Source: a virus
Reading direction: 5' to 3' (one strand)
DNA: 41,644 nt
Virus record (IMG/VR): IMGVR_UViG_3300011432_000014
Numbering within the stretch: position 1 is the first letter of the stretch; the number at the start of each line of letters is the position of its first letter. This document shows, in pieces, positions 1 to 41,644 of this stretch. A program made the position numbers and the translations under genes. The notes below the pieces were generated by a model. The model had not been told where the DNA came from. It worked only from the letters and a program-made list of their open reading frames with translations, and ran no database searches.

Positions 1-123
1 AAGGTTGAAAACCTCTGTTGTCTACTTTAGTTTCCATTGTTTCCAAATTTTACTTGTTCATAATATCCTTGCTTTTCTGCAAGTTCAATAATAGAGTTTG
101 CGATCATGAAAGCGTGAGGGAAA
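1..123. repeat. Terminal direct repeat, left copy (identical to 41522..41644)
   Basis: Bases 1-123 (AAGGTTGAAAACCTCTGTTG...AGCGTGAGGGAAA) recur base-for-base at 41522-41644. Confidence 0.95.
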
Positions 124-203
124 ACATTAATTGCGTGTAAGAGTTTAGCTGTCCATTCTTTTCTGTCTCTATCGCTTAACTGATTAAATTCGTTTTTTTC
201 CAT
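27..203 (-). CDS. Hypothetical protein (start refined to ATG at 203; the track start at 242 is a TTG)
   Basis: ORF MEKNEFNQLSDRDRKEW...; AGGAGA lies just upstream of the ATG at 203; its stop overlaps the start of the next gene across the circular junction (41567 = position 46). Confidence 0.6.
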   Translation of the reverse strand: MEKNEFNQLSDRDRKEWTAKLLHAINVFPHAFMIANSIIELAEKQGYYEQVKFGNNGN

Positions 204-306
204 TTCTCCTATTTGAATGGTGAATAAGAATAAGTGTTGCAATAGCTATAAATAAGAAATAGCTTGCTAATGTTTCCATGTCTAAGTACATATGTTTGTT
301 TTTTGT

Positions 307-2484
307 TTAAAAAGTGTCAGGCGGTACAGATATTGTTCTCACATAGTTTTCGCCTCTTCCAATCTTTTTCACCAGCCATTTTTTCTTTGTGGAATTGTAT
401 TCTTTCACTGCCTTATTTATAAAGCCGTTCTTGGTTAATTGCTTACCTATATTTTCAATGGACATTTTCTGGTTTGTCAGGTACTCCATTTCAACTTTTA
501 TCTCTGAAGAAGTCAACATTTCATCAGCGTTCTCATTCGTATAGTACTTAAGCAAAAGTTCTTTTTCGATACTTACAGCTTCGAACTCGAATTCATGTGT
601 TTTAAGATACGTAATGTCTTCTTTCAATACTGTCCAGTCGAACCCACTTTTCCACAGGCAATAGGTTTCCCTGAACAGGTCAATTTTATCTATCGAGTTG
701 TAGACTTTATGGTTTATATCAGATACATTGACTGGTATTATTCTTCTGTTTTCAGTATCTCGTAAAATATTCTTTGTGTTAGTCGTCGCACACAAACAAG
801 CCAATCTATGAAGAGATACGTTTATCCTACCGTATGGTTCTCGTAAGTCAAACGTTTGTTTAGAAGTCAATTCCTTCAACCGCTGCTCTTCCTTTTTGCT
901 CTTACCACTCATCTCATCGTCCATTATGAACCATTTTTGAGTCATCAGTATTTCATCATCTTTTCCTGCATCGAGTTTGCTTTCCGCATAATACTTTTGC
1001 ATCTCTTTTGGTAACAGTCTTCTGAAAAACTCTGTTTTCCCTGTGCCTTGTCGTTCCCCTGATAACACGAACATTAAAGGTGAATGTAATCCGAAAGCGC
1101 AGGATATCGAACTCACTAACCACTTTTTCAAAAAGTAATTTGTGAACTCTGGAGTATCATTTATTATTGAGGACGACAACCTGTCTATCAATGGACTTTT
1201 AAATTTAAGGTCTTCCTTGTACCCCTCATTAAACTGTGTGAGAAATCGTCTTACAGGATGATAGCCTTGAACATAGTCAGACATTACCAAACGCTCGAAC
1301 AGTTCATATGTTAAATTATTGAGAACTTTCTTGGCTGCAATAAACATTGTGTTCAAGTCCCTCTGTTCCAATTGCTCTCCGCCTATTTTTTCAATGAACC
1401 GAGATACAGTGTTACGTTCCAACTTGTAATTTGCGCTCATGTACAATTCAAGTTGGTCAAGGATTGAGTCACCGTCACCCTGCGAGGCAGAGTTGTCGAA
1501 CATCTCGGAAATTGTTTCTTCCGTAGATTCCAAACCTTCCTTTTCAAGAACTTCAAATATTTGCTTCTTTCCAAGTCCTGCAGTTTTTGAATTTACTACA
1601 ATTTTCCTAATCCTTTGTGTCTTATCAGAAAATATCTTAACACCAGCTTCTTTGCAATAAAAGTAAAAAGTCGAAATTGTCGCAAGCTTTAATACTCCTG
1701 TTCGTTTTATAGAATAATCGTACTGCTTGTCGGTTCGAGGTTTTGAGTATTTTTCCGATATTGAAGAAACGACATGATAGTAATCCCTGCCACGTTCTCC
1801 AAACTTATCAGCAAATGCGAAACCAATCTTTACCCACCTGTCGTAGTCATCACACAGATTAATACCTCTCTGAGTTATTTGTTTCAGTATTTCATTAAAG
1901 TCTTCATCTGCAAACGCAAAGTTAACAATCTTCTCTACTCTTGTTTCTTTTACGTATTGTAGAAACAATGGAACTTGAGTATCCGATACATACAGATTAG
2001 GGTCATAAGTTACACCAAATGGTTTTGACACAGCTATAGACTGAGGGTCGCACATTATATTGTACGTCTTCAAAAGATATTGAGATAATCCCAAGTAGGA
2101 TTCTCGATGCCTCAGTGGGTTAATGCGAAAGAGCACTGTTAACCCTTTCCCACTACTTGACACGAAGGCAGCGTAAACGTACTTATCAGTCATCAACATC
2201 TCTTTAACCACTTCAGGCTCTTCCAAGTCGTCAATGTCAATAGCAATGTACCCACTGTGTTCGAGTAAACCTGCATTCTCTCGGACTTGAAACGTGCCGG
2301 AAAACGTGACTCGGTCTAAATTTGCCTTTAGTCGTTTATATGTTTTTTCATTCTTTTCATTTCTCAATTCATAAATAGCATCCTCGTAGCGGCCATCTCT
2401 TATTTCTGTTAAGTACGCTTCGAGGGGAACGTTTCCCTTAGGCGCAGTGTTGTAAACTGTGCCAAATAAAGAAATAGTGGACAT
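307..2484 (-). CDS. DNA primase / helicase, BT4734-N + VirE-type P-loop NTPase
   Basis: 725 aa; N-terminal HSGYIAIDIDDLEEPE segment (BT4734/VirE_N-like); C-terminal Walker A GERQGTGKTEF and Walker B WFIMDDEMSG, typical of VirE-family primase-helicases of Bacteroidota phages and mobile elements. Confidence 0.8.
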   Translation of the reverse strand: MSTISLFGTVYNTAPKGNVPLEAYLTEIRDGRYEDAIYELRNEKNEKTYKRLKANLDRVTFSGTFQVRENAGLLEHSGYIAIDIDDLEEPEVVKEMLMTDKYVYAAFVSSSGKGLTVLFRINPLRHRESYLGLSQYLLKTYNIMCDPQSIAVSKPFGVTYDPNLYVSDTQVPLFLQYVKETRVEKIVNFAFADEDFNEILKQITQRGINLCDDYDRWVKIGFAFADKFGERGRDYYHVVSSISEKYSKPRTDKQYDYSIKRTGVLKLATISTFYFYCKEAGVKIFSDKTQRIRKIVVNSKTAGLGKKQIFEVLEKEGLESTEETISEMFDNSASQGDGDSILDQLELYMSANYKLERNTVSRFIEKIGGEQLEQRDLNTMFIAAKKVLNNLTYELFERLVMSDYVQGYHPVRRFLTQFNEGYKEDLKFKSPLIDRLSSSIINDTPEFTNYFLKKWLVSSISCAFGLHSPLMFVLSGERQGTGKTEFFRRLLPKEMQKYYAESKLDAGKDDEILMTQKWFIMDDEMSGKSKKEEQRLKELTSKQTFDLREPYGRINVSLHRLACLCATTNTKNILRDTENRRIIPVNVSDINHKVYNSIDKIDLFRETYCLWKSGFDWTVLKEDITYLKTHEFEFEAVSIEKELLLKYYTNENADEMLTSSEIKVEMEYLTNQKMSIENIGKQLTKNGFINKAVKEYNSTKKKWLVKKIGRGENYVRTISVPPDTF

Positions 2485-2507
2485 TATGGACTAAGTTTAT
2501 TGGTTTA

Positions 2508-2521
2508 CCACAAAAAGAAAA
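2508..2521 (-). promoter_or_regulatory. Copy of conserved element (minus strand CTTTTCTTTTTGTGGTAAA), 23 nt upstream of the primase ATG
   Basis: Plus strand CCACAAAAAGAAAAG; member of the motif family listed in findings; overlaps the T-run of the preceding terminator. Confidence 0.5.
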
Positions 2522-2548
2522 GGATGCGAGAAATCATAAACTCGCACC
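2522..2548 (-). terminator. Intrinsic terminator-like hairpin after the 59-aa gene
   Basis: Minus strand GGTGCGAG-TTTATGATTT-CTCGCATCC followed by TTTTCTTTTT. Confidence 0.55.
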
Positions 2549-2567
2549 TTTCTTAAAGGATAGGGTG

Positions 2568-2747
2568 TTAATACAGGTAGTTCATTAAGAGCTCATACAT
2601 TACATCTCTATCAATATTTTCAATCTCCTCATCGGTCATTTCTTTTCCGTCATATTCAGCGCTAACTATATAGGCGTCGCAATAGTCTGGTGCATCCTTA
2701 TGGTCGATGCCCTCGAAAACTACGTCTGAAAATAATTTAATTTGCAT
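2568..2747 (-). CDS. Small acidic hypothetical protein (start refined to ATG at 2747)
   Basis: MQIKLFSDVVFEGIDHKDAPDY...; the longer track ORF would overlap the helicase 3' end by 134 nt; the ATG at 2747 overlaps the helicase stop by 11 nt. Confidence 0.6.
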   Translation of the reverse strand: MQIKLFSDVVFEGIDHKDAPDYCDAYIVSAEYDGKEMTDEEIENIDRDVMYELLMNYLY

Positions 2748-4341
2748 ATTCGAGTTTTTTGGTGTTTTTAAACTCGTAGTACTTATCGAAGTTATATTTT
2801 GCCAACTCCCTATGCCAGTACTTATCGAAATATCTTTCAGGAAATGCTTGCTTGAACCACTTCTCAACAAATGAAAAGTAAATGTCGAATAGCTGATTCT
2901 TCTTTGTAGGTGTCATTTCCATTGACTCCTCAGCCCTATCAATCATCTTGATTGCGGCTTCGAAAAATGCTTGATAACTTCCACGCTTTATATTGTTCAA
3001 CAATTTTTCAAGTTCGGGGTCGTCTGTAACAGTAACCCATTCGAGAAGTATCTGCTGTTCTTCGTAAGCTTTACGATTAAAAATATGACCGCACTCTTCA
3101 CCTGTTTCTGGAAGTACAATGTCACACCTCATCTTTGCAGCATGTATAAAGCAACCACACGAAGGACATTCTTTCATAGGAGCTACTCCGTCCTTTGGTA
3201 TTTCAGGATTATTGAAAATCCAATGCCAGTCCCTCTCTTCGCACCAGTCACCGTGAGTAATGCAATTGCCGCCCATATCTATAATCTGAAACCTTGATTT
3301 CGGCTTCAAATCATAAGGGTAACGATATTGGTTCTCATTGCACCACTCTTGGTCACATGGTCTGCTACCTCTACCGCACATCTGCAACCAGAGTGCCATT
3401 GAAGTAGTAGCTCTATTAATTATAACTGTTTCTATTGTTGGCTCATCAAATCCAAGAGTCGCAATCCCAACATTACAAAGTACAGCATTAGGCGTATCGT
3501 GAAACCATTTAAAGATTTCCCTGCGCTCGTTTTCTGGAGTTGTTCCGTCAACGTGCCTACATGGTATATCAAATAACTCGAAATTATCTTTAACAGCAAT
3601 ACTGTGCTCAATGTTTACATTGAAGACGATTGCTTTTTTACCTCTTGAAAACTTTTTGTATGCAAGATAGGTGCTCATTACATATTTCGTTCTCATGAAC
3701 TCTTCAGCCATTGATGAAATATCGTAATCACCAGTTGAGGCAATTGCAAGCTTCGCTTTGTCAATTACGTCCTTCGGTGAACGAGTAATGTTCTGTGCAA
3801 GATTGCCGTACTTAATTAACGTCTTGATACTTGGGCCAGTAGACAAAACAGAATAATACTTATTCATCGGTTCTCTCTTTGAACTCGATATTGGAGTCGC
3901 TGTGAAACCAATGATGTACTCTTTAGTAAATTGTCTGTGTAATTTATTGAAGCTCGCATTGTGCGCCTCATCAATAATTACTAATCCGATGTTCATGTCT
4001 TCAGCAACTACTTGGTCGAAACGTTTGCTTACGGACTCAACCATGCCAATGTAAGCTGGTGCAAAGTCAACCCATTTCGTACCTGCCTTGATAAGACTCA
4101 TTGTCTCACCAAAGATGTTTTCCATTGTTGCTTTTGTCTGATACATCAGCTCTTCCCGATGTACGAGAATCAATGTCTTCTTTCCTGTTTTGTGATAGTA
4201 ACGATGTGCAAGTTTACTGAACATTACGGTCTTGCCGCCGCCTGTAGGTAATTGTGCTAATACATTTTTGTACTTACCAAGACTGCGGATAATATCCTCA
4301 ATCTGGTCTTCCTGATACTGTCTGTCTCTAATTTGATGCAT
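2737..4341 (-). CDS. Superfamily-2 DEAH-box DNA helicase with C-terminal Cys-cluster
   Basis: Walker A AQLPTGGGKT, motif II VIIDEAHNAS, motif III GFTATP, Cys cluster CPSCGC...EECGH. Confidence 0.85.
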   Translation of the reverse strand: MHQIRDRQYQEDQIEDIIRSLGKYKNVLAQLPTGGGKTVMFSKLAHRYYHKTGKKTLILVHREELMYQTKATMENIFGETMSLIKAGTKWVDFAPAYIGMVESVSKRFDQVVAEDMNIGLVIIDEAHNASFNKLHRQFTKEYIIGFTATPISSSKREPMNKYYSVLSTGPSIKTLIKYGNLAQNITRSPKDVIDKAKLAIASTGDYDISSMAEEFMRTKYVMSTYLAYKKFSRGKKAIVFNVNIEHSIAVKDNFELFDIPCRHVDGTTPENERREIFKWFHDTPNAVLCNVGIATLGFDEPTIETVIINRATTSMALWLQMCGRGSRPCDQEWCNENQYRYPYDLKPKSRFQIIDMGGNCITHGDWCEERDWHWIFNNPEIPKDGVAPMKECPSCGCFIHAAKMRCDIVLPETGEECGHIFNRKAYEEQQILLEWVTVTDDPELEKLLNNIKRGSYQAFFEAAIKMIDRAEESMEMTPTKKNQLFDIYFSFVEKWFKQAFPERYFDKYWHRELAKYNFDKYYEFKNTKKLEYAN

Positions 4342-4361
4342 AAATAACTCAATTTATGTGT

Positions 4362-4637
4362 TTAGAATAATGATGACTGGTTTGTGTTGCCGCCTGAATT
4401 TTTTCCTTTGTGGCTGGCGACTGTTTTTCTTTTCTTTTCTTTTTCCACAAAGATTAAAAGTCCTATGTCGTCCATCTCCGCTACTTGTTCTGGTCTTGTT
4501 ATGAACAGCTCGTTTGTTCTCAAATTACGATAAACTGAAAACTCATCATCGTGTTTCTTAACGAATTCCAGTTTATCGTGCTTTACGGCATATACTCTCG
4601 AAAATCCAATATCTTCGAGTGCTACGAGTACTTTCAT
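4362..4637 (-). CDS. Hypothetical protein
   Basis: 91-aa ORF; ATGA overlap with the upstream gene (4634-4637). Confidence 0.65.
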   Translation of the reverse strand: MKVLVALEDIGFSRVYAVKHDKLEFVKKHDDEFSVYRNLRTNELFITRPEQVAEMDDIGLLIFVEKEKKRKTVASHKGKNSGGNTNQSSLF

Positions 4638-4840
4638 CGTGCCAAATTCTCAACGTGATTACGAAGATACCTGAAAAATGCTTCCTCAGTTTCACGGTTT
4701 GCGTAAATAAGAAGGTCGGCACGTTCCTTAATTGATAGTGCATTGTAAGCATCTGTTACAGGTTGTTTCCTGTTTGTATCGAGAGCAACTTGTACTAATG
4801 CTTGAAAGTTGCTTGCTGGCGTATTTAATATTTGATTCAT
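4634..4840 (-). CDS. Hypothetical protein
   Basis: 68-aa ORF, first gene after the phased GTTAA array. Confidence 0.65.
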   Translation of the reverse strand: MNQILNTPASNFQALVQVALDTNRKQPVTDAYNALSIKERADLLIYANRETEEAFFRYLRNHVENLAR

Positions 4841-4863
4841 GTACGCAATATACTTGAGAATAC

Positions 4864-4901
4864 GTTAACGTGGTGTTAACGATATGTTAAACAAATGTTA
4901 A
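4864..4901. promoter_or_regulatory. Four GTTAA cores at exact 11-bp phasing
   Basis: GTTAA starts at 4864, 4875, 4886 and 4897, between the methyltransferase stop and the next gene start. Confidence 0.6.
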
Positions 4902-5590
4902 AAAAAATCAATTCTTTGCTGAGTACATTTCTTAACAAAGTTGTCAATTCCAGATAAGTGATGCTGTTCCTGCAGCTCAACAACGTCAATACTAAGATGA
5001 TAACGCCAAGCTGCAATAACTATGTTATGTGAGCCTCCATGCGTATCGAGTATTCTTGGTCGTTGACCTAAACTTAATATCTCCCTGTCAAACAAATCTT
5101 TAAATATAGCATCGTATAGATAAACAGGCTTTTGAGTGTCATGTATCTTCTCATGCTTAACATCTTTTTGCCTGCTCCTTTTAATCATCTTTGGAGCTCC
5201 CTCAAAAGAAGTCCATGCAAATTCGCAGTCTGCAAAGGACAAACCTTCAGGTTGCTCTTTGTCCCAGAGATAGAACTTTTGGCAGTTTCCAAGAAATTCG
5301 CCAAAGTAATTTGCTCCCCAGACAATTTGGTTTCTGGTTACGTAGAAAAGCTTTTCCCAATAAAGCTCTTTTGGAGTTTCGGAATCCCAAGTTCCACGTT
5401 CATGCTTAATCTCTTTAAGCTGTTTTTTGGTTTTACCCAAGTTCATCTTTGTAACGTCAATGCCATAAGGCGGGTCAACTATTCCAAGATGATACCACTT
5501 CCAATCAATCTCATTCATCCACTCGATATTATCCCCAAGTATAAATCTTATTGTATTATTTTTTTGTCCTTTGAATTCTACTATTTTCAT
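4898..5590 (-). CDS. DNA methyltransferase (amino-MTase, N6-adenine or N4-cytosine, beta-class motif order)
   Basis: Motif IV IVDPPYGI near the N-terminus, motif I-like ILDTHGGSHN near the C-terminus. Confidence 0.8.
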   Translation of the reverse strand: MKIVEFKGQKNNTIRFILGDNIEWMNEIDWKWYHLGIVDPPYGIDVTKMNLGKTKKQLKEIKHERGTWDSETPKELYWEKLFYVTRNQIVWGANYFGEFLGNCQKFYLWDKEQPEGLSFADCEFAWTSFEGAPKMIKRSRQKDVKHEKIHDTQKPVYLYDAIFKDLFDREILSLGQRPRILDTHGGSHNIVIAAWRYHLSIDVVELQEQHHLSGIDNFVKKCTQQRIDFF

Positions 5591-5595
5591 AATTT

Positions 5596-5900
5596 AAGTT
5601 TTAAAAATAATATCCAGTTGTAGACACAACCGGACTTTTCGAAAAACAAACATAACCTTGAGTAAAAACAAAAGGATATATATATCAGCAATAACAATAT
5701 TTTAAAAATGAGTCCTTACAAGTAGAAACTTCAGGACTGTACTATAAACCATCATAAACAATGACAAACATAGCAATATTTTTAAAGAGTCCATAAATGT
5801 AGACACATCAGGACTGACCTTTCATAAACAATAAACAAGAGACAAAACAAAGCAATATTTTAAAAAACCTCCAGATGTAGAAACAACAGAGGGATATGTC
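5596..5900 (-). repeat. Four tandem ~80-98-nt units, each a hairpin with conserved apex GT(G/T)TCTAC followed by TTTTTAAAATATTGC
   Basis: Hairpins at 5613-5634, 5711-5738, 5788-5815 and 5868-5893; lower stems differ but stay paired. Confidence 0.8.
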
Positions 5901-5913
5901 ACAAACCATCGCA

Positions 5914-6201
5914 CTAATAAGCGATTTCAAATTCAAAAGGTTGAACTAAATTTGGTTTATTCATAATCAAAATAAGGCTATCTATAAATTTAATAACGTG
6001 TTCTGGTAACGGATAAAATATTTGTGGAATACTATAATTGTTCCAATCAACTTTAACTGTATCTACTCCTACCATACATTCAAACCCTGTCACTCTTTTC
6101 ATTGCAATTGCAACTGGACAAGAAAACGCAATAATAGCATTTCTATTATTCATTAAATTTAACGATGTACTTATATCTTCTTGAGTTACCTGTATTTTCA
6201 T
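5914..6201 (-). CDS. Small conserved hypothetical protein, paralog of 40323..40604
   Basis: MKIQVTQEDI...CPVAIAMKRVTGFEC...PFEFEIAY aligns with MKIQVTQGII...CPIAVAVRAETGFDC...PFEFEL. Confidence 0.75.
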   Translation of the reverse strand: MKIQVTQEDISTSLNLMNNRNAIIAFSCPVAIAMKRVTGFECMVGVDTVKVDWNNYSIPQIFYPLPEHVIKFIDSLILIMNKPNLVQPFEFEIAY

Positions 6202-6250
6202 AAAATAATTTTTAAAGATTGTCCAGCTATAGAAATAACCGGACGCATTT
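6202..6250 (-). repeat. Fifth copy of the hairpin unit, directly upstream of the 6201 ATG
   Basis: Minus strand TCCGGTTAT-TTCT-ATAGCTGGA then CAATCTTTAAAAATTATTTT-ATG. Confidence 0.6.
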
Positions 6251-6289
6251 AAGTATTCCTTGAGAAACGTGGAAAATTATCCACTAAGT

Positions 6290-6751
6290 TTAGAAAGATT
6301 TCCAATACTTACCTATAATAATGTTATCAATAGTCTTTTCGCAAACTCCAAATCCATTAGCTATATCTCGCTTATGAATGTTTAAGTCAAAATACAAATG
6401 CCTTATTTTTGGAATATCTTCATTTTTTAACTTAGAAGTCCCAACACGCTCGCCTAATGCTCTTCTTCCTCTTTCGTCCATATCTCTTACGTTATCAAGA
6501 ATATTACCTATTTCTAAATGGTCTGGATTTATACAAAGTCTATTGTCGCAAATATGTCTTACGTGAATATAACTTTCCAGATTGTCTATATTTAATTTCT
6601 CTATTATAATCCATCTCGAAATAAGTAATCTTCTTTTATTTATCCATCCTCTTGGGTATCCATACGAGTTAAGGTCATTTTTGCAGTTGTAACATTCATT
6701 CTCGTCTATATCTATGTCAAATTGTTTGCCAAGAATTTCTATAACATACAT
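6290..6751 (-). CDS. HNH homing endonuclease (HNH_3-like) with C-terminal HTH-like tail
   Basis: HVRHICDNRLCINPDHLEIGNILDNVRD core; paralog of 39621..40058 (RHTCDNPKCINPEHLISGTQDDNIQD). Confidence 0.8.
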   Translation of the reverse strand: MYVIEILGKQFDIDIDENECYNCKNDLNSYGYPRGWINKRRLLISRWIIIEKLNIDNLESYIHVRHICDNRLCINPDHLEIGNILDNVRDMDERGRRALGERVGTSKLKNEDIPKIRHLYFDLNIHKRDIANGFGVCEKTIDNIIIGKYWKSF

Positions 6752-6772
6752 AGATAAAATGTTAAAATTTTG

Positions 6773-7354
6773 TTAAAAAGGTAAATCATCCATAATGTCG
6801 GCTGCACTATCAACGAGAGTCTTCTTCTCTTCCTGTTTCACCCATTCAAGCTCTTCGCCGTTTCCAAGAATTTCTCCTTTTAATTCTTTGTCTTTTTTGG
6901 CTAATTCAATAGGAACGTCTTGTGTAATGAAACCCAAGCGTCCGTACCTATCTACTTCTCCATCTGGAAGCATGTGCAGTGTCATTTTAAGATACACACC
7001 ACCTTTTTCTCCTTTATATAACCATGACTTATCAATCTTGGTTACATCAATGTCAAGTTTAATGAATCTCTTTTCTTTTTTAGCCTTGTTGATTCTATCT
7101 GGCTGTTTCTTTTCTTCTGCCATTTTTTGGAATTTTGATTTAATATTAGAATTATAGTAACCTCCAAATGATTTCTGGAGTTGAAATTCAAAAAATACTT
7201 CAATAGGCACATTTTTATAAATGTGAGCTGTTGTATCCTTCATCACTATGGAGAGTACCTCCTCACGTGGCTTATAATTTATTTGGGTTATGAATGAAGA
7301 TTCTTTCTCGTTCAAAAAAATTATAAAGTTGCCATCAACTACTGTTTTTTTCAT
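6773..7354 (-). CDS. KTSC-domain / single-stranded-DNA-binding protein fusion (start refined to ATG at 7354)
   Basis: KTSC-like INYKPREEVLSIVMKDTTAHIYKNVPIEVFFEFQLQKSFGGYYNSNIK; C-terminal acidic tail ending DDLPF like the bacterial SSB tip DDDIPF; the ATG at 7354 lies 1 nt after the upstream stop. Confidence 0.7.
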   Translation of the reverse strand: MKKTVVDGNFIIFLNEKESSFITQINYKPREEVLSIVMKDTTAHIYKNVPIEVFFEFQLQKSFGGYYNSNIKSKFQKMAEEKKQPDRINKAKKEKRFIKLDIDVTKIDKSWLYKGEKGGVYLKMTLHMLPDGEVDRYGRLGFITQDVPIELAKKDKELKGEILGNGEELEWVKQEEKKTLVDSAADIMDDLPF

Positions 7355-7355
7355 C

Positions 7356-7835
7356 TTAAAAGGGTAAATAAAGTTCTGTTGTTTGTTTAAGGTATCTTTC
7401 AATTATAGCTTCATTTGTGTAGACAACGTCTGCAAAAACATTATTTCTCCATGCCGCCATAGGAACTTCAATTGAGTTGCCTATGTACAAACAAGTATTT
7501 TTTCTTTTTGTGAAAGTCAGAAAAAGATAATCCATCAATTCCCTCTTACCTCCTCGCATGTTTGTCTTCTCTGGCTTTCCTCTGAGGCTTGTCCACAAAA
7601 AAGAAATGTCTGTGCCATTTTCAACTATTATGAACTTCTCGCAATTTCCGAGTTGCTGTATATACTTATTGGCATTGAAGATTAGCTGATGCTTACTCCG
7701 TTCAAAAAGTAATGCTCTGTCAAACTCTCCTTCTTCGAAAAGTGCAAAATCGTATTTCTTTCTGAAGTCGAATTCAGATTTCTCGTTTTGCGGAATAAAC
7801 CTTATGCAAAAGTCGTTATATTTAACTTCCCTCAT
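7356..7835 (-). CDS. Hypothetical protein
   Basis: 159-aa ORF in the tight minus-strand gene array. Confidence 0.65.
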   Translation of the reverse strand: MREVKYNDFCIRFIPQNEKSEFDFRKKYDFALFEEGEFDRALLFERSKHQLIFNANKYIQQLGNCEKFIIVENGTDISFLWTSLRGKPEKTNMRGGKRELMDYLFLTFTKRKNTCLYIGNSIEVPMAAWRNNVFADVVYTNEAIIERYLKQTTELYLPF

Positions 7836-8070
7836 TCTGCAAAAGTTCTTCTGGTATTCTATCCATGATTTCCTTTAGGTCATTGTACACAGACTTGGCG
7901 GCAAACTTGCCATTTTCAATCTGGTCAACGTAAGATATGAACGCAGCGAAGATTTCCGGTGCAAGCTCAAGCATCTTATCCCTCAGTGGGTCGGTTGTCT
8001 GCGCAATGTAGCAGATAATCTCACCGGTCTGCGCATCCTCAATTATTTTGTTACTCTTTCTCCATTTCAT
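7822..8070 (-). CDS. Hypothetical protein
   Basis: 82-aa ORF, short overlaps on both sides. Confidence 0.6.
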   Translation of the reverse strand: MKWRKSNKIIEDAQTGEIICYIAQTTDPLRDKMLELAPEIFAAFISYVDQIENGKFAAKSVYNDLKEIMDRIPEELLQNEGS

Positions 8071-8962
8071 AGTAAACTGTTTTTATGTTGTTTAAGTATT
8101 CTCTGCAAGCATTAACAACTAATGGTATGCGAGATATATATTCTTCATCCCTTAAGATAGGAATTTCAATTATTCTTCTGTCAAGTGGAATGTCAGAATA
8201 GGTCATGTTCTTTTCTATTTCAGCAAATGCTTCTTCAAGGTCACTTTCGCTGCCTGTAAAAGAATAAGCAAATGCTTTCTTTTCATTCTCAATTAACTTT
8301 GCCGGTGTATCAACTAACGTATAAACCACTTTAGATTTCGGCATCTCCCATAACTTCATGTAGCCCTGCATGTTTGGAAAATAAGGGTTCGAGTTTGGAT
8401 TCTTAAGAAACTTCACGTTCCGATAAAAAGTCCAAATATCCCAAGAGCTCTTGTTATCAAAAATAGTTATACCTCGTTTGAAATCAATCTCTCCCATAAT
8501 ATAGCCATCGTCTTTACGCTCAATAGACTTTTCAGGCAACCAACCCTTAACGATACCATAAGAAATCATGCCAGTATCTTCAGTCATTATACCTTTCTGA
8601 ATATACTTGTTTTTAATATCTTTAGTTGCTCTACCAAATTCGTGCGCTATCCATACGTCCATCAAGTGAGTCATACACCCCTCTGAAAGTTCAACTTTAT
8701 TTACATTCTTTTTGAGGGCATCGGCTGTATCTTTTTGTAAATGATACAGGTCAAGAGCATTAGCTGCTTGGTCTGCTTTCTTTTCTGCAGTCGCTGTGTC
8801 TTTATTCTTAATTGCATCATACTCGTTTTTGTATTTCTGATATTTTCCAAACGTAAGCAATGATTTCTCTTTAGTATCTTCATATAAATCTTTTGCAAAA
8901 ACTGCTGCAGGCATGATATGCTTCAGAGAACTCACTCTGAATAAATGGTTACTGTAATCCAT
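8051..8962 (-). CDS. Putative PD-(D/E)XK-type recombination exonuclease
   Basis: GYIMGEIDF...ITIFDNKSS resembles the D...(D/E)xK core; lies next to an annealase-like gene. Confidence 0.4.
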   Translation of the reverse strand: MDYSNHLFRVSSLKHIMPAAVFAKDLYEDTKEKSLLTFGKYQKYKNEYDAIKNKDTATAEKKADQAANALDLYHLQKDTADALKKNVNKVELSEGCMTHLMDVWIAHEFGRATKDIKNKYIQKGIMTEDTGMISYGIVKGWLPEKSIERKDDGYIMGEIDFKRGITIFDNKSSWDIWTFYRNVKFLKNPNSNPYFPNMQGYMKLWEMPKSKVVYTLVDTPAKLIENEKKAFAYSFTGSESDLEEAFAEIEKNMTYSDIPLDRRIIEIPILRDEEYISRIPLVVNACREYLNNIKTVYYEMEKE

Positions 8963-9227
8963 CTCGTCTAATGTCGTTTAAAATTTGTAAAAAGGTTAAG
9001 GATACAAGTACTACTTCTTCAACTGTTTCGCACTCTTTAATATAGTTTCTCAATAATTCATTTTCTATTTTTCCGTATTCATTAGGGTCTTTTCTGTATG
9101 ATAGCATTTCTTCATAAATTGCAGAGTTAATAGCATTACGCTCTGCTAATTCGTTGCATCTATCTACTGAAATCCCTAATAATTCATGAAACTGTTTTGC
9201 TCTTATATCAGCTATTTTTAGTTCCAT
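8949..9227 (-). CDS. Hypothetical protein
   Basis: 92-aa ORF between the annealase-like and exonuclease-like genes. Confidence 0.6.
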   Translation of the reverse strand: MELKIADIRAKQFHELLGISVDRCNELAERNAINSAIYEEMLSYRKDPNEYGKIENELLRNYIKECETVEEVVLVSLTFLQILNDIRRDGLQ

Positions 9228-10095
9228 CTGCTTTTGCTTTTAACTTTCCATAGCACTCATCATAACAAGTCCTATGTTCAGTGGTTTTTAAAGAGGTTTT
9301 GAAAGATTCAAGTTGCTGAAGTGTTTCACACCTTTGTAAAGTCAAAACCAATCTGTCTTCTTGAACTGGTTTAGTTTCAATTTGTTTACCTTTGAATACT
9401 ATATCAGCAGAAGTGTCACCTTCTTTGATAGCCGTATCAATACCTGCAAGTGCAATCAAATCATCTTTTGTAATATGCTCGATAGATGATTTACCGATTG
9501 CATTAAGAACTTCTTTTTCTGTAATTCCATACCTGTCCTTTAATGTTTGAACAGTTTTGTTTCGTTGAGCAATTAGCTTATCTTCTGTGCTTACGTCACC
9601 TATGATTCTCTTTTGAGCTGCTGCATAAACTTGGTCAACAAGTGCTTTAGGTATTACAGCGAAAATTGCATTTCTTAGTGCTATTGCGTTTGCAGCGTTG
9701 CCTGTAACTCCTATCATATCGTCGTTATACCTACCACTACTTCCCCAAATAGACCTTTTAACCTGAACTTTAACAGATACGTTTGTCTCAATATCGAAGG
9801 CAACTGCTTCGCTCGTCAACGTCCTGTTATCTATTTCAATTACACGAGTCCCTGCTCTGAAATTGCCATAGAATTGCATAATAATCTTAGCTAAATTAAC
9901 TGAAGGTCCACTTATCTTTTTAGACCCTCTTGGTACTGTGTAGACACAACTCTCAGCTATGTCTTGTGAACGAACAACAGTAGCTATGCAATTGTCAATC
10001 GCTTTGCTTAAATTGCGAGGGTAAGCCTTCGCTGTTGCAATTTGAGAGTCAATAAGTGCTTTTTCGCCTTCGTACACTTGAAGTGTTTCGCTCAT
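9208..10095 (-). CDS. Putative single-strand annealing recombinase (RecT/Red-beta-like by context)
   Basis: 295 aa; ISGPSVNLAKIIMQFYGNFRAG...AANAIALRNAIFAVIPKAL; position upstream of the exonuclease-like gene. Confidence 0.4.
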   Translation of the reverse strand: MSETLQVYEGEKALIDSQIATAKAYPRNLSKAIDNCIATVVRSQDIAESCVYTVPRGSKKISGPSVNLAKIIMQFYGNFRAGTRVIEIDNRTLTSEAVAFDIETNVSVKVQVKRSIWGSSGRYNDDMIGVTGNAANAIALRNAIFAVIPKALVDQVYAAAQKRIIGDVSTEDKLIAQRNKTVQTLKDRYGITEKEVLNAIGKSSIEHITKDDLIALAGIDTAIKEGDTSADIVFKGKQIETKPVQEDRLVLTLQRCETLQQLESFKTSLKTTEHRTCYDECYGKLKAKADGTKNS

Positions 10096-10112
10096 TTGTT
10101 TTTAAAATTTAG

Positions 10113-10171
10113 AAGAAGCGCAGGACTCGAACCCACATGAGGTATTTGAATTCTCATTACCATAACTTCTT
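10113..10171 (-). other. tRNA-like fragment (acceptor-like stem plus canonical T-arm, no D-arm or proper anticodon arm)
   Basis: Minus strand AAGAAGT...GTGGG-TTCGAGT-CCTGC-GCTTCTT; only 59 nt, no 17-nt anticodon arm could be drawn. Confidence 0.3.
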
Positions 10172-10209
10172 ACCACCGACCTCAATCCTTCGGCGAAGTT
10201 CGCAATGAA

Positions 10210-10554
10210 CTATATTTCAATAAATTCTACATCTTTTATTTCTTTGAAATCTGCTTTCACAAATGTCTTGGAAATTATAATCATCTCTGGACGTTTTACA
10301 GATAAAGTTTTTCTTCCGTATTGCATCCTAACTATCAAATTTTCAGATGCCATTATGTTTTTCAATCTTGGCAAATCAAGAACAGATAGACCTTCGTAAA
10401 CTAAAACGCAATTATCTTTCTCGTCATAGTCATTGTCGCCCATAAGAGAAAGATTGTCGCCCCAGATAACCTTTTTACCTTTGGTCATTTCGGCAATCTT
10501 ATTAGTCATTTTTTTATTAGTTGCTTTTCCGAGAATTACTGTTACCTTGTTCAT
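10210..10554 (-). CDS. Hypothetical protein (start uncertain: 10554 or 10509)
   Basis: MNKVTVILGKATNKK...; the track start at 10599 would overlap the upstream gene by 83 nt. Confidence 0.55.
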   Translation of the reverse strand: MNKVTVILGKATNKKMTNKIAEMTKGKKVIWGDNLSLMGDNDYDEKDNCVLVYEGLSVLDLPRLKNIMASENLIVRMQYGRKTLSVKRPEMIIISKTFVKADFKEIKDVEFIEI

Positions 10555-10768
10555 ACTGTTCTGCTTTTTGTTCAATCTGAATTTCTTTACTAAAAACATC
10601 TAATGCGCAACCCAAGTAAACATCACAATCATTAAGCTCGTCAACAATTGCAGAATTACCTTCAGTTTCCAAAGCATTTGCTATTTTCTGAATATCATTC
10701 CTCAATATTACAAGTCTAACTATCAATGCTTTAATTTCTGTTTTCATACTGTTTTGCTTTTTCTTCAA
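10517..10768 (-). CDS. Hypothetical protein
   Basis: 83-aa ORF (alternative start MKTEIK at 10747). Confidence 0.55.
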   Translation of the reverse strand: MKKKQNSMKTEIKALIVRLVILRNDIQKIANALETEGNSAIVDELNDCDVYLGCALDVFSKEIQIEQKAEQYEQGNSNSRKSN

Positions 10769-10949
10769 TTGATTCTTTAGTGATACCTGTAATCAACGCA
10801 ATTTTTTCATAAGTAGATTTAGCAACCTTGATAACACCATTATCTGGTACTCCTTCAAATAACCTAACCAAACTCACTAATGCTAATTGAATTGCTCCGA
10901 TTTCCATTTCGTTGAACGAATGTTCTGCGATAAGTTTTTTACTTGGCAT
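10731..10949 (-). CDS. Hypothetical protein
   Basis: 72-aa ORF in the gene array. Confidence 0.6.
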   Translation of the reverse strand: MPSKKLIAEHSFNEMEIGAIQLALVSLVRLFEGVPDNGVIKVAKSTYEKIALITGITKESIEEKAKQYENRN

Positions 10950-11109
10950 TGCTATTATTTTCTAAAGTTTTAAAAAAAGCTTGAGTTAATACTTCGGCAG
11001 CTTCTGCAAATTGCTCTGCTTCATAAGCAGACATTCCAAATACAGATTGTCTACCTGTAACTAATGCTGTCATAAATCTTAAAAATACTTCTTCGTGAGT
11101 AATATTCAT
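10939..11109 (-). CDS. Small hypothetical protein (56 aa, below the track cutoff)
   Basis: Hand translation MNITHEEVFLRFMTALVTGRQSVFGMSAYEAEQFAEAAEVLTQAFFKTLENNSNAK; ATGA overlap with the upstream stop (11106-11109); its stop overlaps the next ATG (10949). Confidence 0.5.
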   Translation of the reverse strand: MNITHEEVFLRFMTALVTGRQSVFGMSAYEAEQFAEAAEVLTQAFFKTLENNSNAK

Positions 11110-11309
11110 ATAGGTTGTTTTTTCTTTAAAAGTTCTATTATATAATTAGCTAATTTAGTTCTACCATAAAAACAATTATCGCAATAACATCTGTAATTAG
11201 GATGCTGCATTACCTCTTTATGAAGTTTTATCTCATCTTTATCAAAAACACAATCTGGATTTCTTTCATCATAACAGCAAAGATTAGACAAAATTTCTTC
11301 TCTGGTCAT
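11106..11309 (-). CDS. Cys-rich small protein (possible zinc binding)
   Basis: CCYDERNPDC...YRCYCDNCFYGR. Confidence 0.6.
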   Translation of the reverse strand: MTREEILSNLCCYDERNPDCVFDKDEIKLHKEVMQHPNYRCYCDNCFYGRTKLANYIIELLKKKQPI

Positions 11310-11311
11310 GG

Positions 11312-11575
11312 TTATTTTTCTTTTTGTGGTAAATAAAAAGTTCTTATATTGTGGTCAACTATCTGCTCAACCAATTTAGCAAACTTGCTCCATTTGATAT
11401 TTTTGTTTACGTCCTCGAGACTCACGTTATTGATAACTATATCATATACAGGCGAACCACCTACAAAAGTTACAACTGTTGCCTTGACATTAATATACAA
11501 ATTAGTTTTTTTGCCATCTTTTGTGCAAGTCGAAGGCACGTTTATTAAAGATTCAAATGTGTGATGCTGTCTCAT
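11312..11575 (-). CDS. Hypothetical protein
   Basis: 87-aa ORF; its last codons (LPQKEK) form a perfect plus-strand copy of the conserved motif. Confidence 0.6.
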   Translation of the reverse strand: MRQHHTFESLINVPSTCTKDGKKTNLYINVKATVVTFVGGSPVYDIVINNVSLEDVNKNIKWSKFAKLVEQIVDHNIRTFYLPQKEK

Positions 11576-11792
11576 CTTTTTGTTTATTTAATTGCTTGAA
11601 GTATGTTTCTGTGAGTAGCGCTGCCAATTTTGCGCAAGCAAGGAAATCATCTGGATGATTAAAGTCACCCATTCTGGAAGAAACAAAAGCGCACATGAAA
11701 TCCTTTAACACTATTTCTTCTTTTAGGAAGCCGTATTGAGGTTTCATTCCTTCCTCTATAATTGGGTATGCACTATCTTTTAGATTTGTCAT
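11553..11792 (-). CDS. Hypothetical protein
   Basis: 79-aa ORF. Confidence 0.6.
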   Translation of the reverse strand: MTNLKDSAYPIIEEGMKPQYGFLKEEIVLKDFMCAFVSSRMGDFNHPDDFLACAKLAALLTETYFKQLNKQKDETASHI

Positions 11793-11997
11793 ATAATTTT
11801 GTTTTTAAGCGTCTTTCACCTATTGTAGCAATACAATCAAAACATTGTTCTTCACAAGGAAATTTTTCTGGATTCAACTCTCTGTCAGCTTGTTCTGTTT
11901 CTAATGTGCCGCTTTTAAAATGATGATTGAACCTTTCATTCCAGTAATCAATAGAAAAATCTCCGCCGGTAAGTCTCTTACAGTAAAAGTGTGTCAT
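11773..11997 (-). CDS. Hypothetical protein
   Basis: 74-aa ORF, first gene after the 12.0-kb terminator. Confidence 0.6.
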   Translation of the reverse strand: MTHFYCKRLTGGDFSIDYWNERFNHHFKSGTLETEQADRELNPEKFPCEEQCFDCIATIGERRLKTKLYDKSKR

Positions 11998-12010
11998 ATT
12001 TTCAATTTTT

Positions 12011-12042
12011 AAAAAAAGGGAGAGGAGTAGAAAAACCTCTCC
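12011..12042 (-). terminator. Rho-independent terminator
   Basis: Minus strand GGAGAGG-TTTTTCTACT-CCTCTCC-C-TTTTTTT, 40 nt after the beta-barrel gene stop. Confidence 0.85.
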
Positions 12043-12081
12043 GAAGATTAATCCGTATAACCCTCGTACAAACGAGAAAAA

Positions 12082-12495
12082 TTACAATATACATTTTAAT
12101 CCTATACCAACTAACAAAGTTTTGTCTATATAATTAGTACTTAAATAAACATAATTATTTAAAACGAACTTTACAGATGCACCACCTACGAAACCGTTTA
12201 AACTTTTCTTATCTGTTGAAATCAATTTATAATTCAAAGCGAGTGCAGGTTCAACACTTACAAAATCTAAATCAATTGCGTAACCTGCTCCTAATCCGAA
12301 ATACGCTGCATCAGTTCTGTTCATCTGAGCTAATATCGAACCTTCGGTAAAAAATTTGTTTAACTGATAGCCGCCTTTCATAGCGACATACCAAGTACTT
12401 TTTGACGACCAACCAAGTTCTGGTGCAATGTAACCTTGACTAAATCCGGCAATTTTCAAAAGGATTAAGGTTGCTGACAATATTATCTTCTTCAT
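12082..12495 (-). CDS. Secreted small beta-barrel outer-membrane-protein-like protein (moron)
   Basis: Signal peptide MKKIILSATLILLKIAGFSQG; alternating hydrophobic/aromatic beta-strand pattern (GLGAGYAIDL, ALALNYKL, GGASVKFVL, YLSTNYI). Confidence 0.6.
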   Translation of the reverse strand: MKKIILSATLILLKIAGFSQGYIAPELGWSSKSTWYVAMKGGYQLNKFFTEGSILAQMNRTDAAYFGLGAGYAIDLDFVSVEPALALNYKLISTDKKSLNGFVGGASVKFVLNNYVYLSTNYIDKTLLVGIGLKCIL

Positions 12496-12845
12496 TCAAT
12501 TTCCTTTAAATTTGATAAGATTGCATTGCCATAAATAAAGTTTTCTTCATTTCCAGGTAAACGATGTACTGCAACACCTTGTTCCTCAAGCTCTTTCAAA
12601 TTTGCTTCAATTACTTCCTGTGGTAAACAAATTTTCTGATAGGCGATTGTAGCTTTCTCGTTTTTTATTCTATCTGGTTTCAATGCACCTTCCTCGTCTA
12701 CAATCATATACTCACGATTTGAAAGTGAAACCAATTGAACATACTCGCAACCGATTAACTCGTGCATTTCTTCGAAGGTGAAATGAACTCCATCTTTTGG
12801 AGTTATATCTAATATCTCACCGTTTGTTTTAATTAACTTTGCCAT
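12492..12845 (-). CDS. Hypothetical protein, DUF3846-like
   Basis: MAKLIKTNGEILDITPKDG...ELIGCEYVQLV...MIVDEEGALKPDRIKN resembles the DUF3846 pattern from memory. Confidence 0.4.
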   Translation of the reverse strand: MAKLIKTNGEILDITPKDGVHFTFEEMHELIGCEYVQLVSLSNREYMIVDEEGALKPDRIKNEKATIAYQKICLPQEVIEANLKELEEQGVAVHRLPGNEENFIYGNAILSNLKEIE

Positions 12846-12855
12846 TGTTTGTTTT

Positions 12856-13050
12856 TTAAGATGTTACAAGTTTCTGGTGTTGTTTACCAGATAATACATA
12901 TATAATGTTTTCAATTGCCTCTTCGTAAGTTACTTGCTTAAGTTCGTATTTCAGTATTTGAATCTGAACTTCAATATTCAAAGACATACCGTCTTGAATG
13001 CACCGTTCCGCAATTGCCTTGTATTGTTTATACTCGTGTAGCCAAATCAT
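12856..13050 (-). CDS. Hypothetical protein
   Basis: 64-aa ORF, first gene after the 13.05-13.32 kb control region. Confidence 0.55.
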   Translation of the reverse strand: MIWLHEYKQYKAIAERCIQDGMSLNIEVQIQILKYELKQVTYEEAIENIIYVLSGKQHQKLVTS

Positions 13051-13082
13051 AATTATCAGAATTGAATGACAAATATACTTAA

Positions 13083-13130
13083 GTTAATGTTAAAAAAATG
13101 TTAACGAAACGTTTTTAACATCCATTTAAC
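13083..13130. promoter_or_regulatory. GTTAA/TTAAC core cluster upstream of the 13050 cassette
   Basis: GTTAA at 13083, 13089 and 13100; TTAAC at 13101, 13115 and 13126 (two 11-bp steps). Confidence 0.5.
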
Positions 13131-13320
13131 TTATCATATTTTTTTATAATATATTGTTAAAATTTTTGCAATAAACAACGCAAACTATCGTCGGCTTGCC
13201 ACGAGAATTGACAAGTATTCGATTTTACATACGTTTGTGGGCAATAATACGGCAAAAATTACCATGCCGCAAAACGTCGCAAAATCGTTCTTATTACGAA
13301 GCTCTTCGTATATACTAACT

Positions 13321-13354
13321 AAAAAAGAGAGCCACAGATAAAAATCTCGGCTCT
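13321..13354 (-). terminator. Rho-independent terminator closing the late operon
   Basis: Minus strand AGAGCC-GAGATTTTTATCTGT-GGCTCT-C-TTTTTT. Confidence 0.8.
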
Positions 13355-13386
13355 GTTTAATCGAAGAATCCGTCAACATTAACACA

Positions 13387-13659
13387 TCATTTTTTAAGAA
13401 TGAACAAAGTTGTTACACCAACGACAAAAATTGCAGCAACGGCTAACCAATGTCCTCTGATAATAGGCGGCGGTGATTCCAGTTTCGAGTACGCTTTTTT
13501 ATACCGCACCGTATCTCTATGAGAACTATCACCACTTGCTCGTACACTTACGCTGTCAATAGTTGTAAGTGTCCGTTCATTCTCAAATATAGTTTTACAA
13601 GAAACAGCCAAAGCAGCCATTCCCACAAAAAGAAAAACTACCATTAATTTTTTCATCAC
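13387..13659 (-). CDS. Candidate unimolecular spanin (N-terminal lipoprotein-like signal plus C-terminal TM anchor)
   Basis: MMKKLMVVFLFVGMAALAVSC (signal with Cys21) and C-terminal WLAVAAIFVVGVTTLFILKK. Confidence 0.5.
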   Translation of the reverse strand: MMKKLMVVFLFVGMAALAVSCKTIFENERTLTTIDSVSVRASGDSSHRDTVRYKKAYSKLESPPPIIRGHWLAVAAIFVVGVTTLFILKK

Positions 13660-13892
13660 TCGACTGTTACAATATCTTTTACGAGTATTCCATTTTCTTT
13701 CGGTTTTTCAGGCTCTGGGATTGGTTGTGTTAGTTCTATTACTGCTGCTGCTATTTGCGCTGATTCTAACAGTTCAAAAGCACCTCGACGATTTGCTACC
13801 TGTACAGCGTCTATAAGTATCTGTATAGGATTTTTCTTTTCTTCTGGCATATATTTGATTTTTGGTTTAATAATTAGATTAGATTTACCCAT
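13656..13892 (-). CDS. Hypothetical protein (alternative start at 13850, MPEEKK)
   Basis: 78-aa ORF; ATGA overlap with the spanin-like gene. Confidence 0.55.
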   Translation of the reverse strand: MGKSNLIIKPKIKYMPEEKKNPIQILIDAVQVANRRGAFELLESAQIAAAVIELTQPIPEPEKPKENGILVKDIVTVE

Positions 13893-16471
13893 GCTCCATT
13901 TTCATATCCTTGAAACTTGTTTAACTCACTATTGTAAATTATCATTCCGTTTGCTGCCGTAAGTGCATCCCTCTGTGCTGTAGTTAATCTTCCAAGTAAT
14001 ACTGATGATGAAAATTTAGACGCACCAGTAACTTGCAATATTTCACCTTGTGCACTCGGTGAATTACTACCAAGTAAAGTAGGTCCTAAGAAATAATTGT
14101 TAGCCGTTCCATTAAAGTATGCGTTCCACTTGTTCGTTCCGGCAGATACACTACTTTGGAAACCTATATTGAAACCGCCTGAAGTTAAATCTTGGCAATA
14201 AAATCCTCTCAAATTACTAATTGTTGCTCCACCTGCTACACTTGTTCCCCATGCAAGATATAAATTAAGATTAGCAATAGTACCTGTATAGTTGGTAGCA
14301 TGGAAATCTACCCTGCTGGTAAATCCATTATAAGCCGTAACACCAAACGTAGAAGCTTGGAAAGTCATGTAATTCATAATGCTGTCAATAGTACCGACAG
14401 CTGCAGAAGGAGAAAGCGTTACTTGTGTATTTATCATTTGGGAATTACCTGCCGGAGTCGCTTGAGTTCCGATTATATTTATCTTACTATTTGCATTAGA
14501 ACCGTTAATGATTAACCTTGAACCAGCTAAAGTCATATTACCTGTAAAGTTGCTCGTTCCTGTAACTTGCAGTTTTTCAGTACCTGCTGTTTCTGTTGTT
14601 GAACCTATTAATAAATTACCAGTAAGATGATTAAGTGCAGTTCCTGCCATATAAAGATTCCAACGATTTGCTGATGCTGATAAATCACCTCTAAACGCAT
14701 AAGCATTTGTAGATAAGGGATTAACAGGTGCTCTAAATCCATACCAACTTCCAACCGTTATGGCTGAAGTATTGAGATTATTATTTGCTGTAAACATAGC
14801 CATGTGAGCAATGCTCCCTGTAAATGCTGAGCCTATGTTTATCTGAGCGAAACAACCATGCGCTGTATCAATTGCACATGAAGAGTTATTTATAGAAGTC
14901 AATACCTGAAGTCCTGCATACATATTAGCCATAGTTGCCGCTTGAGCATTAAGTTCGCTCTGTATAGTCAATATAGTATGAGAAGCAGTTCCTGTACTTA
15001 CATTTGTACCTTGAAGTGTCAACGTGCCAAGTCGATTAATTGTAAACTTTGATTGACTGTCTATCTGAAAATCAGCCAACAACCTTGAACCAGTTCCCTC
15101 TGTTGTTCTGATTGCATTTACTTTTAATGCTGCCCATCCACCTGTTCCTGATTGCGTTGAAGTGACTTCAAATAAAGCCAATGTTTCAACTGAAGAAGAA
15201 CTTGAAAATGTTTTTTTAACTTGTAACTTTTCGCCTGTACTTACTGTGTTGCCTATAAGAACAGCGTGGTCGGTTGCAGTGATACGCATTACTTCATTGG
15301 AAATATCACTTCCACCTGTTTGAAAGATAATAGGAGTAGTACCGCTTATGGCTACTTCCATATTGGTTTGCAAAATAAGACTGCTTGTTCCACCACTTGT
15401 ATATAAACGTGCTGTGTTTGACCAAGGTGTACCTACGCCACTACCATACGAAACACAAACTATTTCCGCACCTTCTGCATTCTTCACATGAAATCGGCTA
15501 CCAGTCGTAGATGAAGTTGACTGGAAAGTGGCATCAAGCCAACCGTTTACTGTATTGTTAATTTGTCCTGTAAACAGAGAATTACCAGTTACTTGAAATC
15601 GCTCTCCTGTATCTGTTTGACTACCTAAAAGTAAATTGTTACTAATATATTTAAAATTAGCATTGCTTATTATTGCACCTGCTCCATCACCGTATGCCAC
15701 AGAATTAGGAAGTATTGTAGTTCCGCCTCCGCCACCTGCTCCCCAAGTCCATACTCCACCAGTATTAGTAAGTACTCCATTGTTATTTGATGAAGGCATT
15801 TGGTAATTAAATCCTCTTAACTTAATATTTATCACTTCATCTGGTAAAGCAAATTGGAAAGACATATTTGCTGAAGCGTCTCTTCCAAGCATTATACTAC
15901 TATCAATTTGAATATCTTTATCAGGATTCATAGCACCTGCACCAATAGCTGTATTATTAACTCCAGTTGTGATATTACCAAGCGCATTAGTACCAACAGC
16001 GGTATTAAAATTTCCAGTTGTAATTTGCACTAAAGCAGAACCGCCAATAGCTATATTACCATGCCCTGCTGTTAAGTCATACCCTGCTCCATAACCTAAA
16101 AACGTATTGTTATTATTTGCATTGGTTTGTAAAAGTCCAGCTCTAACATTATTAACCCTAAATTCTAAATTTATATCATCAGTAGTACCAATAAAATTAT
16201 CAACAGGGTTAGTTCCTGCATTACCAGTCAAGTTCCAACCTGCTCCACCGCCTCCACCTACCGTTCTAAAGGTTGTGCCATCATTATCGACTTGTTTTAA
16301 TTGACCTGCAACCCAAAAGTATTTATTAGGTCTAAATTCAGGCGGTATAGCAGCAATAACTTCCGCCTCATTTGCATAATCTACAAATGTTGCACCTGAT
16401 AGCTTACGTTCACCTGCTTGAACTGGTTTCGGATGCGACTCATAACGGTTGTCGCTTCTAATCATGCTCAT
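13874..16471 (-). CDS. Tail fibre / receptor-binding protein
   Basis: 865 aa, G/N/T/S-rich; repeats such as GNIAIGGSAL..GNFNTAVGTNALGNITTGVNNTAIGAGAM; four (T)GE(K/R/I)LQVTG modules; C-terminal LTTAQRDALTAANGMIIYNSELNKFQGYENGAWVNLI. Confidence 0.8.
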   Translation of the reverse strand: MSMIRSDNRYESHPKPVQAGERKLSGATFVDYANEAEVIAAIPPEFRPNKYFWVAGQLKQVDNDGTTFRTVGGGGGAGWNLTGNAGTNPVDNFIGTTDDINLEFRVNNVRAGLLQTNANNNNTFLGYGAGYDLTAGHGNIAIGGSALVQITTGNFNTAVGTNALGNITTGVNNTAIGAGAMNPDKDIQIDSSIMLGRDASANMSFQFALPDEVINIKLRGFNYQMPSSNNNGVLTNTGGVWTWGAGGGGGTTILPNSVAYGDGAGAIISNANFKYISNNLLLGSQTDTGERFQVTGNSLFTGQINNTVNGWLDATFQSTSSTTGSRFHVKNAEGAEIVCVSYGSGVGTPWSNTARLYTSGGTSSLILQTNMEVAISGTTPIIFQTGGSDISNEVMRITATDHAVLIGNTVSTGEKLQVKKTFSSSSSVETLALFEVTSTQSGTGGWAALKVNAIRTTEGTGSRLLADFQIDSQSKFTINRLGTLTLQGTNVSTGTASHTILTIQSELNAQAATMANMYAGLQVLTSINNSSCAIDTAHGCFAQINIGSAFTGSIAHMAMFTANNNLNTSAITVGSWYGFRAPVNPLSTNAYAFRGDLSASANRWNLYMAGTALNHLTGNLLIGSTTETAGTEKLQVTGTSNFTGNMTLAGSRLIINGSNANSKINIIGTQATPAGNSQMINTQVTLSPSAAVGTIDSIMNYMTFQASTFGVTAYNGFTSRVDFHATNYTGTIANLNLYLAWGTSVAGGATISNLRGFYCQDLTSGGFNIGFQSSVSAGTNKWNAYFNGTANNYFLGPTLLGSNSPSAQGEILQVTGASKFSSSVLLGRLTTAQRDALTAANGMIIYNSELNKFQGYENGAWVNLI

Positions 16472-19400
16472 ACTTTAAAGTATTTAATTGTAGGTAATGT
16501 ACCATTAAAAAATGTCTTATATCTTGTAATGTAAAGAACATAAGTGTTTCCGCCAAACGTAACTGTTCTTGCTTCGAACAAATCTGTTACTGCTCCAATT
16601 TTTCCTGAATTGTTTGTGTCTACCATATCAGTCCAATTTGTTTTCAATTCTCCAGCCCAATGAGCCATCCAAAAATAAATTGGTGCAGGTTGATTAGTGT
16701 ATTGAATAACTATATCTTGCTTGAAATTGTCCGTAATGAAATCAACGAATGTAGGTGTACTTGAAGCATTTGTAGTAACTCCATAATAAATCTTTTTGCT
16801 TTCCTCGCTAACTCCAGGAAATGGTTTGAACTCGGTAAACGCATATCCGCTCGGATTTTCTTTTTGAGCAAAGTCGATTGAATAGTAATACATTGGATAA
16901 CCTGCAAGTCGGTCAACAGGTTCAATTCTTGCATCTTTGGCAATGACATAACTAACTCCTTGAATATACAAATCGTCTAATAATATTGTCAAACAAATCT
17001 TATTGTACAGCCAATCTGGGATACCAGTTCCATTGCCAAATAAGACAGTTCTTCGCTTTGTATTAATTGACTTGAGGTTGTCAAAGTTTCCTGTTTCGTC
17101 CTCATTGATAAGGAGTTCATTTGTACCAATCCATTTTTCAACGAGACCTTCAATTCTGATTTTACTTCTAAAACCGTTTGAGAACACAGTACCAACTTTG
17201 TTTTTAGGACTTCCTGCATCAATGAGTATTGTGCCATAATGTTTTACTTTTATTGAAACAAGTTCAGATATTGCTCCAACCATATCATCAGCAAACAACA
17301 TAAAATAGAAGTCACCTTCACCCAAAACTGAAAGGTCAACAACTACTTGTTTTAATTGCTCTGGAGCATATATTGGTGCAGGTGATACATCTACATAAAT
17401 ATATGAATCTACGAATTTGCCACAACCATCGTACACACCTAAACTTATTACTTTAGGTGTTTCAAAATTAGCAATAATTTGGTCTACGAGAATATCCGTC
17501 GTTTGGAGCTTTTGAATATAATCTGGTTGTGTCGACCATCTTTCGTTCCTATTCTCAAACCAATCATCGTGTAATTCTGCCCATTCCGACTCGTGGTCGT
17601 AACGTACCATGTGGAGCGTGTTATAGTCACTCCTGTAAACTGAGTCTGCCATATTAATAAAGATTGTTCCAGAATTTGATAAATTCATTATGTTAGATAA
17701 TGGAGTTACTGTTGACACGAGTAAGCTCCATCGCTCGACATTATTAGATACATCCTCGACAGACATTTTACCTATCGGCAAACAATGTATCTCAATTCCC
17801 TGATACGTAAACTTCACTAATCCACCTGAAGCGAAGTGTTTAACTTGTTCCACAAAAAAGAAAGGTGTTTCAACCGTACAACTAAAGATATATGGATAAA
17901 ACAATGAGGTATCAGGATAGTCAGATAACCGAACATCTGTATTTTCTTTTGTGGTAACTCCAGCAAGCGTCGTTGAAAACGTTCCGTTCTTATCTGCCGT
18001 TTCAAACTTTAAAACTGTATCTGGTTGTTGATAAAATATAGATTTCCAATAATCCATTCTGCTTAACAAATTATGTTTCGGAGTTAGTTCTGTATTAAAT
18101 ACAGAATAACCACCTGTCACAACAAGTCCAGTTTCCATTGTCCAATTGTTCTGATAGTATGTCTTATCGTTGTCGTAATTGTTCTCGCTGAAACCAATAA
18201 TGAATAACTTTTCATTAGGTAACATTGATATAGTTACATCGAAAGGTATATCATACCGAACAAGAGCATTGTACAAAGTCATAGGTACAATCTCATATAT
18301 AGTTCCATTGTTCTTTTGAAAATACCATTTGAATGTTTCTGCAAATCCAAACATTACAGAAATCGTTCCTCTAATTCTGAATACGTTAGTTCCAGATTCA
18401 TTTCTTAATATCCACCTGTCGTCATTGGTTGCTAAATCAAAACCAACTAAATCTTGATAAGGTGAATTACCGGAAGTGTATCCAGATACTATGCCTGAAT
18501 TACTTACAAAACTAACTCCCAATGTAGTTTCTCCATCAGGCGGAATGTTTGCTGCATTGTGACTGTAGGTTATGGTGTTTAAGGTATTTAATCCCTTGTC
18601 AATGATAACTCCTTGAATATCGTCGTAAGCCGGTCTGTTGAGTTTAAATCCAACTATTTTAACTGCAACATTTCTTATTTCTAATGAAGTCGATATAATG
18701 TGGTTTCCATTAGGGATAGGTGTTAGTGTATCTCCTGAAGGTTTAGTCAACGGCACAACTTGAAATGCCCAACTGCCATTAGCATCAGCAGTTGCACTTC
18801 CTATTTCTGTTTCCCAATAGTCAAGATAAATATGCACAATTGTAGTAGGTAACGCAACACCTCTTATTAATGGTGTATTGTCTTGTATCGGCATAAATCC
18901 AGTCCAATAACCAACCGAAGTAATAAGGGGAATATCAACATGAGAATTAACGGTAAACGAAATAGAATAAGCACCTATTGACATGGTATTTATCCCATTA
19001 GGCAAAGGTACTTTAAAACTAAATCTACAATTACCATCTCCTGTGATATCCCCTTGATTTACTCCATTTATCACCAGTGTTTCAGTTGTTCCAGCTTTGA
19101 TGAAACCCATAACTAAAGGCATATTGTCATAAAGAAAATCTCCATCGTGTACATTCTCGAAAGACGGAGATACAGGCCTGTCCATAATAGTAACAGTCCT
19201 CGCCGAAATGACTCCGGTTAAATCAGTAAATGTTAACTCAATTGTGTGAACACCTGTGCTAACATCAGCTACATATGCAGATAAAGGTGTTTGAATAGTA
19301 TAACCAAATTCTCCTGTTGGGTTTGCACTACTTGTTCCATCAAGAACTCCATCCACATAAATAAAAAAATTCATACTCGGTTGACATACACCTCGAATAA

Positions 19401-21174
19401 TCGGTGTATCATTATCTATAATATCGTTGTCATAAGGAAAATATATTATAGGAGATAACGGTTCACTATTAACCTCCAGATTTAAAAAGTTGTTTATATG
19501 AGTATCTATTGCAACCTTTTCATCTGTAATATCAACCATGAAAACAGTATCATCTCCAGAATTATCTTTCGTACTTTGTTTCTGGTAATCCAACCTAATA
19601 AACTCCATTCCATAGCAATCTTTACGATACGGAGAAACGAGCGATAATTTGTTCTTGACGTTATATTGTACCATCGAGAACGTATTCAAAGCATTGAACT
19701 CAAGCCTACCACTTGAACGTCGGTAGTCTTGTTTGTTCATGTTTAATTCTGTTTCATTGCACAAATAGTCATAGGCATCTTCTATTTCAACATCTTTAAC
19801 TTCACCTATGTCAAACAAATTAGTTGCAGGGTCGTATATAGCTTGAACAGGTTCAATCCACATTACATCCTCATCCAATCTAAACGCTTGCCATTTTTCA
19901 ACATCATAAGACCTAAACCAATCCCTAAATGAAGTCTTAATAGTCGAATTAGGTGCTTGACGTAACGCATCACCACAAGTAAGGACTTTATTTTTGTTTG
20001 TGGAATAGAAATCAGAATTAGTAATGAACTGATTATTTGTTGCTCTCCCAACAACTTCTCTAACAACGTCAAGCGGTCTTCTACAATACACTATTGAAGC
20101 ATCTGCTTTGGTCATTGCAGATAAAGAAAAATTTGTAACGTTAAAATGCACTCTCATATTCCTTGCTTCGTTATCATACAAAGCCATTTCAAGAAATATA
20201 GCTTCTCCACCTGCAACAAAATAATCAAAGTTAAAGTCTATATTATATTGAAAGTTTTCAATTACAGGGTCTGGTGCTCCATTTTTATTGAATATATATT
20301 TCTTTTCATCTGGAGTAAACCATGACTCACTGCTTTTCACAAATGCAATTTCAAGTCCACCTGCAGGAGGGTCGTCTGTTAATACCATGAATGAAACTCT
20401 ACCTTGAATATTGACAACTGTATTTCTTATCGACCTATAAATATAGTTAGGGTCTGCTGGATTGTCTATTAAACCTGATGAATTGTTTATTTTAATTGTA
20501 CTCAAAGGTGGTGGTGCTTGAGAAATAACTCCTGCACTATCTCCGTCAATGTTTATTATTACGACAGGTACAGTAAAATAAGGGTCTGCTGGAAATCCGG
20601 CATTAGCACCTATTGGTGCAACCATATCTATAAATTGATAAGTCCATTTAGCCTTGAGAGTTATACCATCAAACACAACAGGTATAGTTAATGGATTAGC
20701 AGGGTTGCAATCAATAGCATATTTAACATCGTCATTTTGAGAAAGTATTCCCCATGCAGTAGTATCTATACAAGGAACAGAATAACCAACAACAGTATCT
20801 TTTGTTTGAGATAAATCCAATCTTCCTTCATAGTAAGCATCAAACAAACCATTGTAAGGATTAAAACGTTCAACTGAAAAATAAACTTCTTCAGCATACC
20901 CACGTCCCTCATATTTAATTGCTCTTAGTATATCTGAACCATCACCTACAAATATAAAATTCATTAATAAAGCACGAACTCCAGAAAAGTAATTTTTATT
21001 CGTTCCGAAAGATAGTTGCATTTCTTTCAGATTAGAAGGGTTGATATCTAATGGAGTTTTTGTTACACCTTTAGTTACAACAACCCTTCCGAGATTATTA
21101 TACGTTGAAGTAAAATATTCTCCAGTCTTATTATACAAATAACAATACCACTCTTGTTGATTAGTCCTATCCAC
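16468..21174 (-). CDS. Giant distal-tail / baseplate-hub host-specificity protein with three Ig-like repeats (GTG start in the track; true start uncertain)
   Basis: 1568 aa directly after the tape measure; three repeats: DNDTPIIRGVCQPSMNFFIYVDG.., DNMPLVMGFIKAGTTETLVINGV.., QDNTPLIRGVALPTTIVHIYLDY..ADANGSWAFQV. Confidence 0.75.
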   Translation of the reverse strand: MDRTNQQEWYCYLYNKTGEYFTSTYNNLGRVVVTKGVTKTPLDINPSNLKEMQLSFGTNKNYFSGVRALLMNFIFVGDGSDILRAIKYEGRGYAEEVYFSVERFNPYNGLFDAYYEGRLDLSQTKDTVVGYSVPCIDTTAWGILSQNDDVKYAIDCNPANPLTIPVVFDGITLKAKWTYQFIDMVAPIGANAGFPADPYFTVPVVIINIDGDSAGVISQAPPPLSTIKINNSSGLIDNPADPNYIYRSIRNTVVNIQGRVSFMVLTDDPPAGGLEIAFVKSSESWFTPDEKKYIFNKNGAPDPVIENFQYNIDFNFDYFVAGGEAIFLEMALYDNEARNMRVHFNVTNFSLSAMTKADASIVYCRRPLDVVREVVGRATNNQFITNSDFYSTNKNKVLTCGDALRQAPNSTIKTSFRDWFRSYDVEKWQAFRLDEDVMWIEPVQAIYDPATNLFDIGEVKDVEIEDAYDYLCNETELNMNKQDYRRSSGRLEFNALNTFSMVQYNVKNKLSLVSPYRKDCYGMEFIRLDYQKQSTKDNSGDDTVFMVDITDEKVAIDTHINNFLNLEVNSEPLSPIIYFPYDNDIIDNDTPIIRGVCQPSMNFFIYVDGVLDGTSSANPTGEFGYTIQTPLSAYVADVSTGVHTIELTFTDLTGVISARTVTIMDRPVSPSFENVHDGDFLYDNMPLVMGFIKAGTTETLVINGVNQGDITGDGNCRFSFKVPLPNGINTMSIGAYSISFTVNSHVDIPLITSVGYWTGFMPIQDNTPLIRGVALPTTIVHIYLDYWETEIGSATADANGSWAFQVVPLTKPSGDTLTPIPNGNHIISTSLEIRNVAVKIVGFKLNRPAYDDIQGVIIDKGLNTLNTITYSHNAANIPPDGETTLGVSFVSNSGIVSGYTSGNSPYQDLVGFDLATNDDRWILRNESGTNVFRIRGTISVMFGFAETFKWYFQKNNGTIYEIVPMTLYNALVRYDIPFDVTISMLPNEKLFIIGFSENNYDNDKTYYQNNWTMETGLVVTGGYSVFNTELTPKHNLLSRMDYWKSIFYQQPDTVLKFETADKNGTFSTTLAGVTTKENTDVRLSDYPDTSLFYPYIFSCTVETPFFFVEQVKHFASGGLVKFTYQGIEIHCLPIGKMSVEDVSNNVERWSLLVSTVTPLSNIMNLSNSGTIFINMADSVYRSDYNTLHMVRYDHESEWAELHDDWFENRNERWSTQPDYIQKLQTTDILVDQIIANFETPKVISLGVYDGCGKFVDSYIYVDVSPAPIYAPEQLKQVVVDLSVLGEGDFYFMLFADDMVGAISELVSIKVKHYGTILIDAGSPKNKVGTVFSNGFRSKIRIEGLVEKWIGTNELLINEDETGNFDNLKSINTKRRTVLFGNGTGIPDWLYNKICLTILLDDLYIQGVSYVIAKDARIEPVDRLAGYPMYYYSIDFAQKENPSGYAFTEFKPFPGVSEESKKIYYGVTTNASSTPTFVDFITDNFKQDIVIQYTNQPAPIYFWMAHWAGELKTNWTDMVDTNNSGKIGAVTDLFEARTVTFGGNTYVLYITRYKTFFNGTLPTIKYFKV

Positions 21175-21188
21175 TTAGTTTGATTTTA

Positions 21189-21205
21189 CCACAAAAAGAA
21201 AAATG
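21189..21205 (-). promoter_or_regulatory. Conserved element CATTTTTCTTTTTGTGGTAAA, 14 nt upstream of the 21174 start
   Basis: Plus strand CCACAAAAAGAAAAATG. Confidence 0.55.
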
Positions 21206-21215
21206 TTTGTTAAAT

Positions 21216-24200
21216 TTATTCTAAACCGTGAAGTATCCTGTTTTGATATAGTTTTGAGCCCAAGTCAACATTGATTTTAGGTTTGAAAACATTCTTGATT
21301 TCTCTTTTGGATTTTGCAATTGCCTTACCAAGATAAAGTGTTTGCGCCCAAGACGAATCTTGCTTTTCCGGTATGACAGGTATCTTATACAATGGTATAA
21401 GTTCCGTTCCAGCAGATAAATGTTTTATCGTAGGTTTGTCTGCAATGTACGCAGCACGTCTTGGCTCTTTAACCAATTCAGCACCTGCTTCACCAAACAA
21501 TGCAAGACCATCTGATTTGTGAATACCACCTTCAGCATAAGCCGGTATTTTAGTTGCCAATGCAGTAGCAAGTTGAGCAGCACCGAGCGCACCTATGGAT
21601 ATTGCTAACGGAATACCAAGACCACCTTCTATTTTTAATGCGTTGACTATTGCAACAGTAGTTCCTAAGATGATTTCTGATATAGCAACTTCTTTGTTAA
21701 ACACTGCTTGGTCGTGTTTTATTTTTCTTTCTTGGCGAGCAAATTCTTCATCCCTTGCAGCTTTCTGAGCTTGCAATTGAACTTCGTAGGCGTTCTTCTC
21801 TTTTTCTGACAAGGTAGAACGTTGAAGTGCCTCAATCTCGGCATCGGCAGTTTTGTCATATTCTTCTTGTAATTTTTGAAGTTGTTCAATACGAGATTCA
21901 AATGCAGCATTTCCGATTGTCTGAATTAGATTAAACATTTCTTTCTCAAATGCTTCCCAATTAGCTTCAATTTGTTTTTGAGCTTCTTCATCAGCTTTTA
22001 TACGTTTGACAACTGAATCTTGTGCAGTTTTCAATCTATGTTTAGCTGCTTGGTCATTAGTATCGTCAATCTGTTTTTGCATCTTATCATATTCATCTTT
22101 AAAACCTTTAGCCAAACCACGAGCTGTATCACCGCCACCAGATGCTATTGAATAAATTGCAGTTTGAAGTTTTGCCTTAACATCATTTTGCAATCCTGTT
22201 AATCTTTTAATCTCTTTTTGGTCGTCAACTTCTTGAGCTTTATCTATTTTAATACGAGAGTTGAATTCAAGTTCTTCAACTTTCTTTCTGTATTCCTTAT
22301 ACGATATTTCTTTTTTGTTGAATGATTCTGTTAAAATAGTAAGCTCTTTTGTTGCTACATCTTGTGCAGCAGAAACATTTTTATCAGATTGAAGTTTGAG
22401 TTGTTTATATTGTATATCAAACCATGAAGTTGCAATATCATAAGATTGTTTGTAAAGGTCATTTTGAATATCAGCAATTTTAGCATTTTTCTTTGATTCT
22501 AGTTCAGCTAATGCTTCTTTAAGAAAGTCTGGTGCAACGGTCTTTTTTGCTTTTGCAACATCTGCATTATATTGAGTTATTGCCGCATCCTCTCTATCTT
22601 GATTGTATTTTGCATAAGCAGATATACGAGTATCAAAAGTATTTTGCTCATTTTCCATTACTTTTTTATCTGTAATTTGATGAATACGTATTTGTTCTTG
22701 TGCAGCTAATAATTGATATTCTGAATGTTTAAGATAAGAAGTTAATACTATCTTATTTACATCTTCAGCCAAATCATTTTCTATCTTTACAACTGCAACG
22801 GCATAATCTTTACGTGCCTGAAGTATTTCAGTTTCAGTTGCATTTGCATTAGATAAAACAGAAGTTCTTTTAGCTAAAGCTATATCAGCTTCTGCTTTTG
22901 ATATTGCTCTTGTTGCAGCAATCCTTTGCTCTTCAGTAGACAACACATCATTTAATATCTTTTTATTATTATCTTTAATAATATTCAACCTTGCTTCTTC
23001 ATTTATCAATGTTTGCTTTATTGCTTCTGTTGAAAAATATTTAGCTCGTTTTGCTCTTTCTTCATCCATTGCAGCTCCTGCATCTGTTTGCCCTTGAAGT
23101 GCATCGGTAATTGTACCCAATCTATCTTTTGCAGCATCAGTTTTACTATCAAGTAATTTCAACTCTTCATCAAGTCTTTCTCTATTTTTTTTCATGCCTG
23201 CAACAGCTCCAGATTTTGCTATCGCTTTAGCAACAAATCCCTCGAATGGTAATTTTTCTTCTTGTTTAACTTTTATCTTTTTATCTTGTTCTTCTATTTT
23301 ATTTACTATTTTTTGTCTTTGCTCTGTAAAAGATTCAAGTTGTGTTACCAATGTAGCCTGTTCGGCAAAAGTAGATTTCGTGTCTGTAACACGATTATCA
23401 GCTCCTTCTTTTACAGCCTTGTTATATTTATCAATATCATCAGTTTGCTGTTTGTAATTTTCGCCACCAGCAGCAGCTAATTCTTTTTGTCTTTTAAGAT
23501 AATCAGCATTATGTTTATCGCTTACCTCTAAAGCATCAGCTTGGTCTACTAATGCTTTATTCATGTTTTTTATACTTTCAGTCATTCTATTTTCATATTC
23601 AACAGCATCTTTCAAACTATCTTTGAAAAAACCAAGCTCTTCAACTACTTTCATAATTGCTTCACCTATAAGACCAAATATGCCAGCAATACCAAGTCCA
23701 GGAATAATATAAGCTAAATTACGAACAAGACTTAAATTATTAGTTAACATTTTTCCAAGATTCTCCATTGCACCGCCACTTGCACCAGTCTTACCAACTG
23801 CAGTATTAATTTTATCTATTGCTGTTGATACACCAGTTAATTCATTTGCAAGCTCATTTCGAGCAGCTTTAGGTGCACCGCTAATAAGAGCATTTTGATA
23901 TCTTACTCTTAAATCGGCTCTTTGTTGCAAAAGTCTCTTATATAAATCATTTTCTTTAAGCATAGCCCTTCCATTAGCTTCAGCTGTTTGGTTTGCATCT
24001 TTAATCTTGTTTTTATTTTCTGTTTTTTCTTCAGCTACTAATTTTTTAAACCCAGACTCGTATTCATTATTAGCCTGAGTTTTTTTCTTTTGGTTTGCCT
24101 TTTCTTCTTCAGCTATTAATTTATTAAGTTCTCTTTCGTCTTCGAGAAGTTTCATCCTCTGCTGATACCTTGCGTTATTCTCTTGAGCATTTTTAATCAT

Positions 24201-24557
24201 CTCCTTATTCACTTCTTGCAATTCAACCTTTGTAGCAACAGCGGCTTTAGCAACATCGCTTTCTGATGCAGCAATTTTAGCATTATTAGAAGCCACTTGA
24301 GCAGCCAAGTCGTTATGAGTCTTCATTGCAAGACCCAAATCTGTCATTTTTACCGTAAGTCCTTCTACTGCAACTTGTTGAGCTTTAGTTGCTGTAATGA
24401 GTTCTGATAACCCAGAAACATTTATAGGCGAAATTTTCATTCCGTCATACTTCTTGAGTTCATTATATAACCCTACGACTATCGCTTCTACCTGTGCTGC
24501 CTGTTCAGTAAGCTCTGGAATATTAAATCCTACTGAGAGCAAGTTTTGCTGACTCAT
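21216..24557 (-). CDS. Tail tape measure protein
   Basis: 1113 aa, long coiled-coil K/E/A/Q-rich; hydrophobic segments NLAYIIPGLGIAGIFGLIGEAI and GGLGIPLAISIGALGAAQLATALA; lies between the chaperone genes and the distal tail genes. Confidence 0.9.
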   Translation of the reverse strand: MSQQNLLSVGFNIPELTEQAAQVEAIVVGLYNELKKYDGMKISPINVSGLSELITATKAQQVAVEGLTVKMTDLGLAMKTHNDLAAQVASNNAKIAASESDVAKAAVATKVELQEVNKEMIKNAQENNARYQQRMKLLEDERELNKLIAEEEKANQKKKTQANNEYESGFKKLVAEEKTENKNKIKDANQTAEANGRAMLKENDLYKRLLQQRADLRVRYQNALISGAPKAARNELANELTGVSTAIDKINTAVGKTGASGGAMENLGKMLTNNLSLVRNLAYIIPGLGIAGIFGLIGEAIMKVVEELGFFKDSLKDAVEYENRMTESIKNMNKALVDQADALEVSDKHNADYLKRQKELAAAGGENYKQQTDDIDKYNKAVKEGADNRVTDTKSTFAEQATLVTQLESFTEQRQKIVNKIEEQDKKIKVKQEEKLPFEGFVAKAIAKSGAVAGMKKNRERLDEELKLLDSKTDAAKDRLGTITDALQGQTDAGAAMDEERAKRAKYFSTEAIKQTLINEEARLNIIKDNNKKILNDVLSTEEQRIAATRAISKAEADIALAKRTSVLSNANATETEILQARKDYAVAVVKIENDLAEDVNKIVLTSYLKHSEYQLLAAQEQIRIHQITDKKVMENEQNTFDTRISAYAKYNQDREDAAITQYNADVAKAKKTVAPDFLKEALAELESKKNAKIADIQNDLYKQSYDIATSWFDIQYKQLKLQSDKNVSAAQDVATKELTILTESFNKKEISYKEYRKKVEELEFNSRIKIDKAQEVDDQKEIKRLTGLQNDVKAKLQTAIYSIASGGGDTARGLAKGFKDEYDKMQKQIDDTNDQAAKHRLKTAQDSVVKRIKADEEAQKQIEANWEAFEKEMFNLIQTIGNAAFESRIEQLQKLQEEYDKTADAEIEALQRSTLSEKEKNAYEVQLQAQKAARDEEFARQERKIKHDQAVFNKEVAISEIILGTTVAIVNALKIEGGLGIPLAISIGALGAAQLATALATKIPAYAEGGIHKSDGLALFGEAGAELVKEPRRAAYIADKPTIKHLSAGTELIPLYKIPVIPEKQDSSWAQTLYLGKAIAKSKREIKNVFKPKINVDLGSKLYQNRILHGLE

Positions 24558-25104
24558 CTTGTAATTGTTTAATTATGAGTGCTAATTCTTCAATGGTCGT
24601 TTTATCTCTATCAATATGAAAACCCTGCTTATTAAACGAATTGAGCATCTTTATAAATTCATGCCTTGTTTGTGTTTCTGTTTTTACTTCTTCTTTTTTT
24701 ACTTCTTTCAATTTACCAAATTCAAATTCTTGATTTTTTAAATCCAATTCTTTTGCTCGTACCATACCAGAAACTCTTTTCAATTGACTCATGAATTTTT
24801 TCTCACTTCCATCCCATGTTATCTTGAAACCGTTCTTTTCAAACAAATCTAATCCATCTAAAAAAGGTTTATGAAATTCTTCAACATACATAGTTTGCAT
24901 TGCAACTAAACATTTGAGAGTATATATAGTGTTTTTCAAATAGTTAATATATGTAAACAATTCAAACTCTTTAGAACTGTATAATCCAGCCAAATCTATA
25001 TATTCAGAGTACGCTTCATCAAAATCTTCTTTTGAAAGTTCGGAATAGTCTTTACCAAACCACGCTCTCATAAAAGAATTTATAGTAATGTTTTCTACTT
25101 TCAT
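24523..25104 (-). CDS. Putative tail assembly chaperone
   Basis: 193-aa ORF immediately upstream of, and overlapping, the tape measure start. Confidence 0.5.
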   Translation of the reverse strand: MKVENITINSFMRAWFGKDYSELSKEDFDEAYSEYIDLAGLYSSKEFELFTYINYLKNTIYTLKCLVAMQTMYVEEFHKPFLDGLDLFEKNGFKITWDGSEKKFMSQLKRVSGMVRAKELDLKNQEFEFGKLKEVKKEEVKTETQTRHEFIKMLNSFNKQGFHIDRDKTTIEELALIIKQLQDESAKLALSRI

Positions 25105-25580
25105 TCGTAGAACAATTGATTTATTACTTGTTGAATATCTGGAGCAATTTCATTTTGATATAAATATTGCTCAGATTCATAGCTTAAATTTATTATAGCA
25201 TCGCCACTTCTTTCTTTAATTAGCCAAATTAAAGTATTATTACTTTTAACTTCGAAATCATCATCTCCATTAAATTGCACATAAAGAGAATTGTAAAACT
25301 GTCCACTCATATAGTTTGTGATATGGTCTGTAATAGAACCAATACCTTGACCAAACACATCTTTTCTCCATAAAGTATATCGAGCATAATTATATGTCTT
25401 TTGTCCACGCCTCGTTAAATATACTCGTTCATCGTTTCCATCAAAACCTTTTGCAAGTTGAGATTGCACCATTTTAACAATCTCTTTTTCCTCTAACTTC
25501 AACTCAACCTCTACAACCTCTGGTATTTGAGGTGTGAAATTCATTAATTTCTTTATCAATTTTTCAAGACCGAACAACAT
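25101..25580 (-). CDS. Putative tail assembly / tail-associated protein
   Basis: 159-aa ORF between the major tail and chaperone genes; ATGA overlap at 25101-25104. Confidence 0.45.
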   Translation of the reverse strand: MLFGLEKLIKKLMNFTPQIPEVVEVELKLEEKEIVKMVQSQLAKGFDGNDERVYLTRRGQKTYNYARYTLWRKDVFGQGIGSITDHITNYMSGQFYNSLYVQFNGDDDFEVKSNNTLIWLIKERSGDAIINLSYESEQYLYQNEIAPDIQQVINQLFYE

Positions 25581-25592
25581 ATCTTAAAATTT

Positions 25593-25624
25593 AAAAAAGA
25601 GCGCACCGCATTTAAGATGCGCTC
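25593..25624 (-). terminator. Intrinsic terminator/attenuator after the major tail gene
   Basis: Minus strand GAGCGCA-TCTTAAATGCGG-TGCGCTC-TTTTTT. Confidence 0.75.
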
Positions 25625-25656
25625 CCCAAAAATCAAAAATGGACAAATGCAAAGAA

Positions 25657-26586
25657 TCAAGGCGTTGTTACTGTAACTGGAGAAATAGCAATTCCGTAAA
25701 TATCATCAGCAGCCATATCTGCAGGTGTTGCACCAGATACCGTATATGCAGTTGCAGCAGTAAACGCACCAGCAAGTTCAATGGTAGTTCCAAGAACAGC
25801 AGCAGTTACAGGAACATCTGCACCAGTCGCAGCATTAATAACTGTAAAACCATCTGCCATTGCAACTAAATCAGCACCAAACTCAGCAGTTGCATCATCT
25901 CCGCAACAAGCATCTACTAAACCGACAATCAATTCGGATGTAGTATGAGGTCCAACATCAGTAAGTTCAAGGTCAATCAAACCTGTCAAGTCGAGCAACG
26001 GTTTAGCATCTTGCAAAAGAACCGCATTATCTACAAAATAATCAGGCATGTAACCTAATTGGAAATAAGACTTAGCTGGATTTTTCAAATCTGCCATGTC
26101 AATAGCTGGAGCAAACAAAGACGCTTTAAGACCGCCAAAAGTTCCGTCATGGTTGTCTTTGCATACAAGGTTTCCCTTAATGTCAACTTCCAATACTCTC
26201 ATATCTGCATTATTGAAACTCTTTAAAACTTTGGCAAAACAAAGTCCACCATCAGTAGTAGAGAATAACTTTGCGTATTGAGAATAACTAACGAAAATAA
26301 TAGTACCATCGTCAAGCGTAACAGTGTTATCTGTTCCCTTTGTATTAACCAATCCGTTTATAGGAATCTGGTTTCCGAACAAAGGGTAAATCTTATCGGG
26401 GGCATCTGCATGTACCCAATCTGTAAAAGCGGAAAGTATATCTGGATTATTTAAGTCGGCAAGCGTAAACTTGAACTTCTTATCCACGATAAACAACATT
26501 GCTGTTGCCGCAGGAAACAGATTAGAACCAGTGCCTGTGTTTTTAAGTTGTGAGCTTGTTTTACAAGCTCTTATTACAGCACTCAT
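25657..26586 (-). CDS. Major tail protein with C-terminal A/T/V-rich Ig-like extension (start refined to MSAVIRA at 26586)
   Basis: Lies between the connector genes and the chaperones/tape measure, followed by a terminator; C-terminus ...TAAVLGTTIELAGAFTAATAYTVSGATPADM. Confidence 0.65.
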   Translation of the reverse strand: MSAVIRACKTSSQLKNTGTGSNLFPAATAMLFIVDKKFKFTLADLNNPDILSAFTDWVHADAPDKIYPLFGNQIPINGLVNTKGTDNTVTLDDGTIIFVSYSQYAKLFSTTDGGLCFAKVLKSFNNADMRVLEVDIKGNLVCKDNHDGTFGGLKASLFAPAIDMADLKNPAKSYFQLGYMPDYFVDNAVLLQDAKPLLDLTGLIDLELTDVGPHTTSELIVGLVDACCGDDATAEFGADLVAMADGFTVINAATGADVPVTAAVLGTTIELAGAFTAATAYTVSGATPADMAADDIYGIAISPVTVTTP

Positions 26587-26588
26587 AT

Positions 26589-27104
26589 CTAACAATATTT
26601 TGTTGAGTTAATTAAAAATTGTACGTTATCTAAGTTAATGCAATCCACGAAGTCGTTCATACCAGATATAGGAACTGTACCAAGAACATCTACCTTAGTG
26701 TGAATAATTGTATTCGGGTCTTTAGAACTCATGTGGTCGTCCTTTGCAAAATTTCTAAGAAAGCTTTCGTAAACAGGATATAGTATTGTCTTGAAAACGT
26801 TTTGATAACGAGCCATAGGTTCATTGTCAGGATTAGTCAGCGCAGCAATCGTAATTCTACGAATATTGCAATCTGCATAAAGACCTGTTACGCCACGCCT
26901 CTCAACAAACGGCATGTACAAAGCAATGAGTACATACTTGCTGCCTTTCAGCGTTACGCTATTGTCTTTATCTTTCAAGTTTTGAAGGATATTGATAGCA
27001 TCTCCATAAGCATAATTTATTTCAATACCAAGTTCAAGTGCCGTATTTGCAACGATACTCCCTATAATATCTACTACGAAAACGCTATCTTCTTTCTTAG
27101 CCAT
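26589..27104 (-). CDS. Head-tail joining / tail terminator-like protein
   Basis: 171-aa ORF immediately upstream of the major tail gene; preceded by the conserved element. Confidence 0.45.
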   Translation of the reverse strand: MAKKEDSVFVVDIIGSIVANTALELGIEINYAYGDAINILQNLKDKDNSVTLKGSKYVLIALYMPFVERRGVTGLYADCNIRRITIAALTNPDNEPMARYQNVFKTILYPVYESFLRNFAKDDHMSSKDPNTIIHTKVDVLGTVPISGMNDFVDCINLDNVQFLINSTKYC

Positions 27105-27117
27105 CTTTTTTGTTTTT

Positions 27118-27134
27118 CCACAAAAAGAAAAATG
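27118..27134 (-). promoter_or_regulatory. Conserved element CATTTTTCTTTTTGTGGAAAA, 13 nt upstream of the 27104 ATG
   Basis: Plus strand CCACAAAAAGAAAAATG. Confidence 0.55.
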
Positions 27135-27143
27135 ATTATCCGA

Positions 27144-27653
27144 TTACAAGTCAAAGTCGTTCACAGGTCGCAGCATCCATAAGTCTACTGGACTCCATTC
27201 AGGGTAAATGTCCAAATTGTTCTCCATATAGATTACAAACTCTCCCATTTGTGCAGAACAAGTGTTCCACGCTTCCATGTACTTCATATAAATAGGCATG
27301 ATTTCAGCAGAGTCACCCTTTGGTCTCACTGTTCCAATTCCACTATTCCAAATTTGTTTATCTTTAATCCAATAGCAATAAACGTAGTAAGCAATAAGAC
27401 TTCCTTTTACAGTATCTGAAATATTGTAAACGAGTCCTTGCCACTCGCCTATGCCATCAATCAAATCAACAAATCTTTGAGTAGTGTCATCTTCATCAAA
27501 GCTCGTCCAAAGTTCATAACCGAGCATCTGTTTTAACAGTTGTTTCTCGTGCTTGGCTATGAATAAATTCAAGCTTTCTTCTATTTCCGGTTTGGAAGTA
27601 TTTGGGATATTTATATCTCCAACGAAGAACGAAACGTCAATTAGATTAGGCAT
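27144..27653 (-). CDS. Head-tail connector/adaptor-like protein
   Basis: 169-aa ORF between the capsid and tail genes. Confidence 0.45.
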   Translation of the reverse strand: MPNLIDVSFFVGDINIPNTSKPEIEESLNLFIAKHEKQLLKQMLGYELWTSFDEDDTTQRFVDLIDGIGEWQGLVYNISDTVKGSLIAYYVYCYWIKDKQIWNSGIGTVRPKGDSAEIMPIYMKYMEAWNTCSAQMGEFVIYMENNLDIYPEWSPVDLWMLRPVNDFDL

Positions 27654-27671
27654 TGCATTTAACTTTAAAGG

Positions 27672-27881
27672 TTAGCTTTCATCAGAACCATCTTCATCTG
27701 GCTCTTCGTAATCATCAGGTGTTTCTTGTGTCATTAAACCTTTCTCAATAAGCCTTTTTGCAGCATCTGGGTGCATCCTTACCGCTAAGCCTTGCTTGTG
27801 ATAAATGTTCTTTTCAGTAGGGAACACTCTGATGAAATTTTCACTGTAGTTGTCTAAAGTGACTACCTTTTCCTTTGCCAT
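27672..27881 (-). CDS. Small hypothetical protein with acidic tail
   Basis: 69-aa ORF downstream of the major capsid gene. Confidence 0.55.
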   Translation of the reverse strand: MAKEKVVTLDNYSENFIRVFPTEKNIYHKQGLAVRMHPDAAKRLIEKGLMTQETPDDYEEPDEDGSDES

Positions 27882-27937
27882 TATATTAAAATTAAGAGTT
27901 TAAAAAATTGGTTTAGATTTAGCTTTCCATATTACGA

Positions 27938-29302
27938 TTAAGGAGTTGCAGTTATTGCTGCAAGTACATTGGCAAAGCTATCATAAATGAAAGCGCCAGT
28001 GTACTGAGTATTAAAGAACTGATGAATTGCCATTTCACCAAGATACGTAATCAGGTTCTTGGTAAAGTCATCATTTTCCCAACCAAATGTGAGAATAAGT
28101 CCTTTGTAAATAAGAACCCTGTAATACTGCATAAATCCTGCTTGGAAGAAACCTACAGGGATACCTGGCTCTTCTACAACAGCAGCACCTGCAATTGTTC
28201 TTCCATCAGAAGTCACGAATGGAGGAAGCATGTAGTTACCACTGGTAGTAGCTTTGGTCAAATCCATGTTTGCGCTATCTACAGGATTAATGAATATAGT
28301 TATCGGGCCAGTGAGATTACCACTCCTTAACTGTGCAACGGCAGCCCTAAGAGCGTCCATGTAGTTAGGATTGGTAGTTTCAACACCAACCAAAGTGTAA
28401 GCAACAGACAAATTCCTGATACCAGTAGGCACTGTTGCAGAACCTGCACCTGCCAATAATGCGCTATTCAATGCAATAAGAATCTGATATCGAAGTTCAT
28501 CTTTAATCAAAGTTTCCATACCCTTAACGTCCCAAAGAAGTTCCTGTGCAACCTTATCGGTAGCGGCAATCTTCTTGTAGTTGGATATGGCAGTTGTTAA
28601 CTGAAAAGAAATTGCAGGTTTCAAAACTCCAGGCCCTACAAAACCGGCAGCTCCCTGAGGATTGGTTTTATTTACCCAAGCGTAAACAGGAGAATCAGTT
28701 GCGCCTTTGGTTACGTAATCCCAAAAAGTAGGCTGAACCCTTACCACATCATGCACTCCTGGCTCGTAAAAAGGCACTGGTAAACCAGTTCCAACATACG
28801 TATTAGAAGGCAGCATTGGGCTCGTTGCAACACGAGTATTAAGTTCCAATGGTTCTAAAGCCATTTTCTTTTTGTTGCGTATGCCTTCAAGAGCAGTTTT
28901 ATTGGTTTCAACCCAAGCTTCAATCTGTCCACGCAAAGTAAGCTGTTTGTCACCTGCTTTATTTGCACGAGTTTCAAATTCAAGCATTTGTTCATCAAGT
29001 TTAGAAAAACGAGCAAGAACTCCAGTTTTTTCATCACACAGGGAACGAACAGCTTCAAGAGGAAGTGTTTTCCAAGCTTCGCTCATTTGTTCAAACTGTT
29101 TGTAATTAGCATCACTTTTAATTTCCTCCTTTGCAGCCTGACGAACTTCTTTCAAAAGTTGCTTCTTCGCTTCTTCATCTTCGTCACTTCCAGAACCGCC
29201 GCCTTCTCTGTGATGAGCCATCCGAAAAGCTGTATGCCTCTTGGTTGGAAAGAATGAGGAATTATCATGCCCACTTGTTAAGTGGAAGAATTTTCTTTTC
29301 AT
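27938..29302 (-). CDS. Major capsid protein, HK97 fold
   Basis: 454 aa; ATGA overlap with the prohead protease; N-terminal coiled-coil delta-like segment; GPGVLKPAISF and the overall pattern fit the Phage_capsid family. Confidence 0.85.
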   Translation of the reverse strand: MKRKFFHLTSGHDNSSFFPTKRHTAFRMAHHREGGGSGSDEDEEAKKQLLKEVRQAAKEEIKSDANYKQFEQMSEAWKTLPLEAVRSLCDEKTGVLARFSKLDEQMLEFETRANKAGDKQLTLRGQIEAWVETNKTALEGIRNKKKMALEPLELNTRVATSPMLPSNTYVGTGLPVPFYEPGVHDVVRVQPTFWDYVTKGATDSPVYAWVNKTNPQGAAGFVGPGVLKPAISFQLTTAISNYKKIAATDKVAQELLWDVKGMETLIKDELRYQILIALNSALLAGAGSATVPTGIRNLSVAYTLVGVETTNPNYMDALRAAVAQLRSGNLTGPITIFINPVDSANMDLTKATTSGNYMLPPFVTSDGRTIAGAAVVEEPGIPVGFFQAGFMQYYRVLIYKGLILTFGWENDDFTKNLITYLGEMAIHQFFNTQYTGAFIYDSFANVLAAITATP

Positions 29303-30066
29303 TTTTTAAAATTTTTTAATAAGTAATTATAATCAATTACAGTAGTCGGCTTCTTTCCGCCAAGTGCTCTCTCACGTGGAGTTTGCGGCTCGGTTTCCAA
29401 AAGTGTTTTGTGTCTTCTAAACAATGTTCGTGCTTCAAGTTGGTCTTTGCGAGGAAGGCATTTAATAAATGCTTCAATCTCGTCATTCAACTCTTCAACC
29501 GCTTCATCTTTGTCCTGTTTATTGCGCAGCGCATAGGTAAAAGGGTCTGCTGCAAGTGAAACAGGACTTATTTCAAACAAACTCATCTCCAATACGATAA
29601 GGCTTTCAGTAGCCTCATCATATTCTAATTTATCCCAAACGTAGTTAAAACCAATAGAAAAATTATCTACTGTTTTGTTACGCAGGTGAATAAGAGTTCT
29701 ATCAGCATAGTCTACTTCATCAAAAGGATTAGTTCTGAAACGTAATCCAACTTCATCTTGCTCTAATGTTTCAAACAAGGCAAGAGGCTCTCTTCCATTA
29801 TGAAAATTAAGCATCTTAATAGGCATTTTTGCATTGGCTTGAGGTCCACGCTCGTTTATACTTTTAGATGCACATCCTTTTACGAATTGCTCTCCGTAAT
29901 CATTACGAGTATTCCATGTAACTCCATAGCCGGCCACAATACGATTCTCAAAATCGCTCGCCATACCTTCAGCGAGTCTACCGCCTTCGTTAACTGATAC
30001 ATTAGAATACTGAATTGGAGCTGCACGCTTCTTCAGTTCTGCAATCTTTGGATGAAGTAGTTTCAT
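29299..30066 (-). CDS. Prohead maturation protease (HK97 / S78-like)
   Basis: IVAGYGVTWNTRNDYGEQFVKGCASKSI...MLNFHNGREPLALFE; lies between the portal and capsid genes. Confidence 0.8.
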   Translation of the reverse strand: MKLLHPKIAELKKRAAPIQYSNVSVNEGGRLAEGMASDFENRIVAGYGVTWNTRNDYGEQFVKGCASKSINERGPQANAKMPIKMLNFHNGREPLALFETLEQDEVGLRFRTNPFDEVDYADRTLIHLRNKTVDNFSIGFNYVWDKLEYDEATESLIVLEMSLFEISPVSLAADPFTYALRNKQDKDEAVEELNDEIEAFIKCLPRKDQLEARTLFRRHKTLLETEPQTPRERALGGKKPTTVIDYNYLLKNFKK

Positions 30067-30079
30067 TTTCTGAGTTTTA

Positions 30080-30095
30080 CCACAAAAGAAAAATG
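30080..30095 (-). promoter_or_regulatory. Conserved element CATTTTTCTTTTGTGGTAAA, 13 nt upstream of the protease ATG
   Basis: Plus strand CCACAAAAGAAAAATG. Confidence 0.55.
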
Positions 30096-30098
30096 TTG

Positions 30099-30383
30099 TT
30101 AAACTGGTTCGTCTGGATATACCTCTTTATACGCTTCTTGTATATCGGTTAAATACTGGTCTGCAAGTTCAACCATGCCTTTTGCGTATTCATGGCTTTC
30201 TTCCTTAATCTCTTCTACTGCATCAGCTACTTCGTCTTCATCATCTGGTTTTTGTTCAATATCTGTTGCAGCAGATTCAAGTTGTGCAATGTAATCTTCT
30301 GTAGTTGCCCTTGCACTGATTCTAAATGCGTCACTTAATGCGAGTAGCTTTTGCGTGAAAAGCTTTGCTTGTTCAATAGCCAT
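30099..30383 (-). CDS. Acidic hypothetical protein
   Basis: 94-aa ORF rich in D/E (KPDDEDEVADAVEEIKEESHE) between the portal and protease genes. Confidence 0.6.
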   Translation of the reverse strand: MAIEQAKLFTQKLLALSDAFRISARATTEDYIAQLESAATDIEQKPDDEDEVADAVEEIKEESHEYAKGMVELADQYLTDIQEAYKEVYPDEPV

Positions 30384-30401
30384 TTTATTTGATTTTAGAG
30401 G

Positions 30402-31760
30402 TTACTGTTGATTTGCCGGAGCTTGTTCCGGTTCAGGATTTAAAGGAGGCGTAGGAGGAGGAACAGGCATAGAATAATATTCATCTCCACCTTCAACTGT
30501 ATCTAATTCCAGTGCCTGAAGATATTGATTCTTTGTAATGATACCAGTCTTATATTGAATATCAAGAGCTTCTGTACGATACTTTAAACCTTGTCCATTC
30601 GCTAACACAGCATCTTGCAACACAGGTATATCACCGAAGTAACAAGTCACATTAGTTTCGAAATAAGTAGTATACTTGAGCATATCCCGATTATTTTCAG
30701 GAATAGACACATTATTAAGTAACCAACGTTCTGAAGAAGTTCTATTTTCATACGTAGCATTTTTACCAGACATTAACTCGGCAGGGTAGCCGTATCTATC
30801 GCATATAGAATCTATACCCTGCCTAATTGTTGCTTTGGTATCTAACTCCTGTACATTATAACTCATAGGATTCCATTTCAAGCCGTGCCGAGTAACTACG
30901 TATTGGAATTGAGACCAAGATAGTCCGTAATTACTCAAATCGGTTTGAACTTCCAATTTTTCTTTTGGGGATAAAGGTACATATCCAGCAACAGGGTCTT
31001 TGGATGAGTCTTGGCTGATAAATCCAAGCGGACCTTTCTTACGAAGCAGCACATTATCTGCTTCCATTGCTGCCATAATATTAGATATTGCCCACTCGAG
31101 TCCTGCAATCTTAGAAAGTGGTAAACCAAAACACGAAGTTGCGCTCATATACCCATCTCTTACTAACATGATTTTTTTGGCAGGTATATTAAAAGTAAGT
31201 CCTTGTTGGTCGTCATACTCCCATTCTGAAATAGGATTAGGGGACTTTATTAAACTAAACTTTTCGTTTTCAACGGGAGTTAAAAAGAGAGGGTTTAGGT
31301 TCCAGAAATAAGAGGATGATTTATCTGGCTCGGACGGAAACTCCATTATGTAGACAGGACAGTAACCGTAGACTTTTTTATAAATCATTTGCTGACCTCT
31401 AAACTCGTACCAATCCTGCATAGGATTGGGGTTCTGCATTCTTCTTTTTACAGCTTTACCGTAACGAGTAGTATCGTAATCTTTGTTGTCATCAAGTACC
31501 TCGATGTATCCATTAAGGTCGGCATTGGCTTGGCGGTCAATTACAGACGCTAATGGAGAGCAATAGAGGTACGCCCAGTATTGCGCTTGCTTGTTTTGCA
31601 AGTTCTGCCACACAGCACTTTGCCCTGTAAGCAAAACATCTCCATCTCCGTTTAAGGGAATGAAGCCGACATTAGTGCTTGGCATTAGATTAGCCATTGA
31701 ACCAAAGATGTTAGACATAGGGTTTGTCAAGCTAACTAACCCCTCGTACTGATTTCTCAT
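30402..31760 (-). CDS. Portal protein
   Basis: 452 aa; position terL -> portal -> protease -> capsid; Pro-rich C-terminal tail. Confidence 0.8.
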   Translation of the reverse strand: MRNQYEGLVSLTNPMSNIFGSMANLMPSTNVGFIPLNGDGDVLLTGQSAVWQNLQNKQAQYWAYLYCSPLASVIDRQANADLNGYIEVLDDNKDYDTTRYGKAVKRRMQNPNPMQDWYEFRGQQMIYKKVYGYCPVYIMEFPSEPDKSSSYFWNLNPLFLTPVENEKFSLIKSPNPISEWEYDDQQGLTFNIPAKKIMLVRDGYMSATSCFGLPLSKIAGLEWAISNIMAAMEADNVLLRKKGPLGFISQDSSKDPVAGYVPLSPKEKLEVQTDLSNYGLSWSQFQYVVTRHGLKWNPMSYNVQELDTKATIRQGIDSICDRYGYPAELMSGKNATYENRTSSERWLLNNVSIPENNRDMLKYTTYFETNVTCYFGDIPVLQDAVLANGQGLKYRTEALDIQYKTGIITKNQYLQALELDTVEGGDEYYSMPVPPPTPPLNPEPEQAPANQQ

Positions 31761-31774
31761 TTATTTGGTTTTTT

Positions 31775-31791
31775 CCACAAAAGAAAAAATG
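31775..31791 (-). promoter_or_regulatory. Conserved element CCATTTTTTCTTTTGTGGAAAA, 14 nt upstream of the portal ATG
   Basis: Plus strand CCACAAAAGAAAAAATG. Confidence 0.55.
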
Positions 31792-31792
31792 G

Positions 31793-31981
31793 TTATGAAT
31801 TGATTGAGATTGCACAGGAAAAGTATTTCTTTGGCAGCACTGCGATAACTTCTTCTCCTTGCCTTAGTACAACGATGTCTTCGATAGTCATTACCTCGTC
31901 ACATATACAGAAAAACTTCTCGCCGTACCATGCTTTTCGATAAACGTATAGTTTTCGCTTGGGTTTTTCTTCTTCCTTCAT
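31793..31981 (-). CDS. Small hypothetical protein
   Basis: 62-aa ORF; ATGA overlap with the upstream gene. Confidence 0.5.
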   Translation of the reverse strand: MKEEEKPKRKLYVYRKAWYGEKFFCICDEVMTIEDIVVLRQGEEVIAVLPKKYFSCAISINS

Positions 31982-32163
31982 AACTCGGTTATGATTTTAA
32001 AGAACTCTTCGTAACTGTATTCTTTATCCTTTACGATAACGCATTTTCGAGGGATTTCCTGAAATCCAAGAAAGCACTTGTATGGACTATCAGGAAGCCT
32101 TACTACAAAAAGAAAATAGTGTTCAATTTCACCTTTCATTATTAGTTCGTCGGTATGTGCCAT
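31978..32163 (-). CDS. Small hypothetical protein
   Basis: 61-aa ORF. Confidence 0.5.
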   Translation of the reverse strand: MAHTDELIMKGEIEHYFLFVVRLPDSPYKCFLGFQEIPRKCVIVKDKEYSYEEFFKIITEL

Positions 32164-32324
32164 AATAGGTTGAATATGTAGATGATTGCAATAACAAAAG
32201 CAATGACTCCAAGTATCTTTTTGAATTCAGGCCCAACTACATTGTTAGGCAAATACCTGATTGCTGCAATAACTAATGCAAGTATAACAATAACGATAGC
32301 GAGGTGTAATAGTATGTGTGCCAT
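32142..32324 (-). CDS. Small two-TM membrane protein (holin-like or exclusion-type candidate)
   Basis: Two hydrophobic helices, HLAIVIVILALVIAAI and ILGVIAFVIAIIYIFNLL. Confidence 0.55.
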   Translation of the reverse strand: MAHILLHLAIVIVILALVIAAIRYLPNNVVGPEFKKILGVIAFVIAIIYIFNLLWHIPTN

Positions 32325-32341
32325 CTTAGCGAAGTTTTATT

Positions 32342-32358
32342 CCACAAAAGAAAAAATG
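32342..32358 (-). promoter_or_regulatory. Conserved element CCATTTTTTCTTTTGTGGAATAAA, 17 nt upstream of the 32324 ATG
   Basis: Plus strand CCACAAAAGAAAAAATG. Confidence 0.55.
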
Positions 32359-32442
32359 GTTGGGCAGCCGGCTTATCTGATTCGACTAAGGGAATGTTTT
32401 CATTCTTTCCGCTTTCGTTTTGTGGCTTCCAGAATCCTTTCG

Positions 32443-33552
32443 TCAACTGCGATAGAAGTGCGAATACGCACCGTATCTAATCGCATCCAGTAAGTGGTTA
32501 TGTCCATCTAACGGTTTGTTAGTAGGATTACCCAACTCATCAACAGTCCAAATATACTTTTCGGTTTCATCCTTAATGTGTCGTCCCATATAGTAGATGT
32601 TATATTCTTTTAGCTTTTCAATCCCTGCGTTCAACGAGCCTCCCCCTTTCTTTGCAGCAATCGCTCGAATGTCCAATTGCTTCATCTGTTTAATCATGTG
32701 CGGGTCGTGTTCGCAGTAAACTACACTGTTGTCGGTATATCCATGAGCAACCAATACTTCCTGAATACGTTTCGCAGTCATTGCGCCAGTCTTGTACGCT
32801 AACTCCTCGACGTATAGCGAATCCCTTTTCCTTTCCATCTTCACCATTGCGGTAGGGTCATTCGTATAACCAAAATCAATAGCAAAGAACGGTTCTTCCC
32901 AATCCACAGAGTCAATCATCTCCCAATCAGGAAAGATTAAGCCCTTAACATTGCCGGTAACTCCTCTTGCATACACCTTCCAAAGTTCGGCATCCTTAAT
33001 ACCCTCGATTTCCTGATGTTGCCGCAAAGAAAGAAAAGGGTTGTGTACATGCCAACTTCTAAAGAACACAGTGCCAGGTTCGTCCTTCACTTTTTCATGA
33101 GCCCAAAACTTAACAGTGGGGTTGTAGTCAATAATGCTCAATTCACTTCGGGAGTCTAACTGCCACCAAGTCATGTAATCAAACGTATTCGCCTCGTTCA
33201 CGAACAGGATATCACGTTTCGGGCCTCGAGCATCAAATTCAGTTTCATACGTTTTAAACTCCATTACGCTACCGCTATTCCATAAGGTAACGTGGTCGCT
33301 TTTCCGGTGCTGCTTTATCGCAGGAGCAAAAGTCGGCAGAACGTATCTTTCGAAATCTCGCATTGCACCAGCTCGAAGATGCGGAAACGACTTTGAAGTA
33401 ATGGTAATCGTTTTCTGACTTCTTGCTGCAATAGTTGCCAAAGCTGCAAGAATATTAACCGTCTTTCCGCTGTATTGACCTCCCTGATGAATGATACGTC
33501 TTGCTGTAGTTGTAACAGCAAGGGTGTCTTCAAAGATACAGCTCGTTTTCAT
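32443..33552 (-). CDS. terL: Terminase large subunit
   Basis: Walker A-like IHQGGQYSGKT, Walker B-like DILFVNEAN, nuclease-domain-like FFAIDFGYTNDPTAM; lies upstream of the portal gene. Confidence 0.8.
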   Translation of the reverse strand: MKTSCIFEDTLAVTTTARRIIHQGGQYSGKTVNILAALATIAARSQKTITITSKSFPHLRAGAMRDFERYVLPTFAPAIKQHRKSDHVTLWNSGSVMEFKTYETEFDARGPKRDILFVNEANTFDYMTWWQLDSRSELSIIDYNPTVKFWAHEKVKDEPGTVFFRSWHVHNPFLSLRQHQEIEGIKDAELWKVYARGVTGNVKGLIFPDWEMIDSVDWEEPFFAIDFGYTNDPTAMVKMERKRDSLYVEELAYKTGAMTAKRIQEVLVAHGYTDNSVVYCEHDPHMIKQMKQLDIRAIAAKKGGGSLNAGIEKLKEYNIYYMGRHIKDETEKYIWTVDELGNPTNKPLDGHNHLLDAIRYGAYSHFYRS

Positions 33553-33719
33553 CGTGTTCGAGATTTATCTCGGACGCTGGTACAATATACGCCGAGTTTA
33601 TGAAACGACCAAATTTATTTATCCACAGGTTAATAGATTATGGAACGAGGTGTAGGGAGGGGAAAATAGGCATGCCTAAAAAATTTTTTTTTCCTAACTT
33701 TTTCTTAACAAAACATTAA

Positions 33720-33750
33720 GGAAAAATTAACAGGTTTTTACACCTGTTAA
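33720..33750 (-). terminator. Intrinsic terminator after the 245-aa gene (perfect 9-bp inverted repeat built from TTAAC cores)
   Basis: Minus strand TTAACAGGT-GTAAAA-ACCTGTTAA-TTTTTC. Confidence 0.7.
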
Positions 33751-33775
33751 TTTTCTGTTAAGAAATGTGGTTTAA

Positions 33776-34513
33776 CTATTCGCTAACAATTTGATAACTG
33801 TTATCCGCCTGTTTTTTGAACTTGTGGTCAGAAATTACCGTGCGTGCAGTTCCGTTAAGTTTTTGTGAATTTCCTTCAGTTGGGTATTTTTCCAACAACT
33901 GGTCGTAGGTCATACCTGCTACCAGGTCATCCCAAATTTCTGCACGTTTTGAGCCCGCTTTTTCTGGGTTGCCATTTAACGAAACCTTAACTTCGCCGTT
34001 TGACTTTGGCACGCTTTTTGACAGGTCTTTTCCAGTTTGGCCAGCTTTTGCGAAAACAACTGGTTTGCCAAACAATGTGTTAAAACTGGATTTTAACGAA
34101 TCCTTAACATCCTTTGATGCCTCGACCAATTTGTCAATTAACTCAAGATTAACACCGAATTTTTCCGCAATGTCGTAACGTGCCAAGTTGGCAGTGTCAT
34201 CCGCCTGACGCTGCAATTTTGACAGCTCAACGGTCTTTGCAAATTGTGCCAGTTTGTCACTCGCAATTTTTACTGCTTCTGCCGTTTTGGCAGTCTCTTC
34301 TGTCAGTTCGTCGTCGCTCGCCTCGTTTGCCGCACGGTCTGCCTTTTTGGCATCTTTTAACGATTGTTTCAAACCTGCCAAAATGTCCTCATTTTGTTTG
34401 TCTTCCAGTTCCCTTGCCGCCAGAATGGCAGTCATAAATTCGGGAACAACTGTTAAAGTTTCGTTAATTACTTGCTCGTTATTTGCCTGAGCTGGGACTG
34501 TTAAAGTTTCCAT
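33776..34513 (-). CDS. Orphan 245-aa helical K/E/A-rich protein of unknown function
   Basis: Stand-alone ORF with its own TAnnTTTG promoter and terminator; GC visibly higher than the flanks; N-terminal ETLTV duplication. Confidence 0.7.
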   Translation of the reverse strand: METLTVPAQANNEQVINETLTVVPEFMTAILAARELEDKQNEDILAGLKQSLKDAKKADRAANEASDDELTEETAKTAEAVKIASDKLAQFAKTVELSKLQRQADDTANLARYDIAEKFGVNLELIDKLVEASKDVKDSLKSSFNTLFGKPVVFAKAGQTGKDLSKSVPKSNGEVKVSLNGNPEKAGSKRAEIWDDLVAGMTYDQLLEKYPTEGNSQKLNGTARTVISDHKFKKQADNSYQIVSE

Positions 34514-34535
34514 AATTGATTTTTTTAAATTTGAA

Positions 34536-34547
34536 CCACAAAGATAA
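34536..34547 (-). promoter_or_regulatory. Canonical Bacteroidota-type promoter: -7 box TATCTTTG, with TTTG 20 nt upstream
   Basis: Minus strand AAATTTG-GTGGGTAATGAACCAGCCCT-TATCTTTGTGG, 22 nt before the ATG at 34513. Confidence 0.6.
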
Positions 34548-34590
34548 GGGCTGGTTCATTACCCACCAAATTTCAATTGTTAAATTTTTG

Positions 34591-34755
34591 TTAATAGATA
34601 TTTGACGATAAAACTACAAATTCACGTTTCTTTAACATTTCACGATTTTTCCTTTTAGTCATTGAAATGTAATTTTTAACTTTTCTATAGGCAATTGGCA
34701 ATAACAGAACATATACAAAAATTCCTAATATTGCAATGATAAAAACTTGATACAT
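34591..34755 (-). CDS. Small membrane protein (54 aa, below the track cutoff)
   Basis: Hand translation MYQVFIIAILGIFVYVLLLPIAYRKVKNYISMTKRKNREMLKKREFVVLSSNIY: one TM helix plus a basic tail. Confidence 0.45.
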   Translation of the reverse strand: MYQVFIIAILGIFVYVLLLPIAYRKVKNYISMTKRKNREMLKKREFVVLSSNIY

Positions 34756-34868
34756 CTTGATTTTTTTTAATAAGTTAATAATATGTTAAGGTGTTCACCT
34801 GGTGACGTTTTAACTTTTTTATTTCAAAGAACTCCGGTAGGCAACCCTACCATACCAACCCCTTAACA

Positions 34869-34880
34869 CCACAAAGATAA
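34869..34880 (-). promoter_or_regulatory. Second copy of TTATCTTTGTGG (-7 box TATCTTTG)
   Basis: 12-mer CCACAAAGATAA identical to 34536-34547; ~110 nt upstream of the 54-aa ORF. Confidence 0.45.
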
Positions 34881-36074
34881 CACGTAATATGTTAACAAAA
34901 ACACAAAGGATAGGCTTTAACAAACCTTTAACTTTTGGCCCAAAACCCATATTTATATAATGAAACATGTATCCGCACGAGTATAAGGAATTTCAACGAA
35001 TAAAAAAATTAAAAAACCCTTAAGAACGAAACGTTAACATTCCTTTAACATTCCCGTCTTTTTGGGCAATTTTTGGAATTTTTGAAACCGTTGTAACTCG
35101 CTGATAATCAATACTTTACACATATAAAAAATACCAAATCTCCCCAAATTTGCCCTCAAATGATGTGTCTGGTATGATTGCGCCAGAATGGGGGTTGAAT
35201 GCCGTAATGGGGCGCAAAACGACCTTTTTGGGGCATGACTAAATAGCCGGTAATTTTGGCAGGATTAAGATTTGATTAAAATTCCAGATTTATTTGGAAG
35301 TTACAATACCAAATTTCGGTAGTTAATATTATGTTAAAGTCCAGCCGTCCGGTGACGCAAGCCATTAACAAACCTTTAACATAAATCTTTGTTAAATTCC
35401 AGTTTTCTGGTCTATGCCAACTTTCTGGCACGATTTTTGCTGTTAACAAGCTTTAACAAATTCTTAACATTTATTTTTTGGAATTCTCAAAATTTTTTCG
35501 TACCTTTGGGTTACCTTCTTGATTTTGGCGTTAACTTTTCCTTAACAATTACAAACTAAATTTTTCAGCATTTTTTAACAGTTTCTTAACTTAAAAAACG
35601 ATTAAAAAATTCCTACTTAACATAATATCATTTATAGGAAAAATGCCACATTTGCATGTATAACTCATTGAATTTCAATCAGTTACCTACTTAACATAAT
35701 ATATTACATACGGCAGATTAATTATACATTAAAATTTAGATTTTAACTTTTCCTTAACTCCATATTAACAAAAAATTTCGTACCTTTCCTATAAAATCAT
35801 TTTTTCGACCTTAACTAAAATTTAACAATGCCAAACTGACTTTGGCACGGTTTTTGAGCGAGTTAAATTTTAGTTAATTCCTGCCGTTCCCGTTCTGGGA
35901 ATTTTTCCCAACTTGGGAATGAGTCCCACTTTAGGAAAACTAACACTTGTTCGTATACGAAATTTTTCTTAGTACGAAGTGTCTCGTACGTGAGAATTCG
36001 TTTTCAAGATAATTTTAAAAATAAAAAACTAAAATATTTTCAGATGCTCTGTCAGACTTGCTCTCTGAGGCTTT

Positions 36075-36091
36075 CCACAAAAAGAAAAATG
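36075..36091 (-). promoter_or_regulatory. Orphan copy of the conserved element CATTTTTCTTTTTGTGGAAAG, with no ORF downstream
   Basis: Plus strand CCACAAAAAGAAAAATG, 30 nt after the terS stop; faces the non-coding block. Confidence 0.5.
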
Positions 36092-36120
36092 CCAGAAGGC
36101 GATTTCCTAAAAGGCGATTC

Positions 36121-36588
36121 CTATTTTTCGAACTCCGAGTGCGAGAGCTTTGGAGTCGTGTCGTCCCTTATTACTTCGATATTAATTGTAGCCTGAGCAT
36201 TGCTACCACTGTCATTGTTATTCAAGTCCAGTTTACGTATAGCCATATTTGCGTTAAATATTCCTACCATGCTGTACTCAAAATTCTGCGCATATATTAC
36301 TTGCAGTATCTTTTGCGCAACTAAATAGTAGTCCCCTGCATCCCGATTTCTGGCTATATCCTGAATGTACTGAGAGGTAATGCCACAGTGTAAGCACAGC
36401 GCCGGCAGGTTGAAAGGACGAGGGAACTGTGTGTCTACTTTCTCCCCAGTCTGCCTGATTACCTCCGTCTTGTATATCGGATTAGCCTCGCACCACATAA
36501 AGTAATCTTTAGCGTCATTCCATAAATCCTCTGGCTTGCTGCCGGAAGACTTAGCCTTAACCATCCAGTGATTAATAGTGTTATCCAT
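36121..36588 (-). CDS. terS: Terminase small subunit-like protein
   Basis: RPFNLPALCLHCGITSQYIQDIARN...YYLVAQKILQVIYAQNFEYSMVGIFNANMAIRKLDL matches the HTH plus oligomerisation pattern of small terminases, from memory. Confidence 0.55.
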   Translation of the reverse strand: MDNTINHWMVKAKSSGSKPEDLWNDAKDYFMWCEANPIYKTEVIRQTGEKVDTQFPRPFNLPALCLHCGITSQYIQDIARNRDAGDYYLVAQKILQVIYAQNFEYSMVGIFNANMAIRKLDLNNNDSGSNAQATINIEVIRDDTTPKLSHSEFEK

Positions 36589-36943
36589 TAAAGTATATTT
36601 TAGCTATTGTAATAAAGTCTTCTAATGTCCTTATAACGTGAAATTTCCAGCCAAGTTCTTTCCCAACATCTGCGAACTCACGCTGCACAGGCGAAAGGCT
36701 GCCATGTCCAAACTTGAACTCAATCCAAACGATAGGCTCACACATAAAGAATGAGTCCCACGTCCCTGCGACTATGCCGGTAGCACGATTTTCCGCCCCT
36801 ATTCTCCTGCCATAATCCCCTTTCAGACCCGTTTCGTTCTTAATTCTGCGAAACCTGCCACGATAGCTCCTCATATTATTCTGAAACCAAATTGTACAGG
36901 CTGCCTGCAATTGCAATTCTGTAGTAATCATTTTGTTCTCCAT
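36581..36943 (-). CDS. VRR-NUC-like PD-(D/E)XK nuclease
   Basis: GTWDSFFMCEPIVWIEFKFGHGSLSPVQREF (D...ExK...Q pattern). Confidence 0.55.
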   Translation of the reverse strand: MENKMITTELQLQAACTIWFQNNMRSYRGRFRRIKNETGLKGDYGRRIGAENRATGIVAGTWDSFFMCEPIVWIEFKFGHGSLSPVQREFADVGKELGWKFHVIRTLEDFITIAKIYFNG

Positions 36944-37134
36944 ATTACTGAATAATTTTCGGCTCTTGATACCTTGAACCGTCGTTTAGTATTGATTTTC
37001 TCCAATTTTTCCACTATAAATAGCATTTCCTCATGTGTTATAGTGTATAATTCTCCAATTTCTGCGAAATAAATTAACTTATTTATGATGATTTGAGGAC
37101 GTTCTAATTTTAACATATGATGAGTTTTTGCCAT
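36928..37134 (-). CDS. Hypothetical protein (start refined to ATG at 37134; the track start is a TTG inside the iteron region)
   Basis: MAKTHHMLKLERPQIIINKLIYFAEIGELY... Confidence 0.5.
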   Translation of the reverse strand: MAKTHHMLKLERPQIIINKLIYFAEIGELYTITHEEMLFIVEKLEKINTKRRFKVSRAENYSVIWRTK

Positions 37135-37150
37135 ATTTTCACGTAACTCA

Positions 37151-37527
37151 TTGATTTTCAATACGTTGCATAATTTACCACAACTTACAGACGTTACAAC
37201 CGAGAGGGCATTGATAATCAATACGTTGAATGCAACTCATAGAGGTTGCAACGTCAAACACGTTTGTAGGGATATATATATATATATAAATAATGATAAT
37301 AGATAGTTAAAAAACATATATTAGAATATTATATATGTAGTAAGTCGAGCTATAGTAAAATGAGTCATTTTGTATGGGCTGCCATATACTGATTATTGTT
37401 ACAACCCATAAGAGTTATATTCAAATCATTGAGTATCAATACGTTATAAATGCTAACCAAAAAATTTCAACCCATAACAAGATAAACCCTCGTCGCAACC
37501 CATAACCAATTGATAATCAATACGTTG
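37151..37527 (+). promoter_or_regulatory. Iteron region: four direct copies of TTGAnnnTCAATACGTT(G/A), three copies of CAACCCATAA and an AT-rich core; candidate origin or operator
   Basis: Iterons at 37151-37168, 37211-37228, 37429-37446 and 37510-37527; CAACCCATAA at 37402, 37468 and 37496; palindrome GTTGCAAC at 37245. Confidence 0.65.
37272..37288. repeat. (TA)8 microsatellite inside the iteron region
   Basis: ATATATATATATATATA read directly. Confidence 0.9.
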
Positions 37528-37566
37528 AATCAAGTTAAGTGAAATGTTAAAATTCATCCAGTGTCC

Positions 37567-37827
37567 TCACGCTGTATCCTTCAGACCAAAAACCAAAACC
37601 TTTCTTTTTTGTGGAGTCGGCTGTCCTAATACTCGCACAACTGCAGGTTTGTGTCCTTTTTTAAAATGCTCTTCAGGCGGATTTTTGAATCTTTCGCTGA
37701 ATTGACCTCTCCGGATATTCCTGATTTCCTTAAGTGACAATCCCCACCTGAGCATTATCTCATCAAGTGGGGATTCAGAAAAGAGAACGTCGTGTATCAG
37801 CGCCGGTGTCTTAATTTTCCTGTCCAT
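37567..37827 (-). CDS. Small HTH-like protein, paralog of 37797..38021
   Basis: HDVLFSESPLDEIMLRWGLSLKEIRNIRRGQ aligns with DDVLRYRLDNAELCEKWGITARDIRKIRRPS. Confidence 0.6.
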   Translation of the reverse strand: MDRKIKTPALIHDVLFSESPLDEIMLRWGLSLKEIRNIRRGQFSERFKNPPEEHFKKGHKPAVVRVLGQPTPQKRKVLVFGLKDTA

Positions 37828-38021
37828 AAGTTAAAAATTGAAAGTATTTCCTTTTTGCCAGAACCGACCAAGAACCGAATAGAACTTGGTCGGCGAATCT
37901 TGCGAATATCTCGAGCAGTAATGCCCCACTTTTCACAGAGCTCTGCATTATCTAATCTGTAACGAAGAACGTCGTCTACGAGTTCATTCGCCTGCTCTTC
38001 AGTAGTTATCTCCTTCCCCAT
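37797..38021 (-). CDS. Small HTH-like protein, paralog of 37567..37827
   Basis: See the paralog alignment above. Confidence 0.6.
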   Translation of the reverse strand: MGKEITTEEQANELVDDVLRYRLDNAELCEKWGITARDIRKIRRPSSIRFLVGSGKKEILSIFNLWTGKLRHRR

Positions 38022-38434
38022 CTGTTAGTATTTTGCGCTTTGATTTCGTCGAGGACTGTTTTGCGAGATTTATACTTATCAGGAAATGCTCGTTTAATGC
38101 ACTTCTTACAGATACGGTCTTCAGGGTACTCCTTTGCTTCATCCCTGTGAACTAAGACGCTGCGCTCCGTTTCGCACATACAGTAGCTGCCGCCAAGTTG
38201 TCCTTTAGGTACTGCAATGTGTATTTTTCCTATTACGGTGAAATTACTATTAAGTGCTCCGTATTGCCTTCGGTCAATTCTGTAAAAGAACATGAAGCTA
38301 CGCAGCTCCTCTTCTGTGCGCAAACCTAAAAAAGCAGAATCAGACCGGAGAAGACATTTAGTCTTGATTACGCAGTTTAGAGGAAAAAACCTGTTTTCGA
38401 GAACCCTTCCGTCCTCCGTGATTAATTTTAACAT
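38006..38434 (-). CDS. Hypothetical protein with C-terminal Cys cluster (start refined to MLKLITEDG at 38434)
   Basis: The track start is a TTG overlapping the upstream gene by 68 nt; CMCE...CKKC near the C-terminus. Confidence 0.5.
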   Translation of the reverse strand: MLKLITEDGRVLENRFFPLNCVIKTKCLLRSDSAFLGLRTEEELRSFMFFYRIDRRQYGALNSNFTVIGKIHIAVPKGQLGGSYCMCETERSVLVHRDEAKEYPEDRICKKCIKRAFPDKYKSRKTVLDEIKAQNTNRWGRR

Positions 38435-38516
38435 AAAGATAGCTTTTGATGAGCGGCAAGTCGTTTCCAAGCAGGAAAAACCCTGCGCTCGGGTTAAATG
38501 ATGTGCGGATTTATCT

Positions 38517-38885
38517 TTAGTGTTTTCCAAGTAAGCCGTAGCGCATCCACTCGAGCCCGAAAGGGAGAAATGGATTTGCCACAAAAGGAAAAAGCCCAGT
38601 GTAATTGTAAGCTTTCGTGTTCCCTGCGTAGAGCATATCTATCGCAGTTTCGAAGTGCATGAGGTAGTGCCACTCCCATCCGAGTAGGTCGGCTCGGTAG
38701 GTGCGGTCAAGCCATCTTTTATCAGCAGGCTCATGCCCTACCATTGCAGTAGCTACTCCGATTGTGCCAGAAAAAGTGCCAGAAGGAGAAAGCCAACAGA
38801 AGCCGTTAGTGCGCCCCCACTCGATTTTGAATGGGGGACACTCAGCGGCTAACTCGATGCGTGACCAGAGTTCTTGGTGTGTCAT
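38517..38885 (-). CDS. Trp-rich hypothetical protein
   Basis: 122-aa ORF in the ~50% GC segment. Confidence 0.6.
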   Translation of the reverse strand: MTHQELWSRIELAAECPPFKIEWGRTNGFCWLSPSGTFSGTIGVATAMVGHEPADKRWLDRTYRADLLGWEWHYLMHFETAIDMLYAGNTKAYNYTGLFPFVANPFLPFGLEWMRYGLLGKH

Positions 38886-39244
38886 TAGGAGATTACGATT
38901 TTCTTCTTTAAAAAGAATACGTCCATTTGAGATACCATTACTCCACCATCAGAGTCAAAATCAAGTTCTTCTTCGATAGTGAAACCTGATACATCAAGGT
39001 CAAAACTGCCTTCACCTTTAAATTCAGCAGGTACTACTGCAGGTTCATCTTCGTCTTCCTTTTCCCATGTAATGTTCAGCTCGATGCTGTCGATTGCAAT
39101 AGATGAATACTTGATGCCCCATTCCCTTGCTTCGAAGTCGATACTCCAATTGATTGTGCAGTCGAACTCGGTGTCAATGTTCTCCATTTCCAGCTCATAC
39201 AAATTAACGTCTACTTCTGTTGTCTTGAAATTCATAACTACCAT
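38885..39244 (-). CDS. Strongly acidic early protein (DNA-mimic / anti-restriction candidate)
   Basis: ~30 D/E against ~8 K/R in 119 aa (EKEDEDEP, EEELDFDSDGG). Confidence 0.55.
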   Translation of the reverse strand: MVVMNFKTTEVDVNLYELEMENIDTEFDCTINWSIDFEAREWGIKYSSIAIDSIELNITWEKEDEDEPAVVPAEFKGEGSFDLDVSGFTIEEELDFDSDGGVMVSQMDVFFLKKKIVIS

Positions 39245-39461
39245 TTTTGATTTTTGTGGTTAAATATAGAAATACTTCATAAAGATTTTCTGCTGAATAT
39301 GCGTAACGAGTAGGTAGATGAAGAATTATCTCGTAGCCATCGTACCTGTAGAAGTCGTTCATCTCTAAAAACCGAACAAACCTTCTTTTTCTTCTTGTGG
39401 AAATCGGCAGCTTCAAGTACTTATACTCGAAGTTGCCGTCCTGATTTTGATTGTTTCTCAT
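39204..39461 (-). CDS. Hypothetical protein
   Basis: 85-aa ORF. Confidence 0.5.
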   Translation of the reverse strand: MRNNQNQDGNFEYKYLKLPISTRRKRRFVRFLEMNDFYRYDGYEIILHLPTRYAYSAENLYEVFLYLTTKIKNGSYEFQDNRSRR

Positions 39462-39604
39462 GGTCTACCATTTTTACTTTGATATAAGATAACGATTGCA
39501 TCTATAAATACATTCATCTTTTTTCGTTCTTTAGTCTTATCGAAATCGTCATCTTGCTCGATTTTATCCTTATTTTGTTCGTACATACTGTACCACTTAA
39601 TCAT
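39458..39604 (-). CDS. Small hypothetical protein (48 aa, below the track cutoff)
   Basis: Hand translation MIKWYSMYEQNKDKIEQDDDFDKTKERKKMNVFIDAIVILYQSKNGRP; ATGA overlap with the 39461 start. Confidence 0.4.
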   Translation of the reverse strand: MIKWYSMYEQNKDKIEQDDDFDKTKERKKMNVFIDAIVILYQSKNGRP

Positions 39605-39620
39605 AAGGTCATCTATTACT

Positions 39621-40058
39621 TCAGTAAACATTTTTATAGAGTTTAAAGTTAATAATACGGTTTACATATGCTCGTGTGAGTCTATACTCTTCCGCTAATT
39701 CAGCCTGTTTTTTAATTCCGAGTTCAAAAGATAATCTTATTATCTTAATATCATTATCTGTTAAATTGCCTCTTCGCATCCTTCCCTTTTTAACAGCATC
39801 TTGAATATTATCATCCTGAGTGCCAGAAATCAAATGCTCTGGATTTATACATTTAGGGTTATCACAAGTATGTCTTATTACAATATTACTTGGAATATCT
39901 ACACCTTTATTCTTTTCCATTATAAAAACAAGTCTGTGTAAATATACGAGTTTTTTGTTAAAGATTACTTGTTTATAAGAACTTACAATGTAGTTATGTT
40001 CAAAGCATCCATTCTCTGTAACACTGTATTTTATTCTTTTCTTTCCGTACTCGAACAT
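39621..40058 (-). CDS. HNH homing endonuclease (second copy)
   Basis: VIRHTCDNPKCINPEHLISGTQDDNIQD plus an HTH-like tail ELAEEYRLTRAYVNRII. Confidence 0.8.
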   Translation of the reverse strand: MFEYGKKRIKYSVTENGCFEHNYIVSSYKQVIFNKKLVYLHRLVFIMEKNKGVDIPSNIVIRHTCDNPKCINPEHLISGTQDDNIQDAVKKGRMRRGNLTDNDIKIIRLSFELGIKKQAELAEEYRLTRAYVNRIINFKLYKNVY

Positions 40059-40240
40059 AACTTTTGTTTTTTAAGTGATTCGTTAAAAGCTTTAAACTCA
40101 TTGTCGATTGCGGTCTTTGCCTCTTCGAGTGTATCAAAGAGTCCAATAAAATTTTTAAACTTGCCGCTGCGCTTTTCTATTAAACATCCACTGTACGGAA
40201 TGTAAGATGCGCTCATTACTTGTTCTAAATCTTGCTTCAT
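40031..40240 (-). CDS. Small AP2-like DNA-binding-domain protein (start refined to MKQDLEQ at 40240)
   Basis: KRSGKFKNFIGLFDTLEEAKTAIDNEF resembles the AP2 pattern (GKW.A.I..LG.F.T.EEA..AY); overlaps the HNH gene by 28 nt. Confidence 0.4.
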   Translation of the reverse strand: MKQDLEQVMSASYIPYSGCLIEKRSGKFKNFIGLFDTLEEAKTAIDNEFKAFNESLKKQKLCSSTERKE

Positions 40241-40322
40241 TTTGTTATTTGTTTTGTAAAACAAATATAAATAAGATAAATGAGAGTAAAACATAACAAA
40301 TGTTAAACAAATGTTAATGTTT

Positions 40323-40604
40323 TCACAGCTCAAACTCGAATGGCTTAGGTATATCTCCAGAGATTGTTAGGTCTGGATTAAGACACGCATCAAAATCATT
40401 CTTGAATTTTTCAGCTATTTCCGGCAGGTCGTATCGTTTATACGAGTAATGATTGAGAACAGTTACCCTGCCGCCAACAACGCAGTCAAAACCAGTTTCA
40501 GCTCTTACAGCTACCGCAATCGGACAGTTTTTGCAATAAGACTCACCTGCTCGTATCAATGCGAGTGACTCGTTAATTATTCCTTGTGTTACTTGTATTT
40601 TCAT
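40323..40604 (-). CDS. Small conserved hypothetical protein, paralog of 5914..6201
   Basis: MKIQVTQGIINESL...CPIAVAVRAETGFDC...PKPFEFEL. Confidence 0.75.
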   Translation of the reverse strand: MKIQVTQGIINESLALIRAGESYCKNCPIAVAVRAETGFDCVVGGRVTVLNHYSYKRYDLPEIAEKFKNDFDACLNPDLTISGDIPKPFEFEL

Positions 40605-40605
40605 A

Positions 40606-41133
40606 TTAACTTGCTTTATACATGAACTCTTTCATAAACTGAGGCAGGGGTTGTGAGTTTAGGAACCACTCTTGTAAACCAATCTTGCCTTTGTATTCTA
40701 AAACTTTTGGGTTGTTAGCTTTATACGAGGTTGGAAAATAATTTTTAAACGAGTATGCACCCTTCTTTTGCTCTGGATGCCTTTCCAATATCTTTTTTAT
40801 CACCTCATCCAAAGTCATAAATCGCCTTTCTGTTTTCAGTACTTCGCAAGTTGACTTCATCCAGTAAAACTGCTGACGGTATTTTTTCTTTTGTGGAGAG
40901 GCTGTTATCGTTACTTCTTTTACTCCGATGAGTGCAGCAATCGTTTGCTTATTTTCTTGTATCTGCTTCTCCAACGCTTCAACAGTAGATTTCTGTGCAT
41001 CGTAGTCTTTCTGAAGCTCTCTAAGGATTGGCATACGAGTTGTCAGCTCCTTACCTAATTCTACAATCTCGATTTCCAAAATTGAGATTATCTTTTGCGT
41101 TTGTCTTGTTGACAGATTCTGATTCTTTTGCAT
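40606..41133 (-). CDS. Coiled-coil protein with possible C-terminal winged-helix domain
   Basis: 175 aa; N-terminal heptad-like region; FMTLDEVIKKILERHPEQKKG. Confidence 0.55.
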   Translation of the reverse strand: MQKNQNLSTRQTQKIISILEIEIVELGKELTTRMPILRELQKDYDAQKSTVEALEKQIQENKQTIAALIGVKEVTITASPQKKKYRQQFYWMKSTCEVLKTERRFMTLDEVIKKILERHPEQKKGAYSFKNYFPTSYKANNPKVLEYKGKIGLQEWFLNSQPLPQFMKEFMYKAS

Positions 41134-41143
41134 TGTATGTGTT

Positions 41144-41374
41144 TTAATTTTTTAAGACTTTCCACAAAGAAAAAACGTCCGTTGGTTCTGGCTCAATCTC
41201 CATCTTCTTCATTATGCCTTTGACTACTTCATAGATTTCTCTCATAGGAGCTTCTTTGTTCTTTTGAAATTCTACAAATTCCAGCATTTCGCCTATTTCT
41301 TTATGAAAATCAGCTATAATTTTTCTTATAATAGCGTCTTCGATTAAAGTGAATTTAATTGTCTTTCTGTTCAT
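41144..41374 (-). CDS. Hypothetical protein
   Basis: 76-aa ORF. Confidence 0.55.
   Translation of the reverse strand: MNRKTIKFTLIEDAIIRKIIADFHKEIGEMLEFVEFQKNKEAPMREIYEVVKGIMKKMEIEPEPTDVFSLWKVLKN
41162..41175 (-). promoter_or_regulatory. Weaker copy of the conserved element (GTTTTTTCTTTGTGGAAAG), 28 nt upstream of the 41133 ATG
   Basis: Plus strand CCACAAAGAAAAAAC, inside the 3' end of the upstream ORF. Confidence 0.35.
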
Positions 41375-41567
41375 CGCCTTGTTTTTTAAGTTTAAAGATT
41401 GCTATTGGCTCAAATCCTTCTTTCTTGTGCCAATCGAGCATACCCTGATTACAATAGACATTGTCTATTACTCGTACGCCTGTATGAGTCCAATTGAATA
41501 CAAGAAGCACTACTGATTCAGAAGGTTGAAAACCTCTGTTGTCTACTTTAGTTTCCATTGTTTCCAA
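41355..41567 (-). CDS. Hypothetical protein
   Basis: 70-aa ORF; its 5' end lies in the terminal repeat (41567 = position 46). Confidence 0.55.
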   Translation of the reverse strand: METMETKVDNRGFQPSESVVLLVFNWTHTGVRVIDNVYCNQGMLDWHKKEGFEPIAIFKLKKQGDEQKDN

Positions 41568-41644
41568 ATTTTACTTGTTCATAATATCCTTGCTTTTCTG
41601 CAAGTTCAATAATAGAGTTTGCGATCATGAAAGCGTGAGGGAAA
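41522..41644. repeat. Terminal direct repeat, right copy
   Basis: Identical to bases 1-123. Confidence 0.95.

Follow-up and report, generated by a model that had tools for sequence, protein, structure and literature searches.

The analysed window, a stretch of 41,644 nt, is a near-complete genome of an uncultured phage (41.6 kb, 36% G+C) in which almost all genes lie on the minus strand. Read along that strand, a KTSC-domain gene (6773..7402) is followed by an HNH endonuclease gene (6290..6751), a 95-aa ORF (phrog_19191; 5914..6201), a gap of 323 nt that holds an array of hairpins, a DNA methyltransferase gene (4898..5590), two small ORFs, a helicase gene (4341-2737) and a primase gene (2484-307). 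The DNA of neither the window nor the array matched any cultured phage. The nearest primases among cultured phages were those of Cellulophaga, Nonlabens and Flavobacterium siphoviruses, to which the primase-helicase is 32-35% identical, and the methyltransferase DNA gave a weak match to Flavobacterium phages; together, this kinship and this match point to a member of the Bacteroidota as the host. The array was recovered, identical base for base, in four other independent metagenome contigs. Samples in which this contig occurs are JGI 3300012167 and ENA ERZ27267681, ERZ27267683 and ERZ27267625. A helicase profile search of the JGI metagenomes yielded one close but short contig, and IMG/VR locus searches with the KTSC and 95-aa proteins yielded nothing useful. 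The HNH gene starts 21 nt past the KTSC stop codon (the interval 6752-6772), and the first hairpin of the window comes after it. In relatives the first hairpin of the family described below directly follows the KTSC gene, so the HNH gene looks inserted between the KTSC gene and its hairpin.

The hairpin array and its strand

All array sequences are given as read on the minus strand, which is the sense strand. The initial annotation of this DNA had described four hairpin units in the gap and a fifth before the 95-aa ORF, and this arrangement was confirmed, each unit having a G/T-TCT loop. Hairpin A (GTCCGGTTAT-TTCT-ATAGCTGGAC; 6221..6244), located 45 nt past the HNH stop codon, has a 10-bp stem with two G:U pairs (-13.7 kcal/mol) and an A/U-rich tail (AATCTTTAAAAATTATTTT; 6202..6220) that reaches the ATG of the 95-aa ORF. 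Between that ORF and the methyltransferase gene, hairpin B (CCCTCTGTTGT-TTCT-ACATCTGGAGG; 5868..5893) is directly followed by T6, with the tail TTTTTTAAAATATTGC at 5852..5867. Hairpin C (AGTCCTGATGT-GTCT-ACATTTATGGACT; 5788..5815) is built of an upper stem, an internal loop and a lower stem AGTCC/GGACT, with the tail CTTTAAAAATATTGC at 5773..5787, and is succeeded by hairpin D (AGTCCTGAAGT-TTCT-ACTTGTAAGGACT; 5711..5738) with the tail CATTTTTAAAATATTG at 5695..5710. A decayed copy, CCTT-TTGTTTTTACTC-AAGG with the apex GTTTTTAC, lies at 5656..5675 between D and E. Hairpin E (GTCCGGTTGT-GTCT-ACAACTGGAT; 5612..5635) again has a 10-bp stem with G:U pairs (-13.2 kcal/mol), and its tail is an A/U-rich leader (5591..5611) that reaches the methyltransferase ATG at 5590. 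The last units had been placed 17-20 nt before an ATG; the distances measured were 19 nt for A and 21-22 nt for E.

C and D are very similar copies, as are A and E. The latter two are linked by a repeat, D4, that recurs in both of their tails and where the methyltransferase gene begins, and their similarity continues into the first codons (ATGAAAATA). One further copy, F, lies outside the slot as a strong terminator (GGAGAGG-TTTTTCTACT-CCTCTCC followed by CT7A5TTG; hairpin 12019-12042, with tail 12003..12042, minus strand); it has the same apex, TTTCTAC, and the same tail as the array, with its stem arms swapped relative to B. Loops in the gap are spaced 78, 77 and 102 nt apart, and the hairpins, compared on both strands, gave -6.6 to -12.2 kcal/mol on the sense strand and weaker energies on the antisense strand. 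The apex GT-(G/T)TCT-AC, at first ascribed to every unit, holds for B-E and not for A, whose apex is AT-TTCT-AT. Likewise, the common tail, T3-6 A4-5 TATTG(C/T), was found after B, C and D, and only a looser A/U-rich form after A and E. Both reported exact matches to the Bacteroidota -7 box TAnnTTTG were recovered as TATGTTTG on the minus strand, one at 5765..5772, 26 nt before hairpin D, and the other at 5647..5654, 11 nt before hairpin E, where it is a candidate promoter for the methyltransferase-helicase-primase genes.

The hairpin array in the gap is far from chance. Four KTCT-loop hairpins of -7 kcal/mol or lower occur in the gap, compared to a mean of 0.003 and a maximum of 1 in 300 dinucleotide shuffles, and five hairpins with any tetraloop occur there, compared to 0.31 ± 0.57 in the same shuffles. 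The word GTKTCTAC is found eight times in the window (1.96 expected), four of them in the array, and hairpins A to E all fall within the best 18 of the 855 KTCT loops of the window. When 1.95 Mb of other phage-like loci were scanned, such hairpins stood in tandem only in contigs of this phage itself.

The fold of the gap is markedly strand-dependent, with -71.2 kcal/mol (z = -3.4) on the sense strand and -41.9 kcal/mol (z = -1.55) on the antisense strand. Stem positions that depart from Watson-Crick pairing are G:U on the sense strand by 6 to 0 in the window and by 11 to 1 in the relatives, a total of 17 to 1, for hairpins collected with a pattern that allowed G:T at one position; the asymmetry is an independent signal because the hairpins were oriented by their loop motif in a scan of both strands. 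The earlier observation that A and E hold G:U pairs in the minus-strand RNA where the plus strand would have A:C was correct, and its conclusion that the structure belongs to the minus-sense strand is borne out by these counts and folds. The stems also differ in sequence while remaining complementary, as had been noticed. Inside the window, an A-T pair in A corresponds to G-C in E, a T-A pair in C to A-T in D, and CCTC/GAGG in B to AGTCC/GGACT in C and D, in addition to the swapped arms of B and F. In an ungapped alignment of 13 relatives, both sides change in 8 of 11 pairs, and 94.4% of cells pair, as opposed to 78.5 ± 2.0% after shuffling and 22-45% after sliding the partner, a statistic that is inflated because the sequences were picked partly for pairing. 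From the wobble asymmetry together with the compensatory changes, it follows that the selected object is a single strand, either RNA or single-stranded DNA of that strand.

A hairpin family in related phages and a bacterial chromosome

Syntenic contigs were reached through homologues of the methyltransferase and KTSC proteins. Among these relatives, the interval from KTSC to methyltransferase is a variable accessory slot, which holds a canonical terminator in L139, a tRNA-Ser in L136, a tRNA-like element in L135, two tRNAs and three small ORFs in L137 and L138, and the HNH gene, the 95-aa ORF and the array in the window. A hairpin with the consensus AGTYGG-N3-TA-DTCT-TR-N3-CYRACT occupies this slot in several of them, where it comes after the KTSC/SSB-like gene. 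There are two family hairpins in L137 (whose IMG/VR twin is L248) and two in L249, three in tandem in L222 with stem starts 77 and 59 nt apart, and one each in a second phage type (L243, L245 and L250). L223 also has two, one after KTSC and the other 27 nt before a different (C5) methylase gene. As L223 is a complete genome of 43 kb, it could be seen that these two copies in the slot are its only ones and that different terminators are used elsewhere. The family hairpin is absent from the KTSC-bearing relatives L135, L136, L139, L140 and L141. Relatives that keep both the family and the tandem layout have KTSC proteins that are ~49-59% identical to that of the window.

The positions of the copies are regular. 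The hairpin that comes first in the slot lies 17-35 nt past a stop codon in every relative, and 17-45 nt past one if the window is included, the preceding gene being KTSC, HNH or a small ORF (L137, L222, L223 and L249). Most family copies have a U-run within 0-6 nt. It is missing from exactly five, those that end 4-5 nt short of tRNA genes called by the Rfam tRNA threshold or by ARAGORN. In L223, a canonical terminator follows ~30 nt after a family hairpin.

A covariance model, R1, was built from the relatives only and used to search 83 kb of strand. Window copies D (the best match of R1), E and A were among its top four matches, each of them weak when taken alone (~12 bits, with an E-value of ~3). 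Judged by sequence, the window copies are a diverged branch of the family, with the apex TGT-KTCT-ACA instead of GTA-DTCT-TRC. The window gave no Rfam match at gathering score, and region 5500-6350 gave only chance-level matches at E up to 10; in the relatives, the Rfam matches were to tRNA, tmRNA and abiF only. Among the matches listed when IMG/VR was scanned for apex and tail patterns of the window type, there were only chance ones and coding tandem repeats.

The slot and its surroundings hold several other unusual elements. Its tRNA genes are odd (L137:3050-3123 and 3454-3546; L249:3496-3588; L222:5795-5887), one of them having the anticodon AAA. L137 and L249 each contain one 93-nt tRNA called as tRNA-Thr(TGT), that of L137 with ~24 extra nucleotides in the anticodon loop of the Rfam alignment, and both tRNAs of L137 pass the Rfam tRNA threshold; for a third call of 93 nt, in L222, no anticodon could be assigned. 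The tRNA-like element of L135 (3900-4000), directly before the methyltransferase ATG, combines an acceptor-like stem AAGAAGA/TCTTCTT with a T-loop-like motif, GTTCAAGTC, and was not called by ARAGORN; a similar tRNA-like fragment with an AAGAAG/CTTCTT stem lies at 10113-10171 of the window. An abiF RNA motif (50.9 bits, above the Rfam gathering score) is located at L250:5109-5145, ~1.9 kb upstream of the single family hairpin of that contig. Between the helicase and primase genes of L137, a 52-aa Sigma70_r4-like ORF (7072-7230) may encode a small transcription factor, and L131, which is identical to the window over the aligned region, has a 59-aa ORF at the corresponding place.

In a pattern scan of species-representative genomes, three tandem units were found in non-coding chromosomal DNA of a Chitinophagaceae MAG (L232; contig JAIXOJ010000134.1, 7290-7742). 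They lie between a tRNA-Leu(CAA) gene, ~550 nt upstream, and ordinary host genes, and there is no ORF between them. Each consists of TTTGTGTTTTTTGCTTGTTTAATAC, the hairpin and a T-run, and the three agree fully from a point 25 nt before the hairpin, which takes in a U/G-rich arm, and diverge further upstream. Strong family matches were confined to this one of 151 Chitinophagaceae genomes. These units could be small-RNA genes or the remnant of a mobile element. Weaker R1 matches in host chromosomes resemble gene-end terminators that share the loop, such as AGTCCTCAATA-GTCT-TATTGAGGACT-T7. In 400 kb of one Chitinophagaceae genome, AGTC stood near the stem base in 6 of 55 terminator-like hairpins and in 12 of 1238 others. 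The idea that D-UCU is a general terminator loop of the host family was rejected, NTCT loops being present in only 2 of 60 host terminators. Separately, a hairpin AGTCGG(C/A)GATA-GTCT-TGCTGCTGACT was seen inside a sequence block conserved in five Acidobacteriota genomes (Acidobacteriaceae and related; L225, L226, L227, L239 and L242), and L225 gave no Rfam match.

Proposed roles of the hairpins

The best explanation of the family, which we put forward tentatively, is that it provides 3'-end punctuation of the sense RNA: its members may be leaky intrinsic terminators or stabilisers of processed ends that were tandemly duplicated, B-E forming a stacked attenuator. From the structure, strand, family relations and positions of the hairpins, we infer termination, processing and attenuation as follows. 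The units would be diverged tandem duplicates of one lineage-specific module acting in sense-strand RNA, namely a 10-11-bp hairpin with a D-UCU tetraloop, then a U-run and then an A-rich stretch. This module would punctuate the accessory slot of the replication operon, which runs from the KTSC/SSB-like gene to the methyltransferase, helicase and primase genes and also collects tRNAs, small ORFs and the HNH gene, and each hairpin would form or protect an RNA 3' end. A hairpin followed by a U-run would be a leaky intrinsic terminator, while a tRNA 4-5 nt downstream would allow RNase P to release the upstream RNA with a 3' end protected by the hairpin. B to E in a row could attenuate read-through from the upstream genes step by step, with the TATGTTTG box before E restarting transcription into the methyltransferase operon, and any short U-rich RNAs with their ends at C, D or E would arise as a side effect.

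Placement after stop codons, seen for A, B, F and every first-in-slot copy of the relatives, is consistent with this proposal, as is a stem base resembling that of host terminators. The U-tracts of B (T6), D (CA plus T5) and F (C plus T7) fit an intrinsic terminator, and termination would be weak at A, C and E because their U-runs are short or displaced by 1-5 nt. Terminators located ~18-24 nt before the next ATG were also found at 12019-12042 and in the 25581-25656 gap of the window and in L139; partial termination with read-through therefore seems to be the normal style of this phage. The initial annotation had preferred tandem small-RNA genes and had named stacked terminators or a hairpin before start codons as alternatives, and it is these alternatives that fit all copies slightly better. 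Its selection on the sense strand, covarying stems and homologous modules stand; its small-RNA genes are the less likely reading. Several observations do not fall into place under 3'-end punctuation. Diverged phages conserve the D-UCU loop together with its closing pairs, yet NTCT loops are rare in host terminators; plain termination gives no account of this. Nor does the punctuation reading account for the restriction to one slot, the extra terminator in L223 or the gene-free chromosomal tandem of L232, where the lack of an upstream gene to terminate counts against termination.

These same four points, loop conservation among them, keep alive the possibility of small-RNA genes, to which we give a lesser but real chance. 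In this alternative, each internal unit would comprise a Bacteroidota-type promoter, a U/G-rich 5' arm of 20-35 nt and a hairpin terminator, yielding trans-acting RNAs of ~50-75 nt that could be regulators, soak up a loop-binding protein like a sponge or act as a decoy. Two exact TATGTTTG boxes in 323 nt, where ~0.2 would be expected, speak for it, as do TAnnTTTG boxes with one mismatch, which precede B, C, D, E and all three chromosomal units by 21-34 nt; yet one-mismatch boxes are expected in T-rich DNA, TAnnTTTG is not enriched across the window (59 found, 55.6 expected), and neither a box search nor direct reading revealed a good -33 element at the right distance. The recurrence of arrays in a second phage, L222, with start-to-start spacings of 77 and 59 nt, and the three gene-free units of L232 with 25 identical nucleotides before each hairpin are likewise what small-RNA genes would produce, and the conserved loop and single-slot restriction suggest a specific partner. 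Against this, the U/G-rich arms are conserved within arrays and cannot be aligned between lineages (40% column identity), and the duplexes they form with phage translation-start regions are, by energy, no more favourable than those with within-gene controls. Copies that come first in the slot or abut a tRNA have no space for a promoter, and the chromosomal copies, found in a single genome of the 151 and beside tRNA-Leu, may for that reason be a mobile-element remnant. TTGCTTTG is counted with TATGTTTG among the candidate boxes. The sequence TATNTTTGTCATT is common to an array box (5760-5772, minus strand) and a promoter-like site ahead of a gene cassette near 13 kb (13065-13077, minus strand), which hints that both might be real host-type -7 elements.

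A rather unlikely alternative is a cis-acting leader or operator, in which a phage or host protein would read the D-UCU loop and control translation, antitermination or processing just downstream, with B-D as extra binding sites. This would suit the conservation of loop and closing pairs over covarying stems, as well as the position of A, E, F and the second L223 copy 19-27 nt before start codons and of five copies 4-5 nt before tRNAs. An nnnnTTTG box 3-12 nt upstream of several copies adds that the hairpin could be a transcript 5' end. However, neither an ORF nor a tRNA lies downstream of B, C and D, a boxA-like partner element was looked for in vain, and no candidate binding protein co-occurs with the hairpin, which five KTSC-bearing relatives lack. 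It is also conceivable, and in our judgement unlikely, that the array is a multi-hairpin phage RNA that, through its D-UCU loops, sequesters or misdirects a nuclease or RNA-binding protein of the host, in the manner of a CsrB-like sponge or a pseudo-ToxI-style anti-defence decoy, the L232 tandem then being its cellular counterpart or source.

We regard a DNA-level element as quite improbable. An origin, a single-strand priming or initiation signal or a recombination linker for cassette exchange would place the hairpins in single-stranded DNA of one strand beside AT-rich unwinding tracts, and T5A4 tracts and phased TGTTTA motifs are indeed present at the array, which sits inside a replication and recombination module whose slot cassettes (tRNAs, HNH, small ORFs) vary between relatives. 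Single-stranded DNA also tolerates G:T pairs, but a symmetric duplex site is ruled out by wobble pairs that favour one strand 17 to 1, the differing stems within one genome are unsuited to an initiator that binds duplex sequence specifically, and an RNA-level role more easily explains why the hairpins keep a fixed relation to tRNA 5' ends and to stop and start codons. Neutral relics, functionless copies left by recent duplication of a single terminator and gene-start module within the locus, are highly improbable: the close similarity of C to D and of A to E, the repeat into first codons and the already decayed copy would suit them, but pairing has been kept by compensatory changes since duplication, the array is identical in the four independent contigs, and the family and its tandem layout persist in relatives with a diverged KTSC protein.

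Other candidates were rejected. Small ORFs starting from the TTG of the conserved tail (16, 24 and 39 aa, hydrophobic) do not conserve length or frame, and T-rich DNA yields such peptides by default. No tRNA remnants were found in the spacers, which are too short for them, and the loop sizes do not fit anticodon-loop mimicry. Cas12a or Cas13b repeat mimicry was dismissed, the words shared with known repeats being trivial. Integron attC-like sites are ruled out by hairpins that are far too short, and R'/R'' boxes and an integrase were not noted.

The locus thus adds a structured-RNA motif that is absent from Rfam and supported by covariation and strand-specific wobble, with a range that spans little-studied siphoviruses of soil Bacteroidota and, once, a chromosome of the host family. 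One mobile hairpin module punctuates an accessory slot of a replication operon that also houses tRNAs, an HNH gene and small ORFs. Should the hairpins indeed be 3'-end punctuation, they would offer a clean natural case in which gene dosage is set by stacked partial terminators and by 3' ends that RNase P defines, in a phylum with a poorly mapped RNA biology; should the small-RNA or decoy reading be true, the array would be among the first phage small-RNA arrays in Bacteroidota.

Comparison with known systems

Several repeat classes differ from the array in their basic design. A CRISPR mini-array has identical repeats and unique spacers, unlike the differing stems and related spacers seen here. 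Replication-origin iterons are conserved, strand-symmetric duplex sites, from which the array departs by its differing stems and one-sided wobble; the 77-102-nt spacing is also unlike that of known iterons.

CsrB and RsmZ are multi-hairpin small RNAs that act as protein sponges. The array resembles them, as well as pseudo-ToxI, in lining up several hairpins or repeats whose apex is conserved and whose stems vary; unlike CsrB and RsmZ, it carries no GGA motif, and no cognate protein or toxin was identified. Pseudo-ToxI is a phage RNA mimic of a tandem-repeat antitoxin and demonstrates that non-coding phage repeats can act as decoys (PMC3475682). Type III antitoxins and pseudo-ToxI are made of near-identical repeats of ~34-45 nt (PMC3475682), whereas the array units are diverged and 77-102 nt apart, and Tandem Repeats Finder reported no array at the locus. 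Cluster K mycobacteriophages contain SAS and extended SAS elements (ESAS; 17-bp inverted repeats), with 11-19 copies genome-wide that always lie beside a start codon and whose function is unknown (PMC3203893). These too are lineage-specific, imperfect inverted repeats in one orientation just upstream of start codons. The array copies differ in being gathered in one slot (plus F), in that B, C and D have no downstream ORF, and in having no 13-bp SAS-like box.

In T7 early mRNA, intercistronic hairpins are processed by RNase III, and related hairpins that stabilise 3' ends exist. The array is comparable in that related hairpins lie between the cistrons of a polycistronic phage transcript and would come to lie at the 3' ends of processed RNAs; its 10-11-bp stems with a tetraloop are, however, too short for a classic RNase III site, and the processing role proposed here falls to RNase P. 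Intrinsic terminators, including the partial ones of phage operons, have neither the D-UCU tetraloop and closing pairs that the family conserves across phages nor its confinement to one slot, and the family further departs from them in a U-run that is often displaced, and absent before tRNAs, and in four tandem copies with nothing to terminate between them. In common with them, the array hairpins form stable stem-loops on the transcribed strand, and the family combines a sense-RNA stem-loop with, in most copies, a U-run, a position after stop codons and the AGTC...GACT base that is typical of host-family terminators.

Follow-up and report, generated by a model that had tools for sequence, protein, structure and literature searches.

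A conserved T-run-GTGG signal in an uncultured Bacteroidota-type tailed phage as a possible clade-specific core promoter

Primary-sigma promoters of Bacteroidota combine a -33 TTTG with a -7 box, TAnnTTTG, which is centred at -7 (PMC7366714). The modal leader length in B. thetaiotaomicron is 23 nt. In the Flavobacteriia phage phi14:2, which is crAss-like, and its relatives, middle and late genes are preceded by conserved tripartite promoters with -35/-10-like elements, nearly all of them intergenic and sense: 17 of 137 mapped promoters lie in coding sequence, and all but four of the intergenic ones are sense. The late promoters of T4 (TATAAATA), used with gp55/gp33, and the 20-23-bp promoters of T7-type phages are phage-specific and -35-independent; they are compact, highly conserved, lineage-variable and rich in excess information, and lie directly upstream of late genes with no upstream element. 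Mycobacteriophages offer another comparison: cluster A has stoperators and cluster K start-associated sequences, both of them asymmetric sites of 13-14 bp that number in the tens and either fill very short gaps between genes or overlap start or stop codons. They point the same way relative to transcription and evolve together with a phage protein, in temperate phages whose repressor is known. Among primases, ORF904 of pRN1 recognises GTG via its helix-bundle domain, and NrS-1 PrimPol (AEP, helix-bundle and helicase) uses 5'-GTGG/GTGA-3' and 5'-TTTGGTTA-3', starts synthesis at the nucleotide immediately 5' of this motif, yields poly(dA) when given oligo(dT), and is severely impeded in priming by changes to the G-T-G bases (PMC8718748).

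The window analysed here, 41,644 nt of an uncultured Bacteroidota-type tailed phage whose host type does without Shine-Dalgarno pairing, carries a conserved 20-base signal, a T-run leading into GTGG and then AAA, of which this phage and its close relatives have about 25 copies per genome. Judging from sequence, we tentatively favour, at somewhat below even probability, a clade-specific core promoter that would be independent of a -33 element and read via a putative phage-encoded factor, with antisense copies in the early genes. The nine copies listed by an earlier, sequence-only reading all lie on the minus strand where it had placed them, and its distances from GTGG to the start codon (14, 13, 13, 14, 17, 23 and 28 nt) are correct. 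The sense copies, with the features needed to place them, are:

41158..41178, minus strand: weaker copy, 28 nt upstream of the ATG of a 175-aa gene and sharing bases with the end of gene 41144-41374
38575..38595, minus strand: copy within the 3' end of ORF 38517-38885, ~140 nt upstream of an ATG at 38437
36071..36091, minus strand: copy CATTTTTCTTTTTGTGGAAAG, directly past the terS stop codon at the edge of the non-coding hub, 27-32 bits
34513..36121, no strand: non-coding hub, packed with GTTAA-N6-7-GTTAA repeats
32338..32358, minus strand: intergenic copy right after terL, 17 nt upstream of the ATG of a 60-aa 2-TM gene (32142-32324)
31771..31791, minus strand: intergenic copy, 14 nt upstream of the portal ATG (30402-31760), 30 bits
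30076..30096, minus strand: intergenic copy, 13 nt upstream of the start of the prohead protease gene (29299-30066, ATG), behind which lies the capsid gene
27114..27134, minus strand: intergenic copy, 13 nt upstream of a 171-aa gene (26589-27104), 28-33 bits
25657-26595: 312-aa putative major tail gene, assigned by position only, after the 171-aa gene
25627-25596: strong terminator with a 12-bp stem, after the putative major tail gene
21185..21205, minus strand: intergenic copy, 14 nt upstream of the GTG start of a 1568-aa tail/virion protein gene (16468-21174)
17846..17866, minus strand: copy within the 1568-aa gene, peptide TPFFFVEQV
13619..13639, minus strand: copy within the lipoprotein signal-peptide codons of a 90-aa spanin-like gene
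7589..7609, minus strand: copy within a 159-aa gene (7356-7835) that also has two antisense copies
4441..4461, minus strand: weak copy, 3' end of ORF 4362-4637, ~100 nt upstream of the helicase ATG
2504..2524, minus strand: intergenic copy, preceded by a short hairpin (GCGAG...CTCGC), 23 nt upstream of the primase-helicase ATG
307..2484, minus strand: primase-helicase gene, AEP (BT4734-like_N) + PriCT_2 + VapE/D5-type helicase

The motif is of low complexity, and Lys-rich genes have a T-rich antisense strand, so an artefact of chance or composition has to be considered. However, TTTTTGTGG occurs 10 times against 0.92 expected, the 19-mer with at most three mismatches 16 times against 0.32, and PWM matches of at least 15 bits are found 14 times in sense and 6 times in antisense, where order-3 and order-5 Markov models and codon shuffling all predict 0.2-0.4 per strand. 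Of the long T-runs, 12 of 15 lead straight into GTGG on the coding strand and 6 of 29 on its complement (expected <0.1), an excess of more than 60-fold on both strands, and the motif as a whole is enriched 30-50-fold or more over all null models tried. The sequence-only reading had named a similar frequency in composition-matched sequence as grounds for abandoning the motif; the observed frequency is far above that expectation and the motif is kept in relatives, which together refute a chance origin and leave it a practically negligible probability.

TTTG is invariant among the sites, an A stands 3 nt further on in 63-80% of them, and GCGG replaces GTGG in 14% of copies. It had been claimed that the A of the host -7 box never occurs, and it is indeed found in none of 76 distinct sites. 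The pyrimidine run is 11-12 nt long, with a single C in the T-run whose position is lineage-specific, a point not noticed earlier; this lineage-specific form suggests a reader encoded by the phage. The edges of the motif are sharp, its span is ~20 nt and positions -25..-10 carry no information, as expected of the footprint of a -35-independent promoter. Its information, ~24-27 bits by our sum of per-position values, is more than the phage genome alone would call for (11.9 bits) and in keeping with a need to stand out from a host genome (18.8 bits), as is typical of phage-specific promoters. With TTTG placed over the host -7 box, the predicted start is the A after GTGG and the leaders would be 13-17 nt against the 23-nt mode of B. 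thetaiotaomicron, short rather than "nearly leaderless", as had been proposed. The motif thus resembles the Bacteroidota primary-sigma promoter in the distance of TTTG from a purine start and in the SD-less host type, but it never has the conserved -7 A, lacks a -33 element, adds the pyrimidine run and GTGG, and has intragenic and antisense copies. Two true host-type promoters, overlooked by the sequence-only reading, lie in the hub near 34546 and 34879, where they read TATCTTTGTGG and have a TTTGTGG core in common with the motif.

The plus (antisense) strand also carries good copies, which had been missed:

40880..40900, plus strand: within the 175-aa gene
39384..39404, plus strand: within gene 39204-39461; L129/L150 also have a copy in antisense whose 3' half likewise reads CTTGTGGAAATCG, a likeness by sequence between positions not aligned to each other
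37598..37618, plus strand: within gene 37567-37827
17938..17958, plus strand: within the 1568-aa gene; retained in L143, absent from L138/L139
11313..11333, plus strand: perfect 19/19 match (11315-11333) in the last codons (PQKEK*) of gene 11312-11575, 25-26 bits
7497..7517, plus strand: GTGA variant, within gene 7356-7835
4397..4417, plus strand: in ORF 4362-4637; retained in L129
376..396, plus strand: within the 3' part of the primase gene

Antisense copies make up ~37% of the total and copies inside genes ~70%, two features that had escaped the sequence-only reading and that count against a promoter, given how few of the phi14:2 promoters are intragenic or antisense. The top-scoring copies are nevertheless sense and intergenic, and intergenic space, ~12% of the sequence, holds 23 of 61 sense copies (p=1e-6) as against 4 of 36 antisense ones; the internal sense copies show no concentration upstream of gene starts. 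Sense and antisense copies stand at 28:6 in the late/structural arm and 14:25 in the early/replication arm (p=1e-4), a polarity likewise missed before, the bias switching around the non-coding hub. The motif had been described as a late-gene element, a description too narrow for copies that also precede the primase gene and the 175-aa early gene and that are abundant in antisense in the early arm.

Every close relative has the motif, as an island within otherwise diverged spacers, and at 57-83% aa identity it is kept though the spacers are unalignable. The terS-adjacent copy, correctly reported before (36075-36091) as having no ORF downstream, is followed ~45 nt further on by an AT-rich stretch and keeps this place in L004/L147, L007/L150 and L130. 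The post-terL copy keeps its position in L139 (674), L138 (3056) and L143, that at 17846..17866 is retained in L138/L139 with the C shifted by a TTT/TTC codon change, and that at 4441..4461, which converges on the antisense copy 4397-4417, is retained in L130. In L130 the helicase-primase intergenic copy has the opposite orientation, a point against the promoter reading. The "fixed" spacing of 13-17 nt holds in this genome but widens to 5-41 nt in relatives; its constancy here follows from minimal spacers made of a stop codon, the motif and an A-rich initiation region of ~13 nt. L151/L152, which have the late module in common (33-52% aa identity) and a different replication module, have no motif, and their late genes overlap without such spacers, so internal late promoters are not needed by the module; this, too, speaks against a promoter.

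These distributions bear on whether the motif acts in RNA, whether as a site of RNase processing or as a U-rich enhancer of translation in an SD-less host. In this genome seven sense copies, in or beside spacers and 13-28 nt upstream of a start codon, would fit such a leader signal, as would the host type and the A-rich TTAAAAA-like leaders of other genes. It cannot explain the antisense copies, the predominance of internal ones, the conserved post-terS copy with no ORF or the variable spacing in relatives, and RNA structure at the sites does not rise above shuffled sequences (z -0.75 to +1.5); were the motif also a promoter, the U-run would fall outside the transcript. As a general explanation an RNA-level signal is thus largely refuted, and we consider it very improbable.

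A fourth possibility, absent from the sequence-only reading, has become a serious and indeed the main rival, unlikely as we still judge it: the motif could be the recognition and initiation site of the phage's own AEP-PriCT-2-SF3 primase-helicase. The helical domain would bind GTGG on the single-stranded template and primer synthesis would start on the T's directly 5', giving an A-rich primer of ~11 nt with one G. Both strands would need copies, more of them on the lagging-strand template to each side of an origin placed in or close to the hub, and the copies would be perfect only in spacers, where coding imposes no constraint. The candidate reader is already encoded here. Its architecture (AEP, helical domain, SF3 helicase) is that of pRN1 and NrS-1, and its N-domain is predicted to have the AEP fold: residues 1-180 of the AF2 model have pLDDT >90, with AEP enzymes as the best PDB fold matches. 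The sites, too, are alike in having a GTGG core with a T-rich template just 5' and in lying on both strands irrespective of genes. Such a role would account for the two-strand enrichment, the differing reading frames, the intragenic gain and loss of copies, the orientation polarity, the ORF-less hub-side copy with its AT-rich stretch, the inverted copy in L130, and the absence of the motif from L151/L152, where the late module is kept and the replication module differs. However, the primase sites described are 3-8 nt long, and no over-representation or polarity in genomes is known for them, whereas ~20 positions are under selection here, more than a fork-coupled enzyme should need, and the best copies lie just upstream of genes. 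Spacing is irregular, with three perfect copies within 2.3 kb followed by a 5.9-kb gap, GCGG occurs despite the G-T-G sensitivity of NrS-1, and phages whose primases are 33-46% identical lack the motif (714 kb surveyed around 80 loci). Moreover, early-arm polarity is only ~64%, skews at four-fold degenerate sites show no clean replication arms, and the PriCT-2 region is poorly modelled.

One could also envisage a phage dsDNA-binding protein that does not mainly recognise promoters, such as a genome-wide, stoperator-like regulator or roadblock or a replication/packaging organiser, although we regard this as rather improbable. An asymmetric ~20-bp site that each genome has ~25 times, in both orientations and often within very short spacers or across stop or start codons, would suit such a protein, and the lineage-specific variants suggest co-evolution with it. 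The genome has another repeat/protein system in the hub, whose repeats differ between relatives while the motif stays constant, so the motif is not read by the hub-repeat binder. Unlike stoperators, the motif flips orientation while transcription does not, and neither a repressor, an integrase nor a recognisable DNA-binding regulator was found among the scanned ORFs; the -7 box resemblance and the +1 geometry would be left unexplained.

The phage-specific promoter and the site of a phage factor, two of the three options put forward by the sequence-only reading, still lead, while its third, the RNA signal, is disfavoured. It had also reported no recognisable sigma factor or late activator, which is borne out: among ~60 ORFs scanned (PHROGs and/or Pfam), neither a sigma factor, an activator nor an RNA polymerase was found by sequence, and the structure of one candidate was checked without result. 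The promoters of T4 late and T7-type phages, similarly compact and variable between lineages, differ in having a dedicated, recognisable sigma factor or RNA polymerase gene, and the motif departs from them in its large excess of antisense and intragenic copies. With phi14:2 the motif would have in common its conserved place upstream of middle/late genes, the host class and a host RNA polymerase as reader; it has no sequence similarity to those tripartite promoters.

In the promoter reading that we favour, the 3' part of the motif (TTTG, TGG, A) would stand where Bacteroidota promoters have their -7 box and start site, with the pyrimidine run replacing the invariant A of TAnnTTTG. Host RNA polymerase, directed by a putative phage specificity factor or by a sigma factor in modified form, would initiate at the A after GTGG. 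The late intergenic sense copies (2-TM, portal, protease-capsid, 171-aa and putative major tail, distal tail) would then yield transcripts with 13-17 nt leaders that top up a long late operon. Transcription from the post-terS copy would enter the repeat-rich hub, where it might activate an origin or yield a non-coding RNA, and the antisense copies of the early/replication arm may produce late antisense RNAs that damp early genes. Copies do precede sensible expression units, as at 2504-2524, behind the hairpin, and at 27114-27134, where a unit of the 171-aa and putative major tail genes ends in the terminator.

The motif, represented by CATTTTTCTTTTTGTGGAAAA, is real, conserved and unusual. All the copies listed in the sequence-only reading, together with their distances to start codons, proved correct and, as regards chance frequency, the motif lies far above every null model that we tried (dinucleotide shuffles, order-3 and order-5 Markov models, and codon shuffling within genes); against dinucleotide shuffles, 10 occurrences were observed for 0.92 expected and 16 for 0.32 expected. 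The most telling enrichment test is the one conditioned on long T-runs, which are directly followed by GTGG in 12 of 15 cases on the coding strand and in 6 of 29 on the other, with fewer than 0.1 expected for each. The logo of 76 distinct sites reads (A)TTTTT-YY-TTTTG-(T/c)GG-AAA, its G-GG positions being preset by the site-selection pattern, and GCGG stands in place of GTGG in 14% of copies. About 20 positions are conserved, with an information content of roughly 24-27 bits when the per-position logo values are summed. Full-text literature searches targeted at the motif or at Bacteroidota phage promoters returned no description of it.

The window, with a G+C content of 36%, is essentially an entire phage genome, and all of its credible genes lie on the minus strand. 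Along the direction of transcription, small early genes and an HNH gene are followed by terS (36121-36588), a 1.6-kb non-coding hub (34513-36121), a 245-aa gene, terL, small genes, portal, protease, capsid, tail genes (including a 1113-aa tape measure and a 1568-aa protein) and lysis genes, and then by small genes, an exonuclease, an HNH gene, a methyltransferase, a helicase and the primase-helicase. The 245-aa hub protein is also encoded on another contig, of 41,662 bp. None of 50,697 phage records matches the window at the DNA level, and a portal-profile search of 185,579 genomes yielded no prophage. The nearest isolated phages infect Flavobacteriia and show merely 27-35% amino acid identity (32-35% for the primases of Cellulophaga phi46:1, Nonlabens P12024S and Flavobacterium mymlan6-1); most genes of the window are preceded by A-rich leaders of the TTAAAAA type, none by a Shine-Dalgarno sequence, and the non-coding DNA holds a few TAnnTTTG boxes. 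From the hosts of these isolates, the leaders and the boxes, a Bacteroidota host can be soundly inferred. Hardly any transcription or replication signals have been mapped in Bacteroidota phages, whose hosts have unusual promoters and no Shine-Dalgarno pairing; here, a sharply defined 20-nt signal occurs clade-wide, in about 25 copies per genome and with no recognisable reader encoded.

The likeliest function of the motif, which we put forward tentatively, would be that of a clade-specific promoter. Bacteroidota sigma-A promoters carry a -7 box TAnnTTTG with a conserved A and a -33 TTTG/TTG element, and the motif has neither. The earlier remark that its core resembles the -7 box but never has the A is borne out by all 76 distinct sites, in which the A position is occupied by T or C and TTTG is invariant. 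Each position from -25 to -10 holds at most 0.36 bits over the same 76 sites, and the motif is thus without a -33 element; inspection of the sites likewise revealed no TTG at -33-type spacing, with the element expected 17-21 nt upstream. In the B. thetaiotaomicron TSS atlas, the -7 box is centred at -7, the 5'-UTR mode is 23 nt and 3.7% of leaders are shorter than 10 nt (PMC7366714). When TTTG is aligned on the host -7 box with this geometry (PMC7366714), +1 would fall on the first A after GTGG, about 4 nt past the G of TTTG, and an A is found at the expected start position in 63-80% of sites. The transcripts had been anticipated to be nearly leaderless; the -7 box alignment would give leaders that are indeed short, 13-17 nt in the window, but not absent. 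In its extent (about -16 to +3), its lack of a -33 element, its excess information and its lineage variants, the motif agrees with a phage-specific promoter of the -35-independent kind.

The local gene context fits the promoter reading. Downstream of one sense copy come a 171-aa gene, then the putative major tail gene, and finally a strong terminator; another copy lies between a hairpin and the primase gene; and the conserved copy that follows terS is directed into the hub, over an AT-rich stretch. This last arrangement resembles the origins of T4, which combine a promoter with an unwinding element.

Relatives with 57-83% identity were found by protein-guided searches on viral contigs from soil and sediment-type sources, and the motif is present in all of those recovered, within spacers whose flanks cease to align. 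A single C slides inside the T-run, and its position is lineage-specific:

Form of the T-run in the window and in two relatives
The window: T5CT5/T6CT4
Viral contig 3300020020_000106: T6CT4
L131, a locus on the viral contig of a relative: T7CT3

The lineage-specific position of the C is concerted evolution, as would be expected if the reader of the motif is phage-encoded. No copy occurs in the isolated Flavobacteriia phages phi46:1, P12024S and mymlan6-1, in 80 loci (714 kb) around primases of 33-46% identity, or in two viral contigs, L151 (3300045996_000661) and L152 (3300020577_004994); an exact-motif scan of genomes and viral contigs gave, among the matches listed, scattered single ones only. 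L151 and L152 have their terS-to-tail genes in common with the window (33-52% amino acid identity) and an early/replication module unrelated to that of the window, which amounts to a clean module swap, and their late genes overlap, without spacers. In the relative L130, a 158-aa ORF occupying the terS position has a perfect copy 30 nt ahead of it; between the helicase and primase genes of L130, the motif copy is inverted and directly adjoins, on the upstream side, the ATG of an inserted HNH gene. This HNH endonuclease gene (2390-2720 of L130), placed between the helicase and primase genes, is apparently frameshifted.

To take stock of the strand distribution, copies were counted with a 21-nt matrix on the window and ten loci from relatives. 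Where phage-specific promoters would be essentially sense-only and upstream of genes, the census holds 61 sense copies (on the gene-bearing strand, minus in the window) and 36 antisense copies, with about 70% in coding sequence. Spacers contain 23 of the 61 sense copies, a strong concentration (p=1e-6), and 4 of the 36 antisense ones, which show none; even so, copies inside genes exceed expectation by far on either strand. Differing reading frames are used by the antisense copies (STKKK, PQKKK, TTKEN and others), which places the constraint on the DNA rather than on the peptide and rules out a peptide-level cause. Among relatives, internal copies are gained and lost via substitution, with no indels. 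The ratio of sense to antisense copies is 28:6 in the structural arm versus 14:25 in the early/replication arm (p=1e-4), and 18:8 versus 11:21 when only intragenic copies are considered (p=0.017). The switch points coincide with early/late gene boundaries, and the orientation of the motif flips though all genes are co-oriented. Two elements of the sequence-only reading have to be given up: the spacing to the start codon is not fixed, ranging over 13-28 nt in the window and 5-41 nt in relatives, and the motif is not a late-gene element, as copies also stand before the primase gene and before an early gene of 175 aa. The same census bears on the proposal of an RNA-level or translation-initiation signal, for which sense-only copies at a fixed distance would be expected; with antisense and internal copies, one copy without an ORF, and no RNA structure at the motif sites or matching Rfam family, this explanation fails.

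Such a strand distribution is also unlike that of ordinary promoters. Mapped promoters of the phi14:2 type are almost wholly intergenic and sense, whereas the motif is often intragenic or antisense. The promoter reading is weakened by this excess of antisense and intragenic copies, by the inversion of an orthologous copy, by the lack of a recognisable reader, and by a sister clade in which the same late module runs without such elements. Polarity and promoter function would be reconciled if antisense late promoters served to damp early genes. If the motif is a promoter, it would represent a new -33-independent class and imply a hitherto unrecognised specificity factor, possibly with antisense shut-off of early genes in a one-directional genome.

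The copies on both strands and within genes are naturally accounted for by a serious and more novel rival, albeit one that we regard as less likely than the promoter. It holds that the motif is a strong recognition and initiation site of the phage AEP-PriCT-2 primase-helicase, with GTGG read on single-stranded DNA and the primer copied from the adjoining T-run, and that the sites, borne by the lagging-strand template, are scattered along two replication arms that meet at the repeat-rich hub. This reading would also explain the polarity (through the lagging-strand template, if the origin lies at the hub), the copy beside the hub that lacks an ORF, and the association with the replication module (in L151 and L152 the late module is kept and the motif absent). 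The primase-helicase of the window has the appropriate architecture, with the Pfam domains BT4734-like_N (AEP), PriCT_2 and VapE/DUF5906 (VapE/D5-type helicase); the AEP fold of its N-domain is weakly confirmed by matches to Prim-PolC, LigD-Pol, S-2L PrimPol and RepB' (probabilities 0.85-0.99, E-values of about 1e-2), and the model of the PriCT-2 part is of low confidence. NrS-1 PrimPol shares this architecture; it uses 5'-GTGG/GTGA-3' and 5'-TTTGGTTA-3', starts on the base directly 5' of its motif and makes poly(dA) from oligo(dT), and pRN1 ORF904 reads GTG via a helix-bundle domain (PMC8718748). In TTT-GTGG, too, a GTG(G/A) core has its would-be initiation template directly on the 5' side (PMC8718748), and an enzyme of the NrS-1/pRN1 type would favour a T-run followed by GTGG, which is the layout of the motif. 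However, about 20 positions are under selection, compared with 3-8 nt in known primase sites, which are short and low in information; moreover, the spacing of copies is irregular, some carry GCGG, phages with 33-46% identical primases lack the motif, and neither bulk GC skew nor four-fold-site skews gave an independent replication signal. If true, this would be the first extended primase site visible as a genome-wide, strand-polarised motif, one that even reshapes protein C-termini and intergenic spacers, and priming specificity could then shape a whole genome. The promoter and primase readings make opposite predictions that can be tested cheaply, with a few oligonucleotides and one purified protein for either, even without a host.

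In the skew analysis, bulk GC skew was monotonic and showed no replication arms, while the skews at four-fold sites differ between the arms in a patchy pattern that looks like an effect of expression or module rather than of replication. Across the head and tail genes (18800-33560), T greatly exceeds A at four-fold degenerate sites (AT4 skew -0.16 to -0.28, about zero elsewhere), which looks like codon bias linked to expression or module origin.

It is also possible that the motif is the site of a regulator that binds double-stranded DNA, of the stoperator kind. Stoperators keep to a single orientation with respect to transcription and occur in temperate phages that have a cognate repressor; nothing of this is seen here: the orientation of the motif is not tied to transcription, and neither an integrase nor a repressor was found in the window.

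As for what might read the motif, the claim that no sigma factor or late activator is recognisable held up, in that about 60 ORFs, scanned with PHROGs and/or Pfam, yielded no sigma factor, activator or RNA polymerase. The dedicated phage-encoded reader that this promoter class would call for was thus not recognised, a small novel factor being possible. A hidden RNA polymerase in the large virion proteins was rejected, since these have no catalytic motif and only Ig-like domains in Pfam; a DxDGD-type catalytic motif occurs in the 119-aa acidic protein alone. That very acidic protein (38885-39244) contains LDFDSDGG, the sole DxDxD-type string in the proteome, and is too small for a polymerase. 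The idea that terS is a hidden sigma factor came from gp33 of Nonlabens phage P12024S, which has a Sigma70_r2 domain and the same map position; the protein of the window is a genuine GP3_package terS, and the window has no gp33 homologue. A further candidate reader is the 245-aa hub protein, with just 5 homologues among 5.8 billion sequences. Its AF2 model, a long coiled coil with a small C-terminal domain, has no fold match in the PDB, and by its order of helices and strands the C-terminal domain looks winged-helix-like to us. The gene (33722-34546) forms its own transcription unit, with a promoter TTTG-N20-TATCTTTG and a 14-bp-stem terminator at 33755-33722. A DnaA box was also considered, as TGTGGAWAA is close to the reverse complement of TTATCCACA; DnaA-box-like 9-mers are unenriched (18 versus 12.4 expected) and no DnaA_C-type protein was found, and the idea was dropped save for one perfect box upstream of terL.

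At that position (33610-33627), the perfect DnaA-box-like TGTGGATAA abuts a -7 box TAAATTTG, and a similar (G)TGGATAA/TGTGGTAA plus AAATTTG lies upstream of terL in L152 (~9935-9960) and L151 (~6981); the arrangement may be an ancestral late-operon promoter with an upstream factor site. The hub contains 38 GTTAA/TTAAC pentamers, versus about 7 expected, as GTTAA-N6-7-GTTAA units, and quite different repeats occupy its position in relatives (CTAACGTTAGTTAG in L007, TGTGGTAAC in L151/L152); such repeats have the look of iterons or operators, specific to each lineage, that belong to an origin or a regulatory region. Elsewhere (~13050-13160 and ~4840-4900), clusters of GTTAAC coincide in part with host-type -7 boxes, namely TATATTTG at 13070-13077 and TATATTG near 4850, and are likely to be regulated early promoters of the small-gene/recombination and helicase-primase blocks. 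A second non-coding gap (37221-37567) has an (AT)9 run and 4-6 copies of the palindromic ATTGATAATCAATACGTTG, with more at ~35095 and ~35661, and could be an operator set or a true unwinding element. A terminator placed after the major tail gene is a classic means of having far more major tail protein made than chaperone and tape measure. In the window, a strong intrinsic terminator (25596-25627) lies directly after the putative major tail gene, and its position is kept in the distant relative L152 (~17560-17640).

Follow-up and report, generated by a model that had tools for sequence, protein, structure and literature searches.

A repeat-rich, ORF-free block between the terminase genes of a phage, best read as an island of putative host PhoB boxes

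Genes and features of the terS-terL interval

The window analyzed here is a 41,644-nucleotide stretch of viral DNA (IMG/VR virus record IMGVR_UViG_3300011432_000014), a circularly closed assembly with a 123-bp overlap. An earlier note on this DNA, made from the sequence alone, had named terS and terL as the genes flanking an unusual repeat-saturated block, and both assignments were confirmed (Table 1). Because terL is short, a split gene or an intron was suspected, but this was rejected since the 369-aa ORF contains both the Walker A motif and the full ATPase-nuclease. Positions 34514-36120 hold no ORF of 60 aa or more in any frame, as had been claimed, and the 54-aa ORF proposed as the sole plausible coding sequence is the only one called there by gene finders in six public contigs whose identity over this interval is 99.9-100%. 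Analogous small ORFs with a transmembrane helix are found in the related loci L001, L002, and L007, and none in L025. In the AlphaFold model of the 245-aa orphan protein (pLDDT 71), a disordered linker joins a coiled-coil hairpin to a small alpha/beta domain at the C-terminus, and comparing the model to PDB folds and searching with its sequence yielded no significant match.

Table 1. Features of the terS-terL interval and the adjoining genes
Feature	Position	Strand	Remarks
terL	32443..33552	-	369 aa, complete, Walker A motif present
Core-rich domain, full extent	33690..35880	both/none	55 cores; takes in the 245-aa ORF as well as intergenic DNA upstream of terL
Terminator-like hairpin after the 245-aa gene	33722..33755	-	overlaps doublet 33746-33761
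245-aa orphan gene	33776..34513	-	4 doublets within, kept by codon choice
ORF-free block	34514..36120	both/none	34 TTAAC/GTTAA cores, 13 same-strand 11-bp pairs, 31% GC
Doublet (34579-34594), 8 nt, predicted promoter TTTG-N20-TATCTTTG (34570..34539)	34539..34594	-	would drive the 245-aa gene
54-aa ORF	34591..34755	-	N-terminal hydrophobic helix, basic tail
Doublet TTAACATATTATTAAC	34774..34789	-	18 nt upstream of the 54-aa ORF ATG; kept in L025
Terminator-like hairpin GGTAGGGTTGCCTACC then GAGTTCTTTG	34835..34852	-	kept in L025 and L026
Doublet TTAACAAACCTTTAAC	34917..34932	+	cores and position kept in L025
Doublet TTAACATTCCTTTAAC	35034..35049	+	kept in L025
Most conserved island, GAAATTTGGGGAGATTTGGT(n)TTTT..TATATGTGTAA	35089..35157	-	kept in L002, L007, L025, and L026
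Doublet TTAACATAATATTAAC then CCGAAATTTGG	35322..35337	-	identical in L025
Doublet TTAACAAACCTTTAAC	35365..35380	+	second copy of the 34917-34932 doublet sequence
Terminator-like hairpin TGCCAACTTTCTGGCA and T-run	35415..35440	+	3' half mimics the sigma-54 consensus TGGCACGATTTTTGC
Three cores (35443, 35453, 35464), 8 nt, Bacteroidota-type promoter TTTG-N20-TACCTTTG (35477-35508)	35443..35508	+	
Doublet TTAACTTTTCCTTAAC	35531..35546	+	kept in L025
Doublet TTAACAGTTTCTTAAC	35575..35590	+	
Core triplet (35743, 35754, 35765), 11 nt, -7-like box TACCTTTC (35781-35788)	35743..35788	+	
Doublet pair, a perfect 16-nt inverted repeat, flanking the palindrome TGCCAAA-N5-TTTGGCA (35829-35847)	35811..35877	both/none	
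Palindrome-rich segment (cgtacgag.., ttcgtatacgaa, ttcccaagttgggaa, ttcccagaacgggaa)	35880..36060	both/none	both strands fold equally well
Orphan copy of the 20-nt late motif CATTTTTCTTTTTGTGGAAA	36072..36091	-	no ORF after it
terS	36121..36588	-	P22 gp3-type small terminase

Number and phasing of the TTAAC cores

Raw matches in the block number 25 for TTAAC and 13 for GTTAA, and with the four GTTAAC palindromes that are counted twice (34891/2, 35033/4, 35442/3, and 35530/1) taken into account, 34 distinct cores are obtained, exactly the figure of about 34 that had been counted by hand. Dinucleotide-preserving shuffles of the block contained 9.2 +/- 3.1 cores with a maximum of 20, and the density of TTAAC is 15.6 per kb in the block vs 2.0 per kb elsewhere. 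The phasing is more striking still, with 13 exact 11-bp same-strand pairs in the block (at least 12 doublets or triplets had been claimed) against 0.02 in shuffles and 0.45 when an equal number of cores was placed at random. Across the whole window, TTAACN6TTAAC occurs 26 times, with 0.26 expected. The comparison with shuffled sequence proposed in the earlier note thus places both core count and 11-bp periodicity far above shuffles, and every example and longer repeat it listed, including a 13-mer at 35102-35114, is present as given. Its limits for the block stand for the ORF-free interval, but the repeat-rich domain extends further than it stated, through the 245-aa gene. Since doublets also occur outside this domain, at 4864-4901, 6761, 13089/13115, and 40302, the motif is genome-wide and not private to the block.

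Conservation of the block in related phages

Between the window and the relative L025, identity is 87% in the cores, 56% in the 6-nt spacers, and 59% over the whole block. By this comparison, the cores are under purifying selection and the spacers are not, and the general idea of the earlier note, namely that the phased short repeats are cooperative protein-binding sites, holds as a prediction. The doublets inside the 245-aa ORF encode V-K/N-x-x-L-K/N and persist in L007 and L025 as well as in the window; in L002, the doublet at the shared DVKDTLK motif is destroyed by synonymous codons, and the L001 homologue contains no doublet. The block is 99.9-100% identical in the six public contigs, all from other samples, which rules out hypervariability.

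Alignment to relatives had been suggested as a check, and the outcome was split: the gap is kept in close relatives, and its cores in L025, while ordinary ORFs occupy the interval in distant ones. The ORF-free state of the gap persists in L001, L002, L007, L010, and L025, with L001 and L002 having only 3-4 doublets and filling the gap with words of their own (AGCT-type; CCAGCC). A DNA-pattern search with the conserved island for more relatives retrieved one related locus only, L026. The ordinary ORFs in the more distant L003, L004, L008, and L009, together with the true microsatellites (GCCA)n and (CAAT)n of L002, could be taken to mean that the block is decayed coding sequence, or a selectively neutral spacer that drifted into cryptically simple sequence. 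This we regard as barely tenable, given that tblastx against the terS-terL intervals of those four loci returned nothing below E = 0.1, that the gap persists in five relatives, that near-identical copies occur across six contigs, and that the doublets have a strict geometry relative to promoters (see below); the conservation of cores but not spacers by itself largely refutes it. Restriction-site decoys and Chi-like sites were also considered and rejected. Palindromic 4-mers (AGCT, CTAG) are enriched in some relatives without a coherent pattern, and the words lie on both strands, unlike Chi.

Position of the doublets relative to promoters

In 14 of 18 cases from the window and its relatives, the distance from the end of a doublet to a TAnnTTT[G/C] box is 11, 22, or 32 nt, so the doublets are mostly in helical phase with promoters. 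Such a fixed, helically phased promoter position, in which the site abuts or takes the place of the upstream promoter element, is a trait of OmpR/PhoB-family sites. Within the window, an in-phase -7 box (at most one mismatch) was found for only about 7 of the 26 doublets, and the others, including those within the 245-aa ORF, have no evident promoter. The promoter at 35477-35508 is directed away from terL, and the module to which it belongs is kept in L002, L007, and L025. The most conserved island also looks like a promoter on the sense strand, with the 13-mer GTATTGATTATCA (35102-35114) just downstream. Away from the terminase genes, the helicase-primase operon is preceded by four cores (4864-4901) and the recombination and replication module by a doublet (13089-13104), with a further doublet at 40302.

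Hairpins, the late motif, and possible non-coding RNAs

The palindrome at 35829-35847 is followed by T-runs on both strands and therefore appears to be a two-way terminator; the core of the element that contains it is kept in L010, L016, and L017. Sigma-54 promoters were considered and rejected for the block: although TGGCACGATTTTTGC at 35426 is a perfect consensus match, it is the 3' half of a hairpin with a T-run and is not kept in relatives, and we read the hairpins as two-way terminators.

Four of the eight copies of the late motif lie 10-14 nt before a start codon. The orphan copy just after terS keeps its position in L001, L002, L007, and L025, and the block could on this basis be mainly a non-coding RNA locus, as the earlier note had considered, with a late transcript starting from this motif, short sense and antisense RNAs bounded by hairpins, and the TTAAC repeats serving as the promoters of these RNAs or as RNA motifs. 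Promoter-to-terminator pairs do define candidate RNAs of about 55-340 nt, and the segment 35820-36068 folds well (z = -4.07). However, its opposite strand folds equally well (z = -4.42), meaning that the signal stems from DNA palindromes, and the other candidates reach only z of about -2. The Rfam scan that had been proposed produced no gathering-level match on the block, only chance-level matches at E up to 10, and a tRNA search found nothing. Sequence conservation is poor outside the protein-site-like cores, which for their part occur in both orientations and inside coding sequence. Of the RNA proposal, then, the late motif with its kept position and the terminator-like hairpins stand, and a known structured RNA does not; we find a locus devoted mainly to RNA unlikely, while noting that it is compatible with an island of PhoB boxes.

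Replication origin or partition site

The block is AT-rich, its phased repeats run in both orientations, it contains one copy of the 13-mer of the 37-kb iteron region, and the phage has a P4-alpha-like primase-helicase. Its repeats also flank and enter a gene, an arrangement similar to the ori/inc layout of P1 and F. These features would suit an element built from iterons, whether an origin of replication or a centromere-like site for partition, both suggested in the earlier note, or a region for copy control, and a response regulator might gate it in the way CtrA does at the Caulobacter origin. In contrast to head-to-tail arrays of 17-22-bp iterons, though, the cores are only 5-6 bp long and scattered. 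The block has no DnaA box, no ParA, ParM, TubZ, or Rep family was detected in any ORF tested, and the cumulative GC skew shows no turning point. A more conventional origin-like site is located at 37222-37566, where GTATTGATTATCAAT occurs three times, twice with a single mismatch, beside a (TA)n run. The block thus lacks the organization of an iteron origin or plasmid-type centromere, and we consider a role of this kind quite improbable.

Packaging site or phage-protein array

The block adjoins terS and lies upstream of terL, and a packaging-recognition region bound by TerS had accordingly been put forward. A pac or cos site should track the specificity of TerS and be private to the packaging region; here, TerS is 63-77% identical across relatives with very different block words, its N-terminal region being nearly invariant, and the same doublets stand at promoters far from terS, with occurrences at 4.9, 6.8, 13.1, and 40.3 kb. 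A TerS pac array is thus not supported. A broader version would have a phage protein, such as the 245-aa coiled-coil protein encoded next door or an early protein lacking annotation, coat the 2.2-kb domain as a nucleoprotein array that helps the terminase find or prepare DNA (as a pac site or packaging enhancer) or that condenses or bridges DNA. Doublets do run through the 245-aa gene and are maintained there by codon choice, and one lies in the gene's own promoter, which would allow autoregulation; the C-terminal alpha/beta domain of the model could be DNA-binding. Yet neither by structure nor by sequence could the model be matched significantly to a DNA-binding fold, and the presence of the protein does not track the doublets: its C-terminal domain is 52-71% conserved in L001 and L002, where doublets are nearly absent, and no homologue was found in L008 or L026, which both carry them. 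On these grounds we rejected the 245-aa protein as the doublet binder, and with doublets also at promoters 20-30 kb from the terminase genes, a phage-protein array in general seems to us rather unlikely.

A putative host PhoB as the binding factor

No Trans_reg_C domain was detected in the tested ORFs of the window, and this, along with the absence of the 245-aa protein from doublet-bearing L008 and L026, favors a host factor, with a phage-encoded binder lacking a Pfam match still conceivable. Bacteroidota are indicated as the host group by the relatives of TerL and by the promoters of the phage (TTTG / TAnnTTTG). OmpR/PhoB-family sites typically consist of a 5-7-bp core directly repeated at 10-11-bp spacing, as found here; the unit TTAAC(A)-N5/6-TTAAC(A) has the architecture of a response-regulator site of this family, and its 11-bp head-to-tail geometry is that of tandem winged-helix binders.

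We scanned bacterial genomes for TTAACA-N5-TTAACA-N5-TTAACA and retrieved many loci of Bacteroidota and Ignavibacteriota. The triplet lies upstream of a gene for a PHO4 phosphate transporter and, behind it, a Porin_O_P gene (E = 9e-33) in L089, upstream of a gene of unknown function followed by PstS and PstC in L104, and upstream of an OprP-like porin in L113; other copies precede TonB-dependent receptors (L058, L060) and an OmpR-family regulator (L052). At these promoters in bacteria, 21 or 32 nt separate the end of the final repeat from TAnnTTTG, and the phage geometry is the same within 1 nt. The core thus matches the motif that stands upstream of phosphate-regulon genes in the presumed host clade, in a small sample of about six bacterial loci, on which the suggested phosphate link rests. 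A candidate Pho-box consensus for Bacteroidota and Ignavibacteriota is an array of three or four TTAACA repeats, spaced 11 bp apart, whose end lies about 10, 21, or 32 nt upstream of the -7 box.

We infer that the TTAAC cores may be half-sites of head-to-tail OmpR/PhoB-family sites, with phosphorylated PhoB of a Bacteroidota host as the most probable regulator, a combined assignment that we hold at slightly less than even confidence. ArcA recognizes nearly the same repeat, as do CtrA and Bacillus PhoP, so the choice of PhoB within the family is less firm. The AGCT-type and CCAGCC words of the L001 and L002 blocks are not explained by the PhoB model. The authors of the work on cyanophage S-PM2d caution that Pho-box prediction in phage genomes from sequence alone is unreliable (PMC10976474).

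Our best reading of the block is a non-coding island of putative host PhoB boxes, provided with several promoters and two-way terminators. Under host phosphate shortage, or as phage DNA synthesis drains phosphate, PhoB~P would load cooperatively onto the doublets, and would switch the promoters whose -7 box follows the end of a doublet at 11, 22, or 32 nt, namely those of the 245-aa gene, the outward-facing ones in the block, and those of the helicase-primase and recombination operons elsewhere. Sites without a promoter would act as a sink or roadblock that titrates PhoB~P or gates transcription entering the packaging and head genes. The island holds 13 doublets or triplets, to which the 245-aa gene beside it and that gene's flank add another 5. 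Several Bacteroidota-type promoters, facing either way, and two-way terminator hairpins complete it, and as a whole it may couple phage expression to phosphate status or titrate PhoB.

Comparison with known systems

The earlier note recognized no described element class with this organization, which was too strong, as the unit matches the architecture of Pho, ArcA, and CtrA boxes. The unusual aspect is how many such units are crowded into one block without ORFs. In the literature searched, we found no described terS-terL repeat block, no experimentally defined Bacteroidota PhoB box or Pho-box consensus, and no explanation of the Felix O1 block discussed below.

CtrA is an OmpR-family regulator whose boxes, TTAA-N7-TTAAC, occur at the Caulobacter origin, where five sites silence it, and in alphaproteobacterial phages. 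TTAAC-N6-TTAAC is a subset of this pattern, but CtrA is, to our knowledge, confined to Alphaproteobacteria, and no origin features were found in the block. The parC site of plasmid R1, the analogy drawn in the earlier note, is made up of 10 contiguous iterons over about 160 bp next to parM and parR; phased 11-bp repeats, cooperative binding (putative here), and promoter overlap are common to both, but the cores here lie dispersed along 2.2 kb, some in one orientation and some in the other, and the tested ORFs include no detectable partition NTPase. In cluster A mycobacteriophages, a short asymmetric protein site, the stoperator, is likewise present in many copies and varies in sequence from one related phage to another; some copies act as operators and others as promoter-less roadblocks, and they are bound by the phage's own repressor. 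Those are 13-14-bp single sites spread genome-wide in one orientation, in contrast to phased doublets clustered in one island.

In cyanophage S-PM2d, host PhoB binds phage promoters, that of the DNA polymerase among them, and PyTTAAPyPy(T/A) is the Pho box of cyanobacteria (PMC10976474). The boxes of S-PM2d and P-SSM2 and the doublets of this phage have in common direct repeats, a TTAA(C/T) core, and an 11-bp period, and just as a host response regulator acts there on phage promoters including those of replication genes, the putative sites here precede the helicase-primase and recombination operons. The cyanophage boxes, however, are single sites upstream of individual genes in phages of cyanobacterial hosts, whereas this phage, of a likely Bacteroidota host, has 18 doublets in 2.2 kb of mostly ORF-free DNA, in both orientations and many without a promoter. 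The minimal site of phosphorylated ArcA in E. coli consists of two TGTTA(A) repeats with an 11-bp center-to-center distance, and its sites contain 2-5 repeats in 11- or 22-bp steps (PMC4173790). GTTAA-N6-GTTAA as found here is literally this pattern, but ArcA is a gammaproteobacterial regulator with 2-5 repeats per site, compared to dozens here, in a phage of likely Bacteroidota host and with a motif linked to phosphate genes.

Host PhoB control of phage genes is so far known from few single sites in cyanophages. If the PhoB reading is true, Bacteroidota phages wire their replication operons and the entrance of the packaging module to the host phosphate sensor, and this phage devotes 4% of its genome to an ORF-free site array, an investment that suggests titration or a roadblock and not simple promoter control. 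A wider generalization, possible but doubtful in our view, is that some phages carry ORF-free "response-regulator islands", i.e., kilobase-scale superclusters of host OmpR/PhoB-family sites, PhoB-type TTAACA here and ArcA-type TGTTA in Felix O1-like coliphages. At many genome copies, these would serve as a sponge or checkpoint that reads or blunts a starvation or redox signal and gates packaging and late expression, and the relatives' extra words would be similar arrays for other factors. The same design may exist in the well-studied, culturable Felix O1-group coliphages with ArcA-type repeats, which would make the idea directly testable in E. coli.

Felix O1-like coliphages (Felixounavirus) are myoviruses of Enterobacteria whose proteins are unrelated to those of this phage. 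Their apparently uncharacterized 1.66-1.8-kb ORF-free block, located at about 25150-26807 in phage fjerdesal (MN850605), lies between convergent gene sets instead of terminase genes, and the matching host regulator would be ArcA, not PhoB. Annotated only as "repeat_region", it contains 36-38 TGTTA cores, 14-15 same-strand 11-bp pairs vs 0 in its flanks, and further private words, for example CTTAAAAG and CTATAAAG.

Repeat content of the terS-terL interval

An earlier note on this genome had described the interval between terS and terL (34514-36120) as almost free of ORFs and loaded with TTAAC cores at 11-bp phasing, and this observation is confirmed, with very strong statistics. There are 0 ORFs of at least 60 aa in the block, and gene calling done independently on six contigs with 99.9-100% identity at the block returned the 54-aa ORF alone. 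The 25 TTAAC and 13 GTTAA matches, with four GTTAAC palindromes among them, amount to 34 distinct cores, the approximate number given in that note, against 9.2 +/- 3.1 in shuffled sequence. Same-strand pairs exactly 11 bp apart (hereafter doublets, or triplets where three cores are involved) number 13, compared with 0.02 in shuffles and with 0.45 when the same number of cores is placed at random; across the window, TTAACN6TTAAC occurs 26 times against an expected 0.26. All of the longer repeats named in the note were recovered, including a 13-mer at 35102-35114 that is shared with region 37222-37566. Two points need amending: the core-rich domain goes on through the 245-aa ORF to about 33690, bringing the total to 55 cores, and doublets are also present outside this domain, at 4864-4901, 6761, 13089/13115 and 40302.

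The two ends of the window (1-123 and 41522-41644) are identical over 123 bp, which shows that the assembly is circularised and complete, at about 41.5 kb. All of its genes are carried on the minus strand. The nearest cultured relatives of its TerL, at about 35% identity, are Bacteroides, Parabacteroides and Flavobacterium phages, and its promoter-like sites show the pattern TTTG / TAnnTTTG, which is the Bacteroidota promoter consensus.

Features of the window, of related phages and of the bacterial and coliphage loci used for comparison
Feature	Position	Strand	Remarks
Start of gene order along transcription			Small early-type ORFs and HNH gene, then VRR-NUC-like gene, then terS
terS	36121-36588		Followed by the block
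Orphan copy of 20-nt late motif	36091-36072	minus	No ORF after it; post-terS position conserved in relatives
Palindrome-rich segment			180 nt; after orphan late motif in sense direction
Two inverted doublets flanking TGCCAAA-N5-TTTGGCA			T-runs on both strands; two-way terminator-like; conserved in L010, L016, L017
Doublet/triplet and promoter modules	35743-35788; 35443-35508		Facing terS; the second conserved in L002, L007, L025
Second hairpin and T-run	35415-35440
Most conserved island	35157-35089		Sense-strand promoter-like; overlaps one 13-mer copy from the 37-kb region
Conserved doublets	35034; 34917
Hairpin	34852-34835
Doublet			Directly before TM-peptide ORF
54-aa membrane peptide ORF	34591-34755		After block along transcription
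Doublet, then promoter			Of 245-aa gene
245-aa orphan gene	33776-34513		Between 54-aa ORF and terL
terL	32443-33552		Complete; then portal, protease, capsid, tail genes
Last modules along transcription			Recombination and replication genes; end with helicase, primase-helicase
Late motif CATTTTTCTTTTTGTGGAAA, 20 nt	36072-36091; 32339-32358; 31772-31791; 27115-27134; 21186-21205; 13620-13639	minus
Late motif CATTTTTCTTTTTGTGGAAA	11313-11332; 39384-39403	plus
Second non-coding region	37222-37566		Three copies of near-palindrome GTATTGATTATCAAT, two with a single mismatch; (TA)n run
Paralogous small proteins, phrog_19191	5914-6201; 40323-40604	minus	Both start MKIQVTQ
Words in phage relative	L001:1385-3733		AGCT-type (GCTTAAGC, GAGCT); also invade its 276-aa ORF
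Words in phage relative	L002:3252-4790		CCAGCC and (GCCA)n
Words in phage relative	L007:3483-4100		About ten copies of 14-bp palindrome AACTAACGTTAGTT, most with one or two mismatches
Words in phage relative	L017:800-2965		GCTAA-N6-GCTAA replaces GTTAA doublets
Bacterial locus	L089:754-3556		PHO4 phosphate transporter (E = 8e-90), then phosphate-selective porin OprP (E = 9e-33)
Bacterial locus	L104:4285-7508		Operon: unknown gene, then PstS and PstC
Bacterial locus	L113:501-1895		OprP-like porin
Bacterial loci	L058, L060		TonB-dependent receptors, one each
Bacterial locus	L052		OmpR-family regulator
Coliphage ORF-free blocks	L192:1437-3120; L233:8949-10755; L275 2740-4397		L275 is MN850605, phage fjerdesal

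Conservation in related phages

Relatives (L001, L002, L007, L010, L016, L017 and L025) were IMG/VR, metagenome and Logan contigs with TerL at 74-83% or TerS at 63-79% identity. In these, terS and the homologue of the orphan gene (255-277 aa) stay separated by a gap of 1.45-1.6 kb, in which the sole ORFs are one or two small TM-peptide ORFs beside that homologue in L001, L002 and L007. The flanking genes share 66-76% DNA identity with the relatives, and the gap can be aligned in islands only. The earlier note had allowed for decayed coding sequence, but the gap is kept without ordinary ORFs, and tblastx of the block against the ordinary ORFs that fill the terS-terL interval in more distant relatives found no trace. 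The kept gap, its island-only alignment and this null result together mark the block as a conserved, fast-evolving non-coding feature and not as decayed genes.

In a comparison with L025, the closest divergent relative, identity is 87% in the TTAAC cores, 56% in the 6-nt spacers that separate them and 59% over the whole block. Such conservation of cores over spacers is the signature that selection on protein contact points would leave, and it excludes junk DNA. Within the 245-aa ORF, doublets encode V-K/N-x-x-L-K/N; the window, L007 and L025 all retain them, and L001 is without any. Since L002 keeps the amino-acid motif DVKDTLK but spells it with synonymous codons by which the doublet is lost, the DNA motif is under selection of its own, independent of the protein.

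Much of the same gap, and part of the orphan gene, is filled relative by relative with lineage-specific words. Individual AGCT-type 5-mers reach 28-33 copies in L001, which also has TTAAG-N6-TTAAG, and AGCT-type words are found in L010 too. A packaging array bound by TerS, as the earlier note had proposed, conflicts with this pattern: TerS is near-invariant across relatives whose blocks carry different words, and doublets occur at promoters distant from terS. The note's second proposal, a replication origin or centromere, would call for elements that the block lacks, namely contiguous iterons and a DnaA box; no Rep or Par gene was found among the ORFs tested, and 37222-37566 is a better ori-like site.

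At least 1.3 kb of similar non-coding sequence is present in a different phage contig, L026 (1-1500), where the block's conserved GAAATTTGGGGAAATTTGG island and its hairpin followed by GAAGTTCTTT occur together with GTTAA doublets and a CG-alternating element. As no TerS, TerL or 245-aa homologue was detected in the stretch examined, parts of the block may travel as a module.

Promoter geometry and identity of the repeat

In 14 of 18 cases from the window and its relatives, the doublet ends 11, 22 or 32 nt upstream of a -7 box. At the 32-nt spacing a canonical AAATTTGG -33 element lies 8 nt past the doublet, and at the 11-nt spacing the doublet occupies the place of that element. Of the block's 13 doublets, about 5 come with an in-phase -7-like box; the remainder have none. 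Such placement relative to the promoter, the head-to-tail order of the repeats and their 11-bp period are the hallmarks of OmpR/PhoB-family winged-helix regulators, and we consider it quite probable that the doublets are tandem sites for this family. Bacillus PhoP has TTAACA repeats as its site and CtrA has TTAA-N7-TTAAC. The E. coli ArcA-P target consists of two to five ATGTTAAAAA repeats at 11-bp spacing (PMC4173790), and the cyanobacterial Pho box is PyTTAAPyPy(T/A) (PMC10976474).

To learn which regulator this motif serves in the phage's likely host clade, bacterial genomes, one per species, were scanned for TTAACA-N5-TTAACA-N5-TTAACA; about a third of the matches listed came from Bacteroidota or Ignavibacteriota, and the genes downstream of or flanking the site were annotated in about 20 such loci. 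Three phosphate-specific operons among these are far above any background. In the bacterial promoters, the distance from the end of the last perfect TTAACA repeat to TAnnTTTG is 21 or 32 nt, which equals the phage geometry to within 1 nt; it is about 10 nt when a fourth, degenerate repeat is counted. Because of the phosphate operons downstream and the shared geometry, we read phased TTAACA as a Pho box and propose three to four repeats at 11-bp spacing as a candidate consensus for Bacteroidota and Ignavibacteriota, a description of which was not found in the searchable literature. The phage doublets are indistinguishable from these bacterial repeats.

No Trans_reg_C domain is present in any window ORF tested, and the 245-aa protein does not follow the doublets, being conserved where doublets are few (L001 and L002) and missing from two doublet-bearing contigs, L008 and L026. 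A host factor would therefore be the simplest binder, and we give host PhoB itself an even chance. The PhoB reading leaves the lineage-specific words unaccounted for; these may be arrays for other factors.

Hairpins in and beside the block

Sigma-54-like matches to TGGCACG-N4-TTGC/A, one of them perfect, lie at 35426-35440, 35843-35857 and 34007-34021 (+). Instead of promoters, these most likely represent the 3' halves of TGCCA..TGGCA hairpins with T-runs, i.e., terminators. A non-coding RNA locus, the third proposal of the earlier note, is compatible with regulator sites in the block but finds no support: an Rfam search of the block gave no match, and the sole strongly structured segment folds alike on both strands (z = -4.07 and -4.42).

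Possible role of the doublets

Four cores at 4864-4901 precede the phage helicase-primase operon, and the doublet at 13089-13104 precedes the recombination module. Phosphorylated PhoB (PhoB~P) would bind the phage doublets and thereby switch the promoters linked to them. Cyanophage S-PM2d offers a precedent: host PhoB binds promoters of that phage, among them the one for its DNA polymerase (PMC10976474). The doublets without a promoter, which are the majority, would act as a sink, or as a roadblock where the packaging and head genes are entered. Each genome carries 26 doublets and a cell would contain many genome copies, so that titration of PhoB~P is physically plausible, if speculative; a sponge or checkpoint function is a tentative proposal that we hold to be rather unlikely. 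Host response-regulator sites of the Pho-box type are known on phage, and the novelty here would be their amplification into an ORF-free island.

A parallel in Felix O1-like coliphages

Scanning viral contigs for the TTAACA triplet led to Felix O1-like coliphages. Between convergent gene sets, these carry an ORF-free block, 1.66-1.8 kb long, that holds 36-38 TGTTA cores and 14-15 same-strand 11-bp pairs, with 0 pairs in the flanks, as well as further private words (e.g., CTTAAAAG and CTATAAAG). Its sole annotation is 'repeat_region', and there is no discussion of it in the Felix O1 genome paper. Both this block and ours are ORF-free with 11-bp-phased cores; the coliphage motif, however, is of the ArcA-P type, TGTTA being the direct repeat of the E. 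coli ArcA-P site in Enterobacteria (PMC4173790). Since the coliphage repeats match that site, 11-bp-phased repeats need not mean PhoB. The parallel also suggests that islands packed with sites for host response regulators may form a broader class among phages, for which these coliphages offer an easy experimental system.

Other elements in the window

The late motif occurs in eight copies against 0.05 expected and is 100% conserved in the relatives; half of the copies (4/8) lie 10-14 nt upstream of structural-gene start codons. Its probable role is that of a late promoter or leader element. Region 37222-37566 looks like an origin or cos site. The two phrog_19191 paralogs, previously labelled HTH-like, yielded neither an HTH nor a Pfam domain; the second has a doublet directly downstream (40302-40317). 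The intergenic sequence upstream of terL contains one perfect DnaA box, TTATCCACA, at 33619-33627. Finally, the non-coding gap between the methyltransferase and 95-aa genes contains, at 5691-5889, a tandem repeat of about 79 bp whose copies match imperfectly (76% identity).
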